Below, in pieces: positions 1 to 64,000 of a DNA stretch of 64,000 nucleotides. The DNA is from Andalucia godoyi And28. Lineage: Eukaryota; Protista; Jakobida. The position numbers and the translations under genes were made by a program. The stretch lies in the NCBI GenBank assembly GCA_009859145.1, contig VRVR01000005.1:153448-217447 (forward strand), written 5' to 3'. Each line of letters begins with the position of its first letter. Within the stretch, counting starts at the first letter, position 1. A model generated the notes under the pieces. The model ran no database searches, had not been told where the DNA came from, and saw only the letters and a list, made by a program, of their open reading frames with translations.

Positions 1-318
1 TTTAAGGGAAGGCGGTAGAAGAGGAAGATATGTATATTTGAGACAAGTGGAAAACTGTGGAGATGAAAAGCCAAATCGAAAATCAAAAAAGTTAGGGGGA
101 AAAATTGTTTCAAAGAGAAGAAACAAGAGAGAAGAAAAACACGAGGGAAAGCGTTCGTCAAGAAGAAGGAAAAAAACGATACGATAATCAGACATGGACA
201 TCGTTGGGACGATTCGTGTCGAATCGTAGGTGTTGTGTGTGTGTGGTTTCGTTTTCGGTGAACCGCACAGTCAGATGAGAGATGAAATTTTTGAAGAGAG
301 GATAGATGTTCAACGTTT

Positions 319-392
319 GGGCGTGTAGCTCAGCTGGTAGCAGCGCTCGCATGGCATGCGAGAGGTCAGGGGTTCGATTCCCCTCTCGTCCA
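319..392 (+). tRNA. tRNA-Ala, anticodon GGC
   Basis: Cloverleaf read by eye: acceptor GGGCGTG/CTCGTCC with the G3:U70 alanine identity pair and discriminator A; anticodon stem CTCGC/GCGAG with loop ATGGCAT (GGC at 353-355); T arm AGGGG-TTCGATT-CCCCT. No encoded CCA. One extra C in the D arm makes it 74 nt. Confidence 0.9.
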
Positions 393-396
393 GAAA

Positions 397-403
397 TTTT
401 TTT
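397..403 (+). terminator. RNA polymerase III T-run terminator of the tRNA gene
   Basis: T7 run beginning 5 nt after the discriminator base. Confidence 0.7.
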
Positions 404-601
404 CTTATTTATTTATTGCGGTTTTCTTTTTTTTTGACGATGCTGCATTTGCGCGCTATGCATATATGATTATTTATTATTATTATTATTATTTTGTTTG
501 GCATCTCTACAAAAAGGAACAGCAGCTCGCAGAAGCGAGTCGTTACTACCACGTTCTACCGTGTCGGGAAAACTCGGAAGGGGCACGCTCGTTTACTGCT
601 T

Positions 602-3600
602 TCAAGGGCGGCCGACATCGGGGGAACAGAGCGAAACATCGGAAGGGAAGGTGGGTGAATCCTGCGATGGAAAAGTCAGGGTAGACCCTTCCGTCAGCGG
701 CTCTGAGTCGTCAGAGGACGGACTGAAAGACGCCTGCGCGGCTTCCATCATGAACTGCCTGCGTCGCTCCTCGTGTCTTCGAAGCACAGCCAAAGCAGCC
801 TTTTTGAGATCGTTCTTTTCATCTTCGGATCCAGATGAAGAATGCTTGGTGATGTTCAATGATACTTGTGCTGTTGTTGGTGCTGAAGATGCGCCCCTTG
901 GATCTGGTGGTGGCGGTGCTTGGAGGTCAAATTGCACTGGAGGCGAACCGGATGGTTTGAGTTTGGAGCTGCGCTTGGTCGTCGCCTGGCCGTCCCTGCT
1001 CGAAACATGGCTGGTTTTGGAGCTTTCAAACCCGTGCTGCTGCGTCCGAGACAGGACCGCAGCACCTTCTTCACTGGGTTGGATTGTCATGTGGAACACA
1101 CGAACATCCGTCGGAGGCTTCGTCCCCGGTACTTTCTCGCCTTTGGGCTTAGGTCTCTGGTTGAGAAACCCGCGGCCCTGCAAAGGTGGCGATTGCTTTC
1201 GTACCTTTTCTTCTTCGTCCATTTCTCGCAAAAGTCTCTTCTGAGATCGCTTCTGCCGATCAAGTTCTTGGCTTCCGTACGTGTCCAGCTCGGCTAAGCG
1301 CTTCTCGATTTTCTGTAGGCGTCGATCCTCGAAGTCCAAGGTATTGTGCAGCATGGCTTTTGCAGTAAAGACTTCCTTTTCTCCATCACTTCGATGCGCA
1401 TCCGGGCCGTTCGACGCAGAGGAGACATCCGAAGAAGACGACAGATGCGACTCGTATCGATCAGCCATTGGTGAAACTTTGGCATATCCCTCCTCAGATG
1501 TCACGTCCGCCATCATTAAGCGGCTACTCTGACTGGCATCCGACTCGGCTTTGAAGCTGGAGTCGAAGGAATCGGAATTGCTTTCCGTCAGCTCCAAATG
1601 GCTGCGGAGCGACGGAGATGCGGATCGCTTTGCAGGCTTGCTTCTTGTCTTTGGTTTTGACGTTGGTTTTGACGTTGGCTCTTCTTTCGCAATCTCGGGG
1701 AGTCTGCTCAACTGCTGGTTTGCCTGGAGATCCAGCAGATGCTGCACCGCATCATCGAGTCTTTGCTTGCGCAGACGAGATTCTGCAGCCGAGGAATCGG
1801 CAGTTCTCTTACCATTCGAATTGTCGCGCTCCGAGGTACTTTGAATGAGCTTCCTCTCGGATTCTTCCGCCAGACGAACGGACTGCAGGTCTTCAAGGAG
1901 GCGTTCCCGTTGATGAATTTGTAGCGTGGATTGTCTCCTGGCCTGATCGACAGCGTCACGCTCAACACGCAATGCCATTTGGAGACTGTCGAACGCTTTT
2001 TGCAGCTTTTCCTCTTCCTCTCGAAGCATCGCCTTTCGATGCTCTCGACGTTCCTGCAATTCGACCTCGAAATCCACTTTCCGAATCTCTTCTTGTTGCC
2101 GATCAGCTTCTTCATGCGAAAGTTCACGGAGAGTCTGTAGTTCCGTTTTCAACTTCAGTAGCTCATCTTCTCTTTCCTTCATATGTGCATCCAAAAATGC
2201 CTGCTCGCGCATCATCAATTCCTTCTTGAAAGCAGCTTCTGATTGTGCCCTCAGTTCTTCAGCCCTGCGCTGGTCCAATGTCGCGTCTTCGGAGTGCAGA
2301 AGAACTTCTGCTTCCATATGCCGCAGCTTCCGTTGCATTTCCAGCCGGAGACTGTCTTCAACGATTCTTGCTTCCTCCAAACTCATTGCTTGCTCAACCT
2401 TGCGACGGGCCTCAAGATTTTCTCGGAGCTCCTCCATCTTCCTCCGTTCCTCTCTAAATCTCTCCATCTTTACAGAGAAGATCCTGTCTTCTTCGGCGCG
2501 GATGATGCGCTTTCTTCCCTCCTCAAGCTCAATTCCAGAACGACGGTCTTGAACGATGTTTGACAACAGCTGGCGCTCACGCTCAACATTGTTCTGATGA
2601 GCAATACCCGCAATGCGCTGCGCAGCCTCCAATTCCAGCTTGTGCATCCTTTCTTCTTCTTTCTCAATCTCAAGACTCTTCCGAAGCTCTTCAATTTCCT
2701 TGCGATACTCCAAAAGAATACGTTCTCGCTCAGAATGTTGGAGTTCCTCTCGGTTTGCAAAGTATTCTTCCTCAACCTTGAGCCGATCCCGCAACGTTTC
2801 GACCTGCGAAGCTCGAGCAGCCTCGTGCAATTTTGTTCTCTCCTCCAGCGCACGTCTCCGCTCATGATCCACATCCTTTTCCAAGTCCTTCTTCGCAGCC
2901 ACGAGCCGCTTTGAATGCTCCATAAAGGCGCGTTCTCTTTCCGTCTTTTGTTTCTCCAGCAATTCCAGCTCTGCGATGGCCATTTCTCTGTTCCTCCTCT
3001 CCACAATTTCGTTTTCCAACCGCTCTCGTTCTTTGAGTTGGTAGTTGACGACGAACTCTGGGTAGGCCTTGAAGATCGGATATTGGCGCTTTGGTAGTGG
3101 AGACAGTGAGCAGGCAAGTCGATCCCACAAGGGAACACCGGTATTTTCAGCAGCAACTGATGCAGCAAGAGATACGAATGTGACCTCACGGATGGAAAGA
3201 AGCTTGTGGTAGTAAGATTTTGCGACACGGAGTGCAGTGCGCAAAACGACAGGTGTCGGATTTTTGGAAAATGTGTCCAAATCCGTAACGTTCTTGGCAG
3301 ACAATAACGAGTAGCGAAGTTCATGGCACCAAGCACACAAAAAGGACAGAAGAAAACGGCCATCGAGTTGGTGCACAAGCCAGTGGTCCATAAAAATGAG
3401 CCATTCATCACGAGAAAGTTGGTCTGCAAACAAACAGCGAAGCGCGGGCCAAAACACAACCTGTCCATATTCGGTAGACAACCCATTCAAGTAGTTTCGA
3501 AGAGGGGAATCAAAGAACCGCAATACGTCATCGCACAGGTGCAAAAAGTGCAATGGCGGGTGTGGATGATACGTGAACCAATCCTGACACGGATTGAAAA

Positions 3601-5206
3601 ATATCGTCAAGACTGCTTCAAAAGAGTGGACGAGCTCAGTGCGGAAAACATGGAGAAATGGAAACACTATTTCCGGAACAAAAGAACTCTCTGCAAAAAT
3701 CGGTGATAGATGTGCAAGTGTAGAACACACCTTTTGCAGTCGAAGCGCGGCAATGTGATCTCGGATTGGAAACTGTCGTGCTGCATTTGCATACTCGCGA
3801 TGAGGGCCCCTCGACACTAAAGAATCGAACGCTGCGTTGTTCTCTGGAAGCCCCAACAAGAACCTCCAAACCAACGGACGATACTTTTCTGGAAATTCCC
3901 CAACCTCAGAGAGCATGATCGATAACTTTTTTTGGTTGAGCAGAATGTTTGAATCGTCCAGCCCCGCTCGCACTTGGAGATTTTCTGTTCGAGACGCGGT
4001 CTTGGCGATGGCTGCCGCAACCGATGCAGCGGCCTCGTCTTCGGCCGGTTTGCTTTGCCGGTTACTTCCGCCACGGGTTGGGGCCATCGCAGAGATCCCA
4101 ATGAGCGCTTGATGTCTCCCAGGAGTCTGCAGTCCAAGTTTCACCAAGCTCTCGAGATCATATAAAATAATTTCTCCATTATTCAAGAACACTACAATAC
4201 AGCTAGCGATTGGATGCGCTAAAATCGAAATTATACGCTTCAGAGGTGGCGAAAGAATGCACAGCGGTTGTCGCACAGCCAGCTCTTCATTCACTCCCCT
4301 GTTGCTCTGCGGAAGAATCGAGGTATGAAAAAGAAAAGCGGCTCCCTGTGTCGTCAATGCTGCAGCAACTTCATTTCCGCAGAAAACGATCTTTTCAAAC
4401 CCCTTTGCATTGTGATCGCTTGCCAAAGAAAATGACGTGACAAAATCCAGCTTCTTGTACACCTCGAACACGTGGATTTCATTGGATGATGGACCGCAAG
4501 CGAACAGATAAAGTCCGTCCGGAGACAACGCACATGTTCTGCAAGCATCTAAGGGAAATGTGCTTTCATTTGGAAGCTGCAACGAACACTCCATGGTTAG
4601 CGTGGCCAGATTGGCAATTTGAATTCTAGGTGACTGGTCCGTGCAAACCGCAACTTTTCCACTCTTTTCAATTACGCAAACATCTGTGATGCTTCCCTTT
4701 TGCTTCATCTGCACGGAATGAATAGGGCGCAAATGATCTCGCGACCACAACGCGATGCTTCTTCCATCCGAAGACACCACTACTCTAGATTTCACTCCAG
4801 CACTCAGATGTTTTCCAGTCTGCGTATGAAACTTCAGGAACTGAACGATTCCGGGTGCATTCGCGATAGAAACCTCGGCCAGAGAATGGTCGGCTTGAAA
4901 AAGAACGATTTCTGAATTTGAAACGGACACTGGGAAACACTTATCGCTGCCTTTGGCAGTTCTCAAATACGCATATCGGTTTGAATCAAAATAGAACACA
5001 TGCGTTTTTCCGTGGTCGCTCACGACAAACAGTCGCTGACCATCCGGTGAAAAGCACGCACCAGAAAACAAAGTTTGTTTGCCAGATATCTGAGACTTTT
5101 GCACAATGGACAGGAAGGAACCATCCTCAAAGCAAGTGCGATCGTGAGTGGCATTTGAAAAAATTCTCCCATTTGCACTCGCTGAAAGATCAATCAAGGT
5201 CCTCAT
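602..5206 (-). CDS. TBC1D31: TBC1 domain family member 31 (WD40 + Rab-GAP TBC + long coiled coil), centriolar/ciliogenesis protein
   Basis: Single ORF. ATG at 5206 (MRTLIDLSASANGRIF) resembles the TBC1D31 N-terminus. WD40 repeats are followed by the TBC motif GEFPEKYRPLVWRFLLGLPEN and YPEFVVNYQLKERER, then a coiled coil and a Ser-rich low-complexity tail. The ORF-track start is an upstream TTG. Confidence 0.85.
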   Translation of the reverse strand: MRTLIDLSASANGRIFSNATHDRTCFEDGSFLSIVQKSQISGKQTLFSGACFSPDGQRLFVVSDHGKTHVFYFDSNRYAYLRTAKGSDKCFPVSVSNSEIVLFQADHSLAEVSIANAPGIVQFLKFHTQTGKHLSAGVKSRVVVSSDGRSIALWSRDHLRPIHSVQMKQKGSITDVCVIEKSGKVAVCTDQSPRIQIANLATLTMECSLQLPNESTFPLDACRTCALSPDGLYLFACGPSSNEIHVFEVYKKLDFVTSFSLASDHNAKGFEKIVFCGNEVAAALTTQGAAFLFHTSILPQSNRGVNEELAVRQPLCILSPPLKRIISILAHPIASCIVVFLNNGEIILYDLESLVKLGLQTPGRHQALIGISAMAPTRGGSNRQSKPAEDEAAASVAAAIAKTASRTENLQVRAGLDDSNILLNQKKLSIMLSEVGEFPEKYRPLVWRFLLGLPENNAAFDSLVSRGPHREYANAARQFPIRDHIAALRLQKVCSTLAHLSPIFAESSFVPEIVFPFLHVFRTELVHSFEAVLTIFFNPCQDWFTYHPHPPLHFLHLCDDVLRFFDSPLRNYLNGLSTEYGQVVFWPALRCLFADQLSRDEWLIFMDHWLVHQLDGRFLLSFLCAWCHELRYSLLSAKNVTDLDTFSKNPTPVVLRTALRVAKSYYHKLLSIREVTFVSLAASVAAENTGVPLWDRLACSLSPLPKRQYPIFKAYPEFVVNYQLKERERLENEIVERRNREMAIAELELLEKQKTERERAFMEHSKRLVAAKKDLEKDVDHERRRALEERTKLHEAARASQVETLRDRLKVEEEYFANREELQHSERERILLEYRKEIEELRKSLEIEKEEERMHKLELEAAQRIAGIAHQNNVERERQLLSNIVQDRRSGIELEEGRKRIIRAEEDRIFSVKMERFREERRKMEELRENLEARRKVEQAMSLEEARIVEDSLRLEMQRKLRHMEAEVLLHSEDATLDQRRAEELRAQSEAAFKKELMMREQAFLDAHMKEREDELLKLKTELQTLRELSHEEADRQQEEIRKVDFEVELQERREHRKAMLREEEEKLQKAFDSLQMALRVERDAVDQARRQSTLQIHQRERLLEDLQSVRLAEESERKLIQSTSERDNSNGKRTADSSAAESRLRKQRLDDAVQHLLDLQANQQLSRLPEIAKEEPTSKPTSKPKTRSKPAKRSASPSLRSHLELTESNSDSFDSSFKAESDASQSSRLMMADVTSEEGYAKVSPMADRYESHLSSSSDVSSASNGPDAHRSDGEKEVFTAKAMLHNTLDFEDRRLQKIEKRLAELDTYGSQELDRQKRSQKRLLREMDEEEKVRKQSPPLQGRGFLNQRPKPKGEKVPGTKPPTDVRVFHMTIQPSEEGAAVLSRTQQHGFESSKTSHVSSRDGQATTKRSSKLKPSGSPPVQFDLQAPPPPDPRGASSAPTTAQVSLNITKHSSSGSEDEKNDLKKAALAVLRRHEERRRQFMMEAAQASFSPSSDDSEPLTEGSTLTFPSQDSPTFPSDVSLCSPDVGRP

Positions 5207-5297
5207 TATTGCAACTCTCCACCACGCACACACACACACACACAAAGGAAAAGAAAAAGACAATGATTACGGAAGTTTCGGATTCGTTGATTCTTAC

Positions 5298-5366
5298 CTA
5301 CTACTACTACTACTACTAATACTACTAATACTAACACTAGTACTAGTACTGCTGCTGCTGCTGCTT
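5298..5366. repeat. (TAC/TAA/TAG)n and (CTG)n trinucleotide microsatellite
   Basis: ctactactactactactaatactactaatacta...gctgctgctgct seen directly. Confidence 0.85.
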
Positions 5367-5915
5367 TAGTAAAATAGGAAAAAGAAATTCTGGATGATTG
5401 TAATTCTGTAAAGAGCGGGAAATGGTTGTGTTGCCGACACAGAAGAAAGATCCTTTGAATGACGCAGTGCGCTTTTTTTTAACGAACTTGTAGTACAGCA
5501 GGCGGGAGTGTTCCTTCTTTTTCAACGCACCCCAGCCCCCCCCCCCCCCCCCCAAAGGGATTCCCTTTCACGAATCGTCCACGGAGTTTTGCCCGGCGAG
5601 TCCTGCTCGCAAATCCGGCAGCCTTCTGCAAACCCCGCAAAGCACACGTTCCGTGGCCACCTCACACACAGGGTCGAGCAGGAGAGGAACCGGTGGTACG
5701 AAACCCGCTTTCGTTTTTTCCCTCAAGTGCGAGTTTGCGGACGGTGCTCGCTTTGCAAAAAAAAAAAAGGGTTCTCGGGATTCTGAGAAAAAGAGAAAGA
5801 GAGGGGAACGGAAGCGTTTTGAAGAACCAGTTTTGCATTTTTATGAACGGAATCTTCAAAAAGAGTGCAAAACATATCGCTTAGTTCGCTCAACGGACAT
5901 TCCTGGCAATAAGCA

Positions 5916-6617
5916 ATGAAGCTGTTGATCATTCTTCTGATAATTGTTGCGATCATTTCTCTCGTCAACTTCATCTTTGCAGCAGCAGCAGTCTCCACCT
6001 CGACTCCCTGGTATCTCATCACGACGAAAACGTCCAGTGTGAAGACGACTTACACGTTTCGGCTTTCAGAAATCGAGAGCTGTGTGAACTCCAACTGCAA
6101 CACGTACGATTACGGAAAGCTGACAAAGGATGATCTCAAGAAGTTCATGAGCAACATCCGCGGGACTGCATCGGCAACTCTTGCGTTTGCCATCTTCACT
6201 CTCATTGCTTCTGTAGGTGCCGTCGTTGTTGACTTTTTGCCCAAGTTCCAGCGGTTTGCAATCTTTCTGGTAATGGCGACGGCAGCACTCACGGTTCTGA
6301 CGTGTTTGCTGTCACTCGGCGCGTCATGCGGTTTCGCGGACAAGCTAGTGCCGACGATGTGCGACGTATTCACTGTTCCCGCCGTGTGTGCGGACAAGAC
6401 ATTCTCGGGTAGCAAGTCCTCTGGAGGCACCGATACGAACTGGGGTGGCGAGGCTGGGTTTGCACTTCAGCTGATCATCTGGTTGTTGTGTCTGCCGTCA
6501 ATTGGACTTCTCGTCTTCTGTATCATCAAGTTTGGAAAAACCGCTGCACCAACTGCGCCATCGCAGACTTCAGCAAACTCGGCAGCTTCAGCCCCTCCCA
6601 AAGTAGAGTCCGCATAA
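5916..6617 (+). CDS. Four-transmembrane claudin/PMP22/amastin-like membrane protein
   Basis: 233 aa with four hydrophobic segments. First loop has a W and a C-x4-C pair (PWY...SCVNSNC); GFALQLIIW motif at TM4; short Ser/Ala/Pro tail. Confidence 0.6.
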   Translation: MKLLIILLIIVAIISLVNFIFAAAAVSTSTPWYLITTKTSSVKTTYTFRLSEIESCVNSNCNTYDYGKLTKDDLKKFMSNIRGTASATLAFAIFTLIASVGAVVVDFLPKFQRFAIFLVMATAALTVLTCLLSLGASCGFADKLVPTMCDVFTVPAVCADKTFSGSKSSGGTDTNWGGEAGFALQLIIWLLCLPSIGLLVFCIIKFGKTAAPTAPSQTSANSAASAPPKVESA

Positions 6618-6794
6618 ACAATCAGTAAATCACAACGAAAATTCCCGGTGGAAGAATGCTTGGAAGAAGGGGTGAGGACTGCGAAGGGTGCGTGATGTTT
6701 TTGGATTTGTGTTACATCATTTTTACAGCCCCCCCCCCCCCCCCCCCATGCATAAAATGACATCGTGCTATACAGATTACATCACCATAGCGAC

Positions 6795-7169
6795 CTATCC
6801 TGGCCCGATCTTTGGGAGTTCATTGTGTTCTGGCATCTGCTCAAGCTTCTTGTTGAAATCTTCGATTCGCTGTCGATAGCTTGGCTTCTGGGACTCTTCA
6901 AAACGTCTTTGCCGTCGCCGCTCAAACTCAATTTCTGCAGCAGTCCTACCCGCACCTTCTACATACGCGACACTGTCGATGTGCTCATCGTCACCATCTG
7001 CTGAAATACTGTGATCTGCAGAATCACCAAACGGCGCACTCGATTCGGAGTCCATCGTCGCTTCGGATGACAGATGAAACGCCCTCGGCAGCAATTGCGA
7101 TGCGTCAAAACCTCCTTTCAAATGAATCGGCGCCTTTATTACAAGCTCATAGTCTTCGTCGCTGCTCAT
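6795..7169 (-). CDS. FAM32A: FAM32A-like (DUF1754) small nuclear protein
   Basis: ATG at 7169 (MSSDEDYELVIKAPIHLKG); RTAAEIEFE; SYRQRIEDFNKKLEQMPEHNELPKIGPG C-terminus typical of the family. Confidence 0.85.
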   Translation of the reverse strand: MSSDEDYELVIKAPIHLKGGFDASQLLPRAFHLSSEATMDSESSAPFGDSADHSISADGDDEHIDSVAYVEGAGRTAAEIEFERRRQRRFEESQKPSYRQRIEDFNKKLEQMPEHNELPKIGPG

Positions 7170-7605
7170 CTTGAGAACTGGGTACTCTGTGCTGCAGTTC
7201 CACAAGTTGTTCGCAGAACAAAAGAAAAACAAGCGTTTTTCTACCCTCCAACCCAAATTTCTCATGATCGAAGAGTTTGTGATATCGGCGGATTATCCTT
7301 AGAGCAGGTATTCTTGCCGGATTTTTTGCACCTGTCCATGCCGGGTCATTGTCGGGTCACTCCAAATTAAAAACCACCCAATTATTATTTTTACTGCAAA
7401 AAATTCGTGTTCAGCGCAGTGAGCTTGGTACGCTTCGTTTTTAAAATGTTCTTCTGATAACGTTCATTGCGTTTTTTCGGAGTACCGCAAAATGGAAGAA
7501 ATTTAATTAGGAGGCAGGTATGCTTGCCGATGGTTTGATTGGTGAAAATGTTTTTGGCGCACTTTCTTCTTTCTGCCTTTCGTTTTTCACCAACACACCA
7601 TCAGA

Positions 7606-8571
7606 ATGGTCAAAAGACGATCGTCTACCGGAAGGAAAGCGAATTCGGACGCGCAGCTCACGAAAGACGTCCTCGCGCATATCCTTGATAGAGTAAAGTA
7701 CAAAGATCTGCGATCTCCTGAATGAACCGTGCGCAAATACACGGGTATCTACTACGACGAGGTCCTCGATGAGCTAAACGACTGTGAACGAAATGTGTTG
7801 GTGGAAATGCGTGAATCATCTCGAAGTAGTCTTTCCCTTCTTCAGGAAAGCATGATCTTTGTCCAAATGGTGGTGGCGAGATGGCAATCAACTCTGAGAG
7901 AAACCACGTAACGATGATCAATGCGATTTCTGGCGCAGGAACAGCATTTCGACCAAATATTGGAGTATTCAAACACAGGACCGTCATTGGATTACATCCA
8001 GAAGGCCCTCTTGAAGAAGGACGCGGATTTGAAAATCTGTCGAAGCAAGAAAGGATGGATATACTCCACTCTCTTTGTGCAGTTCTTGGAGGACCTCAAA
8101 TTACAGCTGCCCGCTGAGCGTCGCGACGCAAAAATCATGCTGATTGTGGACGGACACAGCAGCCATACAACGATCGAAGCTGTCGAATGGTGCTGCGCAA
8201 ACAACTGGGAGTTGGTCACGTTCCCTCCGCACTGCACGCATAAAATGCAGCCTTTGGACGTCGAGTGCTACAAGATTGTCAAAAATGCATTTCGGTATGA
8301 GAAACATGGAATGGGAGAGCACGGGGTTGAGATCGGGAAACATGTGTTGTTGCGGGACAGCGGATGCAACCGCATTCGTCCAGCATCGCATCTGAACGTC
8401 CCGATGGTGATCATGCGGATACTGATGACGATGATCATCACCATGATGATGACGTTGCAGAAGGCCACAAAGGAGCCGCATCAATGGGACAGAAACAGAG
8501 GCAGCAGGCACGGTTGGAATGCAGCCCTGCAGGGATGGATGATGTCGTCTATTCCGGCAGCAAACCGATGA
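7606..8571 (+). pseudogene. Degenerate pogo/Fot1-type (Tc1/mariner superfamily) DDE_1 transposase
   Basis: Motifs SERNHVTMINAISGAG, SKKGW, MLIVDGHSSH and FPPHCTHKMQPLDV are spread over two frames; in-frame TGA at 7723-7725. Confidence 0.8.
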
Positions 8572-9052
8572 TTTGCTCAAAACGAACACTTGCAATTCTC
8601 CAGGTAAGCAATTTGAGATGTAAATAGTATTCTTCGCTCGAAACTGTATCCATTTATATCGTTATTATTTTTTAAGAAAGATTACAAAAAACAAGAAAAG
8701 AAAGAAAATCTTAAAAGCGAAAAGAGCGACTGTAGCGAAAAGTTTCCAGTCGAAAAAGGATGGGATTCACTCCGACTGGGAAATGGACGCACTTCCCAAG
8801 AATCACGATACGATAAGCAAACAAATCCGGATTCTCATTGCGTTTGCTGGTTATTTACGTACGTTCAAGCATGTGGCTAGTTCTGGCCTTTTCCACGAAC
8901 GGCAACGACGGCACGTCTAGTTCGCAGAAACGAAGCAACACTGTGCAATCGGCAAAGAACACCGAACCAAGCAAGCGAGAGCGGGTAGGGAGGAGGGTTC
9001 CGAAGGAAGGACGAAAAGAGAGAGAGAGAGGGGGGGGGGGGGGCCGCAATGC

Positions 9053-9358
9053 TCAGAAACTGAAGTTGGAAGTCATTCGATGCGATTCAGCAAGTACCAA
9101 GTGAACGGTAAACTTCAAGGTTCTCTTTTCTTCGTCCATCTTTTCGAGAAATCGGTGAATGACACGGACTGTTGAATCCTGGAAACCAACGAGGACAACT
9201 CCGTTTCGATCCGGTAGAAATGAAATGATTCTGCGACTGGGCTCTGTGTCCGGTTCCACAATCGATGCAATGTACTGCACAAACGAAGAAACGTACTTTT
9301 GGACTTCGTCCGTCAGCCTCGAATGTTGGAGAAACAAATAGTGTGGCCCATTGCTCAT
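9053..9358 (-). CDS. Hypothetical ~101-aa protein (weak resemblance to Rpp14/Pop5-type small alpha/beta proteins)
   Basis: ATG at 9358 (MSNGPHYLFLQ...) with protein-like composition; the family resemblance is impressionistic only. Confidence 0.4.
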   Translation of the reverse strand: MSNGPHYLFLQHSRLTDEVQKYVSSFVQYIASIVEPDTEPSRRIISFLPDRNGVVLVGFQDSTVRVIHRFLEKMDEEKRTLKFTVHLVLAESHRMTSNFSF

Positions 9359-9948
9359 TTTTAATGCAAAATGGCAAAGAAATTTTTTAATCGGGTATGC
9401 AATAAACAGAGGATACTGGAATGGATTTGCTTGTCGTTGGTTCCAATGCAAAAATTGCATTTGGATAAGCAGCAAATCATTCGCCATGCTTCGTGTACGT
9501 CAGATTGATTTCATCTTGACCAGCTAAGATACGGTTTTGTATAACCCTCCAACCCAAACGTCTGGTGGACGGCTGTGATATATCATCGGATAGTATGGCT
9601 GAAGGTGTGCAAGGTCGAGGCCCAATGAGACACTGTCGGATATTGACAACCGATTCCTCGCAATTGATGATGGACGCTGATGCTAATTGTAAAAGTCACT
9701 TTTCGCCGAATAAATCTGTCTTGAGGCGCAGCATCCGAGCCAAATTTTTGGAGAGGTTTTGGGCTTGAAGGGTAGTACTGGTAGATGGCTCGAGCTCAGC
9801 AGGTCTGTTTGGTGGTGCGGTGGATCATGGACCAAGAAGCAGGGCCGCAAGAGATATGTGGAATGAATTTCGTGTTGACAAGTCCGCATAATGTTGTCAT
9901 TCACGTGATTTTATCTGTACAACGGAATGATTTGGTGGCTCGGCTATC

Positions 9949-12243
9949 TTAATGCTCCCCGGTAGCGAGTTCTTGTTCATTGGAAGCCCATTCAATGACC
10001 AAATGTCTTCCGTACAAGTGCGTGTTCTTGAGAGTGTCCATTGCCTTTGCAGCTTCTCCCGGAGTAAGATATTCTACAAAACCAAACCCACGATGCGAGC
10101 CATCGAACTTCTTCGGTAAGCGAACAACTTTGAGATGACCAACCGCAGAGAACAATTCTCGGATGTCCTTTTCAGACGCCTCAAAGGCAACATTGCGCAC
10201 AATCAGCTTCGTGTTGGTAATCTTTTTGGCGGCAGGAACAGCAGACTTTGACTGTGCTTGAGAGAAAGAAATTGAAAGCCTGTGATCATCGAGGACGCTG
10301 CCTTGATAGTCATGAAGAGCACGGTGTGCCATTTCCTTGGAGGGAAACTCAACAAAACCATACCCTTTCTTCAGCACCACTGCCACGCAACCCGCAAAGA
10401 ATTCGCGCAAGCCGTGTTCGTTCGTCAAAAAGTTGAGATTCTTGACGTAAAGAGTGCGCGTTGCGGATGGATCTGCATCCTCATTCGGCAGCATTGACTT
10501 TGCGAATTCTTCTTTTTGGTTGACAACGGGAATAGTATCCTTCTGCTCTGACTCCTTGCGACCCCACTCAAGAAACAGAGGGACCTCTTTGAACTTCTTG
10601 TAGGCAAAACCACGGAACGCCTTCTTCGCCATGTTGCGATCAGAAAATTCAACGACTGCAGCAGCGCGACCGACAACAGAACGAACAGAAACAACAGTTC
10701 CACAAGAGCTGAACAAGGTCTTGAGCTCAGATTCGGAAGTATTCGGTGGCACGTTTTTGACCAGAACACATTCCGGAGTCATGCTTTTGATGAGTTCTTC
10801 GGTATCCTTGAGCAACGCCGTTTCTGCCAATGCAACCCGGACAGCGACTGAAGCACCGTGGGCATTTACCAGAGCTGACTTCTCAACGCCGAGTCCCTGT
10901 GCAGTTGACTCCATGACAGTCGCGGGGTTCATGTAAGCGGCATTCCAGTTCTTCTGATCTTTGGCTTGTGCCTTCAACTTCTCTTCCTTTTTTCGCTTAA
11001 ATGACGATGTCGCCTGCTTTGCAGACTTTGCATCAACCACTTCTTCCCGCTTTTTTGCAGGCAGAATGTGCAGCAATCGACCCATGAAGACAGTACCGTC
11101 GAGCTTTTCCTTTGACTTCTCTGCCGATGATGTATCCATGAAGGACACATATGCGAAGCCGGTCGTCTTGCCAGAAACCGTGTCCTTTGGAATATGAATA
11201 TCCTCGATTTCCCCAAAGGGAGTCAGCAGCGCTTCCAGATGATCTTCAGTACACATAAACGGTAGATTTCTCAGAAACAGTCTCTTTGGATCAAACTCTG
11301 ACTCCACCTCCTCGCCTTTGCAGCTAGACACGGCTTCAGTCGTTGTCGCGTTCCCGTCTTCTTCGTCTTCTTCTGTGTTGTCAGTATTCGTCCCTGTCTT
11401 TTCTCCATCTGATTTCGCAAACGGAACACGCCCGGCCGCTTTGGCTTTCGAGAGTACATCATGGTTAGAAGAAGAAGAAGTGTCGTTTTGATACTCTGGC
11501 TTTTCGTCATCGCTTGCGTCATCGCCGTCCGAATTGGATTCATCATCCGAAAATTCAACCGCCTTGCTCTTGAAATACGAAAGGTTGTCCTTTCCTGCGG
11601 TTGCATCCACGTCATCTTTGGCCTCATTGTGCTCGTCGTGAGCAACGTCATGCTCAACGTCGCGAACCGGAAGGTCTTCATACTCGTCGTCAGAGTCCTC
11701 TTCAACGATTTCATTGTCTGTTCGGGATCTTTTTCCCGCTGGGGCCGACACTCCATCATCATTCATCCAGATCTTTCCTTTTCCAAGACCCAAAAACTCA
11801 TTTAGTTTGTCCTCATCGACACTTTTCCCATCCTTTTCACCACTTTTGCTGTTGCTCCCGTTCTTTTTTTCGCTTTTGTCCTGCTTGTCCTTCCTATCCA
11901 ACTTTAGGAATGCTGCGTCTGGTTCCGGATGGCTTCTCTTGAACGCAGAAGAGCCTTCGGAATGCTTGCTCCACGGCTTGAGCTTGTCATCACCTTTCGA
12001 CAAGGCTTCCTCCACTGCAATTTTTGAAGTCCCGACGAATGTGTTGTGAAACTGCTTCTTGATAGTTTCCGCATCTTCAGTGGAAGTGCATCCCACAAAC
12101 GCAATTCTACGCGACTGTCCCTCTTTTGTCGTCAAAACTTTGCAATCCGTCAGCGTAATACCCGCCGTCTTTGTCAAATGCAATCGCAAGCTTTCAGAAG
12201 TTTGATTTTTCGGCAGATTCCGGATAAATAATCTTGTCGACAT
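9949..12243 (-). CDS. RBM19: Multiple-RRM ribosome biogenesis factor RBM19/Mrd1
   Basis: ATG at 12243 (MSTRLFIRNLP, GQSRRIAFVG). Five RRMs including LFLRNLPF, LVKNVP, LYVKNLNF and KLIVRNVAFEA...HRGFGFVEY...HLYGRHLVIEWA; acidic linker. Confidence 0.95.
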   Translation of the reverse strand: MSTRLFIRNLPKNQTSESLRLHLTKTAGITLTDCKVLTTKEGQSRRIAFVGCTSTEDAETIKKQFHNTFVGTSKIAVEEALSKGDDKLKPWSKHSEGSSAFKRSHPEPDAAFLKLDRKDKQDKSEKKNGSNSKSGEKDGKSVDEDKLNEFLGLGKGKIWMNDDGVSAPAGKRSRTDNEIVEEDSDDEYEDLPVRDVEHDVAHDEHNEAKDDVDATAGKDNLSYFKSKAVEFSDDESNSDGDDASDDEKPEYQNDTSSSSNHDVLSKAKAAGRVPFAKSDGEKTGTNTDNTEEDEEDGNATTTEAVSSCKGEEVESEFDPKRLFLRNLPFMCTEDHLEALLTPFGEIEDIHIPKDTVSGKTTGFAYVSFMDTSSAEKSKEKLDGTVFMGRLLHILPAKKREEVVDAKSAKQATSSFKRKKEEKLKAQAKDQKNWNAAYMNPATVMESTAQGLGVEKSALVNAHGASVAVRVALAETALLKDTEELIKSMTPECVLVKNVPPNTSESELKTLFSSCGTVVSVRSVVGRAAAVVEFSDRNMAKKAFRGFAYKKFKEVPLFLEWGRKESEQKDTIPVVNQKEEFAKSMLPNEDADPSATRTLYVKNLNFLTNEHGLREFFAGCVAVVLKKGYGFVEFPSKEMAHRALHDYQGSVLDDHRLSISFSQAQSKSAVPAAKKITNTKLIVRNVAFEASEKDIRELFSAVGHLKVVRLPKKFDGSHRGFGFVEYLTPGEAAKAMDTLKNTHLYGRHLVIEWASNEQELATGEH

Positions 12244-13744
12244 TTTTTTGCGAACTGTGTTCCAGATCGAGTGTGGACAAAACAAACGAAAACAACTCGA
12301 AAAGCGCTGAAAACGAAATCATTCGGAGCCGCAGACGGAAAAACGGAAGAGCGAAACGGGGGGCATCCAGTAGCGCAGCTGGCCTTCTGTAGTGGGCTCG
12401 TGTTCCGGGAAAAGGATGAAAAGGCTGAAGAGACGCAGTGTCTCCAGCTGTGCATACAGCATAATGCATTTGCCTCATAGACCGTTAACACCTTTTGAAG
12501 AACACGGTGCGCATGCACTTATGCGTGTTGGGGTCTGCCCCCGTAGACTGCTGATTATCGCAGGATCGATTGTCATGCAGCACGGCAATTACTGTACCAA
12601 GGAGACCTTTCAAGAAGTACACAGAGTCAGTGAACGAAATGCTGGATTACGAAGGAAGCAAGCTCAGATTTTACATGTTTGCAAGTCTGCACGGGAGGAT
12701 CAATTTCAACCCTTTCGTCAGATTGTTATTGTTGTGTTGTTGTTATTTTTGATCGTTTTCTTTTCTTTTCTTTTCTTTTCTTTTTTTTAATTTTATTTAT
12801 ATTGTGGTGCTTTGGAGGGGTGTGTGCAAAGCCTCACAACAGTGGTAGTGAGTGGGACGATAACTCTTTATTTCATCTTGGTGAATTGTGATAGAATGAG
12901 GGCTTATTGGATAGTCAACTATTTATCTGCAAAAGTCGCTAGGCAAGACCGTCATAATTAAATTTAAAAAAAGAAAATAGCACAATATCAGAAACTGCAT
13001 TTTGAATGAATAAGAGGGGAAAGTGGAATCAAGGGGCATGAAAAGAGGGAAGAAAAATGTGCGGACTTTCAACAAGGATTTCATCAATGACAATATCGTG
13101 TAGAATTGCAAATGAAACACAAGCCTTGAAAACTCCCAGTTCTCAAATCCCCGTTGCCTTCCTCCATCAAAGCAGCTGTAAAATGCCACAATGGTGGAGT
13201 ACTGACCCTGGAAGACAGAAACCTGGTGCTCCAAGCAGAAAATCCACCCCGGTTAAGAATAATATCCCAAGGTGTCTGGAGGTCCCGGCTACTGACGAGC
13301 TGGCACACAATTCTCCTTGGTTTTGCATATCCCAGAAAGTGATGGGATGGGGAGAACGCAAAAGCATTTCATGAAGAAGAAGAAAACACATACTCTCACG
13401 CATACTCTATTGTCTGCACTCTGCGCTCTGCGCTCTGCATTCTAAAACACTGACGAAAAAGAAGCGGGCTCGAAAGTCGAAAAGTGAAAGATGAAAAATG
13501 GACAGGGAAACACGACAGGGAAACAGCACGAAAAGGACGTTTTTCGCGCCTGTGCAGCTAGTCTCAAATACTTGCATCATCCTCAGCAATTCCGGTTATT
13601 TTACGACAGGAAAGCACTGGCTGCGCAGGCTTCCAAAGGTTCCAGCGAAAGCTCATGGTGCACGCTGCACTCTTCTTTCCTTTCGTTTTCCTTTTTAGCT
13701 TTGTTTGATGGGCCTTTTTCTTTTCTCAGCAAGTGTTGTTGGCT

Positions 13745-15667
13745 ATGTCGTCCGGCGCAGGTTCGGTTCCATCCGATAAATTTGATCCTTATGTGATCTT
13801 AAATGTGTCTCGTGAATGCACTGAATCGGAAATCACTGCAGCCTTTAAGAAGCTGCGGTATCTGTACCATCCTGACAAGCACACCGATACTGCTGTCAAG
13901 GAAATTGCACAACGCAAGTTCACGCAGCTGCAGGAAGCTTACGCTATACTAAGTGACTCGGAAAGGCGCATGCGGTATGACCTCTTCGGAGAGGTCGCTA
14001 CACCAAGCTCGAACATGCAGGTGGCTGTTCCGTCGAAATCGGTCGAAGCAATGAAAAGGGAATGGGAGCGGGCCAGAGCTCAGCAGCGAATTCGGGAATT
14101 GGAGGCTAAAATTAATGTTAGAACCGAACTTCGAGCAACTTTAAATGTTGAACAGGTGCTATTTGGAGCGAAACGGCAAGGCGGAACGGCAAGGCGAAAT
14201 GAGAATTTGATGTTTCCAGGTTTGAACGTGGGTCGAAAGCGGTCTCGAAGTGAACACCGTACTGCCGAGTCTCGGTTTGTCGCGCAAGAAATTGTGAATC
14301 GATTGGCTCTGATTAAGCTGACACAGATTGCCGTCACGCAGTCGTTCCAACAACAAATTGGGGCGTCGACTTTTTTGGAGTTTGCAGGAACTGCAGTGAG
14401 CTTGAATCGGAACCAGGCAATTGGAAGAGCAGAAGTCACGTTGCGAACAACGCTGGGAGATTCGCTTTCCATTCTGGAACTCGTTGCGGGTGCTTCGTCT
14501 GTGCCGCAGCTGTCGTCCCTCGTTTGTCGCGTATCGAGGCAAATTTCCCCTTTTGTTTGGGCACAAATTGGAATTCAAAGACCATTTTACTTATCTAAAT
14601 CTGCAAGCATGTCATTCGTGGCGCGCACTCAACTTTCTGAAAAATCGGTTGGACAGCTGCAATATGATTTGGGAGGCGATAATCCAGGCGTATCTATGTC
14701 ATACTCCAAAACTGTGGTGCACAAACACTCGCACGATCAATTGGACGCCGAAGAACAAGGAAAGAAGAACAAATTTGATTACGACGACGATTTTGACGCC
14801 TCCACGATTCCTCAAGAACCGAAGGCATCAACGTTTTCCGGACGGCTGCATTTTGGCTTGGCGTCACTGGCGTCGTTTTCTTCATCCTGGAATCACCAGC
14901 TCGGAGATCTGCAACGAACTCATGGAAAAGTCACTGTGCGAGCGGATACGCTGAATACCGAAGAAATGACTGGTATTGGCTTCGGTCTTGAAACCAGCTT
15001 GTCTCGTGCTTTTGGAGAACATAATCGCTGTGGAATTGGCTTGAATATTGGCTTGATCAACGGAATCTCGCTGACGCTGCGATTCGACCGAGGAGGTCAG
15101 AAGATTGTTCTTCCTGTCGTGATTGCGTCGTTGTTCGATTGGAAGTCTGCTCTAGCGTCATATGCCATTGTCGGTTCAGTGATTGCCGTTCTTCAGTTTG
15201 GCTTTTGGAAGCCGGGCGATGCTGCGAAGCGGAAGCGGGAAGCGGAGGAAAAGAAGAAAGAGCAAACGGAGTGGGTGTCTCGCGAAAAAGAACGCGCCTC
15301 CATGGAACAGCAGATTATCAAGAATGTTGTTGCGCGCAAGCTTGCAGAAGAAGAAGCGAAAAATGGTCTTGTCGTTGTTAACGCCAAGTTTGGTTTGTTG
15401 GATGAGGAGGACAGCGTCGAAGGTCAGGATCGCGTGGCTGATGTCACTCTGGCCATGCAGGCACTTGTTGACGAGAACTCGCGTATTGTTGTTTCTGCCT
15501 CGGTGCCCAAAGGCCGGCTCGACGGATTCTGGGATCCTGCTCCCGACCGTCCTCTGCGTGACAAATCCCTGCGAATCGTGTACCGCTTCCAGGGACATCT
15601 TCACGCTGTCGACATTCGGGATGGCGAAGCCATTTTGCTGCCTCAGCAAAGTCACCGCGTGGATTAA
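13745..15667 (+). CDS. DNAJC11: DnaJ homolog subfamily C member 11 (mitochondrial, J domain + DUF3395-type C-terminus)
   Basis: ATG at 13745; J domain with YHPDKH; C-terminal DVTLAMQALV...GFWDPAP...KSLRIVYRFQGHLH. Confidence 0.9.
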   Translation: MSSGAGSVPSDKFDPYVILNVSRECTESEITAAFKKLRYLYHPDKHTDTAVKEIAQRKFTQLQEAYAILSDSERRMRYDLFGEVATPSSNMQVAVPSKSVEAMKREWERARAQQRIRELEAKINVRTELRATLNVEQVLFGAKRQGGTARRNENLMFPGLNVGRKRSRSEHRTAESRFVAQEIVNRLALIKLTQIAVTQSFQQQIGASTFLEFAGTAVSLNRNQAIGRAEVTLRTTLGDSLSILELVAGASSVPQLSSLVCRVSRQISPFVWAQIGIQRPFYLSKSASMSFVARTQLSEKSVGQLQYDLGGDNPGVSMSYSKTVVHKHSHDQLDAEEQGKKNKFDYDDDFDASTIPQEPKASTFSGRLHFGLASLASFSSSWNHQLGDLQRTHGKVTVRADTLNTEEMTGIGFGLETSLSRAFGEHNRCGIGLNIGLINGISLTLRFDRGGQKIVLPVVIASLFDWKSALASYAIVGSVIAVLQFGFWKPGDAAKRKREAEEKKKEQTEWVSREKERASMEQQIIKNVVARKLAEEEAKNGLVVVNAKFGLLDEEDSVEGQDRVADVTLAMQALVDENSRIVVSASVPKGRLDGFWDPAPDRPLRDKSLRIVYRFQGHLHAVDIRDGEAILLPQQSHRVD

Positions 15668-15752
15668 AAAGAAAACTGACAAAAGAGCATCCGCATCCTG
15701 TTCAAAAATTGAGATATCTTCACTTGTGCTGATTTGGATAATGTACAGATGG

Positions 15753-18419
15753 TTACAAATTATGATCCCGTAAACTCGTAGACAAGTCCACAGAATACAT
15801 GGGGATCTTGCGTGAGGTGGATGCAGAACTCGGTGCAGCACTCAATGGACGGCGTGAACCGGGCTGGCCGCCATGGTTCCTGTCCATTGCGGTCGACAAA
15901 TTGACAGACGAGCTGGAGGAAGGTTGAGAAGCTGGTTGAAGAGTAACTTGCTGCGTCTTGACACGCGCTATCCTCTGCAGTGCTTCTTTGACATCGTCTT
16001 GGCGATTGGCATCCATTCCAACAAACACCGCGAAATCAGCAAGAGATTTTCCCACAAGAGACAAAACGGACGCAGTAACTCGAGAATGTCTCCAAGGAAT
16101 ATGCCGCATCTGCGAATGGACAGCGGACAAACACTCCAACACTGACGTCATGGTCTTTTTCTCTGTAGCAGAGAAAACCGATGAGATGGAAGGGAACGAA
16201 GAACTCGGAGCTTGCACAACGACAATGCGCTTGTGTTGCCCCTCCACAACACCTTCCACCGTTGCAATGAACCACGCAGTTGCGGGTTTCTTGACAGTGG
16301 AGAAATACGTCGACAAGCGGGTCACCAAACGTTCAAAATCGACAATTGAGTGAATGCTATGTGCTGGCCAGTCTGCCCAATGGACTTCCAGAGCATGTTT
16401 TGATGAAGTTGCAGATACCGGCGTAGAAAGCGAGCACGGATCCGCAAGAGGGCCGTGAGACTCGACAACAGCGAACTGAGCAGTCAGTTGCGATGGAGCG
16501 TTCAAAGATTTTTTGAAAGCATCCGCAACCCATCGAGAAAGAACGCCGGGACCTCTGGATTTGCTGCCGATGGAAATTTCTTCGGAAAGCAAGTGATCAA
16601 GCAAAAAATAAACCACCGTTCCCGCTGTCGAGTCCTTGAAAACGTGCTTGGTAACGTCCGAATTTGTGGAATCCGGGAGGAAAATTCGATCAAGACCGTA
16701 CGAAGACTTTGCAGGAGGTGCAACCAGCAGCTGTGTTCGATCATCGCTCACGGAAACCATACTCGATGTAGAAGACAAGTTGAGGAAAACCTTGACAGAA
16801 ACGGGGTAAGGAGGCAACTGCTGAGCCTGAGATGCAGAAGATGTCAGAGCAGAGTCACGACGGACAGGAGACACAGACAAACTCTGCAACGTCAGTTCGT
16901 TGTCATCAGACGCACTGCGATCTCCGGCACGGTCATGACGATTAACTCCCTTTGGAGAAGCAGTGTCACCTTGGCTCTTCTTAATTTGTGCAATCAAGTG
17001 CTCCTCGCGAAACCGCACGAAAGAAAACACCCCTTCCAACAAATCTGCGGAAACGCGACCCAAATACTCGTTAAACTGATCACAGACAATTGTGGCATGC
17101 GCACGAAGCGTGACATTGTCCTTGCGAAGTTCAGAAGCATATCTGCGGATCTGTGCGCATCCAGAAGATGCTCGATGCAACCGCTGTCGGAATCCATCAT
17201 TGTCACGTTCCAGTTTCTGTCGGACAGATGCCCATTGCGATCGCTCACGTTCTCTCTCTGCATCCGCCTCGCGTTCTCGCTCACGAACGCTCCTCTTTTC
17301 CGGCACTTGCAACTGCAAATGCAGTTTCTGTTTTTCCTCTTCCGTCTCTGCAATTACTTTCTTCAGCTCTGCAACTTGACGTTCAAGATCCATGGACCAT
17401 GCCATGGCACCTGCGCGCTCTCGCTTTTCTTCTGCAAGCAGCCGCTCCATGCTCTGGTATCCATCCTCTTTTTGTTTCGCAGCGGCTTCCAAGCGGGCAG
17501 CGTCTCTCTTTGCAAGTTCAATTCTTTCTTGAAGCGCGGCAATCTGGGTCTGATACTCTGCAACACTGTGGCCATTGGTCTCGCCGTCCTCCTTTGCATT
17601 TTGATGGTCTTGGCCGTGCCTCTCGGGGGCCGTGGAATGGCCGAAAGACACTGCGGACTGAGAATCGACCAAGGATTTCACGAGGCCTTGCAATCTGGAA
17701 GTGTCCTTTTCCAGATTTGCATTCTCTTCTTCCAACTGCGCACATCTAGTTTGCAAGCTTCGCAGGGATGACTGCGAATTGTGAAGTGCATACTGTAAGT
17801 CAGCAACGGCTTCTCTGTGCGCCTTTTTCAACATAAGAATCTCTCTTTCATGTTGATCACGAGGGATAACGGGTACATTTTGGTACAACGGAGAAGGCAT
17901 CACAGGAGGCGGGGAGCCCAACATTTCGGGCTCGCCACTGGAAAGTGATGACAAGGCTCTGTGCTGGAATGACTGCTGTTGCGATGAGCTTGAATGCGAT
18001 GACCCCGATGAAGAAGGCATAAACTGGTGATTTTTGGATGCAGAGGCCGAACTCTGCAGAGCAGCGGATTCGGGACGCATGTCAGACGAGTCGAAATCCA
18101 AACTATCCAATGCCTCGTCGTCTCCAAGTGCGCCGGGTTGGTTCTGGACTCTTTGCCAACCAACTTCTGCAGCTCTTCGTTCCCATTCAACAATTTCATC
18201 GCGCTGTTTTTTTGATAGAGTCTTTTCTCGCTCTCGAGAGTCCTTTGCACGCTCGTTAAGCAAAAACCACTGGTCATCACTCACCTTCGCTCGAACAGCA
18301 GCCAGCTCAGCAAGCTCGGAGTCAGAAAGTTTGTCTTTTTTCTGTCGAGAAAGATTTTTCTTGAGCAAATAGATCAGACGATCATGCGACGGCAACGAAG
18401 CGTTATTATTCGGATCCAT
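15753..18419 (-). CDS. Coiled-coil protein with a degenerate C-terminal kinesin motor-like domain (pseudo-kinesin, kinesin-14-like layout)
   Basis: 888 aa. Central coiled coil; motor relics YGLDRIF, PGVLSR and HIPWRHSRVT; no GxxxxGKT, SSRSH or DLAGSE. Confidence 0.65.
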   Translation of the reverse strand: MDPNNNASLPSHDRLIYLLKKNLSRQKKDKLSDSELAELAAVRAKVSDDQWFLLNERAKDSREREKTLSKKQRDEIVEWERRAAEVGWQRVQNQPGALGDDEALDSLDFDSSDMRPESAALQSSASASKNHQFMPSSSGSSHSSSSQQQSFQHRALSSLSSGEPEMLGSPPPVMPSPLYQNVPVIPRDQHEREILMLKKAHREAVADLQYALHNSQSSLRSLQTRCAQLEEENANLEKDTSRLQGLVKSLVDSQSAVSFGHSTAPERHGQDHQNAKEDGETNGHSVAEYQTQIAALQERIELAKRDAARLEAAAKQKEDGYQSMERLLAEEKRERAGAMAWSMDLERQVAELKKVIAETEEEKQKLHLQLQVPEKRSVREREREADAERERERSQWASVRQKLERDNDGFRQRLHRASSGCAQIRRYASELRKDNVTLRAHATIVCDQFNEYLGRVSADLLEGVFSFVRFREEHLIAQIKKSQGDTASPKGVNRHDRAGDRSASDDNELTLQSLSVSPVRRDSALTSSASQAQQLPPYPVSVKVFLNLSSTSSMVSVSDDRTQLLVAPPAKSSYGLDRIFLPDSTNSDVTKHVFKDSTAGTVVYFLLDHLLSEEISIGSKSRGPGVLSRWVADAFKKSLNAPSQLTAQFAVVESHGPLADPCSLSTPVSATSSKHALEVHWADWPAHSIHSIVDFERLVTRLSTYFSTVKKPATAWFIATVEGVVEGQHKRIVVVQAPSSSFPSISSVFSATEKKTMTSVLECLSAVHSQMRHIPWRHSRVTASVLSLVGKSLADFAVFVGMDANRQDDVKEALQRIARVKTQQVTLQPASQPSSSSSVNLSTAMDRNHGGQPGSRRPLSAAPSSASTSRKIPMYSVDLSTSLRDHNL

Positions 18420-19300
18420 CTACACCGATGATGGCCTATTTAGGTATCTTTTTTTCTTCTTTTTTTTTTTTGAAACCTGAAAAATAGATGAGTTTTCTTC
18501 TTCTAATCAAATAAGAAAGGTAGGATGGTGAATGAAATCACGGGTTTTGCGTGTCGATCTGAATTCAACCGGGAAAAAAAAAAGAACAGCAGAAAGGAAA
18601 GAAAAAAACTTGTCATTGCAACAGAAAGGATCGGACAGCGGAAGCAAGGACAAACAAAATCAAGAGGCGTTGGGTTCTTGCGGCATGGGACTACAGTGGA
18701 TTCCGCTGCTCCAGAAGCTATTCTGCGGCTCCAGCGTGGAACAATGAAAACCGGCAGCATCCTCTCTCAGAGTGCCCTGGTTGCCGGAGTCCTATGAAGT
18801 TCACGTAAAACCATAGCGGCGTAGGATGGTATGCACCGTGACAGATGCTTTTTATGATAGGGGAGTGTGACAGTAACATGACATTTAAAAAAAGCCAGGA
18901 ATGGTACAAACGAGCCAGGCCGTGCGACCACAATCATTTTCGAGGGATCTTGTTCGACAGTGTTGACGAAATCGGCAGCGAGTCTGCAGGTATTTGATTG
19001 AATGGTACTCAGGAAAAATACCTGGATCAATCATTTGACAGCGACTTCCAAACATTGAAAGCATGCAAATGGAAATGGGGAAAAAACCAATGAACCGCTC
19101 TTCCAGAACAGATACGGAATGCCACGAATGAGAATTCTCATCACCGACGTTGTAGACGGCTTCGCGAGGTCTTGTACCATAAGACACAGTTCAGATGAAA
19201 CCGTGATTGCGAAATTTGTCGATCATGAAACCGTTGCCGTTTGGACGGGCACTCTTTCTTCAAACAATCGCGCAAACAGTCCTACAACCAGCCACACAAA

Positions 19301-19867
19301 TCACACCCGCTTAAAGATGTGTTCCTGGTAGTACTTTAGTTCTGCAATGGACTCGAAAATATCATCCATGGCTCTGTGCTTGCACTGCTTTGGAAAGACT
19401 GGGAGCTGTGGAAACCACCTTTTCGCAATTTCCTTGACTGAACTGACATCGATAATTCGATAATGCAGATACTGATCCAAACTCGGCATATATCTAGCCA
19501 AAAATCGCCTGTCCATATGCACGGTATTTCCGCCGAGTACAGCCTCGCCACGCTCACAATGCTGTGATACAAGGTCAAGAATTATCTTCTCAGCATCACG
19601 TTCGCTGACGACACTGTCGCGAACTTTGCGTGTCAGACCCGATTCGCCATGATGCTTTATGCACCAATCGTTCATTCCGTCTAAAACGTCGTCCGACTGA
19701 TGAATCACAATCGAGTCCACGGTTCCAAGGATATTAAGATCGCCATCGGTTAGAACCACTGCAACTTCAAGCAAACGACAGGTCTCCACATCAAGACCGG
19801 ACATTTCGCAGTCTACCCAAACAATGGGCATTCGAGCCTTCTGAGACACCGCCACACAATCACTCAT
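19301..19867 (-). CDS. REXO2: Oligoribonuclease (DEDDh 3'-5' exoribonuclease)
   Basis: IVWVDCEMSGLD, WCIKHHGESGL, GNTVHMDRRFL, LHYRIIDVSS and HRAMDDIFESIAELKYY motifs. Confidence 0.97.
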   Translation of the reverse strand: MSDCVAVSQKARMPIVWVDCEMSGLDVETCRLLEVAVVLTDGDLNILGTVDSIVIHQSDDVLDGMNDWCIKHHGESGLTRKVRDSVVSERDAEKIILDLVSQHCERGEAVLGGNTVHMDRRFLARYMPSLDQYLHYRIIDVSSVKEIAKRWFPQLPVFPKQCKHRAMDDIFESIAELKYYQEHIFKRV

Positions 19868-20663
19868 GTGCGTCCCTTTTTTTAATGGTCACCATATCCT
19901 TTCGACAGAACAAACCGGTGCAAGGCACGAGACGGAGAGAGATCCAAGCGCGTCTTCGATGCGCACTTTCGTACTACAGTGGATGTCACTCATCCGTTTC
20001 ACAGTGAATTGCAGACTTGCAATGTTGCAAGTTGCAAGAGAGATGGGATTAAAATCCCACTGACAAAAGGACAGGTCCGGACACATCACCACAGGCAGCG
20101 TTCTTCAGAAAAATGCGCAGCATCCCAATCATGCAGCCCAACACAGAGGTGGACATTCTATCTCACACCGTCTCTTGAGCGTAAAAGGCGACGGAGCACG
20201 CGGGTCGCGAAGTTCACACAGTGACGGAAGAGTGCACGTCCAAGCCACGTGGGGTGTGTGTGTATGAACATCCATCAGAAATTGGATGGTCGAAAAACGC
20301 ACCATTTCCAGTGTGTCCAGCGGCGATGGATCGCGATTGGAATGGGGGTACGCAATATCTATTTGAAGAACAGGATGCGCATGCAGATGTGTGTGCTGGA
20401 GACTGCCCCCCTCCCCTCTCCCTAAGACGACTGATGCAGCGTGTCGCAGACGTTAACAAAGGGGAAAATCAAGGGTGTTTCCTGCTGTACACCAGCCTGG
20501 GGTCTTTCAACGTTTTTTTGTTTTATTTTCTTGGGGGGGAGGGTTATTTTTGTTTTGTTTTCCCCCGCCCCGTGTTTCCTTTTCCCTTTCTCTCATCTCA
20601 TCAAGCGTTTTTCTGCGGAGCAAAGTTAGAATACCGAGTTTCAAGACTGTAGAAGACAAGAAA

Positions 20664-22040
20664 ATGCCGCATGCATTTCTTTTGCGATCGTCACCATCTC
20701 GAACGACTCCGTCATCTTCCATTCTTTCACAACGTGCAAATTTCGCAATAACAGGTACCTCGTCGAGTGCACATCTGCATGGAAACGCAGCTGCATCTCC
20801 TGCGACTCCATTGCGTCGTCCTTCTTCGGCATCGTCGCAAAGGACAAACATTCAAAGCAGCCCTGTGCATGTTTACTCAAATGGAACAAGTTCCTCGGTT
20901 CGAAAGCCGTTTGCAGCGGGACAACCGGCACCAATGCTGTTCGGATCTCCTCCACCAATCCCGAAAGGTAGTCGAATTTCACAATCCCATTCCGCACGAA
21001 GAGCTTCGAGACATGAGTATCTCTCAAGAGGTCGCGGCAGCGATCAACGTGATCAGCAATTTGAAGAAGGAAATGGTGACGAAGAACAACAGAAGCACAA
21101 CCGACTGTCGAGTAATTTCATCGACGAAGAAGATGCTGAAAATGTGCAGTTTGTCTATGGACCCATGGTGGATGTTATGAGAGAAGCGCAGGGAAGAATA
21201 TCGCGGGTTGCTCCGCAGCTGAATCTCCATGTTTTGGATCCGGCACACGCGGAACAGGCTTTTGCAACCACTCCAGATGTTGCGTTTGATTTGAAGAACT
21301 GGGAAGCATACGTCCACACAGTCTTGCAAGATTCGCGGAAGCTAGATGTGGACTCGCTGTCGCAGTTCAAATATCATAATCCCAATGTTCTGCGGGAGGA
21401 CCAGGTTTATGACGTATCGGATGCAAGACATTTCATGATGGCACACCAGGGACTTGCAGCCTCCACAAGAGAAAGGTTTGAGGAATTGACCAGGGAAGTT
21501 GCGTACTTGATTTCAGAGGCCGGGGTGTCGGGTAAGATGGTTCGATTATTCAGGCTGCTGCATGAAGAGTTGGATGGTTTGCAGTTGATTAAGGAGCATC
21601 TGTCTTCTGAGCATTCCCTATTGGCGAATGTCAAGGATGAGATTTCCAATCAAGTTGCAAGATTGCAGGCTCTCAAATCCTCTCTTGAAGATGAACTGGA
21701 AAAGGAGAAGGCGAGATTCAGCGATTGGACAAAAGAATTACAAGATCGGCTCCAATCAGCACGCAAAGAGACTCTAGTGTGGGCTGAAGAAGTTCGGAAG
21801 ATCGATGCTATTGTTCGAAATGCAGAGACGATGCATGCAGTTCTTTTCAAACCAACGGGAATGTCAAATGCGGACAAGGAAAGAGGATTTCACTACGCCA
21901 ATCCGGTGCCCATTGACTCGCAAACGTCACTTGCCCGTGACTTCGCGATCCGACCGCAGGATGCGTGGATCCGCTGGCTGGACAGGCAAGCATCCACGAT
22001 GCGTGAAGTTGTCGAGCGTCTCCGCAGTGGTGCCATGTAA
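20664..22040 (+). CDS. Hypothetical protein: Ser/Pro-rich N-terminus and coiled-coil C-terminal half
   Basis: ATG at 20664 after an A-rich leader; 458-aa open frame; heptad-like region around LKSSLEDELEKEKARF. Confidence 0.7.
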   Translation: MPHAFLLRSSPSRTTPSSSILSQRANFAITGTSSSAHLHGNAAASPATPLRRPSSASSQRTNIQSSPVHVYSNGTSSSVRKPFAAGQPAPMLFGSPPPIPKGSRISQSHSARRASRHEYLSRGRGSDQRDQQFEEGNGDEEQQKHNRLSSNFIDEEDAENVQFVYGPMVDVMREAQGRISRVAPQLNLHVLDPAHAEQAFATTPDVAFDLKNWEAYVHTVLQDSRKLDVDSLSQFKYHNPNVLREDQVYDVSDARHFMMAHQGLAASTRERFEELTREVAYLISEAGVSGKMVRLFRLLHEELDGLQLIKEHLSSEHSLLANVKDEISNQVARLQALKSSLEDELEKEKARFSDWTKELQDRLQSARKETLVWAEEVRKIDAIVRNAETMHAVLFKPTGMSNADKERGFHYANPVPIDSQTSLARDFAIRPQDAWIRWLDRQASTMREVVERLRSGAM

Positions 22041-22244
22041 GCTTCCTGAGACCGCACGTGAAGTTGCGGGGGTCCGTGATTTCGTGGTTGCGTGAATCCT
22101 TTTGCTAGAAATGAAGAGTGAACGTTGTTTACTCCTTTTCGGTTTGAAGAAAAAAATTACTTAATGTTGTTTTCCTTTGTGGAGCACACAGATACTCGAG
22201 TCTTCTTCTCAAACGCATCTGCGCAGACAAGATGCTAAATCTGA

Positions 22245-24830
22245 CTATGCGGGAGAGGAAACTGACGTGAAAGACAGAACCCGGACAACTGGTCGAGACA
22301 AAATATCGCCTCTGGACTCGAGAAGGTCATGCATTTTGACACAGCGGAGAACATCCATTCCAGTGACAATACGCATATCGTACTTAGTGACATAACCTTT
22401 GGTGTTGAAATGTTCGAGAACTGCGGTTTTGGCTTCCTTGTAGAAATACGGAGAGATATGACAAGACTGACACAAGTCAACTTCATCATCTTGCAATTCG
22501 AAAAAGCACGGCTCGTGGCTGACATCAATACCGGAGCCCCACTTTGGTTGGACAGGAACAAGTGAGGAAAGACCGATCAACCAGGCTTCGAAATCTGTAT
22601 CGGAATCGGCTACAACATCCAAAGTCTGTTTTGACTTGCCGTAATAGAGAGAGAAGGACCGGTAGAATTCTGGAGAACCAAAGGAGACGCCCCATTTCGC
22701 GAATAATGGTGAATATTGCCCGAGAACAAAGAGACGGACTTCTTCAAGGTTGACCGATTTCAGCGATCTGGCAACGTATTTGTCGCGCTCCTTACCAGGC
22801 CCAACTGACATCGCAGCATCCCAGTCTCTGACATCACAAAAGCAAAGACTCTTGCAATCAGATGACAAGAAAAAGTGCTTTTCTCCCGGCTTTGAAAACG
22901 GACGATACTTGGTTAGGTTGGTACCGTGCTGTAAAAACAAAATGACCTTCTCAACAAGGTCTTTGAGCTTCTTATCCTGCATTTCAGCATCTCTCAACAA
23001 GTTCTGCTCTTTCGCCCGCAGTCGGTCCCAATCTTCAACGCTCCAGTCCACAGGATGCTGGTCCATGTATCGCAGCGCATTGGACAATCCCTTGCTGTCA
23101 TCTGTCACTGCATTTAGTGAGATTTCCCTGTCATCAACACCCGCCTTGATGGTCTCGAATGTTTTCTTCAGAGAGGAAAGAAGATCCTTGTTAAGAGGTT
23201 CCCGGAGCACTGCATACTCTGGATCTCCGTCCTTCTCTGCAACTCCCTTCGAAGATATAACCTGTGATCTCCAGATGGCTCGCTGATCTGCCCACTGTTT
23301 TCGCTGTTCTGTCCGAGATGACCGAATAGACTCGTATGATTCGATGCGGTGAGTCATGGCTGCTCGAATCTCATCCTGAGCCAAGTCGCGTTTCCTCTCC
23401 AACGTACTTAGATGCATCCTCTTGTCTGAAATGGAACGTGAAAGCAGATTGATCTTTTCCTTTTCAGTCTCCGTATCCAATTTCGTCTGAGAGAGTTGTT
23501 GGTTCATCTCATTCACCTGTTTCTCAAATGCTTTTGGATCGTCACTCGCCAACTTCAACCGCAACACAGAGATGGCTGTAGAAGCTTCCGTAAGTTGATG
23601 TTGCGCATGATGAATATCGGATCTCAGAGCACTCATTGTTTCTTGTGCAAGCTTCGACACTTGTTCGTCAATTTGTTTTTGCAGCTCGGACTCTTTCTGC
23701 TTGGATTCCGCTTCCAGCTTGGCCCTTTTCAAGCAAATGGTCGACTCTAAACTCGTCAGCTCGCTGGAGGACAGTTTTGCGCCTCCTGTCACAGCAAGAG
23801 CGAGTGAAAATTCAAACTGCAAGCGCTTCATTTCTCGGTCCAACACGCACTTGTCAATTTTGAAATCTCGTCCAAAAGGTTGCACAGTCGCTCCTTTCAG
23901 CCCTCCGATTCTCGAAACAAATTGCAGTGCGAAGAATGATTCTTCGATATTGTCAACCGATACATTCACATGACTGCCAAGTATTACATGGTACAACGAA
24001 CCTGTGCCCATGACCAACTGCAACAACGCAGTGACATCTGCTCGATGAGCTGGCACGCGTAATCGATGCATCGTGATGGCATTCATGACGTCACCAAAGC
24101 AAGACATGCATTTCTGCAGATACGAAAAATTTCGGTCTCCAAGAAGCAACAAAGATTTTCGGGACATCCATTCCAATGAGACCACATCAACGAACAACAT
24201 GACCAAAGATTCTGATACCCAAATGATGGCAACCCGATGATAAGACTCAAACAAATCAATACTTCGATATGCTGCATCCGCAGTTTTGAACGATTGGTCG
24301 TCTGAAATGAGACTCGATACCGAGTGTTTCGATACCGACAAGTCCAATTTCATACGATGTACTCCAATTCGTGCACCAGGATTCTGTGGATCCAAGAGAT
24401 CGACCAACGAGCTGTTGCGAAGTGCAAACAGCGAGATCGATGCCGAGGGATTTGATTTTGCAAGATGTGAAAGAATAGAAGACAGCACTGAGACACCGCA
24501 GCCATCGGATGGGCTTCCAAAATGGGCGTTGTCGCGTGAACTCTTGGCGGTTCCCAGTGAAAAAGACACCACGCATTTCCCATTAGCAATTTGTGAAATT
24601 GCGTTATTTGAAATGCGATCCACAATGTGGGCCGCTGTTTTCTTTTCCAATACATTCGGAATCTCAAATTTTCGTGATTTGTACGGAAAATCCTTTGTTC
24701 CCGGTGGAACATTGAAGATGCAGGAGCTGTTGGAGGTCGGGTCAATCGTACAGCAAACAGGACCATCAGCGGAATCCAGGTGCAGAAAGGATTCTATTGT
24801 TACAGAATCGGTGGAATTTCGATTAGTCAT
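22245..24830 (-). CDS. Inactive kinesin-like protein: degenerate motor + coiled coil + PH domain + SWIRM/HTH-like C-terminus (TbPH1-like architecture)
   Basis: ATG at 24830. Motor relics SLFALRNSSLVDLL, LFVDVVSLE and VPAHRADVTALLQ. PH domain LQHGTNLTKY...TLDVVADSDTDFEAWLIGL. C-terminal DEVDLCQSCHISPYFYKEAK...MDVLRCVKMHDLL resembles the ADA2 SWIRM domain. Confidence 0.75.
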   Translation of the reverse strand: MTNRNSTDSVTIESFLHLDSADGPVCCTIDPTSNSSCIFNVPPGTKDFPYKSRKFEIPNVLEKKTAAHIVDRISNNAISQIANGKCVVSFSLGTAKSSRDNAHFGSPSDGCGVSVLSSILSHLAKSNPSASISLFALRNSSLVDLLDPQNPGARIGVHRMKLDLSVSKHSVSSLISDDQSFKTADAAYRSIDLFESYHRVAIIWVSESLVMLFVDVVSLEWMSRKSLLLLGDRNFSYLQKCMSCFGDVMNAITMHRLRVPAHRADVTALLQLVMGTGSLYHVILGSHVNVSVDNIEESFFALQFVSRIGGLKGATVQPFGRDFKIDKCVLDREMKRLQFEFSLALAVTGGAKLSSSELTSLESTICLKRAKLEAESKQKESELQKQIDEQVSKLAQETMSALRSDIHHAQHQLTEASTAISVLRLKLASDDPKAFEKQVNEMNQQLSQTKLDTETEKEKINLLSRSISDKRMHLSTLERKRDLAQDEIRAAMTHRIESYESIRSSRTEQRKQWADQRAIWRSQVISSKGVAEKDGDPEYAVLREPLNKDLLSSLKKTFETIKAGVDDREISLNAVTDDSKGLSNALRYMDQHPVDWSVEDWDRLRAKEQNLLRDAEMQDKKLKDLVEKVILFLQHGTNLTKYRPFSKPGEKHFFLSSDCKSLCFCDVRDWDAAMSVGPGKERDKYVARSLKSVNLEEVRLFVLGQYSPLFAKWGVSFGSPEFYRSFSLYYGKSKQTLDVVADSDTDFEAWLIGLSSLVPVQPKWGSGIDVSHEPCFFELQDDEVDLCQSCHISPYFYKEAKTAVLEHFNTKGYVTKYDMRIVTGMDVLRCVKMHDLLESRGDILSRPVVRVLSFTSVSSPA

Positions 24831-25225
24831 TTCTCGTAATTGAAGTGGGAACACCGCTGGTGTATGAGACGAAACAATTAAATTGTTCAGTCATCGGGAG
24901 AAGAAAAACCAAGAACAGTGAAAAACGTCGAGCAAAAAATTGAAGACAACGAATCGTTAAAAAACAATCGCATTTGTTACAGTGGATATCCTGCACATTG
25001 TTTTCGAAATTTCTCAGAAAAATATCCTGTCAGAAACCCAACAATGACAGGCTGCTCAGAATTCGTTTCAGATTCAGATTTAGTTTTTTTGGCCCAAACA
25101 ATTTTTTTTCTGAACCCCCCGCTGACTTCCGGCGACCCTTCACCTCGCCGAACGTGCGTCCAGATTCCCCCGCCCCTCCCGTTCATTTTTGCGCGCGCGA
25201 CGCTCGAGACAAATCTTGCTTCACC

Positions 25226-26356
25226 ATGTCTGCCGACGCCGTGACCGCGGAGGCGCTCGCTACTCAGAAGCTGAAGCCCCGGTACTCCACAGCGGAGTAT
25301 CATACGATTGCTGCTTTTTCTCCAGAAGCACGCTGACGAGCTCTCGAGTCTGTTCGTCGATGCTGTCAGCCGAAATTCGAAAGGCGGTGGGATCCCAAGC
25401 TCGTCGTTGCAGTCTGGGCGCCGCACCATGTTTGAAACGAAGCGACAATTCTGGGCGTATGTCGTCGAGAATGCACGGAGCGAGGCGAAACTGAACGCCG
25501 TGTTTCCCGAGCCTATTCCGGGATCCCTTCGTCCACTGGACCCAAACAGGACTGGTGACGCTGTCTGCGAGCACTACAATTCGGCGCTTGTGAAGCAGTA
25601 TCGGACAGGGAAGCGGCAGTATATTGGGCTGACTGGCAACCAGGATCCTTCGGATGCCGACCTCGAGCACAAACTGCGTGATTCGCGTTCGACGTCGAGA
25701 AGCGAGGAACAAGTATCCGCGGTCATGCAACAGATCAGTAAATACCGGAAGGCGTATCCCAAATGGCAGGAACAGGAGCCCCTGATGAAGACATGGACCG
25801 CATCAAACAAATGCAACCTCGAGTGACGTTGCCGTACGCGATTTCCGGCGAAGACGTCGCTGCGAACCCCGCGACTGTGGACAAGACGATCGAAGAATTG
25901 CAGGGCTTGAACGGTGCGGACCCAGGAGGGTGGCAGGAAGAAGGGGACTTGTCTTCCCCACCGGAACCGGGTGCGCCATCACGGAAACGACGACGGACGC
26001 GGCAGCGGATGGTCGAAGTGGATGCTGACGAGCGTTTTTTCGAGAAGATGGACAGCAGTGCGGAAAAATTCGTCACGCAGCTCTCCGAGTGTTGCTCTTG
26101 CACGATCAGCGTTGTCACACCAACCACCTCTCCTGGCGCACCACACGGCCTTCCGGAGGAATGGCAGAGGCAGTTGTAAGCGACGAACTCGCGTCTCAAT
26201 GAGTTGCGTTCCGAAATGAGAGTGGTCAACGAGCTTCGTGAAGACGTGAGAGCGCTGATGGGCGGCAGGCACGGTCGAGTGCAACCAACTCGACGGTCGA
26301 GGAGAATATGTGACCTCGACGGTGATATCAAATGCAGGTTTTACCTTTACCTCTAA
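25226..26356 (+). pseudogene. Myb/SANT(MADF)-like DNA-binding accessory gene of a Harbinger element, frameshifted
   Basis: ATG at 25226 gives KPRYSTAEYHT, a +1 shift gives LLFLQKH...KRQFWAYV, and a second shift gives EDMDRIKQMQPRV. Premature TAA at 26177-26179 precedes a coiled-coil tail. Converges on the transposase remnant. Confidence 0.55.
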
Positions 26357-26934
26357 TCGTGGTTCTGAGAGTCCGATACTCCCGAAAGTTCTCTGGTACA
26401 TCGTCATGCGCGAGAACGAAGTTGTGTAGTGCTGCACATGCGACGATCACGCCTCAAATGAAGGGAATCGATCGGAATTCCATCCTATGCTTGAGTATTC
26501 GCCATCGGTTCTTACGATCCCCCAGAGGCAGCGTCGTCCGCAAAAGAACGCGTTAAATCGGTGGTTGCGAATCTTCTGCTCTCGGTTTGCCCCCTCGTTG
26601 TTGTACCGCCGTTTTTTCCACTGCGGTGCTTCCTCGGATATGGTGACCTCATTCATCCGAAACCAAGTTGTGAACGAGGCCTGCAATGGATAGCCTGCGT
26701 CGGCGGACACGTAGTATCCGTTGTTGGCAAAGTTGTCTCGCCGCTTCAAAACCATGACTCCTTCAGAGCCGTGGAATCGTGAGTCGAGCGTAGACATATG
26801 AGCAACATGTCGGTTATCGTGGGAAGCGCAAGCACGGAAAAATCAGTCGAACCATCGTCCAAAACATCCCGAAACAATGAAATACAGAACAAACATTCTA
26901 CAGCTGGAAGCCCATTGAAATCGGAACAACACAC
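26328..26934 (-). pseudogene. PIF/Harbinger (HARBI1-like, DDE_Tnp_4) transposase remnant
   Basis: Across three frames: STHDSTALKES, GYYVSADAGYP, HRFN and KNRWRILKHRMEF...*GVIVACAALHNF. Contains frameshifts and an internal TGA; the N-terminal half is not found. Confidence 0.85.
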
Positions 26935-27359
26935 CGATGTGCTAAAGGATTGACAAAGCGAACTGCCAAAATATAAAGAATTCGTTTTTATAAGGCTCCA
27001 GTATCGGCAAACCAGTTGTCGAGCGTAACATCCATCGCTCGTCTTTCACGTCGAGCAACCATCGAATACTGTACTGGACAACATGAAAGACCTCCAGAAA
27101 AAAACTGCTCCAGCGCTAAATTCAGTTCGGGCAGGGGGGAATCGCATCCGAAGACAATGAATGGCAGTGGCGCAGGGGAAATGGGAAAATTCAACCTTCA
27201 ACAAAAAGGTGGGGGAAAGGTCCCGGTCGTCGCCGAATTACAGGGTTTTTGTCATTCTATCTGGCAGTTTCGGCATAAATACTTTGGTTCTTAAGAGACA
27301 TTCGCATTTCGGTGAAGAATAACAGCATTTGCGTAAAACACCAGGGGGGGGGGGGGGGG

Positions 27360-28632
27360 TTGAAATGCCAACTGCGCCAAAAGGTTTGTTAGCTACCCGT
27401 GGAATGTGAAACGTGCGTTTCAAACAGGGGTAACGGAGGGAAACAGAAAATAAAATGCACAAAGTGCAAACTGTCCGACACGTCTTAAAAGATCTAGCCA
27501 CAAAGCGTTACTGCCCCGAAGATGATAAGAATTCTGTGCACAAAGCAAGATGTGATTACATGATTCAAAAACGCTTCTCAACGAAGAAACTCCTTCGCGA
27601 AAAGAGTGCAGGACAGACCAACCTTCCGAACTGGCCTGTTCTTCCAAGTCAGTTCTTTGTTTGATGAGGCATCAAATGACAACTATGCGTGTCGGAAGAA
27701 AACAAGAAACGGTACTCGATACTGTCGTCTTTTAAGCAAGTCGGTAAGTGGACACATGTAATGGGCCACATCCTGAGACTATTCAGTGCAGAAGAGTGAT
27801 GTATCCAATTACGGGAGAATGCAGCACACAACATAGCATAATAAAAGCAGCCAAATGTTTCGGCACTTCTACAAATCCACTCTTGACTCTTCTTTGATTT
27901 GCCAACAAGCCACGGCTCAAGAATAAGACAAGATCGAGAATATCAACTTGCGTGATTGTCAGCTTACTTCCGTCTCAAAAAGTGGTCTGGAATGTAAGTG
28001 TTCATCTAGAATGCCAGCTGATGCTTTTCAGGTCAAGAGTTCGCTGTCATGACGTTTCCACAGTTCACGAACAGGCTCAGTTGGCATGTTATTCTTTCCA
28101 TGACCCAGCATGTTCTGTCGTCATAAGAAAAAACTGACTACTTTGTGAGATGTGACCTGCACCGCTTACCTTTCATCTGATAGTTGAAGAATTCATATCC
28201 ATCGCGGCTGATAGTGTTTCGTCCTTGAACAACAGCCACAGAATGTTTCGAAAAGCGGCATCCTCGTGGACAGTAGATTAATCAGTGGGTGTTCCAGTTC
28301 CAGGAACTCTTATGTATGGTATGGATGACTGGTTGGATTTCTTTTCTATTTTTTTGTTAAAAAGCACAGTAGTGGCACAACGATTAGCACTTGGCAACCC
28401 AGATGGAATGTTTGAACTCCGAATGACAGTGTCGGCTCGCCCTTCATTTCGTCTGCTTATCGACGAAATTTTGCCGAGATATCGGTTCACGTCCTCGTTG
28501 AACTCAACGGTCGGAAATGACGTTGTCCAATGTGTTCTCTTTGCATTGCAGACTGAGGTTAGCAGTGTTGGAAATGCTCGTTTCGCATTCCACGGGTAGC
28601 TAGCAAATGTTTTGGCGCAGTTGGGATTTCAA
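27360..28632. mobile_element. Non-autonomous TIR element (MITE-like), 1273 bp
   Basis: 66-bp imperfect terminal inverted repeats, 27360-27425 versus 28567-28632, 58/66 identical by manual alignment. No intact internal ORF. Confidence 0.75.
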
Positions 28633-29262
28633 TAGGTAACACATTGATGCGCGGTTCCATCGACGTGCAACAGCTTTCGCATGACATTTCCATTCGCATT
28701 AATCTTGAAAGAAGATCCGTCGGTTCGAAGCCTCCTTTTATCCTGGGCTGCTCTTGCTGATTTTTAATCTTTTTTGTCAGGATTGTTAAATTGGCGTGCC
28801 TGTAGCTTGCAGTTTCTCCTTCCAAGAAAATGTGCATTTCTGGAACTTCCTCCCGACTTGTCCCTCTGATTCTCTACATGGAAACATGCTGTCGTGCGCT
28901 CCTCGAAACAAAGTTCTTCTGCCAATACCATGTAAGTGTTGTGTCGACGTGGTCTTTGTTTTCTTTGTTTTTCTCTGCCTTTCGTTGCCACGTAAAGTGT
29001 TCATTGATATATATATATATACATATTTATATATATTGTTTTTTGTCCAGTGGCCTCGGATTTGAGTCATTTTCGTCTGTTGTTTTCCGATATGGCGAAT
29101 GTGGCAAGAATTATCCATCATCGAGGTGAGTTGAAAAACGACTTTACAACGTGTCCATAACTTTGCACGGCACAAAAACACACAGGAAAAGAGTGCCGGC
29201 TATTCGAATGCAAGTTCTTTCTCGTTGACAAACAGAAGAAGAGCCAGCGAATTGCAAGCGAT

Positions 29263-31143
29263 TTATGATCTTCTGTTGGGAGCCTTTTTGGAGGAAGTTT
29301 GGCCGGCAGGAGAACCCACTGCAGGTTGTCCGCCCTTTTCTCGCTCTCGCTTGGAGATGACTCTCGAAGACCTCGCTTTAAGCTCATCACGCGTGAGCGG
29401 CCGATCATCATCCTCTGCGTCTCCATCGGAATCAGCATCATCGCCGAACTCGTCTCCGGTTGACGGAGGCTGAATTGAAATGTGCTGCGATCCAGCAGGA
29501 GCAGCTGGACCCGGAAATGCTGCAAGGCTTCGTGTGGATGCAGCATTTGCATTTCCGTTGCTTGATGCGTTCTGAAGATCAGCATCTGCAGAAGCCTCCA
29601 ACTGCAACAGATCGTCGTCTGCCATAGTTTGGTCGATTGATCGCTGAAGCAAACCATTATACGAAGCCAACAGCTCGTTGGTGCGCTGCTCAATGACTCC
29701 GAGATAGAGCATCATATTGCTCTCTGTAACGTTGGTGACAGCAGCATGAGTGCTATTTGCGTCATCCGCATTATCTGACGCCGCAGGTTTAGAAAGGGCA
29801 CTGGTGTCAGCAGAAACGGACTCTGCATCACATCCAGCACGATCAAATACACCTTGAATTCCTCCCTTAAGCTCATTGAGAATTCGCTGTGCATCTTCTG
29901 CGCGGGTTTCAAACTCTTGTGCACGAGCCTCGGTCTTTGCCAACCGATCGCCCAGATCCGTGAGAATGCGTTTGCGCTGCGAATCCGATGACGCACCAGC
30001 TCCCTTGAATCTGTCCATTTCTCCACGGATTTCTGTAATCTGTTCTTCCAAACGCTCAATCTCGTTGTTGAGCTCGTTGACGTAGTTGAACAGGGAGAAG
30101 TTCCGGTCCTCGGCAACAACGAACTTGTCGACCAATTCATCCATATCTTGGATTCCTGTCGCAGATCGGATCTTTGCAACTGCCGATTCATATTCTGCAG
30201 CTTTTTCACTGGCTTCTTGTTGTAACGCACGATCGCGAGATGCGACAACGGCGGCCTTCGATTGCGAATGAGAACCGGAGGCCTTGGTTGGGGATTGGGC
30301 ATCGTTTCCGTCCTCCCCCGTCGCAGCCCCGTCGGCCCCGCTTCCGGAACCACCTGCAGCGCCTCCAGTGCGATTGCGCTCCTTCGCCTTCAAGAACTCC
30401 TTCTGTTTGCGATCGTTTTCAAGAGTCCGTTCCAACTTGCGGAATTCGTCGTCGATTGCAGCCATTTCACGCTCTGCAAGCTGTCGCTGTGCAGCCAGCT
30501 CATTCTGTGCAGCATCGCGCTCTTCATAAGCAAGATTGGAAACTTCAATGACCCCTGCCATTCCACGTTTCTTTTCGTGCAGCTCCCGCTCAAGTTTCTT
30601 GTAAATTCCGTCAAAAACAACTCGTTCCTGGCGAAGATTATCGATATCTTCTCGAAGCGTGCGGTTAACTGCGAGTGCTTCATTAAACTTCACAAGAGCT
30701 TTGTCCAATCGGTTCTCAAGAATGCGAACCTGCTTGTCCACCGCGGCTGCAGTTTCCTTGATGGCAGACTCTCCGCCTGTTGACTCCTTCTTTTCTTTGT
30801 ATTTGCCGGCGAACAGCTTGGACTGGCGATCTAGTTCATCGACACGGCGGCGTTCAGATTCAAGCTTCCGAGTGAGAGATTCGATTTGGTCCTGTAGCGA
30901 AGACACGCGAGAAGAGACTGCAACACTCTCCTTGTGCGAAAGCGGCTTTGAAAAGTGAGAAAGTTCTTCGCGCAAATGCTCGTTCTCGCTCTTCAGTTTA
31001 TCAATTGCTACTTTTTGCTTCTTGATCGTCGAAGATGCTTCTTCAGTGTAAGACCGACGGTCGCCCTCCATAATCCGATACTTGCGACTCAGTTCCGTCA
31101 GCTCCGCTTCCACAGCAGACTTATCTCCACCACCTTTTGACAT
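29263..31143 (-). CDS. ODAD1: Outer dynein arm docking complex subunit DC2 (ODA1/CCDC114/CCDC63 family)
   Basis: LSRKYRIMEGDRRSY, RILENRLDKALVKFNEALAVNRTLREDIDNLRQER, FVVAEDRNFSLFNYVNELN and NMMLYLGVIEQRTNELL motifs. Confidence 0.92.
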   Translation of the reverse strand: MSKGGGDKSAVEAELTELSRKYRIMEGDRRSYTEEASSTIKKQKVAIDKLKSENEHLREELSHFSKPLSHKESVAVSSRVSSLQDQIESLTRKLESERRRVDELDRQSKLFAGKYKEKKESTGGESAIKETAAAVDKQVRILENRLDKALVKFNEALAVNRTLREDIDNLRQERVVFDGIYKKLERELHEKKRGMAGVIEVSNLAYEERDAAQNELAAQRQLAEREMAAIDDEFRKLERTLENDRKQKEFLKAKERNRTGGAAGGSGSGADGAATGEDGNDAQSPTKASGSHSQSKAAVVASRDRALQQEASEKAAEYESAVAKIRSATGIQDMDELVDKFVVAEDRNFSLFNYVNELNNEIERLEEQITEIRGEMDRFKGAGASSDSQRKRILTDLGDRLAKTEARAQEFETRAEDAQRILNELKGGIQGVFDRAGCDAESVSADTSALSKPAASDNADDANSTHAAVTNVTESNMMLYLGVIEQRTNELLASYNGLLQRSIDQTMADDDLLQLEASADADLQNASSNGNANAASTRSLAAFPGPAAPAGSQHISIQPPSTGDEFGDDADSDGDAEDDDRPLTRDELKARSSRVISKREREKGGQPAVGSPAGQTSSKKAPNRRS

Positions 31144-31786
31144 TTCCCCCCTTCAATTTCGAATCTCGTTACTTAAGTTTTAAAAAAACAACAACAACAA
31201 ACAAACGAAAAAATGACCAAGAATCGATAAAGCAGAAAACTAATGCTGGACTAGATGCTGAAAAGGTGAAATGAAAAAAAGAAAAGAAAAAGAAAAGAAA
31301 AAAATGTAACAGAGAAAACGTGCATCACTTTGTGTGCCGAGAAAAAGCAGAGGAAAAAATGAATGAAGAAAAACCATCAAGACAACAACAGTCCAGTGTG
31401 GGGAAAACGTTTGCAACTGCCGAGAGCTGCGTCCATGTTTTGAAAGTCCCGAAATGTTTTATTCGCCCCCGATTTTATTGTTCCCGAAAAATGCTTGGCA
31501 AAGGTGTTCGATCGACTTGTCCGATTCCCCCATTTTTCGATTCACTCACATCTGCATTTCTCTCTCTGGTCTTTTTCTTCATCATCTTTTTCCTCCTCTT
31601 CTTCTTTTTCCTCCACCTCCTCTTCTTATTTCCCGTTTCGCTCCCCCCACTTCTTGTTGATTCCAGAATCAGTGAGCAACGCGCACCACCGGTTGCATTC
31701 TATCGGCAGCGCTATAGATCTTCGTTCTTCGGGTTCATTTCGTTTCGTGGAAAAACAGTCGACGGCTGCGGCAGCATTTACCAACA

Positions 31787-32374
31787 ATGAGTGTGGATCG
31801 ATCATATGATGGGACAGAGATTGTTGTTCGAGCTCCAGAAGATGCACTTCGCCAGACAGGACCGGTTCGCAAGTTCCAATGTCCGCTTTCTGCAAACACC
31901 TACGGAATCGAGTTTCTGTCGTTCCGAATTCGTGATCCAGACCACGACACTGTTCTTTTTGAAGTTGCTGCGGATCCGGATGACTCGGTCGGACCGTTGC
32001 TGGAAGTTCCAGAGGGAATGGATGAAGAATCGGTGCGTTCTGTGCGGTATGAGTTTCCAGCACGGGTACTTCGGCTCAAGGCAATTGGGACTGCGCTTAC
32101 TTTTCGAGTCGGAATGGAGCCCGTCCCCTCATTTCGCATCATTGAGCGACACTATTTCAGAAACTCGTTGCTCAAGTCGTTTGATTTTCAGTTTGGTTTT
32201 TGCATCCCGGGATCCACGAATTCTTTTGAACAACTCTACGTTCTGCCTTCCATGAACCAAAATGTGATGCAGGACATGATTAGCCATCCATGGGAAACCC
32301 AATCAGACACTTTCTACTTCGTCGACGGCAAGCTCGTCATGCACAACAAGGCATTCTACTCGTACCGTGAGTAG
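31787..32374 (+). CDS. UNC119: UNC119 myristoyl-binding ciliary cargo adaptor
   Basis: CPLSANTYGIEFLSFRIRD, FRIIERHYFRNSLLKSFDFQFGFCIPGSTN and ETQSDTFYFVDGKLVMHNKA motifs. Confidence 0.95.
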   Translation: MSVDRSYDGTEIVVRAPEDALRQTGPVRKFQCPLSANTYGIEFLSFRIRDPDHDTVLFEVAADPDDSVGPLLEVPEGMDEESVRSVRYEFPARVLRLKAIGTALTFRVGMEPVPSFRIIERHYFRNSLLKSFDFQFGFCIPGSTNSFEQLYVLPSMNQNVMQDMISHPWETQSDTFYFVDGKLVMHNKAFYSYRE

Positions 32375-32656
32375 AAGGTCCTCGTGATTTATGGTTGTTT
32401 GATCATCTTATTGTTATTGTTATTCGTATTTATAGCCCGTCTTGATGATTGTGCTGCTTGTGGTGATGGTGAAGGATAATGGACGAGATAGTTGTATTGA
32501 TCAGTCGAATAAGAAGAGGAGCGATGAATGCTTCACGTGAAAATGGAAAGAATGAAAAGAGTTATTGTCAGGAAGAGATGTAATTTCACAGTTTGTTCTG
32601 TACAATATTAATAGACATTCAGAAAAAACAAGAGAAGGAAAACACAGATACTTCGA

Positions 32657-33802
32657 TTACGGGAGGCACGCCAAGCTGGAGATCGAGAATCGACAGTGAA
32701 GAAAGATTCGACGGTCGACCGCGGTTTGACCATCGTCTGTCAGAGACATTCCAAATCGAGTGACGATTGGAGACTTGATCTGTGTGTACGTAGTTCTCCC
32801 GGACTCCGTAAGAGAGTCAACATCATCCAGCATGACCATATACCACTGACCATCTTTCCACCCGTCTATCAACGTTACGCTTCGTAGAACGGAAAACGAA
32901 ACCGAGCCCACTCGAACTGTAGGTGTCGGCGCACCGGACAAACGTATTCTACTACTACCCGTGGAGCCCATACCCCTTGTCTGAGACATTGTCTGGAGCA
33001 CAGAATCCGTTTTCTCAACAGAGAATGGCGAATGACTGGAGCTGAGATCTGCAGGCAGATCTGACGCTACAATGACGCACAACTGCGGATTGAACTTCCA
33101 AGGATAATCTGCACTGCCAGGCACCTTCCATATGCGCATCACATATCCCACATCCTCTGCAAAAAATGGCGCAACGAGAGGATCCAGCAGCGAGGAAACA
33201 TTAGTTATCGAAAGTTGCAATGAGCCATGAAAAACATTTCCTTGGATCTGCGATTGTGCGTATGGGATCCCAGAGACGTTCACAGTCACGGCGTAAGGAG
33301 AAACAGTCGACGATGGCAGAACCCGAGTGGAGTGGACGACAGAGAAAATCGCAAGAAGACCAGCGTGAACAACCAGAAGAACGACAACCAAAAAGCAAAC
33401 TCGGAAGAAGCGTGCATAGTCGAGCGATGAAGCAGGAATCAGCAGTAGCGGCATTGCAACTATGAGCGTCAAAGAGAGAAAAACCAGACTTACAGTGAGA
33501 AAAGAGATGTTGTCCATTCCGCCGTTTGGATCGAGCGACGGGCAAAAAGTCAGGGTGCAGTAACGGGGCCCCGGGAGATAGATCGTCCGTATCAGAACAA
33601 GAACTGTCAATGTGATGGAGGCGGCCGTAACAAACACTGGGTAAGCCGGCCGGAGAAACCACTGCTTAATCCTGCGATGCACGCCCGACTCTTCCGAGGA
33701 CGTGGAGTTTGACGAGCCTGAACGCTCGGCAATTGTCCGGCTGCTGCTTGGATCCGCCGCTGGTGAAGCGATGACCACAGTCGAACGCTGACGGATCTCC
33801 AT
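32657..33802 (-). CDS. Hypothetical membrane protein, three N-terminal TM helices + ~230-aa beta-rich C-terminal domain
   Basis: 381-aa ORF from ATG at 33802 with three hydrophobic segments; no recognised family. Confidence 0.7.
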   Translation of the reverse strand: MEIRQRSTVVIASPAADPSSSRTIAERSGSSNSTSSEESGVHRRIKQWFLRPAYPVFVTAASITLTVLVLIRTIYLPGPRYCTLTFCPSLDPNGGMDNISFLTVSLVFLSLTLIVAMPLLLIPASSLDYARFFRVCFLVVVLLVVHAGLLAIFSVVHSTRVLPSSTVSPYAVTVNVSGIPYAQSQIQGNVFHGSLQLSITNVSSLLDPLVAPFFAEDVGYVMRIWKVPGSADYPWKFNPQLCVIVASDLPADLSSSHSPFSVEKTDSVLQTMSQTRGMGSTGSSRIRLSGAPTPTVRVGSVSFSVLRSVTLIDGWKDGQWYMVMLDDVDSLTESGRTTYTQIKSPIVTRFGMSLTDDGQTAVDRRIFLHCRFSISSLACLP

Positions 33803-34050
33803 GAATGTGGTGGATTACGAACAGAAATGAACAATCATACTCGGCAGAAGTCCTCGGTGCTGGTTGAGTTTTGACATTTCCTCCATTCGGCTGTCGACAG
33901 CTGCCAAACGGCGTAAAAAAGTCCGGCAAGAATTTCAATCGAAAGTCAGCACTCACTCTTTGCTTTCCTCTTCCAAGTCTCTGACACAACACCGCATTTT
34001 TTTGGACGTAACCAAACAAAAGAGAAGGAGAGAGAGAGAGAGAGCAGACA

Positions 34051-34341
34051 ATGTCTTCCGCATCCCACAAGCGTCAGGTGTTATCCATGTATCACCAGCT
34101 GCTTCGAAGCGCACTTTCTTTTCCCAGTATCAAGAAGAAGCAACTTTATGCAAGCATCCAAACAGAATTTCATAGAAACCGCAACGAGCTCAATGCAAAT
34201 CGGATTGCCGAGCAAGTTGCGGTTGCCAAGGATGGTCTGCAAAAGCTTAGGATGTACACACCCATGAAGGCTGCTGCGTCGCAAAATGCTTGGACCCTGG
34301 ATCTTGCACAAGGCTCTGGTATCGCACACTCGCTTCAGTAG
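34051..34341 (+). CDS. LYR-motif (Complex1_LYR) mitochondrial protein
   Basis: VLSMYHQLLRSALSFP...IQTEFHRNR...I pattern of LYRM proteins; 96 aa. Confidence 0.8.
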   Translation: MSSASHKRQVLSMYHQLLRSALSFPSIKKKQLYASIQTEFHRNRNELNANRIAEQVAVAKDGLQKLRMYTPMKAAASQNAWTLDLAQGSGIAHSLQ

Positions 34342-34636
34342 CTTCGGTTTTGTTTTGTTTCGGTCTACTGTACAGAAAATGGAAAAGTAACAATAATAAG
34401 AAAATCAAAAAACACAATGACATGAAAGCGGGAATTGGAAGTGGCCCCACGTGGAAGAGAAGGAGACTTTGTTTTTTTATTTAATTCTAACGGGACGTGG
34501 ACGATAAAGCAAAAAACGAAATAAACACGATAAGAACAGTTCAAAAGTTGTTAACGGTAAAAACATCAGAAACAGACACAAGAAAACACCACTTGCAATG
34601 CATTTTTTAAAATTTAGAGACGGTGTTACTGTCGCC

Positions 34637-37600
34637 TTACTCTGGTTGCGTGAGAAGAGCGGTTCCACGAAGGACGAAAAAGTCAGCAGACCTGTCTTGA
34701 ATCGGCAGATCGACTACAAGCACGAAGTTTGTCGAGTGTCCCGTCGTGGACAACGTTCCAGCACGGACTGAGGTTTTGTAGAGCGGGCAAGCATACGATC
34801 CGGCTGGAGACTCGTAGTTTTGCACCGGGCAAAAGTGAATGATCGGCATTCGAGTGATGTTCTCGCCTGGAAGCGCGTCCTCCAGAGAACCCGACATGGG
34901 ATCCCACCGCCCACCGTCAACAAACAAGCCGTATACAAGAACACCGTCTTGTGGAGCCTTCATGGCATGGTGGTTTGTCTCGTTGAAGATCACAAACTTG
35001 AAACCAAGAGAATCGATCGGCAGCTTGTACTTTCGAGCATGAGATTGCAGCACTCCGGTCAAGAAACCTTGCGGGAAGAATAAACCTGACATCCAAAACG
35101 CATTTGGCTGTCCTCGAACAAGCCAATTGCGGACGAACTCGACACGAGCAACGAGATCCTTAACCCATGCGGCCAGACCTTTGAGTGACGGGTACGCCAC
35201 ACTCGCCCACATCTTCGGGACCTGGTTGTTCAGCAACGACTGAACCACCATATCAAGTTCAGCAGACAATACAACAAGACCCTTCAATGCCTTCTTGAGT
35301 TCTTCCAGGGACGACTTCACGACGCGCAACAACTTGTTAAAGCGAACCATCTCATGCGACAACACAGTCGACAATGAATCCATAACACCAGAGCGCAAAA
35401 CTTCAAATACACCAGCTGCCGCCTCATCTTCCGAAAGAAGAGCAGGAAGTTGAGAAAGCACATCAGTCGCAATGTCATCCACGACCTCCTCGGAAGTCTT
35501 TCCAGAGCCCGACACACTTGCAGCTCGCGGCTGAAGCAGCAACACCGTGCTCAACATTCTGCTTGACTCTTGTTGCTGGAAGACAATGTTCGCATTTTCG
35601 TGCATGCCAAAGACTTGCGGATCATCAGCAAAAGGAAGTTGTTCCACATAGGAGACATAATCCGTCAGCAAGCCAGTCTGTGGAGCGTAGTATACACCAG
35701 AAGGTGAGAAGTGGTACGATTCAGAGAGAATGCCGTTGTTGAAAAAGAACTTCAGAATGGAATTCAAACAACGACGATCCCAATTATCGGTGACACGACC
35801 ACCATAGTTGACTTCGCCAATGATGTACCGCAGAGATTCCCAAGGGATGTTGGGCTGCTCAGACAAGAACATCTTCAGCCAGGACTGCGAAACTTCCAAG
35901 TCCGAAGAGTTGAATTCATAGCGAATGTTCCAGCCAAGCGGACCGAACTTGCGACGTTCTTGGATTAGAGCATGGAAGAAGCACAATCCGAACAACAGCT
36001 TCTTGAAGGCAAACTCCCGCGTGCACTGGTTCTCTGGGAAATCGCTGGAGCTCGACGCAAAACTTTCGATATACTCGGGAGAGATTTCGCCGTAGGATCG
36101 CAGCAAATTCGCACGCAAACCTTTCGGAGGCTCCGTGGTCAGCTTCACACCATTCTGCAACACGGGGATCGGGAATTGATTGGACGGCATAGAAGTTAAC
36201 CAAAGACGGAACTCGGGATGCAAATCCGCGCCTGGTTGTTCAAACTCACCAATAACTCTTTCAAGATCTGGCATGAAGGACACACCAAGATGGCAGTTCT
36301 GGAGGACCACCCAATCACCGGATCGTCTCCCTTGTTGAATCAATTTCATGGCATTCGGACCTTGTCCCTGACCAAGAGAAATAATATGAGTTCTTTCTCC
36401 GTAGTTCATTTTCTCCTTTGCAAACCGTAAAAGAGTGGATGTCGGGTCTGCCCCTGGACTGAGAATGAAAATAATTGGCGTCGCTGGAGCAGAATCCGCA
36501 AGAGCACGAGACAGGTCAAATGGCGGCGATTCAATAAAAGACTTTCCGAGCTCTTCAAGAACGAAGCGGGACACTGCAAAGAAGAACTTCTCTTCTCGGA
36601 AAGCCTTTGTGAGCAGCAAACGCTGGAAATGGTTCAAAATTTGCTCTCTGGCAGCAGGGAATGCCGCGTTGTGCGGTTCGGGATCCAAATACCAAGTTTT
36701 CCAGCCATTCAAATCTGCTGCCACCTCCTGAAGAAGACCCTTGAAGCTTGCAACATGCTGATCAAGAGCGACCAAGGAATTCCAGATATCCTCAGATATC
36801 CAAGACGGGTCGACGTTCGGAGGACGCTTTGGATCGGTTGCGACAGCCGATGCAAGTGAAGAACCACGAGTCATAAAGTTCCATTCATCTGTCGGAATGG
36901 ATCCGTTTTCTCGTTTGATCTGACAACAAATCAGGAACGAAAAGATTGTCTTGTCCTTTTCAAACAATCCACGGCACACATTGTTGTAAACAGTCGATGT
37001 GATGCCGTCTTGCAGAATACGCAGACGCGTGGGCAAGTGCGTGGATTTTTCCTGTTCAGCAGTGTCGATAACCAGGATAAACAGCTTCTTGAAATAATCG
37101 AGAGAATACTGGTACATGGGGTCGATCATGGACAAGTCTGCCATGACAAAATACAAGATAGATCCTCGGGTGGCAAGAGGACGGTACTCCTCTCGAGACG
37201 CATTGATCTGGATCTCCATTTCTTCAGACTCCGCAACACGCTCCGCAATCACACCAGAAGTCACCTTTGAGTCGTTCAGCGTATTGATGAGAGCTTCATT
37301 GTCCAAAAGTTCTCCTTCCGACTCATTCAACATTTTCAGAATCTTGTCCTCAATATCCTTCAGTTGTTTCTTGTCTGCAGCCATGGAGGTGATCAATCGA
37401 TCCTTCTTTTCTTCCAAGTCTGGTCGTTCCTTACGAACTGCTTCTGCAAGTAACTGGTCTTCCAATCCTTTGCGAGTAACGGTGAAATTAATCAATGTCA
37501 CCTTGATGCAAACTTCAGGAAGATAATGAGGATTCTGCAACTTCGTCGTCATGTAGAAACGGAAATTCGGATCATAGTCCACATCAGAATCGCCGAGACG

Positions 37601-40600
37601 AATGAGGAGTCGCTGACCTTGCTTGAATACCTGCTTCATCAGCAGCGGTTCAAGAGCTGGATCCAATTCCTCTCCGACATCTTCCATGAGTACTGGCTGA
37701 CCGATTCGGACAGCATTTTCAAGAGTGCGAAGTGCATTAGCAGCTTCGGTACGCTTGATGACTTTCAGACCGTTCTTGGCTTCCATATTACGGATCCAGC
37801 GATTGGCTTGACCCTGCGGATCAATCATCAGCGGCCACCGACGTGTCCTGGCAACCAAGATACCGTTTTCAATCGACAGATTGTCCGTTGGAAGACCCCA
37901 GATTGCCCATTCTCTCACTGTTACAGGGTTTGACAGAGTTCCCACAAGAGAAAAATCGTCAGCGATATCAATACCCTTGGCCCCGCACGCATCCGTCCAC
38001 TGATCAACAAGCATCTTGCGGTACTGCGCCGTGAACGGTCCTGAATATGCCACAGACGCAGCGGACAAGAAAATCGAACCAGGAAGACCAATGATGGCCT
38101 TGTCAAGATGCTGAACGGAATTGCTCCATCGCTCCTGCTCAGAAGCAAGTGCAGACGTCAACTTGCCCGCACGCGCCAATCGCTTCTCAGAAAGGTCCAA
38201 TTTCATCTCAAGATCGGCCTTTTCTTTCATCGAAGTTTGATACAAGCGCTGCAATTCCTTCAACTCACTCTCAACTTTGTTCAGCGCACCTCTCTTTTCT
38301 GCAAGTTGCGCCTGCATAACTTCAAGTTTCGACTTCGCTTCATTCAACGCTTGTCGCTTGGGCTCCACATTCTTTGCAACTCTGTTGTACAAATCAATTG
38401 CGATAATCCACATGCACAGGGACTTCGCAGCCAAAGATTGCTTTCCGACTGTCTCAGGTTCAAATTCGGGGTCCTTGATGAATTTTTGCAACTTCTTGAC
38501 GACAGCATCAGGAATGTTGTCCTTGTCGAACTCCTTGCATTCCTTCAAAAACTGTGCATTTCCGAGAACGACCTTCGCAGTGTCCCAGTCCGTTTTCTTC
38601 TCATTTCTGAGCGTGCACACAGCTTCCATGACAGTAACAACCAATTTTGGAGGCTGCTTGTACGCCTTCATCTCTGTGATGTCATTCTTGTTCAGAGAAT
38701 CAAGTGCTTTCAGAGATTTCTCAAGGGCGGGGAGAGCTTCGTCCAAGTCCTTCTGCGCATCAGCAGCAATCGCCTCCGCCTCAGCTGTCTTTTCGTTAAC
38801 AATGGCTTCTTCGGCAGCAATCTGCTTTCTCTGAACATTTGCGCGCTCCGTATCCTCCGAAACTTTGATGAGAAGCTTCGCAGTTTCTTCGGTTTTTTGA
38901 ATCAGAATCGGCTGCAAGGCCTCCAAATCTTGTCGCATCACAGCAACGAGCTCATTGCTTTCACGTAACTTCGTCAGACCATTCTTCAGGCGGTCACGGG
39001 CCTGACTGAGTTCCTCGCGCTTTTCGTCAAGCATGCTGCGGTACAATTTGATGAACTCCAAATACGAAGTAGGTGTGACATAGAATCGTCGACGCAGCTC
39101 CTGATAAAATCGGTGCGCCATGCGTGACACAGAAGAATGAATCTCCACGCACATAGACGCAAATGCACCGCGCATGTTATCCCCACCAACTTCCATTTCT
39201 TCGAGGTCTCGTCGTGCTACGGAGAACAAGGCTTCCGCTGGCCATTCGTCAAACCAGTCGATAGAGCAACAGTTCACGAGCGACGGGAACTTGCGGATTC
39301 TGGTTCGGAAGGCATCTCCGACAGGAGACATACACAATACAATGTGCAAGTTCTCACGGACACGCGATATGAAGAATGAGTAAACAGCATCTCTGCCCTC
39401 GCCAGCTCCTGCATCACGCGCAGCCGCTCGAGTATCATTGATAATCTTCTCCTTCTCGTCTGCTGGGAAAAGGTTTGGCACTTCGCCGGAGTTAAGAATG
39501 TTGTTAACATCTTCCAAGAAGGATTCTTCCACTATCTGATTGTCCGAAAGGAGAAATACAACAGGCTTTCCTTCGACACCAGCAATCGAGTACAGTTTCT
39601 TCAAATCCTCGCGGAACTCATTTAGCCCGTAGTTTCGGGCAAGCTCAATCTGCACACATTTGAAATCATTCATCGCAGCGGCCAGTCGAGTTAAAGACTG
39701 CTTTCCAGATCCACTGACACCGACTAAAACGGCATTTCCTCGTTCTTGACGGACAATGCGAGCAATGCGAGTAACGTGCGAAATGGCATCCGCGAAAAAC
39801 ACAAGATTCATCTGCTTCGAAGTGTTCATGTTGAAGTCATCAAGATAGTCTTCCAGAACTTTCGACAGACGCTTCAGATCCGAAATCAATTCGTACATAC
39901 GCTCCTCTCGGGGCACACCCATCTTCATAAAATCACCAAAAATCAAAGGTTTTTCCGCATTGAAGACTTCCGTCTCCTCTATCGTTTGCCCGAGATGCCT
40001 CTTCACCAGCTCCAACGTCAGATCCTTGAAATACGTCCTGTCAGTGCTGTCGATCAATCGGTCATGGAAGCATCTCGTACTCTCATGAATCCACAAACGA
40101 CAAAACGAAGGAACATCGTTCACAGAGCGAGGGGTCACCTGCATAATACCCTGGAAGACCTTGGAGAGATCTCGCAAGTTGAAAGTATAATGGGATCGTG
40201 CAGGAGTCGGTCGAAGATCCAGACTGATTCGAGAATACATTTCAATCGATGCATTAACGGTTCCTTTGCACAAATTCTTGACGTCTGCGGAGAAGTTGTC
40301 CAGGAATCCACCAAGAATCGAAACGAAAATCTTTTTCATGGAATCCACAGCCAAATCGGGAATACACAGTAAATGGAAAAATCGCAACAGACGAGGGGTT
40401 GTTGGGTTTCTTCCGCCTCCTGGAGGTCCGCACGCAGACACGAGAGTAACATCCTGGACGTACTTCCAGAACAACTTCTTGGCATCCCAGAAACCACCAC
40501 CACCGATCATTTGCCGCAGTAACTCAATGGGAGGCTGCGCGCCATATGTTTCTAACATAGGCATGTTAAGGTCATCAACAAACAACACAACTTTCTTACC

Positions 40601-43600
40601 AGGTGCAGCGCCGATAACATTCTTCCTCTTTTTCTCCAGCTTCGTCTCGATCATTTCTTGGGTTCGTCCAGCAGACGTCTGTGCTGAAAACTGGATGGAG
40701 ACCAAATCAACGCCGAGATTGGAGGCCTCTCTTGTCAAGCAGTCAGTGACAATCACGGATTTTCCTACTCCAGTGTTTCCGTTGAACAGAACTGGTTTAC
40801 CAGACTGCACCAACGTCTTCAGCAGAAAAGAATATCGGACAGTATCCATCGTGGGAACGAGAATTTTGAAGAACGGAGCGCCCGGAATGTACTTGAAGTC
40901 TGGAACAATAGAGTTCCACGTCTTGAAAGAGCCATCCGTACATTCCACGAAGTAATCGTACACAGAGCCAGCACCTGGAATACTGGCAAAACCTTCGAAC
41001 AGCTGCCTTGCAAATTGATCAAACGCTTCTTGAGACGACGTTGACAGATTACCTCCTATGGACCAGACATAAGAAAATACGAACAGCAAGTCAAGGGTCT
41101 TCTTTGTCTTGCCAGATTGGTCCTTCCAATCAAGTTTGTTCGATGATATCAAAGCCTTCAACAAATCACAACAAGACTGCACAAGATTGATCGCAACAGC
41201 CGGAACGTCCATTCGAGCTGATTTGCGGACAAACTTCAGGCCTTCTGCAACATACTTGTGGAAAGCGGTGTCAAGATGATCGCGCAGTTCTGCCGGGATT
41301 TCTTCAGGAAGCTGAGTCCTCAACCATGTGTGGACAACTACGTCCCAAGGGAGATCAGAAGGATCAATGTACACCATACCGCAGCGCGACACGGTCGCCG
41401 GAGATGCAACTGACAAATCTTGAACTTCAAACAACAGCGCAACCGTGTTCGTAAGCTTGATGCGGTCGCCGTTGTCTAAACACAGAAGCTTCGAATCATC
41501 CAGGACAGAATTCATACTTTCAATCCACAACGTGTCCACAGGGCCATCGAAAACAATCCATTTCTTGTCCAGAGACGAATCAGCCACCACTTCATGGGCA
41601 ATATGAGGAACGATACCATCGGTCCATTCCATGGTAGTTAAATTGAACGCACCGTACAATTCTGCATACGAGATGCTCTTCGGATTCAATTCGTGCGTGT
41701 GCACAACTTGGAATGCATCATTCTTGCTCTTCTTATCTTGTCGGAGGGAAGTCAGAGCTGAAGCAAGGACGGACCGGCAAGTGGTTTTTCCACCTCCGGT
41801 GGGCCCGACAAGCATCACACCATGTCGAACATTAAGCGTTTCGTACAGCTGGATGATCTTCGTGATACCTTTGGGAACACAAACATAAGAGCGATTGCGA
41901 AGCTGCTCCTCAATCGAACGTTGCAACTCGCCGTAATCATGTTCTGGAATGTTGATGCCGGGAAAGAGATCTTGGACAATGGCCTGGAAAAGCGGAACAT
42001 CATCCGCCAAAAACTTTGGAATGTTGGAATCTCTCATCGCACGGATGAGAAGCAGATCTTCATTGATTCCAGCATTAGCTCGTTTCAAACCGCCGGCCAT
42101 GACCAGCACAGACTTCACGGCTCGCATGCCGAAGTCATAGTGATCTTGCGACGAAAGCTGTTCGGAGGACAGCTTGTACAGCTGCGTCATCTTTCGAGAA
42201 AGCGATTTTGCGTTCTCAAAACCTTCAGAAAACAGAACCACTTCCGCAATCATTCTGTAGTCAGGAATCATGCAAGCAACAGGACGGAAAAGAACTTTCA
42301 GATTGTCGGGAAGTTCGGTTCGACCCGCATATCCAGGGTTCATGGTAATGAAAACACCCATTGTCTTTCTGATGCGCATTTCTTTGCCATCAAAGACACA
42401 CACTTCAGAATCTGCAAGCATCGCAGAGCGAATTGTGAGCAACTGCGAGGCAACAACGGAAAGAACTTCGATGTTGATTCGGTTAAACTCGTCGAAACAG
42501 ATCCACGCGCCGGTTTGCAAGAGCCCTGCGAAAAACTTTGCCATCATCTGGAATGTCACACCTTCGGAGCAATTGAAGACAACACACTGACGTCCAAGGG
42601 ACTTCGCAAGATCCTTGGTAGTCTCCGTTTTTCCTGTTCCTGCAGGACCGGCTGGCGCACCGCCTAACTTCAAGTGGAGAGCACCAGTCAGAGTCATATA
42701 GATGCGGTCCGTCAGCGGAGTAATAACCAGACGGGGCTGGCAACCAAGATATTCGTATCCATACCTGAAGTTGGAGTTGGTCTGTCGAACAAACAAATCG
42801 TCCTCATCGGCATCCCAGTAATACCGCAGCTGCTTGATCCATCCAAAGTCTGTCACTCTGCCAACGTTGTTCTCGACCATTTCATCAACAATATCTCGGG
42901 CATGAACATCAATGACAATCAATGCCGACAACATTCCACGTTGGAGAGCGGTCAGATTCGTTCGCGTCAGGGCAGCACTTCGCGCAAGTGCCAGTATGTT
43001 CTCCTGCAAGAACTTCTTCAATTCCTCACGCGAGTTTGTTGCTTCCAGACACTGAGTCGCTCGGCGGCACCAAAACACTTGAGAAATGTTTAAAATGATC
43101 ATTGCGGCATGCTCCATCATCCACTGTTCTCTGGACCTCGATTCATACTCCAGTACAGACGTCTTGTGCAGTTTTCGAAGTTCAACCAACATAGCTTTCT
43201 CAACAGCGCCCAGCCAATCTTCGACTTTGTTTCTGGCTTTCAGATTCTTACCTAAACTGACGACTTCGCCTTCGGACGACACCATTGCAAGAATATCAAC
43301 ACTGTTCGCGCCAAAGTCGAGTCTTTTGATGTTGTCGAAACACTTACTCATGTGCGGTTGAACAGCCAGCGGGTTTGCAGTTTGAGAAATAATTTCGATG
43401 AGATCGTCATTTGACAAGAAGTAAAATCTTGGAAATCGCATGCGCTTTTCCTCCAAATAGTCTTCCAGACTCTTTTGGATCTTATCCAACATGACATTGT
43501 AATTCTGAAGCTTATCCAGCAATCCATTCGCGGTCAAAGCTCGATGAACGCTGGGGTTGTCGTTTGTGCGGCGCATCAGATCCTTGAACGCCTTGTCAAC

Positions 43601-46600
43601 TTGGAAGAACATCTTCGATTCCGACTGGAGTTGTTTCTGAATATCTGGAGCAGAAAAGATGGATTCCAAGTACAGCCAGTTTCGCTGGCACGTCATCAGT
43701 TCTTCGAGTGTTTCGGACATCAAGCGCAAATCCGAATACCATTGATCCACTTGCTTCTTGATAGGACCCACATATCGGCTTCCTTGGATTGTTGCAATGG
43801 TTAGGGAGCTGTCTTCAAGTTGCGCAATAATTTCGTCCACTCCTCCCAATATATACACATCTCTTGAGTCCTTGTGCGGCAAAAGCGTAAATTCGGTATT
43901 CTGCCACTGTGTCGCCACCTTCTTCAGCAACTCTTCGAGGGCGGCTTCTTGCGTAGCCATGAGAGAAATTTGGCCGACTTCATCCTTCTTCTCGAAAACC
44001 CGGAGAGCAAACAGTTCGCCAAGAGTCATCTCTGGTTGGAATTCAAATCCACCAAAGAGAGTCGTGATTTGTTCCCAGTGACGAGGCTTCAAACTTTCGT
44101 TTCTGAGATCTATTAAGACAGGCAAAGACCACTTAAATTCATCGACCCGCTCTTTCAACACAGGAACCACTCTGTTGTCCGGCAATCCCTTCTGCACTTG
44201 GAACACAGTCTTCACATATCGCTGGGTTTCGTTGCTCACGTCCTCCATGTTGATCTTGAAGAACTTCGAAGACTTCCAGCTCGTCACGAGACTTGACCAA
44301 TCATCAAGAGATTTGAATAATTTCTGTTTGAGGTTAACCTCGACAAGTGCCTCATCCACATCATCGAAATTCGCAAGAGGTCGGTTAAACATGGCTTGGT
44401 GTTCAACAAACTGCTTGGACTTCTTCTTGATGTCCGTAAGCACACGCTGCAAATTAGTGACAAACGACAGAGCATCTGCAACAGGAACCAGGGGATCGTT
44501 GAGCTTCTCGGAGCGAGATTGTTCAACTGTGCGGACGACATCCTTGCGTGTACTGGCAATCGTATCTTCAAGATTGTCTGCGAACTTGTTGATATTGTCG
44601 TCTTTGGTGTCTTCGCAGAACTGAAGGGTTGTCTTCAGCATCGAAAACTTGGGGACCGTACCCATGTTGTACATCGAATACTCATCGGGCGGGACCTTAA
44701 TTTTCTGTTCTTCCATCAACGAGTAAATATCAGAAACGGCCTGGAACTTCATCTCAAACTCTTCCATCTTCTCAGAGACAGTCTGCAGGAATGAAAGATA
44801 GTTGACAAACTCTTCAGTGGACGAAGGCGCAGTGCTCAATCGCATGTTTGACTGACTGATTTCCGCCAGCAACGCCTCATTCTTGGATTTTGCAAGGACA
44901 GGTAACAAATCCTGAATGTCCTTCAAGCAATTAATCGGAGAAGGAAGGAAAGTCTCCTTCATCTTGGTGCTGTCAACATGGAACACTCCAATATCCTTGC
45001 GGGGCTCAATACCCTCAATCTCCTCCTTTTGCTTACGATACTTGGCCATTGCGTCAGAAAAGAACTCTAGCGGATGGTCCTCCTCTCTTATGCGATAGAT
45101 GTCCATTTTTCGATTTTCCAGATACAAAATTCGGAACCTTTCAAATGCCTCCATGTACTTCTCGACATCTTGGAAAGCGGAGCCCAGAGTGTCTCGAATG
45201 CCAACGGCCAGTTCAGCATAGTGCTCATCTTCAGCGATCAGCGCTGCAACATCTGGTCCTTCACCAACCTCGACATCTTCGCCACGGTCGGAAATCGCCG
45301 GCAAAATAAACGGCTGGAAATCGTCGTGCGACGAAAGTCGAGGAACGGCGGCGACGGATTCGATAAACGACTTCAAAACAGTCTCCATTGCCGTTTGGAA
45401 GCTATTACCCGTTGGATTGCACGAAAGAGCGTCATCGCGAAATACCAGCTCGATCGAAAACAATGAACTCATAGAGCTCGCCGCCTTGAAGGTCTCCATC
45501 ACAGAGGAAGAAGAGGCAGACGAGGAAGAGGAGGAGGCATGATCCACATCGGAAATCTGTGCGGTAAAATGGTGTCTTGTGTGCAGGTCCGTTATCTGAT
45601 GGAACATATCTGAAACAGACGTAAGCAAAAGATTCAACAGCGAATCCACCACAAGAAAATCCGCCAAACGAATAAAGCTAAAAAGACGACGGCATTTCGC
45701 CCTTTTCGCAGAAAGTTGCGTGTACGACATGGGTGCACTTTCTTCTCCCATTGCATGACTGCTCGTTGCATTGTTATTCAGTGTTTGACCGGTGACACTG
45801 CTACCACTGGTTGCACTTGTATCGCGCTCCATGAACTGCTCACAAGCTTCACGAACAACGACTCGTATCTGTTCGACTGCTTTTTCCAACTTTTGCGCCA
45901 CGGACTCCTTCTGATTGTGCTGGGATGTCAAAAACGTGGTCAGCGTAAAAGTCTCCGATTTTGACATCTTGTACAGACGCAGCGTGGAAAGCTTGTAGCA
46001 AGACTTTCGCACCTCCAACAACGCCTTTCGGAGACAGTCGTCGAGCACAAACAAATTGGCGCTAAGAACAGAATTGCAGTACGCTCTCTTCTTTGATCGA
46101 ATCCACGACTTCCAAACGTAGAAGGACTTCCACCGACGGTACTGCGCGAAGAACGAGATACTCAGCACGCGATGGAACAACCTGTATTCACGTTCCCACT
46201 GGTCTAGAGGAGTGAACTCTGCTTCTCCACCAACAAAGTGGGTGACACCCTTTCCGGACAACGTAAAGTAATCGCGACCTTGAATCTCTGAATACGGAAC
46301 AATTTCCAGATCGTATGGATTGTACGGGGCCTTAATATCGCGAAAAACAGGCCTTAGATACACGAATTCCAGGGAATCCTGAGAGTTTCTGATTTTTTCA
46401 ATGAATTTCAGAACGGGATTGCTGTCCATTTGCGGCATCGCACCCAGGGAAATATTATCCATCAGCATGGGAGTCGCCACGCCAAGACCCGCATTTTGCA
46501 GCTTACCGCTGCGCAGAGGTGCACCAAGCCCAGGTCGAGACACGGCAGATGAAGCGCTTGCACCAAGAATTTGCTCGACTTCAGCACGCGGCGCAATCTT

Positions 46601-46843
46601 TTGGGCTTTCGCAGGAGGAAGATCTCTGGAAGAGGATGCATTCTTCCCTTTCTTTTCTGTATTCAACACAGAGCCTGCATGCGCACGCTTCATGGGAAGC
46701 TGAATCGCATCATTGGGAATCGTTCCTGCGAAGGCAAGCCTGTTCTCCAGTTTCTGCGAATTGGACAGCGCTGCAGAAGCCAGTTCTGTGGGAGGTCTGC
46801 GACGATCAGGACGCAATTCCTGGGGTCTGTTGTTATCCGACAT
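34637..46843 (-). CDS. DNAH6: Axonemal inner-arm dynein heavy chain, DNAH6-like
   Basis: About 4068 aa with no intron needed. P-loops [24 protein letters not shown] and [16 protein letters not shown]; C-terminal [23 protein letters not shown]. The N-terminal NPYDLEIV...[11 protein letters not shown] suggests the DNAH6 subtype (subtype less certain than family). Confidence 0.9.
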   Translation of the reverse strand: [4068 protein letters not shown]

Positions 46844-47241
46844 TGGCAAAATTGAAAAATGAAAAATCAAAAGTACAGAAAACACAGAAGGAAAAAAGAA
46901 AAGTAAACAAGGATTGAGAATTGGAAAAATCGAATATAAAAGCTACTTCATTTAACGAGGGAAACGAAGAATTTGATCTGGACAGTGGGCGGGATAGATA
47001 AACAAAGAAGAGACTAGAGAGAGATGAAACCGTCGTGGAAAAAGTGTTTTCTGCACACCGATTTTGATGCTGGATGCTTGTTGAACTTTTTTCAAACCGT
47101 TCGGCGGACCGTGGGTGTTGCTATCTGCTGTGACGCTCTGTCGACGTTTTTGAGCAAACGGAGATTTTGAAGCGGGGAGGTTGGTGTGCACATTTTTAAA
47201 CTTTATTTTTCATTCTTGTCTGGGTAGATTATTACCGAAAC

Positions 47242-48366
47242 ATGGCGACTCTCATATCTGGTGCTTCATTGCATTCTTCCGTCACAGGTGCTGATCACAT
47301 TTTTGTAGTAGGCAAAAGCACAAGCCGGTGGTTTGTCAATGCACAGCATTTGACTGCACTCCTCTCGGATGCGGTTCCTGCTGTCAAGTCTTCGGTATTT
47401 CCTGTGAAGGATGAAGCTTGGAAGGATTTCTATTTGTCAACAGCAAGACAACTGGGATTCCGTCCCGCAGATCACGATGTCGTGGTTTACACCTCGTCCG
47501 GCAGATTCATCGGGGATGAAGAAGCGCTGCTTGCATACATTCAGGCCAAGTATGGGATCGATCTTCGCGCGCTGCTACCCAATGAAGCCCTATTTTCAAA
47601 GTATGCGGCACAAAATTCAAACGTGGTACGGAGAGCAGCCAGTCTTCTCGAAATTGAACAGAAAAAGGCAGAGGAAACAAAGGTCCGCAATACTGCTCTG
47701 AAAGATGCCAAAGACTCTGCGGAATTATGCCTGAAGATTTCGCAAGAAGTGTACAGTCATCTGTGCAGTTTTTCATATCGCGATGTCGAATCATCAATTC
47801 AGCGATTGGTTCTCCCAACCGTGAAGCGAGCGGCTCTGGAGCTTGGGAACTTGGAGACTTTGCGCGAAGCAGATCTGGCTGCTCACGCAAAGGCCATGTC
47901 CGAATCCGAAGATACAGCATCCTTTAAGCCAAACAAGACACAGATCCCCAAATCAGCATTTTTCGAATATTTCGCTGGTCTGGAAGGGCTGTTGTCGGCA
48001 TCATTTGACGTTGCAAGAGCATCCATCTTGGCAACCGACCTTGGAACGACGTTGACGCTTGCATTTGTTGGAAGCGATGTCCCTGATCTTGCGGCTCTGA
48101 CGATGTTTCTTTCAGAATTTGTGTCTTTCCGACACCGGCTGCTTCGATTATGCGCTCAATTCACAGCCTCTTCAGGTTCCCAGCTGAATGTGGTTCTTCT
48201 AAAACAAGACGCAGAGGCGTCCATTTCCGAACTGTCGAAGGTCATCGACTCGTACTATGCAGCACAATCCGCTCAAGAAAAAGTGAATCAAGTCGTCATG
48301 GAGCGCATAACATCTCTTGCAAAAGCGTTGCCACCGGCGTCAATCGAATCGGAATCGGAAAGATGA
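47242..48366 (+). CDS. Probable ciliary protein with MDH1B/PPIL6-type N-terminal thioredoxin-like domain and helical C-terminus
   Basis: IFVVGKSTSRWFVNAQHL...EAWKDFY...GRFIGDEEALLAYIQAKYG parallels the MDH1B/PPIL6 N-domain. No dehydrogenase or cyclophilin domain follows. Confidence 0.55.
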   Translation: MATLISGASLHSSVTGADHIFVVGKSTSRWFVNAQHLTALLSDAVPAVKSSVFPVKDEAWKDFYLSTARQLGFRPADHDVVVYTSSGRFIGDEEALLAYIQAKYGIDLRALLPNEALFSKYAAQNSNVVRRAASLLEIEQKKAEETKVRNTALKDAKDSAELCLKISQEVYSHLCSFSYRDVESSIQRLVLPTVKRAALELGNLETLREADLAAHAKAMSESEDTASFKPNKTQIPKSAFFEYFAGLEGLLSASFDVARASILATDLGTTLTLAFVGSDVPDLAALTMFLSEFVSFRHRLLRLCAQFTASSGSQLNVVLLKQDAEASISELSKVIDSYYAAQSAQEKVNQVVMERITSLAKALPPASIESESER

Positions 48367-48467
48367 TTTAGGAATCTCTCTCTCCCCTTCTTTCTTCTCC
48401 GAGGTAGATATATTTGATTTTGCATATTGCAAGTACAGTGTCTTCAAAAATTCAAAATGGATTCAAT

Positions 48468-50114
48468 TCAAGATTGTAAATCATTCCCAAAATGACAATC
48501 AGAAAGGAGCAGTTCACACGTGCTTTTCGGATCAACTTCAAACTCTGGATAGATCGAGAAGGCGCCGATTTTGACTTGGGAAACCGAGAACTCAGTGATC
48601 TTCATTCGCACATCCGCAAAGGAGTCTGCCACAATGTGCTCGACATCAGACATATCACTCAATACGCATGAGAGGACGCAAGATAGAGAATACTCACCGC
48701 GCTTCAACTGTGTTCGTGACAGCACCGACCATGACAGCCCGGGTTCGAGAGTGACTTTTCCGGATTTGGTTTCAGAATGAACGACAGAAAACTTGTTGGA
48801 AGCAGCAAACGGAAATCGCACTTCCATGTACTCTACTGTGCACGCCGAAGGGATGCGTGCAGGAGGAGACACACGGACCACGCAGTCCAACCCTATCTTG
48901 TTGGAACCACGAATAGAGCACCGGAAATCGCAGGTCATCAGATTGAGAAATTCGTCGACTAATGATTGCTTCACACGATACTGACACAGATTAAACCGCC
49001 AAAGAACAGGACAGAAATACAGAGAAACCGCTTGTCCACGCAAGTCCACAGACTGCACACACGGATGAGTGGAGATGTCTTCCATGACTGAAGAGTCTTG
49101 CAAAGAGAGCGAAATATCAGGCATACCGTCCAGCACAGTGTCGCAGCGAACGCAAGAATGACAAGTGGCGGAGAAGCGCGATAGCCGCTTCGAAATACGT
49201 AGAACCTCTTGGATACCGAAGCAAATACTCGGCTTATTTCCTTTGAAGGCGATCGGGCGCCAAGCAGGCTGTTTAAGACTGTCTCCTTTCGGCAGAAGCT
49301 GTACAGTGTCATGCAGTACATACGCCAACTGTTCATTGTCGTAAATCAGATCTCCAAACGGCATCGCAGTGGTTACGAAAACTACAAATTGTTGCAGCAC
49401 CAACTCTACCATTGGCGAGGAGGCAAAAAGTGGGTGCCGTCCAAGCACATCCATTGCCAGAAATGCACTCTTGAATTCCATTCTGCAACAAAAAAAAATA
49501 AGAAACCAGAAATCATGAGAGAAAAAACCCAAGAACCGATCGAACTGAGAAGGAATGAACAGCAAACATACTCTTTCAGACAATCAAGATCGAAGGCCAC
49601 GCGGTTTCCGATATCACGACCAGAATCATCTAATTCAGGCGTTGCGCAAAGAAAACCACCCTGGGGTTGCACGCAAGAAAAAATACACATCATGGATGAG
49701 AAACACTCCACAGCCACCCCGAGAAGATCGAAAAGGGAAAAAAAAATCAAAAAATCAAAAAACCAAACAACATCAAGAACACATACGGTTTCTCGAAGAA
49801 CACAAACAGCGGTTCCTCGACATTGGAAAATGCAGACCTTCCAATCATAAGAACATTCTTTCACAACTTGAATAGCGTGGCTTTCGACATCAGAGGCCAA
49901 CGGTAATTGAGCCCAGGATGCACTGCTTCGTTTTGACCGAAGATCGACAGTGGAGAATTTCCTACACCAAGCCGTCAACATGTGAGAATGAAATGAACAC
50001 TGCGAACTCTATGCAATTACGGGCCGGCCCCCCCCTTTCCAAACAAACCACATACCTGGACCAAACAACGCGATAATTGGGATCCAATATCCACAGGCAT
50101 CGTAGAGACACCAT
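48468..50114 (-). CDS. AP5M1: AP-5 complex subunit mu-5; 4 exons (50114-50056, 49961-49787, 49660-49572, 49482-48468), 445 aa
   Basis: The spliced frame is continuous (1338 nt): MVSLRCLWIL...VVWSRKFSTVD, AMPFG, KQPAWRPIAFKG and EDISTHPCV match AP5M1. Three GTATGT...AG introns of 94, 126 and 89 nt. Confidence 0.85.
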
Positions 50115-50617
50115 GCTACTGCCACGAACGTTGTTTCTCGGGGAAACAAAATATAATTATAAAAAATCCAGTTGACCGGGTTACGGAACCAGAGAGGCCC
50201 ACCACTTCTGAGCAAATTAGTGTCTTCGGTTGCAGGAAACAGTTCATGCGACATCTCCAGTCGCCAGCATCACGGACAGCTTTTTTGGCGCCGCACGAAA
50301 GCATTTGGCGCGTACGAGTTGCGACTCATTTCCGCATTTTCAGGTTTCAAAGGCCTCCAGCGCGCCTCCCAGTATATCCCTTCTCAAATCTCCACGCCTT
50401 TTCACTTTTCCTTCCTCTTTTTTCCTTCTCCTTTGTTTGAATTTTAAACATTTTAAAATTATAATAATTATTTTTTTGATTTTTGATTTTAATCGACCCT
50501 ATACTTCCCCGTGCTCCTCGTATTCTCATCCCGAAGTTGATCATCAGTCTTCTTTCTCTCTTCTCTTTTTCTTTTTAAGTGTTTAAATATCAATCTGTTT
50601 CGCAAGCGTTCGACAGA

Positions 50618-51439
50618 ATGAATACGTTTGATGCAAGTGCGGGTGGGTTCATGACGAATCCGTCAACACCAGCAGGAAAACAAGGATCACAGTCGGCTTC
50701 TCCGAACAAACGTGGTGATCGTCAGGTTATGCTTCCCGTCACTTGTCGAATGTTGAGTACTGCGGTTCTGCAGCCGGACGATCACTATGCCTTTGATGGC
50801 ATTGCTCTTTCTCAGGTCACGATGGTTGCTCTTGTCGAGCACGTTGAGGAAAATGCGACGAATTGCACATACAAAGTGTCCGATGGTACGGGGTCCGTTG
50901 ATGTTCGGATCTGGATTACGCAAGATGACCAAGGGTACATCGACTCAAAGAGACACGAGTGGCGAGAAGGTGCGTATGTTCGAATTTACGGAATCGTGCG
51001 TTCTTGGCAAAAGCAGCTCTCCATCGTTGCATACCGATTGATGGTTGTTCAGGATCCGAATGAAATTACATTCCATCTTTTGGAAACGATGCATGTGTTC
51101 GCAGGAATGAAGGCGCAGGGAGCAGATCATTCTTCAGGGATGGGAAACCTCGGCGCTGCTCCAGCTGGCATGTTCTCTGGGTCGTCTGCCGGTGGACAAT
51201 CGCTGTATGGGGGTGTTCAAAGCAGCGGCACTTCCCAAGGCTCCGCAGTGTTTGAGATTGTGCAGCGATTCTCTTCGCTGCCGGCATACAAGGAGCATGG
51301 ACCATCACGCACAGATATTCAGCAGGCAATGCAGTCTCGGATGAACAGTGATCAAGTGAACAGCGCTCTCGAGTTTCTCCTCGAAGACGGCCAGTTGTTC
51401 ACGACGATCGATGATCATCATTTTAAGCTGATTCAGTAG
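50618..51439 (+). CDS. RPA2: Replication protein A 32-kDa subunit
   Basis: AGGFM N-terminus; OB fold (LPVTCRML, YKVSDGTGSVDVRIW, YVRIYG, NEITFHLLE); winged-helix end (EDGQLFTTIDDHHFK). Confidence 0.93.
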   Translation: MNTFDASAGGFMTNPSTPAGKQGSQSASPNKRGDRQVMLPVTCRMLSTAVLQPDDHYAFDGIALSQVTMVALVEHVEENATNCTYKVSDGTGSVDVRIWITQDDQGYIDSKRHEWREGAYVRIYGIVRSWQKQLSIVAYRLMVVQDPNEITFHLLETMHVFAGMKAQGADHSSGMGNLGAAPAGMFSGSSAGGQSLYGGVQSSGTSQGSAVFEIVQRFSSLPAYKEHGPSRTDIQQAMQSRMNSDQVNSALEFLLEDGQLFTTIDDHHFKLIQ

Positions 51440-51795
51440 TTTTGCAATTTGGCACTCGTTTACTGACAGCGTCTCCCGCCAATCTTCGTTTATATGCGAG
51501 TCCGTATCAATGCTGTTGGTCAGCAGAGAAAAAAATTAAGATAATCCCTTCTAATATGTACTTAAAAAATCAAACAAACAAAAAGAAAACATTCTTTACA
51601 AATTTAAAAAATAGAATCGATGGAAAATGAAAAGCTGAATAAAAAATCGCTCGAATAAGAAACCAAAACAACAACAACAACAACAACCCGCATAATCATG
51701 TCAAACAAGCCGTGTGAATTTGTTTGTTTCTTTTATACTGAGAAAATGTGCAAAAAGAAAAAAAAAGGATATGAGGGGAGGGGGAACAACTTCTT

Positions 51796-52933
51796 CTACT
51801 CGAAAGTCAACAGAACTTTGCGGCCACGGAAACCAGTCTGCGACTTCTCCAAGGCTGCAGAAAAGTCAGCAAACTTGACTCGTTCCAAGGCGAGCTTAAG
51901 CTGTCCTTTCTTGACCATTTCTGCCACCTCAGACTGCATCTTGCGGCGGTCATCTGCAGAGTGTGAGTTGTACCAGCGAGACATCCAGAAGCCTTTCACG
52001 CTGATGTTCTTGAAGATCAGCGAACTGGTGGGAATCGTAACGCCCTGTCGTCCAAGACCACCATACGTAACAAGAGAGCCATTGTCACCCAGAGCACGCG
52101 ACAAATTGGTCGCCGACGGACCTCCAACAGCGTCAAACGCAACTTTTGCTGCAGGCAGCTCGGCCAAAATCTTCTTCATTTCATGTGACGCAAAGAATTC
52201 TTCGTGAACAACCACATCAGCACCGAGAGCCTTGAGGGCATCAACAGTCTGTTCATAGTTGGGTCGATTGCGTACAACGTTGATTGTTCGGATTCCACGC
52301 GCCTTTGCGATTTGAATCACAGAGAGACCAACAGTCGAATTGGCCGCATTTTGGATGACAACATCTCCCTTTGACAAGGATGCAAAATCCGAGAGCAGGC
52401 GGTACGCCGTGCAAGGGTTCACAGACAACGTCGCTGCATATTCGACAGGAAAATCCTTGCCAAACGGAAGAGCATCCAGCGAATCTGCGCTGGCAACCAG
52501 GTGCTGTGCCCAGGTTCCGAGACCGGGCTTTGTGGGGATTACAACGTCTCCAGCCTTGAGCGTCTTGACAAGGGAGCCAACCTTTTCAACAATACCAACG
52601 CCCTCGTTTCCAGCAGTAGCGGGGAATGCGGAAGTCTTGATTCCGTAATTACCCTGGACTGCATTAAGATCGGCAGGATTGATGGGAGCGGCAACCATGC
52701 GGACAAGCACTTGAGAGTCTCCCAGAGACTTGGGTAGTTCTATGGACTCGCGTCTATTTGAAAATAATTGCAGAGGTAAAACACGCATTGTAAGAGAATA
52801 CACTGTTCCAAACGTTCATAAACCATTTCTTCAGAATGACATACTTGAGGACCACTGATGGTGCCCCATACTCCTTAAATCGGATGGCTTGAGACGAAGC
52901 AAAACGACGGAAAACAGACCTGAACTGCAACAT
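51796..52933 (-). CDS. MECR: Mitochondrial trans-2-enoyl-CoA/ACP reductase; 2 exons (52933-52845, 52753-51796), 348 aa
   Basis: Presequence-like MLQFRSVFRRFASS; AAPINPADLNAVQGNY, GNEGVG, LSVNPCTAYRLL and QNAANSTVG motifs. A 91-nt GTATGT...AG intron restores the frame. Confidence 0.93.
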
Positions 52934-52995
52934 GAAAGAGGAGACGGGGGGTTCGTACGAAGCAGAGAAACAAGGAGGAAGGGGAGGGGGAAAAG

Positions 52996-53029
<34 letters not shown>

Positions 53030-53282
53030 AATAATAATCAAACAAGAAGAAAAACACTCTTACACGCGTCTGCCTCGCAAATGCATGAAAAGAACGGTAG
53101 CGACAGATGCATGACAGCCTGTCACTATGACACCACGGACGGTTACGGCAGATATTCTAACCCCTCGGCGGTCGGGGAAAAGAATTTCGATGCGTTTTGG
53201 GCGAGAGCAGGCGACTGGCGCGCACGGAGCAACGACCAGAATAAGAATAATAAGAATAGTAATTTAAAAATAGAATGGCCCA

Positions 53283-55562
53283 TTACAATCTGATGTTAAA
53301 CTGGCGCAGAAGCGCAATCTTGTCCGAACGCTCCGTATCCATTTCCTGTACTGCATAATCGAAGCGTTCTTGAAGACGGACAAGCGACGCAGACTTGAAG
53401 TACAAGCATACTGCCAGCACGAGAACTGCAGGGCCGAGCACCAGCGGGGATCCGATGTACTCAATGGCATACTGAACATAATTCGGAGCGTATGATATTT
53501 GCTGAGGAATCGATGCCCAGGGGCTTGAAACACCGACATGTGGGCCGCACACGGTGCTGGATGACCGCTGCATGAACCACGTTGTCGGCAAGGCCGCAAT
53601 GAACAGCGTGAAGAGCAAAAACCACAGAAAGAACGACGTCGCACTTGCAACCGCCCAAGGGCGGCTAGGTGGTCGACAGGTTTTGATGACAATCCACTTC
53701 CGAATGTAGAACAACACCACGTTACTCAACGCACCAAGAAACGGCATCATAGGTGACACGCACGTCCCAATCCAGATCAATCCTTGGCGATAGATCAACT
53801 CATTCACTTCGGAAGAAAACTTGATACTAACAGGTTGTCCAGAAATGCAGTGCTTCAGCGGTCCCATGATAGTTGTGTCCAGGGCACACAACAGAAAGTC
53901 CACAATGAGCAGCTGCCAAAACATTTGGCCTGCATCTGTTTCCACACATTCACGCCCTCCAGTGAGTCGATCAAGATTCTGGACGGAAACAACCAATACA
54001 ACAATATTAACCATCTTCACGAAATACACACGTCCAACGGTATTGCGGAAAACAATCTTCGTGTTAACCCAGCGTTCCATCGACACCGTCGCATGAATCA
54101 GAGGAGGCACAACAAAATTAATGAAAGATACAATTACAGAGACCATGTAAGGGAAGACACTGTTCAAAGAAGCTTGGTTGAGAGCAATCACAAAAATAAT
54201 GCCAGAGCAGGCCAAGAAGATGATGGTGAACAGAAGGATGCCGCACAATCTGCAGGCATAGAGAAACAGGCGGTCGGACGTCTTTTTCCGTTCAGAAAGG
54301 AACATCTTGACCCGAATCTCTTCCATGAGCTCTCGCAAAATGTTGACGAGGCCCGATTTGATCTGCATTGCTGCAGGACGAGCTTCGACCTTCCAATCCC
54401 ATGCCCCAAATATAATGGATGTGAACTTGAATTGTCGATCATGTCGAATCAGAGACTCGGTTGCTTGGTCGCGCATCACTTGACGACGCAGTGCGATAAT
54501 GATGACAAAAAACACAAACACAAACGAAAAGAAGATTGCGCAAGTATATCCCACGGCCATGTTGTAGCTTGCAGCTTCCGGAGCGTACCCGCCATAGTAG
54601 ACCCATGTATACTCCAAACCTCCGACACCGAAGAAGCCAAGATAGTCCTTCGCAACAGTCTTGTCTCTCCACGCCGCCGGAGGAGAGAGAAACCACGGAA
54701 TCATGGTAACTCCCAGCCAAATGATCCCGACCGCAAAATTCAGATGGATCAGGAATCGCGAGAAATTAAAAAGCGAACCAACTCCGTTACCGAACAAGCC
54801 TTCAATTTGCCGGACGGAATTACGAAGAGGGGACATGCGTGAAATGACAGGAGCAATAAACAGCCACCAAGAGACCAGAGCTTGAGAAAACCAATTCTGA
54901 GAACGTTTTCCAGTCTCGAGTTTGCTTTTCCGCACAAATGAATGAAGCTTGTGCTGCAGGCCATCTCCGTCCACATACTCGACTTCAACCGTCTTTGGAG
55001 CCGCTGTATGACTCACCTCGCGATCGATCACGTCCTTGCAAACATCCTTGAATTTTGGATCGTTCGCAACGTTCGAAAATCTTGACAAGCGCACGGACTG
55101 GCTGCGTTTTGCATCCTGCACGCGGACCGCAACGTTGGACAGCGATGTGGTTGACTTTTGGGAGACCAGATCTCCATGATCGCCGTGTACTTCGACAAAC
55201 ACAGGATCGTCGGGGTCTGGGACGTCATCCATTGACGAAGAAGAAGCGATTGCAGACGCAGGAGACGCTGGAATGGTCGACGGGGCATTTCCAGGAGGCT
55301 CAATCACCACACCGCCGTGGCTCGCGGGCGCGTCCATGTCCGCTGCGAAAACAGAGCCCGAGTCATCAGTCGTGGTAACAACAGCAGGAGAATCGTAGTA
55401 TGGCATCTCGTTCGGAGCTTCCGATCTGCCTTGCTTACCGTCATCTTCCTGAATCTCTTCACTCGAATCGTTTGCCATCGTGCCATCCGCCGGCACACTG
55501 TCTGATGCTTCGTTTTCTACTTTGTACCACGGTAGATCGTCTTCATTTCCTACGTCGTCCAT
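53283..55562 (-). CDS. Transmembrane channel-like (TMC) protein
   Basis: IEGLFGNGVGSLFNFSRFL, YGGY, CVETDAGQMFWQLLIVDF, ELIYRQGLIWIG..SPMMP and CGPH motifs; multiple TM segments; acidic N-terminus. The start codon is uncertain. Confidence 0.88.
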   Translation of the reverse strand: MDDVGNEDDLPWYKVENEASDSVPADGTMANDSSEEIQEDDGKQGRSEAPNEMPYYDSPAVVTTTDDSGSVFAADMDAPASHGGVVIEPPGNAPSTIPASPASAIASSSSMDDVPDPDDPVFVEVHGDHGDLVSQKSTTSLSNVAVRVQDAKRSQSVRLSRFSNVANDPKFKDVCKDVIDREVSHTAAPKTVEVEYVDGDGLQHKLHSFVRKSKLETGKRSQNWFSQALVSWWLFIAPVISRMSPLRNSVRQIEGLFGNGVGSLFNFSRFLIHLNFAVGIIWLGVTMIPWFLSPPAAWRDKTVAKDYLGFFGVGGLEYTWVYYGGYAPEAASYNMAVGYTCAIFFSFVFVFFVIIIALRRQVMRDQATESLIRHDRQFKFTSIIFGAWDWKVEARPAAMQIKSGLVNILRELMEEIRVKMFLSERKKTSDRLFLYACRLCGILLFTIIFLACSGIIFVIALNQASLNSVFPYMVSVIVSFINFVVPPLIHATVSMERWVNTKIVFRNTVGRVYFVKMVNIVVLVVSVQNLDRLTGGRECVETDAGQMFWQLLIVDFLLCALDTTIMGPLKHCISGQPVSIKFSSEVNELIYRQGLIWIGTCVSPMMPFLGALSNVVLFYIRKWIVIKTCRPPSRPWAVASATSFFLWFLLFTLFIAALPTTWFMQRSSSTVCGPHVGVSSPWASIPQQISYAPNYVQYAIEYIGSPLVLGPAVLVLAVCLYFKSASLVRLQERFDYAVQEMDTERSDKIALLRQFNIRL

Positions 55563-55937
55563 CTCTTCAATGTTCAAACGCAAAGCACTGTGTGCACACA
55601 GAAAAAATAATAATTAAAGAAAGAAAGAAGAAACCGGCTCGAGGGAAACGGAGTGCCGAACTGACCTATTGCATTTACCGATGCCAAAAAAGAAAAAAGA
55701 AAAAAGAAAAAAGAAAAAAGAAAAATAAAGAGCAATCGAAGCAAACCAAAAAACGTCCTGACTCGTGAGGGAACGCTCAAAATGCAGATTGCAAAAAGTG
55801 CCAAAACAAAAACAAAAACCAAAAACAAAAACAAAAACAAAAACCACGAAACGCAAAGATGTCAGGGGTTCGGGCTGTTTTGAAAACCATTTTTTGTTCG
55901 TTGCCAAAACAAAAACGAAAAACAAAAAACGCAGAGA

Positions 55938-56023
55938 CTTGATGCTTCTCAGTTTCTCTCTAGAAGCACAGCATGCTTGATGCTTCTCAGTTTCTCTCTA
56001 GAAGCACAGCATGCTTGATGCTT
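55938..56023. repeat. 38-bp perfect tandem duplication (about 2.3 copies)
   Basis: cttgatgcttctcagtttctctctagaagcacagcatg starts at 55938 and 55976, with a partial third copy at 56014. Confidence 0.95.
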
Positions 56024-56190
56024 GCTGCATGGAAAAAGTGCTCAAAAGTCAGACCCCAACAGGAGGCAGTGGTGGTGGTGAGTGGAGGCGATAGTCTTCG
56101 TGGACGACGTGAGTGGAGGAGAGATTGGCGTCCGCGACACAGAGCAAAGCATTTTCGAAATCCGGGGGTGGGGTGGGGGAGAAAAGGTCC

Positions 56191-57030
56191 ATGGATATTC
56201 CGACGGTTGTAGAAACGATATTCACGTTGCTGGTCATTGCGGTTGCCATCGCGCTTCTCCCGAGCAGGTATTCGCTGTGGCGGTGGCTCTTCTTGATTTT
56301 GGAAAAGGAGAGGATTCGGGTTATCAATGAGCGCAAGCCAAAACGTATTGTTCTTATTAGACATGGGGAGTCTGCGGGGAACTTGAATCCAGAGGCGTAC
56401 GGATGCACTCCTGATTGGAAAATCCCGCTTACCGAAAAGGGCCATCAGCAGGCTATTGAAGCGGGTCGATTCATCAAGTCCGTCGTTGGCGAGGAGAAGG
56501 TGTTTTTTTATGTTTCTCCGTATGTTCGTGCATTTGAAACATTTCTTGATTGCGCAAAGTCACTCTCGGAAAAACAGTTTGCTTGGAGAGAAGAGCCAAG
56601 GCTCCGCGAGCTGGAATGGGGGAACTTTGCGAATTCCGCAGTGCAGGAATCTTGCCAGCGGGACCGATTAGTCGTTGGTAAGTTCTTTTATCGCTTTCCA
56701 AATGGAGAGTCGGGCGCAGATGTGTTTGATCGCGTCAGTGTCTTTTTGGAGACGCTGTTCCGGTCGTTTAATAAGGACATGTGGAACAAGGCCGAGAATT
56801 ACATCCTGGTGAGCCATGGATTGTTGATTCGACTCTTTCTGATGCGGTACTTTCATCTCACGGTTTCCGAGTTTGAGAGCATGGAAAACCTCCACAATTG
56901 CCAAATGGTTGTATTGGAGAAGGACTCAACGGGAAGATACCAGATCTCTCCGCTTCATGGCTTCTACGAAAACGGGAATCCTGTGCATTTCCCTCATTTC
57001 GACACAAAGTCTCGAATCGAGAGACCTTGA
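56191..57030 (+). CDS. Histidine phosphatase (PGAM superfamily), Det1-like, with N-terminal TM anchor
   Basis: LIRHGES, YVSPYVRA, EEPRLRE, FFYRFPNGESGADVFDR and LVSHG motifs; ATG at 56191. Confidence 0.9.
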   Translation: MDIPTVVETIFTLLVIAVAIALLPSRYSLWRWLFLILEKERIRVINERKPKRIVLIRHGESAGNLNPEAYGCTPDWKIPLTEKGHQQAIEAGRFIKSVVGEEKVFFYVSPYVRAFETFLDCAKSLSEKQFAWREEPRLRELEWGNFANSAVQESCQRDRLVVGKFFYRFPNGESGADVFDRVSVFLETLFRSFNKDMWNKAENYILVSHGLLIRLFLMRYFHLTVSEFESMENLHNCQMVVLEKDSTGRYQISPLHGFYENGNPVHFPHFDTKSRIERP

Positions 57031-57233
57031 ACAGCGGGAGGGGGGAACTCGTAATTTATTGTTCGAAAAGCGTTCTCTTCGTGTACACTATAACTAATAC
57101 AAGGGGATCGAGAAAAGGATTGGTCGAAACGATCGAATGTGAATTGAAGCAGGAAGAAAAAAAAAACCAAAAAACCAAAAAAACACTAGCGGATGTATAA
57201 TAGAAAAATAATGATAATCGAAATTGAACCACT

Positions 57234-58682
57234 TCAGTGCTTGTTTGCTGCCATCGACGACTGGTAATAAACAGGTAATGAAAGAGGAACCGACGACTCG
57301 GCAGTCACGGACGGCAGCGGAGCTTGGAAAAAGTTATGCAGCTGCGGTGTCGCAGACGGAAATATGTACGGAGTCAAAAGCGGATGCAAGAAAAATATAG
57401 GGCTTGGCGGAAACATGCTGGGGGGTATCGCGCAATGGGGCATCGCTGGTGGCAAAGGAGCCGGAAACACACTCCATGGATATCCCATTCGAGGAACGAC
57501 AGACAAAAATGCGCACATGTTCGCGTGCGACAAGCCCTGAAGGCTGTTGTCCGGCGTCGCAAGAGGACATGCAGCAACAACGGGTCTCGGCTGCCTCTTG
57601 GCGTCCATTTTTGCGAATGCATCATCATTCCCGTCAAACGCGGCGGACCGGTCACGTTTGCCAAATGCATTGTGGCAGCTCGAGCTGTGCAAAACTTCTG
57701 ACAGTTTCACCGCAGGGGTCGTCGATGAGCCATGAGAATATTGGGTCATGGTCTCGACAGCGCTGGCGGAACCTGTCCAATCATATACAAAATCGCAGGA
57801 AGTTCCTGAAGAAAACAAAGCGGTACTCAAAAGCGATCGGCAGAATTCGTATTCTGGATCGACGTCGAAAGAAAGACCTCGGACATAATCCAATAACTGT
57901 GTAAACTCTTTTGGAAGCCCCTGGCAGAGCTCTGAAGAAGATAAGCTACCCTTCATTTCAGCGATGCGAACAAACTTTTCTTCCTTGGCAACGACGCGCA
58001 GTCCCTGCCACGGCAGCTTACCTTGCAAAAAGTACACAAGCAAATAGCAAAGAGACTCGAGATCGTCTCGTCTGCTTTGCTCAATTCCCCAATGTGTCTT
58101 TACAGAAGCGTAGCGTGCGGTTCCAGTAAGACCGCGTTTATCGGAGCGGTAAGGAATGTGCTGTCCATCGACGATGAATTTCTTCGCAAGCCCAAAATCA
58201 ATGGCAAAGACACGATGGGTGCAATCTGTAATTCCCATTAAGAAATTCTCGGGCTTCACGTCTCGGTGAATAAGCCCGCGACTGTGGATCATTTCCAACA
58301 CATGGAACAGCTGGATTCCAATCATGCACACGGTCTTGACCGAAAACCGCTTGCCACACTGGTCAAACAGCTCCTCAAGATTGGACCCAAGAAGATCTGT
58401 GACCATAACATAGTACGTATCGAGATGTAGGCCGTAGTAGTAGACCTTCGGGGCTATCCCAGTGTCCTGCAGCTGCTTCAGTATTCTTGCTTCGTGGCGC
58501 AGCTTTGGATTCCTAGACCGGGCATTTTCTACCTTGATCGCAACCGGAGATCGATTGGCCAACAGGTTAAATCCTTGGTATACGTCTCCAAAGGAACCCG
58601 ATCCGATCTTTTTGCCCACCAGAAACGCACCTCCAATGCAAGTACTTTCGATCTGCTTCCTTCGCCCGCTCGACGAGGACAT
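57234..58682 (-). CDS. Casein kinase 1 family Ser/Thr kinase with Pro-rich C-terminal tail
   Basis: IGSGSFG, VAIKVE, IHRDVKPENF, IDFGLAK, LTGTARYAS and EQSRRDDLES motifs; ATG at 58682. Confidence 0.95.
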   Translation of the reverse strand: MSSSSGRRKQIESTCIGGAFLVGKKIGSGSFGDVYQGFNLLANRSPVAIKVENARSRNPKLRHEARILKQLQDTGIAPKVYYYGLHLDTYYVMVTDLLGSNLEELFDQCGKRFSVKTVCMIGIQLFHVLEMIHSRGLIHRDVKPENFLMGITDCTHRVFAIDFGLAKKFIVDGQHIPYRSDKRGLTGTARYASVKTHWGIEQSRRDDLESLCYLLVYFLQGKLPWQGLRVVAKEEKFVRIAEMKGSLSSSELCQGLPKEFTQLLDYVRGLSFDVDPEYEFCRSLLSTALFSSGTSCDFVYDWTGSASAVETMTQYSHGSSTTPAVKLSEVLHSSSCHNAFGKRDRSAAFDGNDDAFAKMDAKRQPRPVVAACPLATPDNSLQGLSHANMCAFLSVVPRMGYPWSVFPAPLPPAMPHCAIPPSMFPPSPIFFLHPLLTPYIFPSATPQLHNFFQAPLPSVTAESSVPLSLPVYYQSSMAANKH

Positions 58683-59574
58683 TGTATGACACTGTGTATA
58701 AAAAAGAGAAACAAAGAGAGAGAGAGAGAGAGAGATGAAAGGGGAGAAGGAGGAGGAGGGCGTGTGGGAAAAATTACCACGACAGAAAACAGAACCGAAC
58801 GACGATGACAATGACGACGAGCCCGACGAGGTAACGCAGAGGAAAGAGGCAAGGAAAAGGCGGGATGACGGTGCAAAACGAAAAAGAAGGTTTCGAAAAA
58901 GGGTGGAGAGACGGAGGAGGCCGAGGTTCAGAGAAGAAGGCCCTTTTCAGTTTTCCAGAGGTTCATACAAAAGACCTTGAAAATCACAGAACTGGAACGA
59001 GAGATGCCCATCGATCGCCAGCAGGTTGACAGGGCCACACAGATGACACGAAGAAAGTGGACGGCACTTTCTTGGTCAAAGAAGTTCGAGCAGATTGATG
59101 GGTGCACTCGATGCTCTCGCACACCAGCACACAACGCCTCAGCAGAACTGTCTACAATGTTCGTAGTGGCTTGCAACTTGCACAAGGAGAACCCGCATTG
59201 GAGTGATTGAAGGCGGGAGTGCGTGGGAAACCAGTCGGGCTTCCGGTTTCGGCAATCTCCGGGGACTGTCACAGCCGTCAAGTGTCAAGTGACAAGCGTC
59301 AACTGTCGGCTCTGGCATCAAGAGATGCTATGCCAGAAACCGAGGTTTCCCGCTTCCCGTATGTCTTTTCTCAGGAGAGCAAAGACATTTCGACCCCGTT
59401 GCCACCACGTTGCTTGCTTCTTCTCAACAAGGATCCGCCATCTGTCCAGTGTCCACCTTCCTGCTCAGACTCCCCACCCACAACACACAGACTGCCATTC
59501 AATCGCTGCTGTCCTCCGCACACCCTGGACGCTTCGACACCTGACAGGTATTTTCACGCGAATACAAGCAAGCA

Positions 59575-60102
59575 ATGCCTGAAGTCCACGTTGTTGGCGA
59601 GATATCTTCAGGGTCGCATTTCGAGGACTCGCTGCTATTCTGCAAATGGAGGGTGGTCTGCGGGCCACAATGGCGCAAGGTATCGGGGGCCGATTCAGGG
59701 TCGACACATGTTGTTCAGGCCCTTGAGGAAGAACATGTGTTCAGTCACCCCATTGACATCCACTTTGCAGCAAAAGCAATTGAAGGCTGGCCGAGGCTTT
59801 TGATTCGGGTGTGGAAGCAAGACATGTTTGGAAGAAATGACTTTTGCGGATATGCTCTCTGTCACATTCCAACTTCGCCGGGCTCATTTGTGCTTGAGTG
59901 TCCTTGCTGGAGACCGCAGGGCACTCTGATGGAGGAAATGACAGCGTGGTTTCTTGGAGGAAGACCGCAATTGCGACATGAGGACCTCGTGCTGTCCGGC
60001 GACAACCGGTTTCGCCTCCGAACGGTATCCATGGGCGTCGTTCGTGTGCGGCTGTCGGTTATCACGAAAGACTTTGCAAAACACGGAGTCGTCTTTGGTT
60101 GA
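59575..60102 (+). CDS. B9D2: B9 domain-containing protein 2 (ciliary transition zone, MKS module)
   Basis: MPEVHVVGEI, FSHPIDIHF...GWPRL, GYALCHIPTSPG, WRPQGT and FLGGRPQL motifs. Confidence 0.93.
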   Translation: MPEVHVVGEISSGSHFEDSLLFCKWRVVCGPQWRKVSGADSGSTHVVQALEEEHVFSHPIDIHFAAKAIEGWPRLLIRVWKQDMFGRNDFCGYALCHIPTSPGSFVLECPCWRPQGTLMEEMTAWFLGGRPQLRHEDLVLSGDNRFRLRTVSMGVVRVRLSVITKDFAKHGVVFG

Positions 60103-60340
60103 AGAACAACATCCCGACTCTGGCCGAGAGATCCATTGTTCGAATAGCCCCGTTTTTTCTTCTTCTATTGTCGGTGAGAGTGATGAAACGACCGCTCGGA
60201 AATTTACTTGTCCAACTATCTCTGTAAATATCATTGTCCTTTTTTTCGTTTTCGTTTTGTGTTTGTTGCCAACTTCCATTCGCGCAAGTGCAAGTGCAAG
60301 TGCGTGTGCGTGTGTGCCATCCCGAATCTTCGACATTCGA

Positions 60341-61660
60341 CTACTTGCGGTCCCACAGCTGCTGCACCAAGTTGTTGAACGACGGGCGGAGATCGCGGAT
60401 TTGGATATTGCCTTCGTCAGGATATACACGGTTTGTGAGCAGAATGGTAAACATTTGGCGCACCGGATCAATGCACACTTGCGTACCAGTGAATCCAAGA
60501 TGCAGAAAGGTCTCTCCGGAAAGCGAGCCGCAAGACCGCTCCGATGCAGGCTGTGCCTGGTAGTTGTTCGTATCCCATCCCAGAGCTCGGGAGGACTGCG
60601 AAACATTGTACACCGCGCGGAACAATGCTACCGTGGTTGCATTGAGAAACGGAGATTCTGCGCCCGGGTTCACGTACAGCCGGGCAATGCGAATGACATC
60701 TTGCACATTCGAAAAGAATCCAGCGTGACCAGAAATGCCTCCAAGGGCATACGCGTTCCCGTCCGAGACAGTCCCTTGCATAACCTGATGTCTGTAGGAA
60801 CTGTCATTCCACGTCGGAGCCGCCTGTCCCCACAGATTGGGAGGAGGAAGAAACCCGGAATTGGTCATTCCGGAAGCTGCGATCACATACTTTCTTGCGT
60901 ATGCTTCGTAGTAGCACTGCCAAAGTGCCTCCTGGGACGAACGACCGTCATCACACAGAGGGTGGAAATCCGCCGGACTGACGTATCCGTGCTCGGCCGC
61001 AAGCTTACCAACAATGAACATCATCGTAATCATGGACAAGTCGGAGTACACATAAACAGCCCCGACGGGATTGACGAGTGGCTGAGCCATTACTGACTGG
61101 AAAATCTGTTCTCTGCATGAAAAGTCTTCGGGGGGATTATGCACCTTTGCAGAAGCACAGCCAAACTTGGGATCCCAATAGTTGGGAGATGGATCTGGAG
61201 GGAAACCTGCGTTGTGAAGCAGGAGGTTGCGGACCTTGATAAACTGCTTTCCTTCGTTGTTGTACCTTTGTCCAAACAGACGCTCGTCAATCAGAAGCAT
61301 GTCGAGATCAAGCTCACCACGCTGGTAGAACTGAGCAGCGCTTGTTGTGGTCATCAGCACCTTGGTACACGATGCCATGTCAAACAGGGTGTCCTCCGTC
61401 ATTGGAAAGTTCGCAGTCGAGTGCGGGGGAACCTCCCCATACGTCAGATTGCCAACAGCATACGTGAATGCACACGAATTCGCGTCACAAGCCGCAGCCA
61501 CAGCTCCCGGGGTCACCCCTTTCGCGACTGCAGCACGCAGGAGATCCTCTACACCACTCCACTCTGCACAGCACGCAACTGACAATGACGCGGCGACAAG
61601 CGCACTCAAAAGCACAGCGCAGCTCGACACGCGCACTGCCCCGAAGCATGCACTTACCAT
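60341..61660 (-). CDS. Secreted beta-lactamase-fold serine hydrolase (AmiE/YbbE-like)
   Basis: Signal-peptide-like N-terminus; SxxK (ASCTKV), YSD, GTVSDGNAYALGGISGHAGFFS and HLGFTGT..IDP...ILLTNRVYP motifs. Confidence 0.88.
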   Translation of the reverse strand: MVSACFGAVRVSSCAVLLSALVAASLSVACCAEWSGVEDLLRAAVAKGVTPGAVAAACDANSCAFTYAVGNLTYGEVPPHSTANFPMTEDTLFDMASCTKVLMTTTSAAQFYQRGELDLDMLLIDERLFGQRYNNEGKQFIKVRNLLLHNAGFPPDPSPNYWDPKFGCASAKVHNPPEDFSCREQIFQSVMAQPLVNPVGAVYVYSDLSMITMMFIVGKLAAEHGYVSPADFHPLCDDGRSSQEALWQCYYEAYARKYVIAASGMTNSGFLPPPNLWGQAAPTWNDSSYRHQVMQGTVSDGNAYALGGISGHAGFFSNVQDVIRIARLYVNPGAESPFLNATTVALFRAVYNVSQSSRALGWDTNNYQAQPASERSCGSLSGETFLHLGFTGTQVCIDPVRQMFTILLTNRVYPDEGNIQIRDLRPSFNNLVQQLWDRK

Positions 61661-62132
61661 TGCTACAACGCAATACTCAAGAACAAATTGAAAATGAACC
61701 AAAAAAACAAAACAAAAACAACCAAACGAAAAGAACAGAATGAAAGCGAACAAACCAACAACAACAAAACAACCTGCAAAAAAACCGCACGATATGAGTG
61801 GCGACTATATGCGGAGAGTGAAGGCCTGATAATCCACTGATCCAATAGTTTCCGCGGTGCGTCTTGCATCAAACTCTAGAATCAACAGCATCCAGCTTTT
61901 TGACGGCAATGTCGCACCTGCTGGCCATGCTTGCGGCATTTTTCGGGTTCCTCCATTAAAGACCCGAATCCCTCCTCCTCTTCGGTATACTGTATCATAC
62001 AGTAATTCAGCGTTCCGATTTGCATTTGGAACGATCGAGCCTTTTCCTGTCCAACAGCGCACTGCACATTCGCACACAAGCATCGTTCGTCTTTCAGGAG
62101 GAAAACACACACACTATTTCTCACAACGCAAG

Positions 62133-63249
62133 ATGGCGAATCGTTCCAATTATGAACAGGTCCCTACTCGGGAGCCAGAGGAAGACAGACAGCCGCTTCT
62201 TCGTTTCGACGGTACGTGTTCTCGTTGCTCTTGTTCTTGTTCTTGTTCTTGTCTTTGTCATTGCTATTAGTATTGGTATTGTTGATGATGATGGTTGTGG
62301 CGGGATTGAGCTTACTTCTTCTTCTTCTTCCTCTTTAATGATTTTTTTTTTTTTTTTGCATTTTACCGCAGATCAAGAACCGGCTGAAGCAACGGTGGAT
62401 TCGCGCAGAACACCTGTGCAGCCTCAGGGACCTCCGAACCCTAGCACATACAGTTCTTCGGTGTCCGTTTCTCCCCCTGTCAATACCTCTTCCCCGTCAG
62501 TTTCTGCTGCGGCCCCTCCCTATGCACCTGCACAGCAGCAACAGCTGTCTGGTGCAAATGCTGCTGCGTATGGCCAGCCGGCTCAGAATCCTCAGCGGCC
62601 ACAGGGCACTTACTATGCCCCGGCGTATCTTTACCAGCCAAATGGGCAACCATACGCCGGACATGCAGTCCCTCTCTACCAACTCCCTACATCGGCGGTC
62701 CGAACGAATCCCTACGAAGGTCTCATCGGCCAGCAGCAACAGCAGCAGCAACAGCAACAGCAATTGTATGGTGGTAGTGGTCAACCGTTGATTGGTGGAA
62801 TGCCTGTTTTAGGACCCATGTTGCAGCCGATCCAGGGTCTTGGAAATGATTTCCTTTCCGGGGTTTTTGATTGCATGGATGATTCAGAGTCGTGCATGCT
62901 CGGTTTGTGCTGCTGGTCTTTGCTGGGAGTTCAGAACTACTCCAGACTGCAAGGACGGCGTGAGCTGGAAGGGAAGGACTGGCTGCTGTGTCTCGGAGTC
63001 ACGGCAATATACTCATTTGTCGGCATACCAATTGCAAACATGGGGCTGGCGTATGCGAATCGTAGACAGATGCGAACGAGCTTTGACTTTCCAAAGGAAG
63101 CTACGGGAATCGAGGATGCAGTAATGGCCGCATGCCTTGGGCCGTGCATTGAATGTCAGATGGCACGCGAATACAAGTATCGAATGGGATTACTGCCGCT
63201 TCCGATTCATGCTGCACCGCTTGCCGCCCCGGCTCGGCCGATGGTGTAG
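62133..63249 (+). CDS. PLAC8-domain protein with Pro/Gln-rich N-terminus; 2 exons (62133-62211, 62372-63249), 318 aa
   Basis: SGVFDCMDDSESCMLGLCC and PCIECQMARE PLAC8 motifs; a 160-nt GTACGT...CAG intron joins the frames; polyQ encoded by CAG/CAA. Confidence 0.85.
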
Positions 63250-63447
63250 CACATGTGCGATTTGAAGCACATTTGATCTGCACGATGTGCTTTCCAAATC
63301 AATGAACAATGAAAACCAGGAAGAGGGGAGGGGAGGAAATTAAAAAAGAAGAAGAAGAAAAAAAGAAGAAAAAAGTAAGGAGTGGCGCAGTAACGATTTA
63401 TTTTGTATTTGTAAAATCAGCATGCTTGTTTGTTTGTCCTCTTCTGC

Positions 63448-64000
63448 TTAGAAATCGACGGATTCCAGGAAGGCGCTGGATGCTTGCAAAGCTAGTTTCC
63501 GTTGGCGTTCCTCGTACATTGATCGCAGGGAAACCAAGATTTGGTCCACGCTCATGCGATACATGCCGTTTGCATGCCAATGGCCGTCGACAATGACACC
63601 CTGCTGATTGACAATGTATGTCGCGGTCACGGGTAGTCTCCAGTCTCCTTCGGTACCGTGCGCAATGTCGGGCCTCATTCCAGCAAACGTGTAGATGTCT
63701 CTGGTCTTCGGAGGGCATTCGTACACAAGATTGAACTGGCTAGAAATACCAAACCCCTTATCTTCAACAAGACTGCAGTTTGGATGGTACCAATCGTAGA
63801 AATCAGAGCCACCACAGCTGGTGATAAACAACATTGTTGCCCCATATCCTTGTATGACCGGCATCTGGTCCACAAGGACGCGCATGTTCACATTGCATCC
63901 AGGACACCAGGACCCCCGAAGAAACGTCATGACGACCGGACCAGACGACAACAGGTCTTGCATCGAAATGTGCTTTCCAGTCATTGACACAGCGTTGAAT
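63448..64000 (-). CDS. AhpC/TSA peroxiredoxin-like redoxin (5' end probably beyond the window)
   Basis: DLLSSGPVVMTFLRGSWCPGCN (CxxC) and WRLPVTATYIVNQQG motifs; the frame is open to the window edge. Confidence 0.8.
   Translation of the reverse strand, partial: FNAVSMTGKHISMQDLLSSGPVVMTFLRGSWCPGCNVNMRVLVDQMPVIQGYGATMLFITSCGGSDFYDWYHPNCSLVEDKGFGISSQFNLVYECPPKTRDIYTFAGMRPDIAHGTEGDWRLPVTATYIVNQQGVIVDGHWHANGMYRMSVDQILVSLRSMYEERQRKLALQASSAFLESVDF

What the first reader, a model, noticed from the sequence alone, without database searches (positions are those of the whole stretch)
22245..24830. Dead kinesin + coiled coil + PH + SWIRM/HTH protein resembling trypanosome TbPH1
Seen: the P-loop position reads GTAKSSRD instead of GxxxxGKT, switch II reads DVVSLE instead of DLAGSE, and SSRSH is reduced to a YHRV-like relic. 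A coiled coil, a clear PH domain and an ADA2-SWIRM-like helical end follow. Known: Trypanosoma brucei PH1 has this layout (inactive motor, coiled coil, PH, HTH), partners kinesin KifX2 and localises to the microtubule quartet. Inference: this genome has cis-spliced introns and strand-mixed genes, so it is not organised like a kinetoplastid. A PH1-type protein here would push this membrane-microtubule adaptor back to an older flagellar-root system.
Basis: partly seen in the sequence, partly recalled or inferred. Interest (0 to 1): 0.7.

Follow-up and report, generated by a model that had tools for sequence, protein, structure and literature searches.

The report
Dead kinesin with PH and SWIRM domains

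Summary
Window 22245..24830 (minus strand) is one intact 861-aa gene.

- **Residues 1-320:** a kinesin motor fold with all three nucleotide motifs ruined (GTAKSSRD, YHRV, DVVSLE).
- **Residues 321-612:** a helical neck and stalk.
- **Residues 627-758:** a PH domain.
- **Residues 770-845:** an ADA2-type SWIRM bundle.

The protein belongs to a kinesin-coiled coil-PH-SWIRM family. Most members have working motors: jakobids, a malawimonad, euglenids, diplonemids, kinetoplastids.

I identified TbPH1 itself (963 aa, P93/R95). Its clade spans all Euglenozoa and has its own signature: a PKR P-loop, an ALGDSERP switch II and two inserts in the C-terminal region. The window protein lacks these.

It does share PH1's derived RLRVP loop-12 motif. 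Its motor scores better on a PH1 profile than on an active-motor profile, which other dead lineages do not. Its stalk aligns with PH1's, and it groups with PH1 in 185 of 200 NJ bootstraps.

Pairwise reciprocity is ambiguous, and long-branch attraction is possible.

Verdict: a PH1-like pseudokinesin, probably a deep sister of PH1 and possibly convergent. The source organism was not identified. The genome is strand-mixed and compact, unlike a kinetoplastid.

The parts
22245..24830 (-). Complete CDS of the 861-aa pseudokinesin (stop codon at 22245..22247); single exon
   Evidence: ORF list. The database copy P0001 starts at this ATG. Translation verified.
23871..24830 (-). Degenerate kinesin motor domain (aa 1-320)
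   Evidence: Clade profile against PDB: all 60 listed hits are kinesin motors, E down to 1.8e-9. AF2 model has low confidence (pLDDT 52, pTM 0.59), yet the top 50 Foldseek PDB hits are all kinesin motor domains or kinesin-containing complexes (E about 1e-7, TM about 0.45). Pfam Kinesin does not hit.
24531..24554 (-). P-loop relic GTAKSSRD (aa 93-100) in place of GQTGSGKT
24231..24242 (-). Switch I relic YHRV (aa 197-200) in place of SSRSH
24171..24188 (-). Switch II relic DVVSLE (aa 215-220) in place of DLAGSE
24030..24068 (-). Loop-12 / alpha5 motif HRLRVPAHRADVT (aa 255-267), replacing the HIPYRDSKLT of active members. The RLRVP core is shared only with the PH1 clade and a few PH1-like sequences.
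   Evidence: Motif table over 82 family members. Shared derived residues R256, L257, R258. This stretch is the most conserved part of the pseudo-motor within the window clade.
22995..23870 (-). Neck and helical stalk (aa 321-612), probably a coiled coil
   Evidence: Almost free of Pro/Gly and rich in charged residues. hhalign to the PH1 stalk gives 96% probability, E 1.4e-9 over 200 columns, against 37% for the active members' stalk. Residues R321, D322, R506 and W520 are shared with PH1.
22557..22952 (-). PH domain (aa 627-758)
   Evidence: Pfam PH_12, E 4.5e-8, above the cut-off. Model pLDDT 91.3. Best Foldseek hit is the PLC-delta1 PH domain 1mai, E 9e-7, TM 0.71 normalised to the target.
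22296..22523 (-). SWIRM-type helical bundle (aa 770-845), the 'homeodomain-like fold' of the TbPH1 paper
   Evidence: phmmer to ADA2 SWIRM 2aqe, 2cuj and 2elj, E 0.04-0.09. Foldseek to 2cuj: rmsd 1.1 A over 80 columns, 26% identity, TM 0.71 normalised to the target. Pfam SWIRM hits in three homologues, best E 4e-7.

Best explanation
**What it is.** The gene encodes a catalytically dead kinesin-like protein (a pseudokinesin). It belongs to a widespread eukaryotic family built as kinesin motor, neck and coiled coil, PH domain, SWIRM domain. TbPH1 and a T. brucei 1085-aa kinesin that is probably TbKifX2C belong to the same family.

**Shown here.**
- The N-terminal domain is kinesin-derived but has lost the P-loop, switch I and switch II.
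- The C-terminal PH and SWIRM domains are intact and are the most conserved part: 82% identity over the C-terminal 250 aa to the closest relative, against 52% over the N-terminal 350 aa.
- The gene is an intact ORF in at least four lineages that are only 38-64% identical.
- Inside the pseudo-motor, conservation peaks on alpha4-loop12-alpha5 and on alpha6 plus the neck.

**Inferred mechanism.**
1. It no longer hydrolyses ATP.
2. It still docks on microtubules through alpha4-L12-alpha5. This is the tubulin-binding face of kinesins by established knowledge, and here it carries extra arginines (RLRVPAHR).
3. It pairs through its neck and stalk with an active kinesin of the same family, as TbPH1 does with TbKifX2A and as Vik1 does with Kar3.
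4. It uses the PH-SWIRM module to hold a membrane or a protein partner. It would then work as a static microtubule-to-membrane or cargo adaptor at a specialised microtubule array, such as a flagellar root.

**Evolution.** It is most likely a deep sister of the Euglenozoa-wide PH1 clade that branched off before PH1 gained its inserts. It is not an orthologue nested inside that clade.
For: **Kinesin origin and dead motifs:**

**PH and SWIRM:**

**Family breadth and active consensus** (YGQTGSGKT, SSRSH, LVDLAGSER; Pfam Kinesin in 34 of 50 members).

**TbPH1 identified,** and its clade found in euglenids, diplonemids and prokinetoplastids. Full-length colinear alignment of the window protein to TbPH1: 20% identity, E 2e-29.

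**PH1-like character of the motor and stalk.**
- The RLR[VI]P motif occurs only in the window clade, PH1 and a few PH1-like sequences.
- Window-clade members share 14-20 PH1-specific residues. The 12 active members checked share 0-8, and other dead lineages share 3-12.
- The window motor scores 56 bits on the PH1-motor HMM and 20 bits on the active-motor HMM. Barthelona, Gefionella, Artemidia, D. japonicum, four unnamed degenerate members and the trypanosome 1085-aa kinesins all score higher on the active HMM.
- The stalk aligns to the PH1 stalk at 96% probability by hhalign.
- NJ/Scoredist bootstraps for window clade plus PH1: 185/200 on all columns, 183/200 on the motor, 146/200 on the stalk, and 155/200 on the motor after removing the motif columns.

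**Purifying selection and context:** relatives P0002, P0123 and P0004 keep the ORF. Synteny is conserved in L001 and L002. Conservation peaks at aa 232-275 and 296-330.
Against: **Against a PH1 relationship.**
- The window protein lacks every signature that defines the PH1 clade: the PKR P-loop, the ALGDSERP switch II and both C-terminal inserts.
- Its PH-SWIRM module scores higher on the active-member profile (200 bits) than on the PH1 profile (138 bits), and never groups with PH1 in bootstraps (0/200).
- BLASTP is stronger to the active Andalucia kinesin (E 4e-39) than to TbPH1 (E 2e-29).
- Local phmmer reciprocity is ambiguous in both directions.
- The PH1 profile search did not return the window protein, although that search is limited by its word index.
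- In the NJ tree the next neighbours are other dead lineages (Barthelona, then Gefionella). This is what long-branch attraction among degenerate motors would produce.
- No maximum-likelihood tree could be run.

**Against the mechanism.**
- Microtubule binding, dimerisation, lipid binding and localisation are all untested.
- The beta1-beta2 loop of the PH domain has K...K-H-F rather than the classical K-Xn-(K/R)-X-R phosphoinositide motif. This is read directly from the sequence, and the motif is from general knowledge.
- The N-terminal structural model has low confidence (pLDDT 52).
Confidence: 0.6

Rival explanations
1. Convergent pseudokinesin. An active kinesin-CC-PH-SWIRM paralogue in this organism's own lineage lost its ATPase independently of Euglenozoan PH1. 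The likeness to PH1 would then reflect a shared family and parallel relaxation, not common descent of the dead state. Function could still be PH1-like.
For: Different substitutions at every catalytic motif: S-R-D against P-K-R, and VSLEW against GDSERP. No PH1 inserts. The PH-SWIRM module is closer to active members. The BLASTP hit to the active Andalucia kinesin is stronger than to TbPH1. Motor decay has clearly happened several times in this family: Barthelona, Gefionella, Artemidia, D. japonicum and an unnamed group with a CCGSER switch II. The NJ tree nests the dead lineages next to each other.
Against: The RLRVP, R321/D322 and W520 residues are shared specifically with PH1. Other dead lineages do not prefer the PH1 motor HMM, but the window clade does. 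The stalk, which is not subject to catalytic decay, aligns with the PH1 stalk at 96%. Support for window clade plus PH1 persists after removing the motif columns.
Confidence: 0.33
2. Chromatin or nuclear role. The ADA2-type SWIRM domain points to a histone, DNA or SAGA-like function, with the kinesin relic acting only as a scaffold.
For: SWIRM domains are best known from ADA2, LSD1 and SWI3 chromatin proteins. The closest structural match is ADA2 SWIRM.
Against: The same PH-SWIRM module sits at the C-terminus of dozens of bona fide active kinesins. In T. brucei, the PH1 protein carrying this fold is cytoskeletal and sits on the microtubule quartet (bioRxiv 10.1101/2021.09.29.462327). Pfam found no other chromatin domain in the protein.
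Confidence: 0.04
3. Still an active but atypical ATPase or motor that uses a non-canonical nucleotide pocket.
For: None directly. A basic residue (R99) sits where the P-loop lysine would be.
Against: The P-loop Gly, Lys and Thr, the switch I SSR, and the switch II D-x-x-G-x-E glycine are all replaced. These positions also vary among the closest relatives: GTAKSSRD, GNSNTSRD, GNVGSHRD, and an indel in P0004. Pfam Kinesin and the family's active-motor HMM fail to detect the domain.
Confidence: 0.03

Closest known systems
Trypanosoma brucei TbPH1 (Tb927.3.2490) and its Euglenozoa-wide clade
   Same: Same order of parts: inactive N-terminal kinesin fold, neck and coiled coil, PH, SWIRM/homeodomain-like fold. 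The two proteins align colinearly over their full length. They share the RLR[VI]P loop-12 motif, the R-D neck residues and a stalk tryptophan. The motor and stalk are PH1-like by profile.
   Different: PH1 has G-x-R-x-T-P-K-R and ALGDSERP; the window protein has GTAKSSRD and VDVVSLEW. PH1 carries an insert of about 30 aa inside the PH domain and another of about 20-30 aa before the WG motif; the window protein has neither. Identity is only 20%. Reciprocity is not clean. Partners and localisation are known only for TbPH1.
Active kinesin-CC-PH-SWIRM kinesins: a T. brucei 1085-aa kinesin that is probably TbKifX2C (XP_845409.1), Andalucia godoyi ANDGO_08305, Stygiella, Jenningsia, Papus, and Diplonema papillatum 'KIN-7N'
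   Same: Same architecture and the same PH-SWIRM signature (LGQ.S..F, FYRSF, DFEAW, WG..LD, E..LC...HI.P). The window's PH-SWIRM module is closest to these.
   Different: Most of these keep GQTGSGKT, SSRSH and DLAGSE and are recognised by Pfam Kinesin. The window protein has none of these motifs. The accession-to-Tb927.6.2880 link for the T. brucei protein was not verified; it rests on organism, length, chromosome-sized contig and domain content.
Vik1/Cik1, the non-catalytic kinesin-like partners of yeast Kar3
   Same: A kinesin-fold domain without a nucleotide site. It heterodimerises by a coiled coil with an active kinesin and adds a second microtubule-binding head. The TbPH1 authors draw the same analogy.
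   Different: No sequence relationship beyond the kinesin fold. The motor-like domain is C-terminal in Vik1. Vik1 has no PH or SWIRM domain.

Membership tests
PH1 clade (TbPH1 orthologues, Euglenozoa) | N-terminal domain of kinesin-motor descent | tested here: met
   Profile against PDB: all 60 listed hits are kinesins, E 1.8e-9. Foldseek top 50 are all kinesin motor domains or kinesin-containing complexes.
PH1 clade (TbPH1 orthologues, Euglenozoa) | Walker A with Gly to Pro and Thr/Ser to Arg (G.R.TPKR) | tested here: not met
   The window has GTAKSSRD (Ser-Arg-Asp at the G-K-T positions). TbPH1 and most of the PH1-type sequences have xPKR.
PH1 clade (TbPH1 orthologues, Euglenozoa) | Degenerate switch II of the form [AV]LGDSERP | tested here: not met
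   The window has VDVVSLEWMSR.
PH1 clade (TbPH1 orthologues, Euglenozoa) | Loop-12 motif xRLR[VI]P in place of HIPYRDSKLT | tested here: met
   The window has MHRLRVPAHRADVT. The motif is absent from all active members.
PH1 clade (TbPH1 orthologues, Euglenozoa) | Insert of about 30 aa inside the PH domain and a second insert before the WG motif | tested here: not met
   In alignment A5 the window clade has the short, active-type state at both places.
PH1 clade (TbPH1 orthologues, Euglenozoa) | Groups with PH1 to the exclusion of active kinesins in phylogeny, or is a reciprocal best hit | tested here: inconclusive
   NJ bootstrap 185/200 as sister of the whole PH1-type group. The PH-SWIRM region gives 0/200, phmmer reciprocity is ambiguous, and long-branch attraction is not excluded. 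No ML tree was possible.
PH1 clade (TbPH1 orthologues, Euglenozoa) | Binds an X2 kinesin and localises to the microtubule quartet or a flagellar root | not testable with these tools
   Only 64 kb of the genome is available, and it holds no active kinesin. Localisation needs experiments.
Kinesin-coiled coil-PH-SWIRM family (includes the probable TbKifX2C and jakobid, euglenid and diplonemid kinesins) | Colinear architecture with the conserved PH-SWIRM signature | tested here: met
   121 relatives at E<=1e-3, most matching query residues 620-848. Consensus motifs in A2 and A5. HMM score of 200 bits on the active-member PH-SWIRM profile.
Kinesin superfamily, functional motors (Pfam PF00225) | P-loop GxxxxGK[ST], switch I SSRSH, switch II DxxGxE; Pfam gathering score | tested here: not met
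   No Pfam Kinesin hit. All three motifs are replaced.
PH domain | Pfam PH model above the gathering score, and the PH fold | tested here: met
   PH_12 at 34 bits against 27. Foldseek to 1mai, E 9e-7.
SWIRM domain (ADA2 type) | SWIRM helical bundle | tested here: met
   Sequence evidence alone is only E 0.04. A confident model superposes on 2cuj at 1.1 A. Pfam SWIRM hits three homologues.

The most novel reading that the evidence does not exclude
The dead-kinesin adaptor of the PH1 type, together with its active PH-SWIRM kinesin partners, did not arise in kinetoplastids with the microtubule quartet. It predates the split of Euglenozoa from at least one other compact-genome flagellate lineage (the window clade, known so far only from this genome, metagenomes and unassigned read sets). 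It may go back to the common ancestor of the 'excavate'-type flagellar apparatus. The X2/PH1 system would then be an ancient kit linking microtubular roots to membrane.
Probability: 0.4. Interest if true: 0.6.

Novelty: new variant of a known kind. Interest (0 to 1): 0.5.

Why it matters
The only paper in the searched library that mentions KifX2A, which is also the only one characterising TbPH1, treats X2 kinesins as kinetoplastid-specific. It treats the microtubule quartet as trypanosomatid-restricted, and suggests the two co-evolved.

The searches here show three things.
- True PH1 (PKR P-loop) is present in euglenids and diplonemids.
- The same kinesin-CC-PH-SWIRM architecture occurs in jakobids with working motors. 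It also occurs in a malawimonad and in Barthelona with degenerate motors.
- A further, differently decayed dead-motor lineage exists in a genome that is not organised like a kinetoplastid.

This turns a parasite-specific curiosity into a candidate conserved module of flagellar-root biology. It also offers several independent or anciently related pseudokinesins for asking which parts of a kinesin head must be kept for a non-motor role. In this clade, those parts are alpha4-L12-alpha5 and the neck.

For a specialist this is a useful extension rather than a surprise.

Tried and rejected
**Attempts to identify the source organism, none of which succeeded.**
- A full-length dynein heavy chain search timed out.
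- An 856-aa dynein fragment gave only hits of 58% identity or less from scattered taxa.
- PDB comparison showed only that the dynein is DNAH6-type, and that ODAD1 is closest to the Tetrahymena and Chlamydomonas DC2 proteins rather than to trypanosomatid ones.
- An unknown 888-aa neighbour has no PDB relative.
- Exact-sequence look-ups of window proteins and of the Andalucia paralogue found no contig.
- The read-set accession SRR28285705 appears in no paper.

**The Andalucia godoyi lead.** The published description of that genome fits the window: about 20 Mb, 12% of the characterised genes with introns, spacers of 44-691 nt, neighbours mostly in opposite orientation.
- Peptide look-ups in its supplementary table found nothing, but the stored copy is truncated and does not reach the relevant categories.
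- Codon usage is only loosely similar: RSCU r = 0.68, GC 0.53 against 0.49.
- I leave this as a lead, not a finding.

**Other dead ends.**
- An HMM of the family's active motors found no kinesin elsewhere in the window, and did not even detect the dead motor.
- Rfam and the tRNA scan found only one tRNA.

**Rejected readings.**
- Pseudogene: the ORF is intact and conserved in at least four lineages.
- Kinetoplastid origin of the window: the genes are strand-mixed, and the protein is far more divergent from TbPH1 than Euglena's PH1 is.
Full report
**1. The observation**

The window holds an 869-codon ORF at 22245..24854 on the minus strand. The public protein collection holds the same product starting at the ATG at 24830 (P0001, 861 aa). 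The finding's coordinates are therefore the CDS plus its stop codon.

Direct translation gives these strings:
- GTAKSSRD at 24531..24554 (aa 93-100)
- YHRV at 24231..24242 (aa 197-200)
- DVVSLE at 24171..24188 (aa 215-220)

Pfam recognises only a PH domain (PH_12, residues 635-766 of the ORF, E 4.5e-8, 34 bits against a cut-off of 27). A single-sequence search of PDB gave only weak hints of a kinesin (E 0.025) and of ADA2 SWIRM domains (E 0.04-0.09).

**2. The N-terminal domain is a decayed kinesin motor**

I aligned the first 350 or so residues of the window protein with three relatives (A3) and searched the profile against PDB sequences.
- 104 chains matched at E<=1. All 60 listed are kinesin motor domains. 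The best was Kar3 at E 1.8e-9, covering profile positions 52-312.
- The printed alignment puts 'fslGnakssrDn' on 'faYGQTGSGKT', 'yHrv' on the 'SH' end of SSRSH, and 'lvdvvsaeytsRk' on 'LVDLAGSERLNS'.
- The AlphaFold model of this domain has low confidence (pLDDT 52, pTM 0.59). Even so, its 50 best Foldseek matches in PDB are all kinesin motor domains or kinesin-containing complexes (E about 1e-7, TM about 0.45).

**3. The C-terminal module**

An alignment of the last 250 residues with 15 homologues (A5) gave a confident model (pLDDT 91.3, pTM 0.83). Foldseek finds two domains in it:
- a PH domain: PLC-delta1 1mai, E 9e-7, TM 0.71 normalised to the target
- a SWIRM bundle: mouse ADA2-like 2cuj, rmsd 1.1 A over 80 columns, 26% identity, TM 0.71 normalised to the target

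Three homologues hit Pfam SWIRM directly (best E 4e-7). By my own knowledge, SCOP classes SWIRM within the homeodomain-like superfamily, which would fit the 'homeodomain-like fold' reported for TbPH1.

Between the motor and the PH domain, residues about 350-525 are almost free of Pro and Gly and are 33-45% E/K/R/Q. This fits a helical stalk. I did not run a dedicated coiled-coil predictor, and the heptad signal is patchy.

**4. Relatives**

The word-indexed search found one relative: P0002, 64% identical, on a 3.6-kb Logan contig. The exhaustive HMMER search found 121 proteins at E<=1e-3.

*Close relatives ('window clade').*
- P0003/P0123: 47% identical, from a JGI metagenome and Logan
- P0004: 38% identical, from Logan
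- fragments P0005, P0006 and P0114

*Conservation and context.*
- All full-length members keep an intact ORF, and all have decayed motifs.
- Against P0002, identity is 82% over the C-terminal 250 aa and 52% over the N-terminal 350 aa.
- Synteny is conserved. A convergent coiled-coil neighbour is present in L001 and L002. L002 also keeps ODAD1 and DNAJC11 at the corresponding positions.

*Distant relatives.* Most match only residues 620-848, the PH-SWIRM module, at the C-terminus of proteins 850-1100 aa long. The consensus of 50 such proteins reads YGQTGSGKT ... SSRSH ... LVDLAGSER ... HIPxRxSKLT, and 34 of the 50 hit Pfam Kinesin.

*Named members (taxonomy).*
- jakobids: Andalucia godoyi ANDGO_08305 and Stygiella
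- the malawimonad Gefionella
- the metamonad Barthelona
- an unclassified eukaryote, TZLM1-RC
- euglenids: Jenningsia, Entosiphon and Euglena
- diplonemids: D. papillatum 'KIN-7N', Lacrimia, Namystynia and Artemidia
- prokinetoplastids: Papus and Apiculatamorpha
- trypanosomes, including a T. brucei 1085-aa kinesin that is probably TbKifX2C

The kinesin-CC-PH-SWIRM architecture is therefore widespread. Its ancestral state is an active motor.

**5. TbPH1 and its clade**

In the motif table a set of dead-motor members stood out, with a P-loop of G.R.TPKR and a switch II of ALGDSERP. A profile of nine of them (A4) retrieved P0261.
- P0261 is 'hypothetical protein, conserved / PH domain-containing' of T. 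brucei TREU927, 963 aa, on a 1.65-Mb contig.
- It has P93, K94 and R95, and weighs 110.1 kDa.
- This matches the published TbPH1 exactly: 110 kDa, G93P, T/S95R.

The clade includes Euglena gracilis and E. longa (two copies each), Entosiphon (two copies), several diplonemids and Apiculatamorpha. PH1 is therefore Euglenozoa-wide. The papers I could search do not say this.

**6. Is the window protein a PH1?**

*Against.*
- It has none of the PH1 signatures. Its motifs are S-R-D rather than P-K-R, and VSLEW rather than GDSERP.
- It lacks both PH1 inserts, one of about 30 aa inside the PH domain and one of about 20-30 aa before the WG motif.
- Its PH-SWIRM module scores 200 bits on the active-member profile and 138 bits on the PH1 profile.
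- BLASTP is stronger to the active Andalucia kinesin (25% identity over 660 aa, E 4e-39) than to TbPH1 (20%, E 2e-29, though colinear over the full length).
- Local phmmer with the N-terminal two-thirds gives intermixed PH1 and active hits in both directions.

*For.*
- The window clade and PH1, plus three PH1-like sequences (P0067, P0039, P0115), are the only members that replace the loop-12 HIPYRDSKLT by xRLR[VI]P.
- Window-clade proteins share 14-20 residues that are PH1-specific. The 12 active members checked share 0-8, and other dead lineages share 3-12. The shared residues include R256, L257, R258, R321, D322, R506 and W520.
- The window motor scores 56 bits on a PH1-motor HMM and 20 bits on an active-motor HMM. 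Every other degenerate lineage tested prefers the active HMM.
- The stalk aligns with the PH1 stalk at 96% probability (E 1.4e-9, 200 columns), and with the active members' stalk at only 37%.
- NJ/Scoredist bootstraps place the window clade as sister of the whole PH1-type group:

| Columns used | Support (of 200) |
|---|---|
| All columns | 185 |
| Motor only | 183 |
| Stalk only | 146 |
| Motor after deleting the P-loop, switch and L12 columns | 155 |
| All columns after the same deletion | 185 |

*Caveat.* The next neighbours in that tree are the dead Barthelona and Gefionella proteins. Attraction among degenerate long branches is therefore a live concern, and I could not run a likelihood tree.

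*My reading.* A deep sister of PH1 is somewhat more likely than convergence, roughly 55 to 35.

**7. How it probably works**

*Shown.*
- The nucleotide pocket is destroyed and is not even conserved among close relatives.
- Within the pseudo-motor, conservation peaks at aa 232-275 (alpha4-L12-alpha5): 27% invariant against 12% overall, and mean pairwise identity 0.50 against 0.34.
- It peaks again at aa 296-330 (alpha6 plus neck): 26% invariant, 0.52 pairwise identity.

*Inferred from established kinesin structure-function and from the TbPH1 paper.* The protein keeps the tubulin-binding face and the dimerisation neck. It pairs with an active kinesin of the same family and uses the PH-SWIRM module for membrane or partner binding. 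It would thus act as a static adaptor on a specialised microtubule array.

*Limits.* Lipid binding is uncertain because the beta1-beta2 loop lacks the full classical basic motif. No active kinesin lies in the 64-kb window, so the partner cannot be named.

**8. Genome context**

Genes with firm identities alternate strands: a DNAH6-type dynein heavy chain, ODAD1, DNAJC11, a 5xRRM protein, a TMC protein, a kinase and others. They are mostly single long ORFs with short spacers.

An AP-mu-like gene looks split by an intron, but I did not verify splicing.

The organism remains unidentified. The organisation matches the published description of the jakobid Andalucia godoyi, but direct tests were inconclusive.

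**9. Verdict**

This is a PH1-like pseudokinesin of a widespread family. It is not a demonstrable member of the PH1 clade proper. It is a new variant of a known kind, of moderate interest.

Noticed in passing
window 20475..22040 (+); L001 2740..3579 (-); L002 7948..9753 (-): A coiled-coil protein with no Pfam family lies convergent to the pseudokinesin gene, 205 bp away in the window and 43 bp away in L001. It keeps this position in two relatives (43% and 22% identity). It may be a conserved gene pair, or just local synteny.
   Followed up: partly
window 13733..31143 compared with L002 1..13780 (JGI metagenome 3300042934): The gene order DNAJC11, an unknown protein of about 800 aa, the coiled-coil neighbour, the pseudokinesin, then ODAD1 is conserved with a metagenome contig whose pseudokinesin is only 47% identical. 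L002 has an extra ABC2-membrane gene between ODAD1 and the pseudokinesin. The window has 4.4 kb without long ORFs at that place.
   Followed up: partly
protein family level (P0252-P0268, P0023, P0027, P0033, P0047, P0112): True PH1 (PKR P-loop) is present in euglenids (two copies each in Euglena gracilis, E. longa and Entosiphon), in diplonemids and in a prokinetoplastid. The kinesin-CC-PH-SWIRM architecture occurs in jakobids with active motors, and in Gefionella and Barthelona with degenerate ones. The literature I could search calls the X2 family kinetoplastid-specific.
   Followed up: partly
P0010, P0074 (Barthelona), P0013 (Gefionella), P0064 and P0086 (diplonemids), P0061/P0072/P0078/P0092 (unnamed): Motor motifs have decayed repeatedly in this family, including a group with an IECCGSER switch II and no SSRSH. 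The T. brucei 1085-aa kinesin that is probably TbKifX2C reads GAAGSGKT, GSRSS and DLVGSN. Its switch I and switch II are therefore not canonical either.
   Followed up: no
window 318..393 (+): The only RNA gene found is a tRNA-Ala that ARAGORN reads with anticodon GGC. To my knowledge eukaryotes normally use AGC (read as IGC) for this codon box, so a G34 tRNA-Ala would be unusual.
   Followed up: no
window 34637..46885 (-): An uninterrupted 4082-codon ORF encodes an inner-arm dynein heavy chain of the DNAH6 type. The best PDB matches are mammalian DNAH6 and a Chlamydomonas chain. The trypanosomatid chains score clearly lower.
   Followed up: partly
window 48468..50114 (-): An adaptor-complex mu-like gene starts its long ORF without an ATG. 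A short upstream ORF (49962..50114, beginning MVSLRCLWILDPNYRVVWSRY) looks like the missing longin-type N-terminus, which suggests one or two spliceosomal introns.
   Followed up: no
window 24900..29260: About 4.4 kb upstream of the pseudokinesin has no ORF of 200 aa or more on either strand. Two adjacent plus-strand ORFs (25308..25826 and 25763..26179) could be exons of one gene.
   Followed up: no
P0114 (141-aa fragment): A further fragment carries window-clade motifs (DALPSEL and MHRIRVPLHRSSLT). The window clade therefore has at least five sampled lineages, all from unnamed environmental or read-set assemblies.
   Followed up: no
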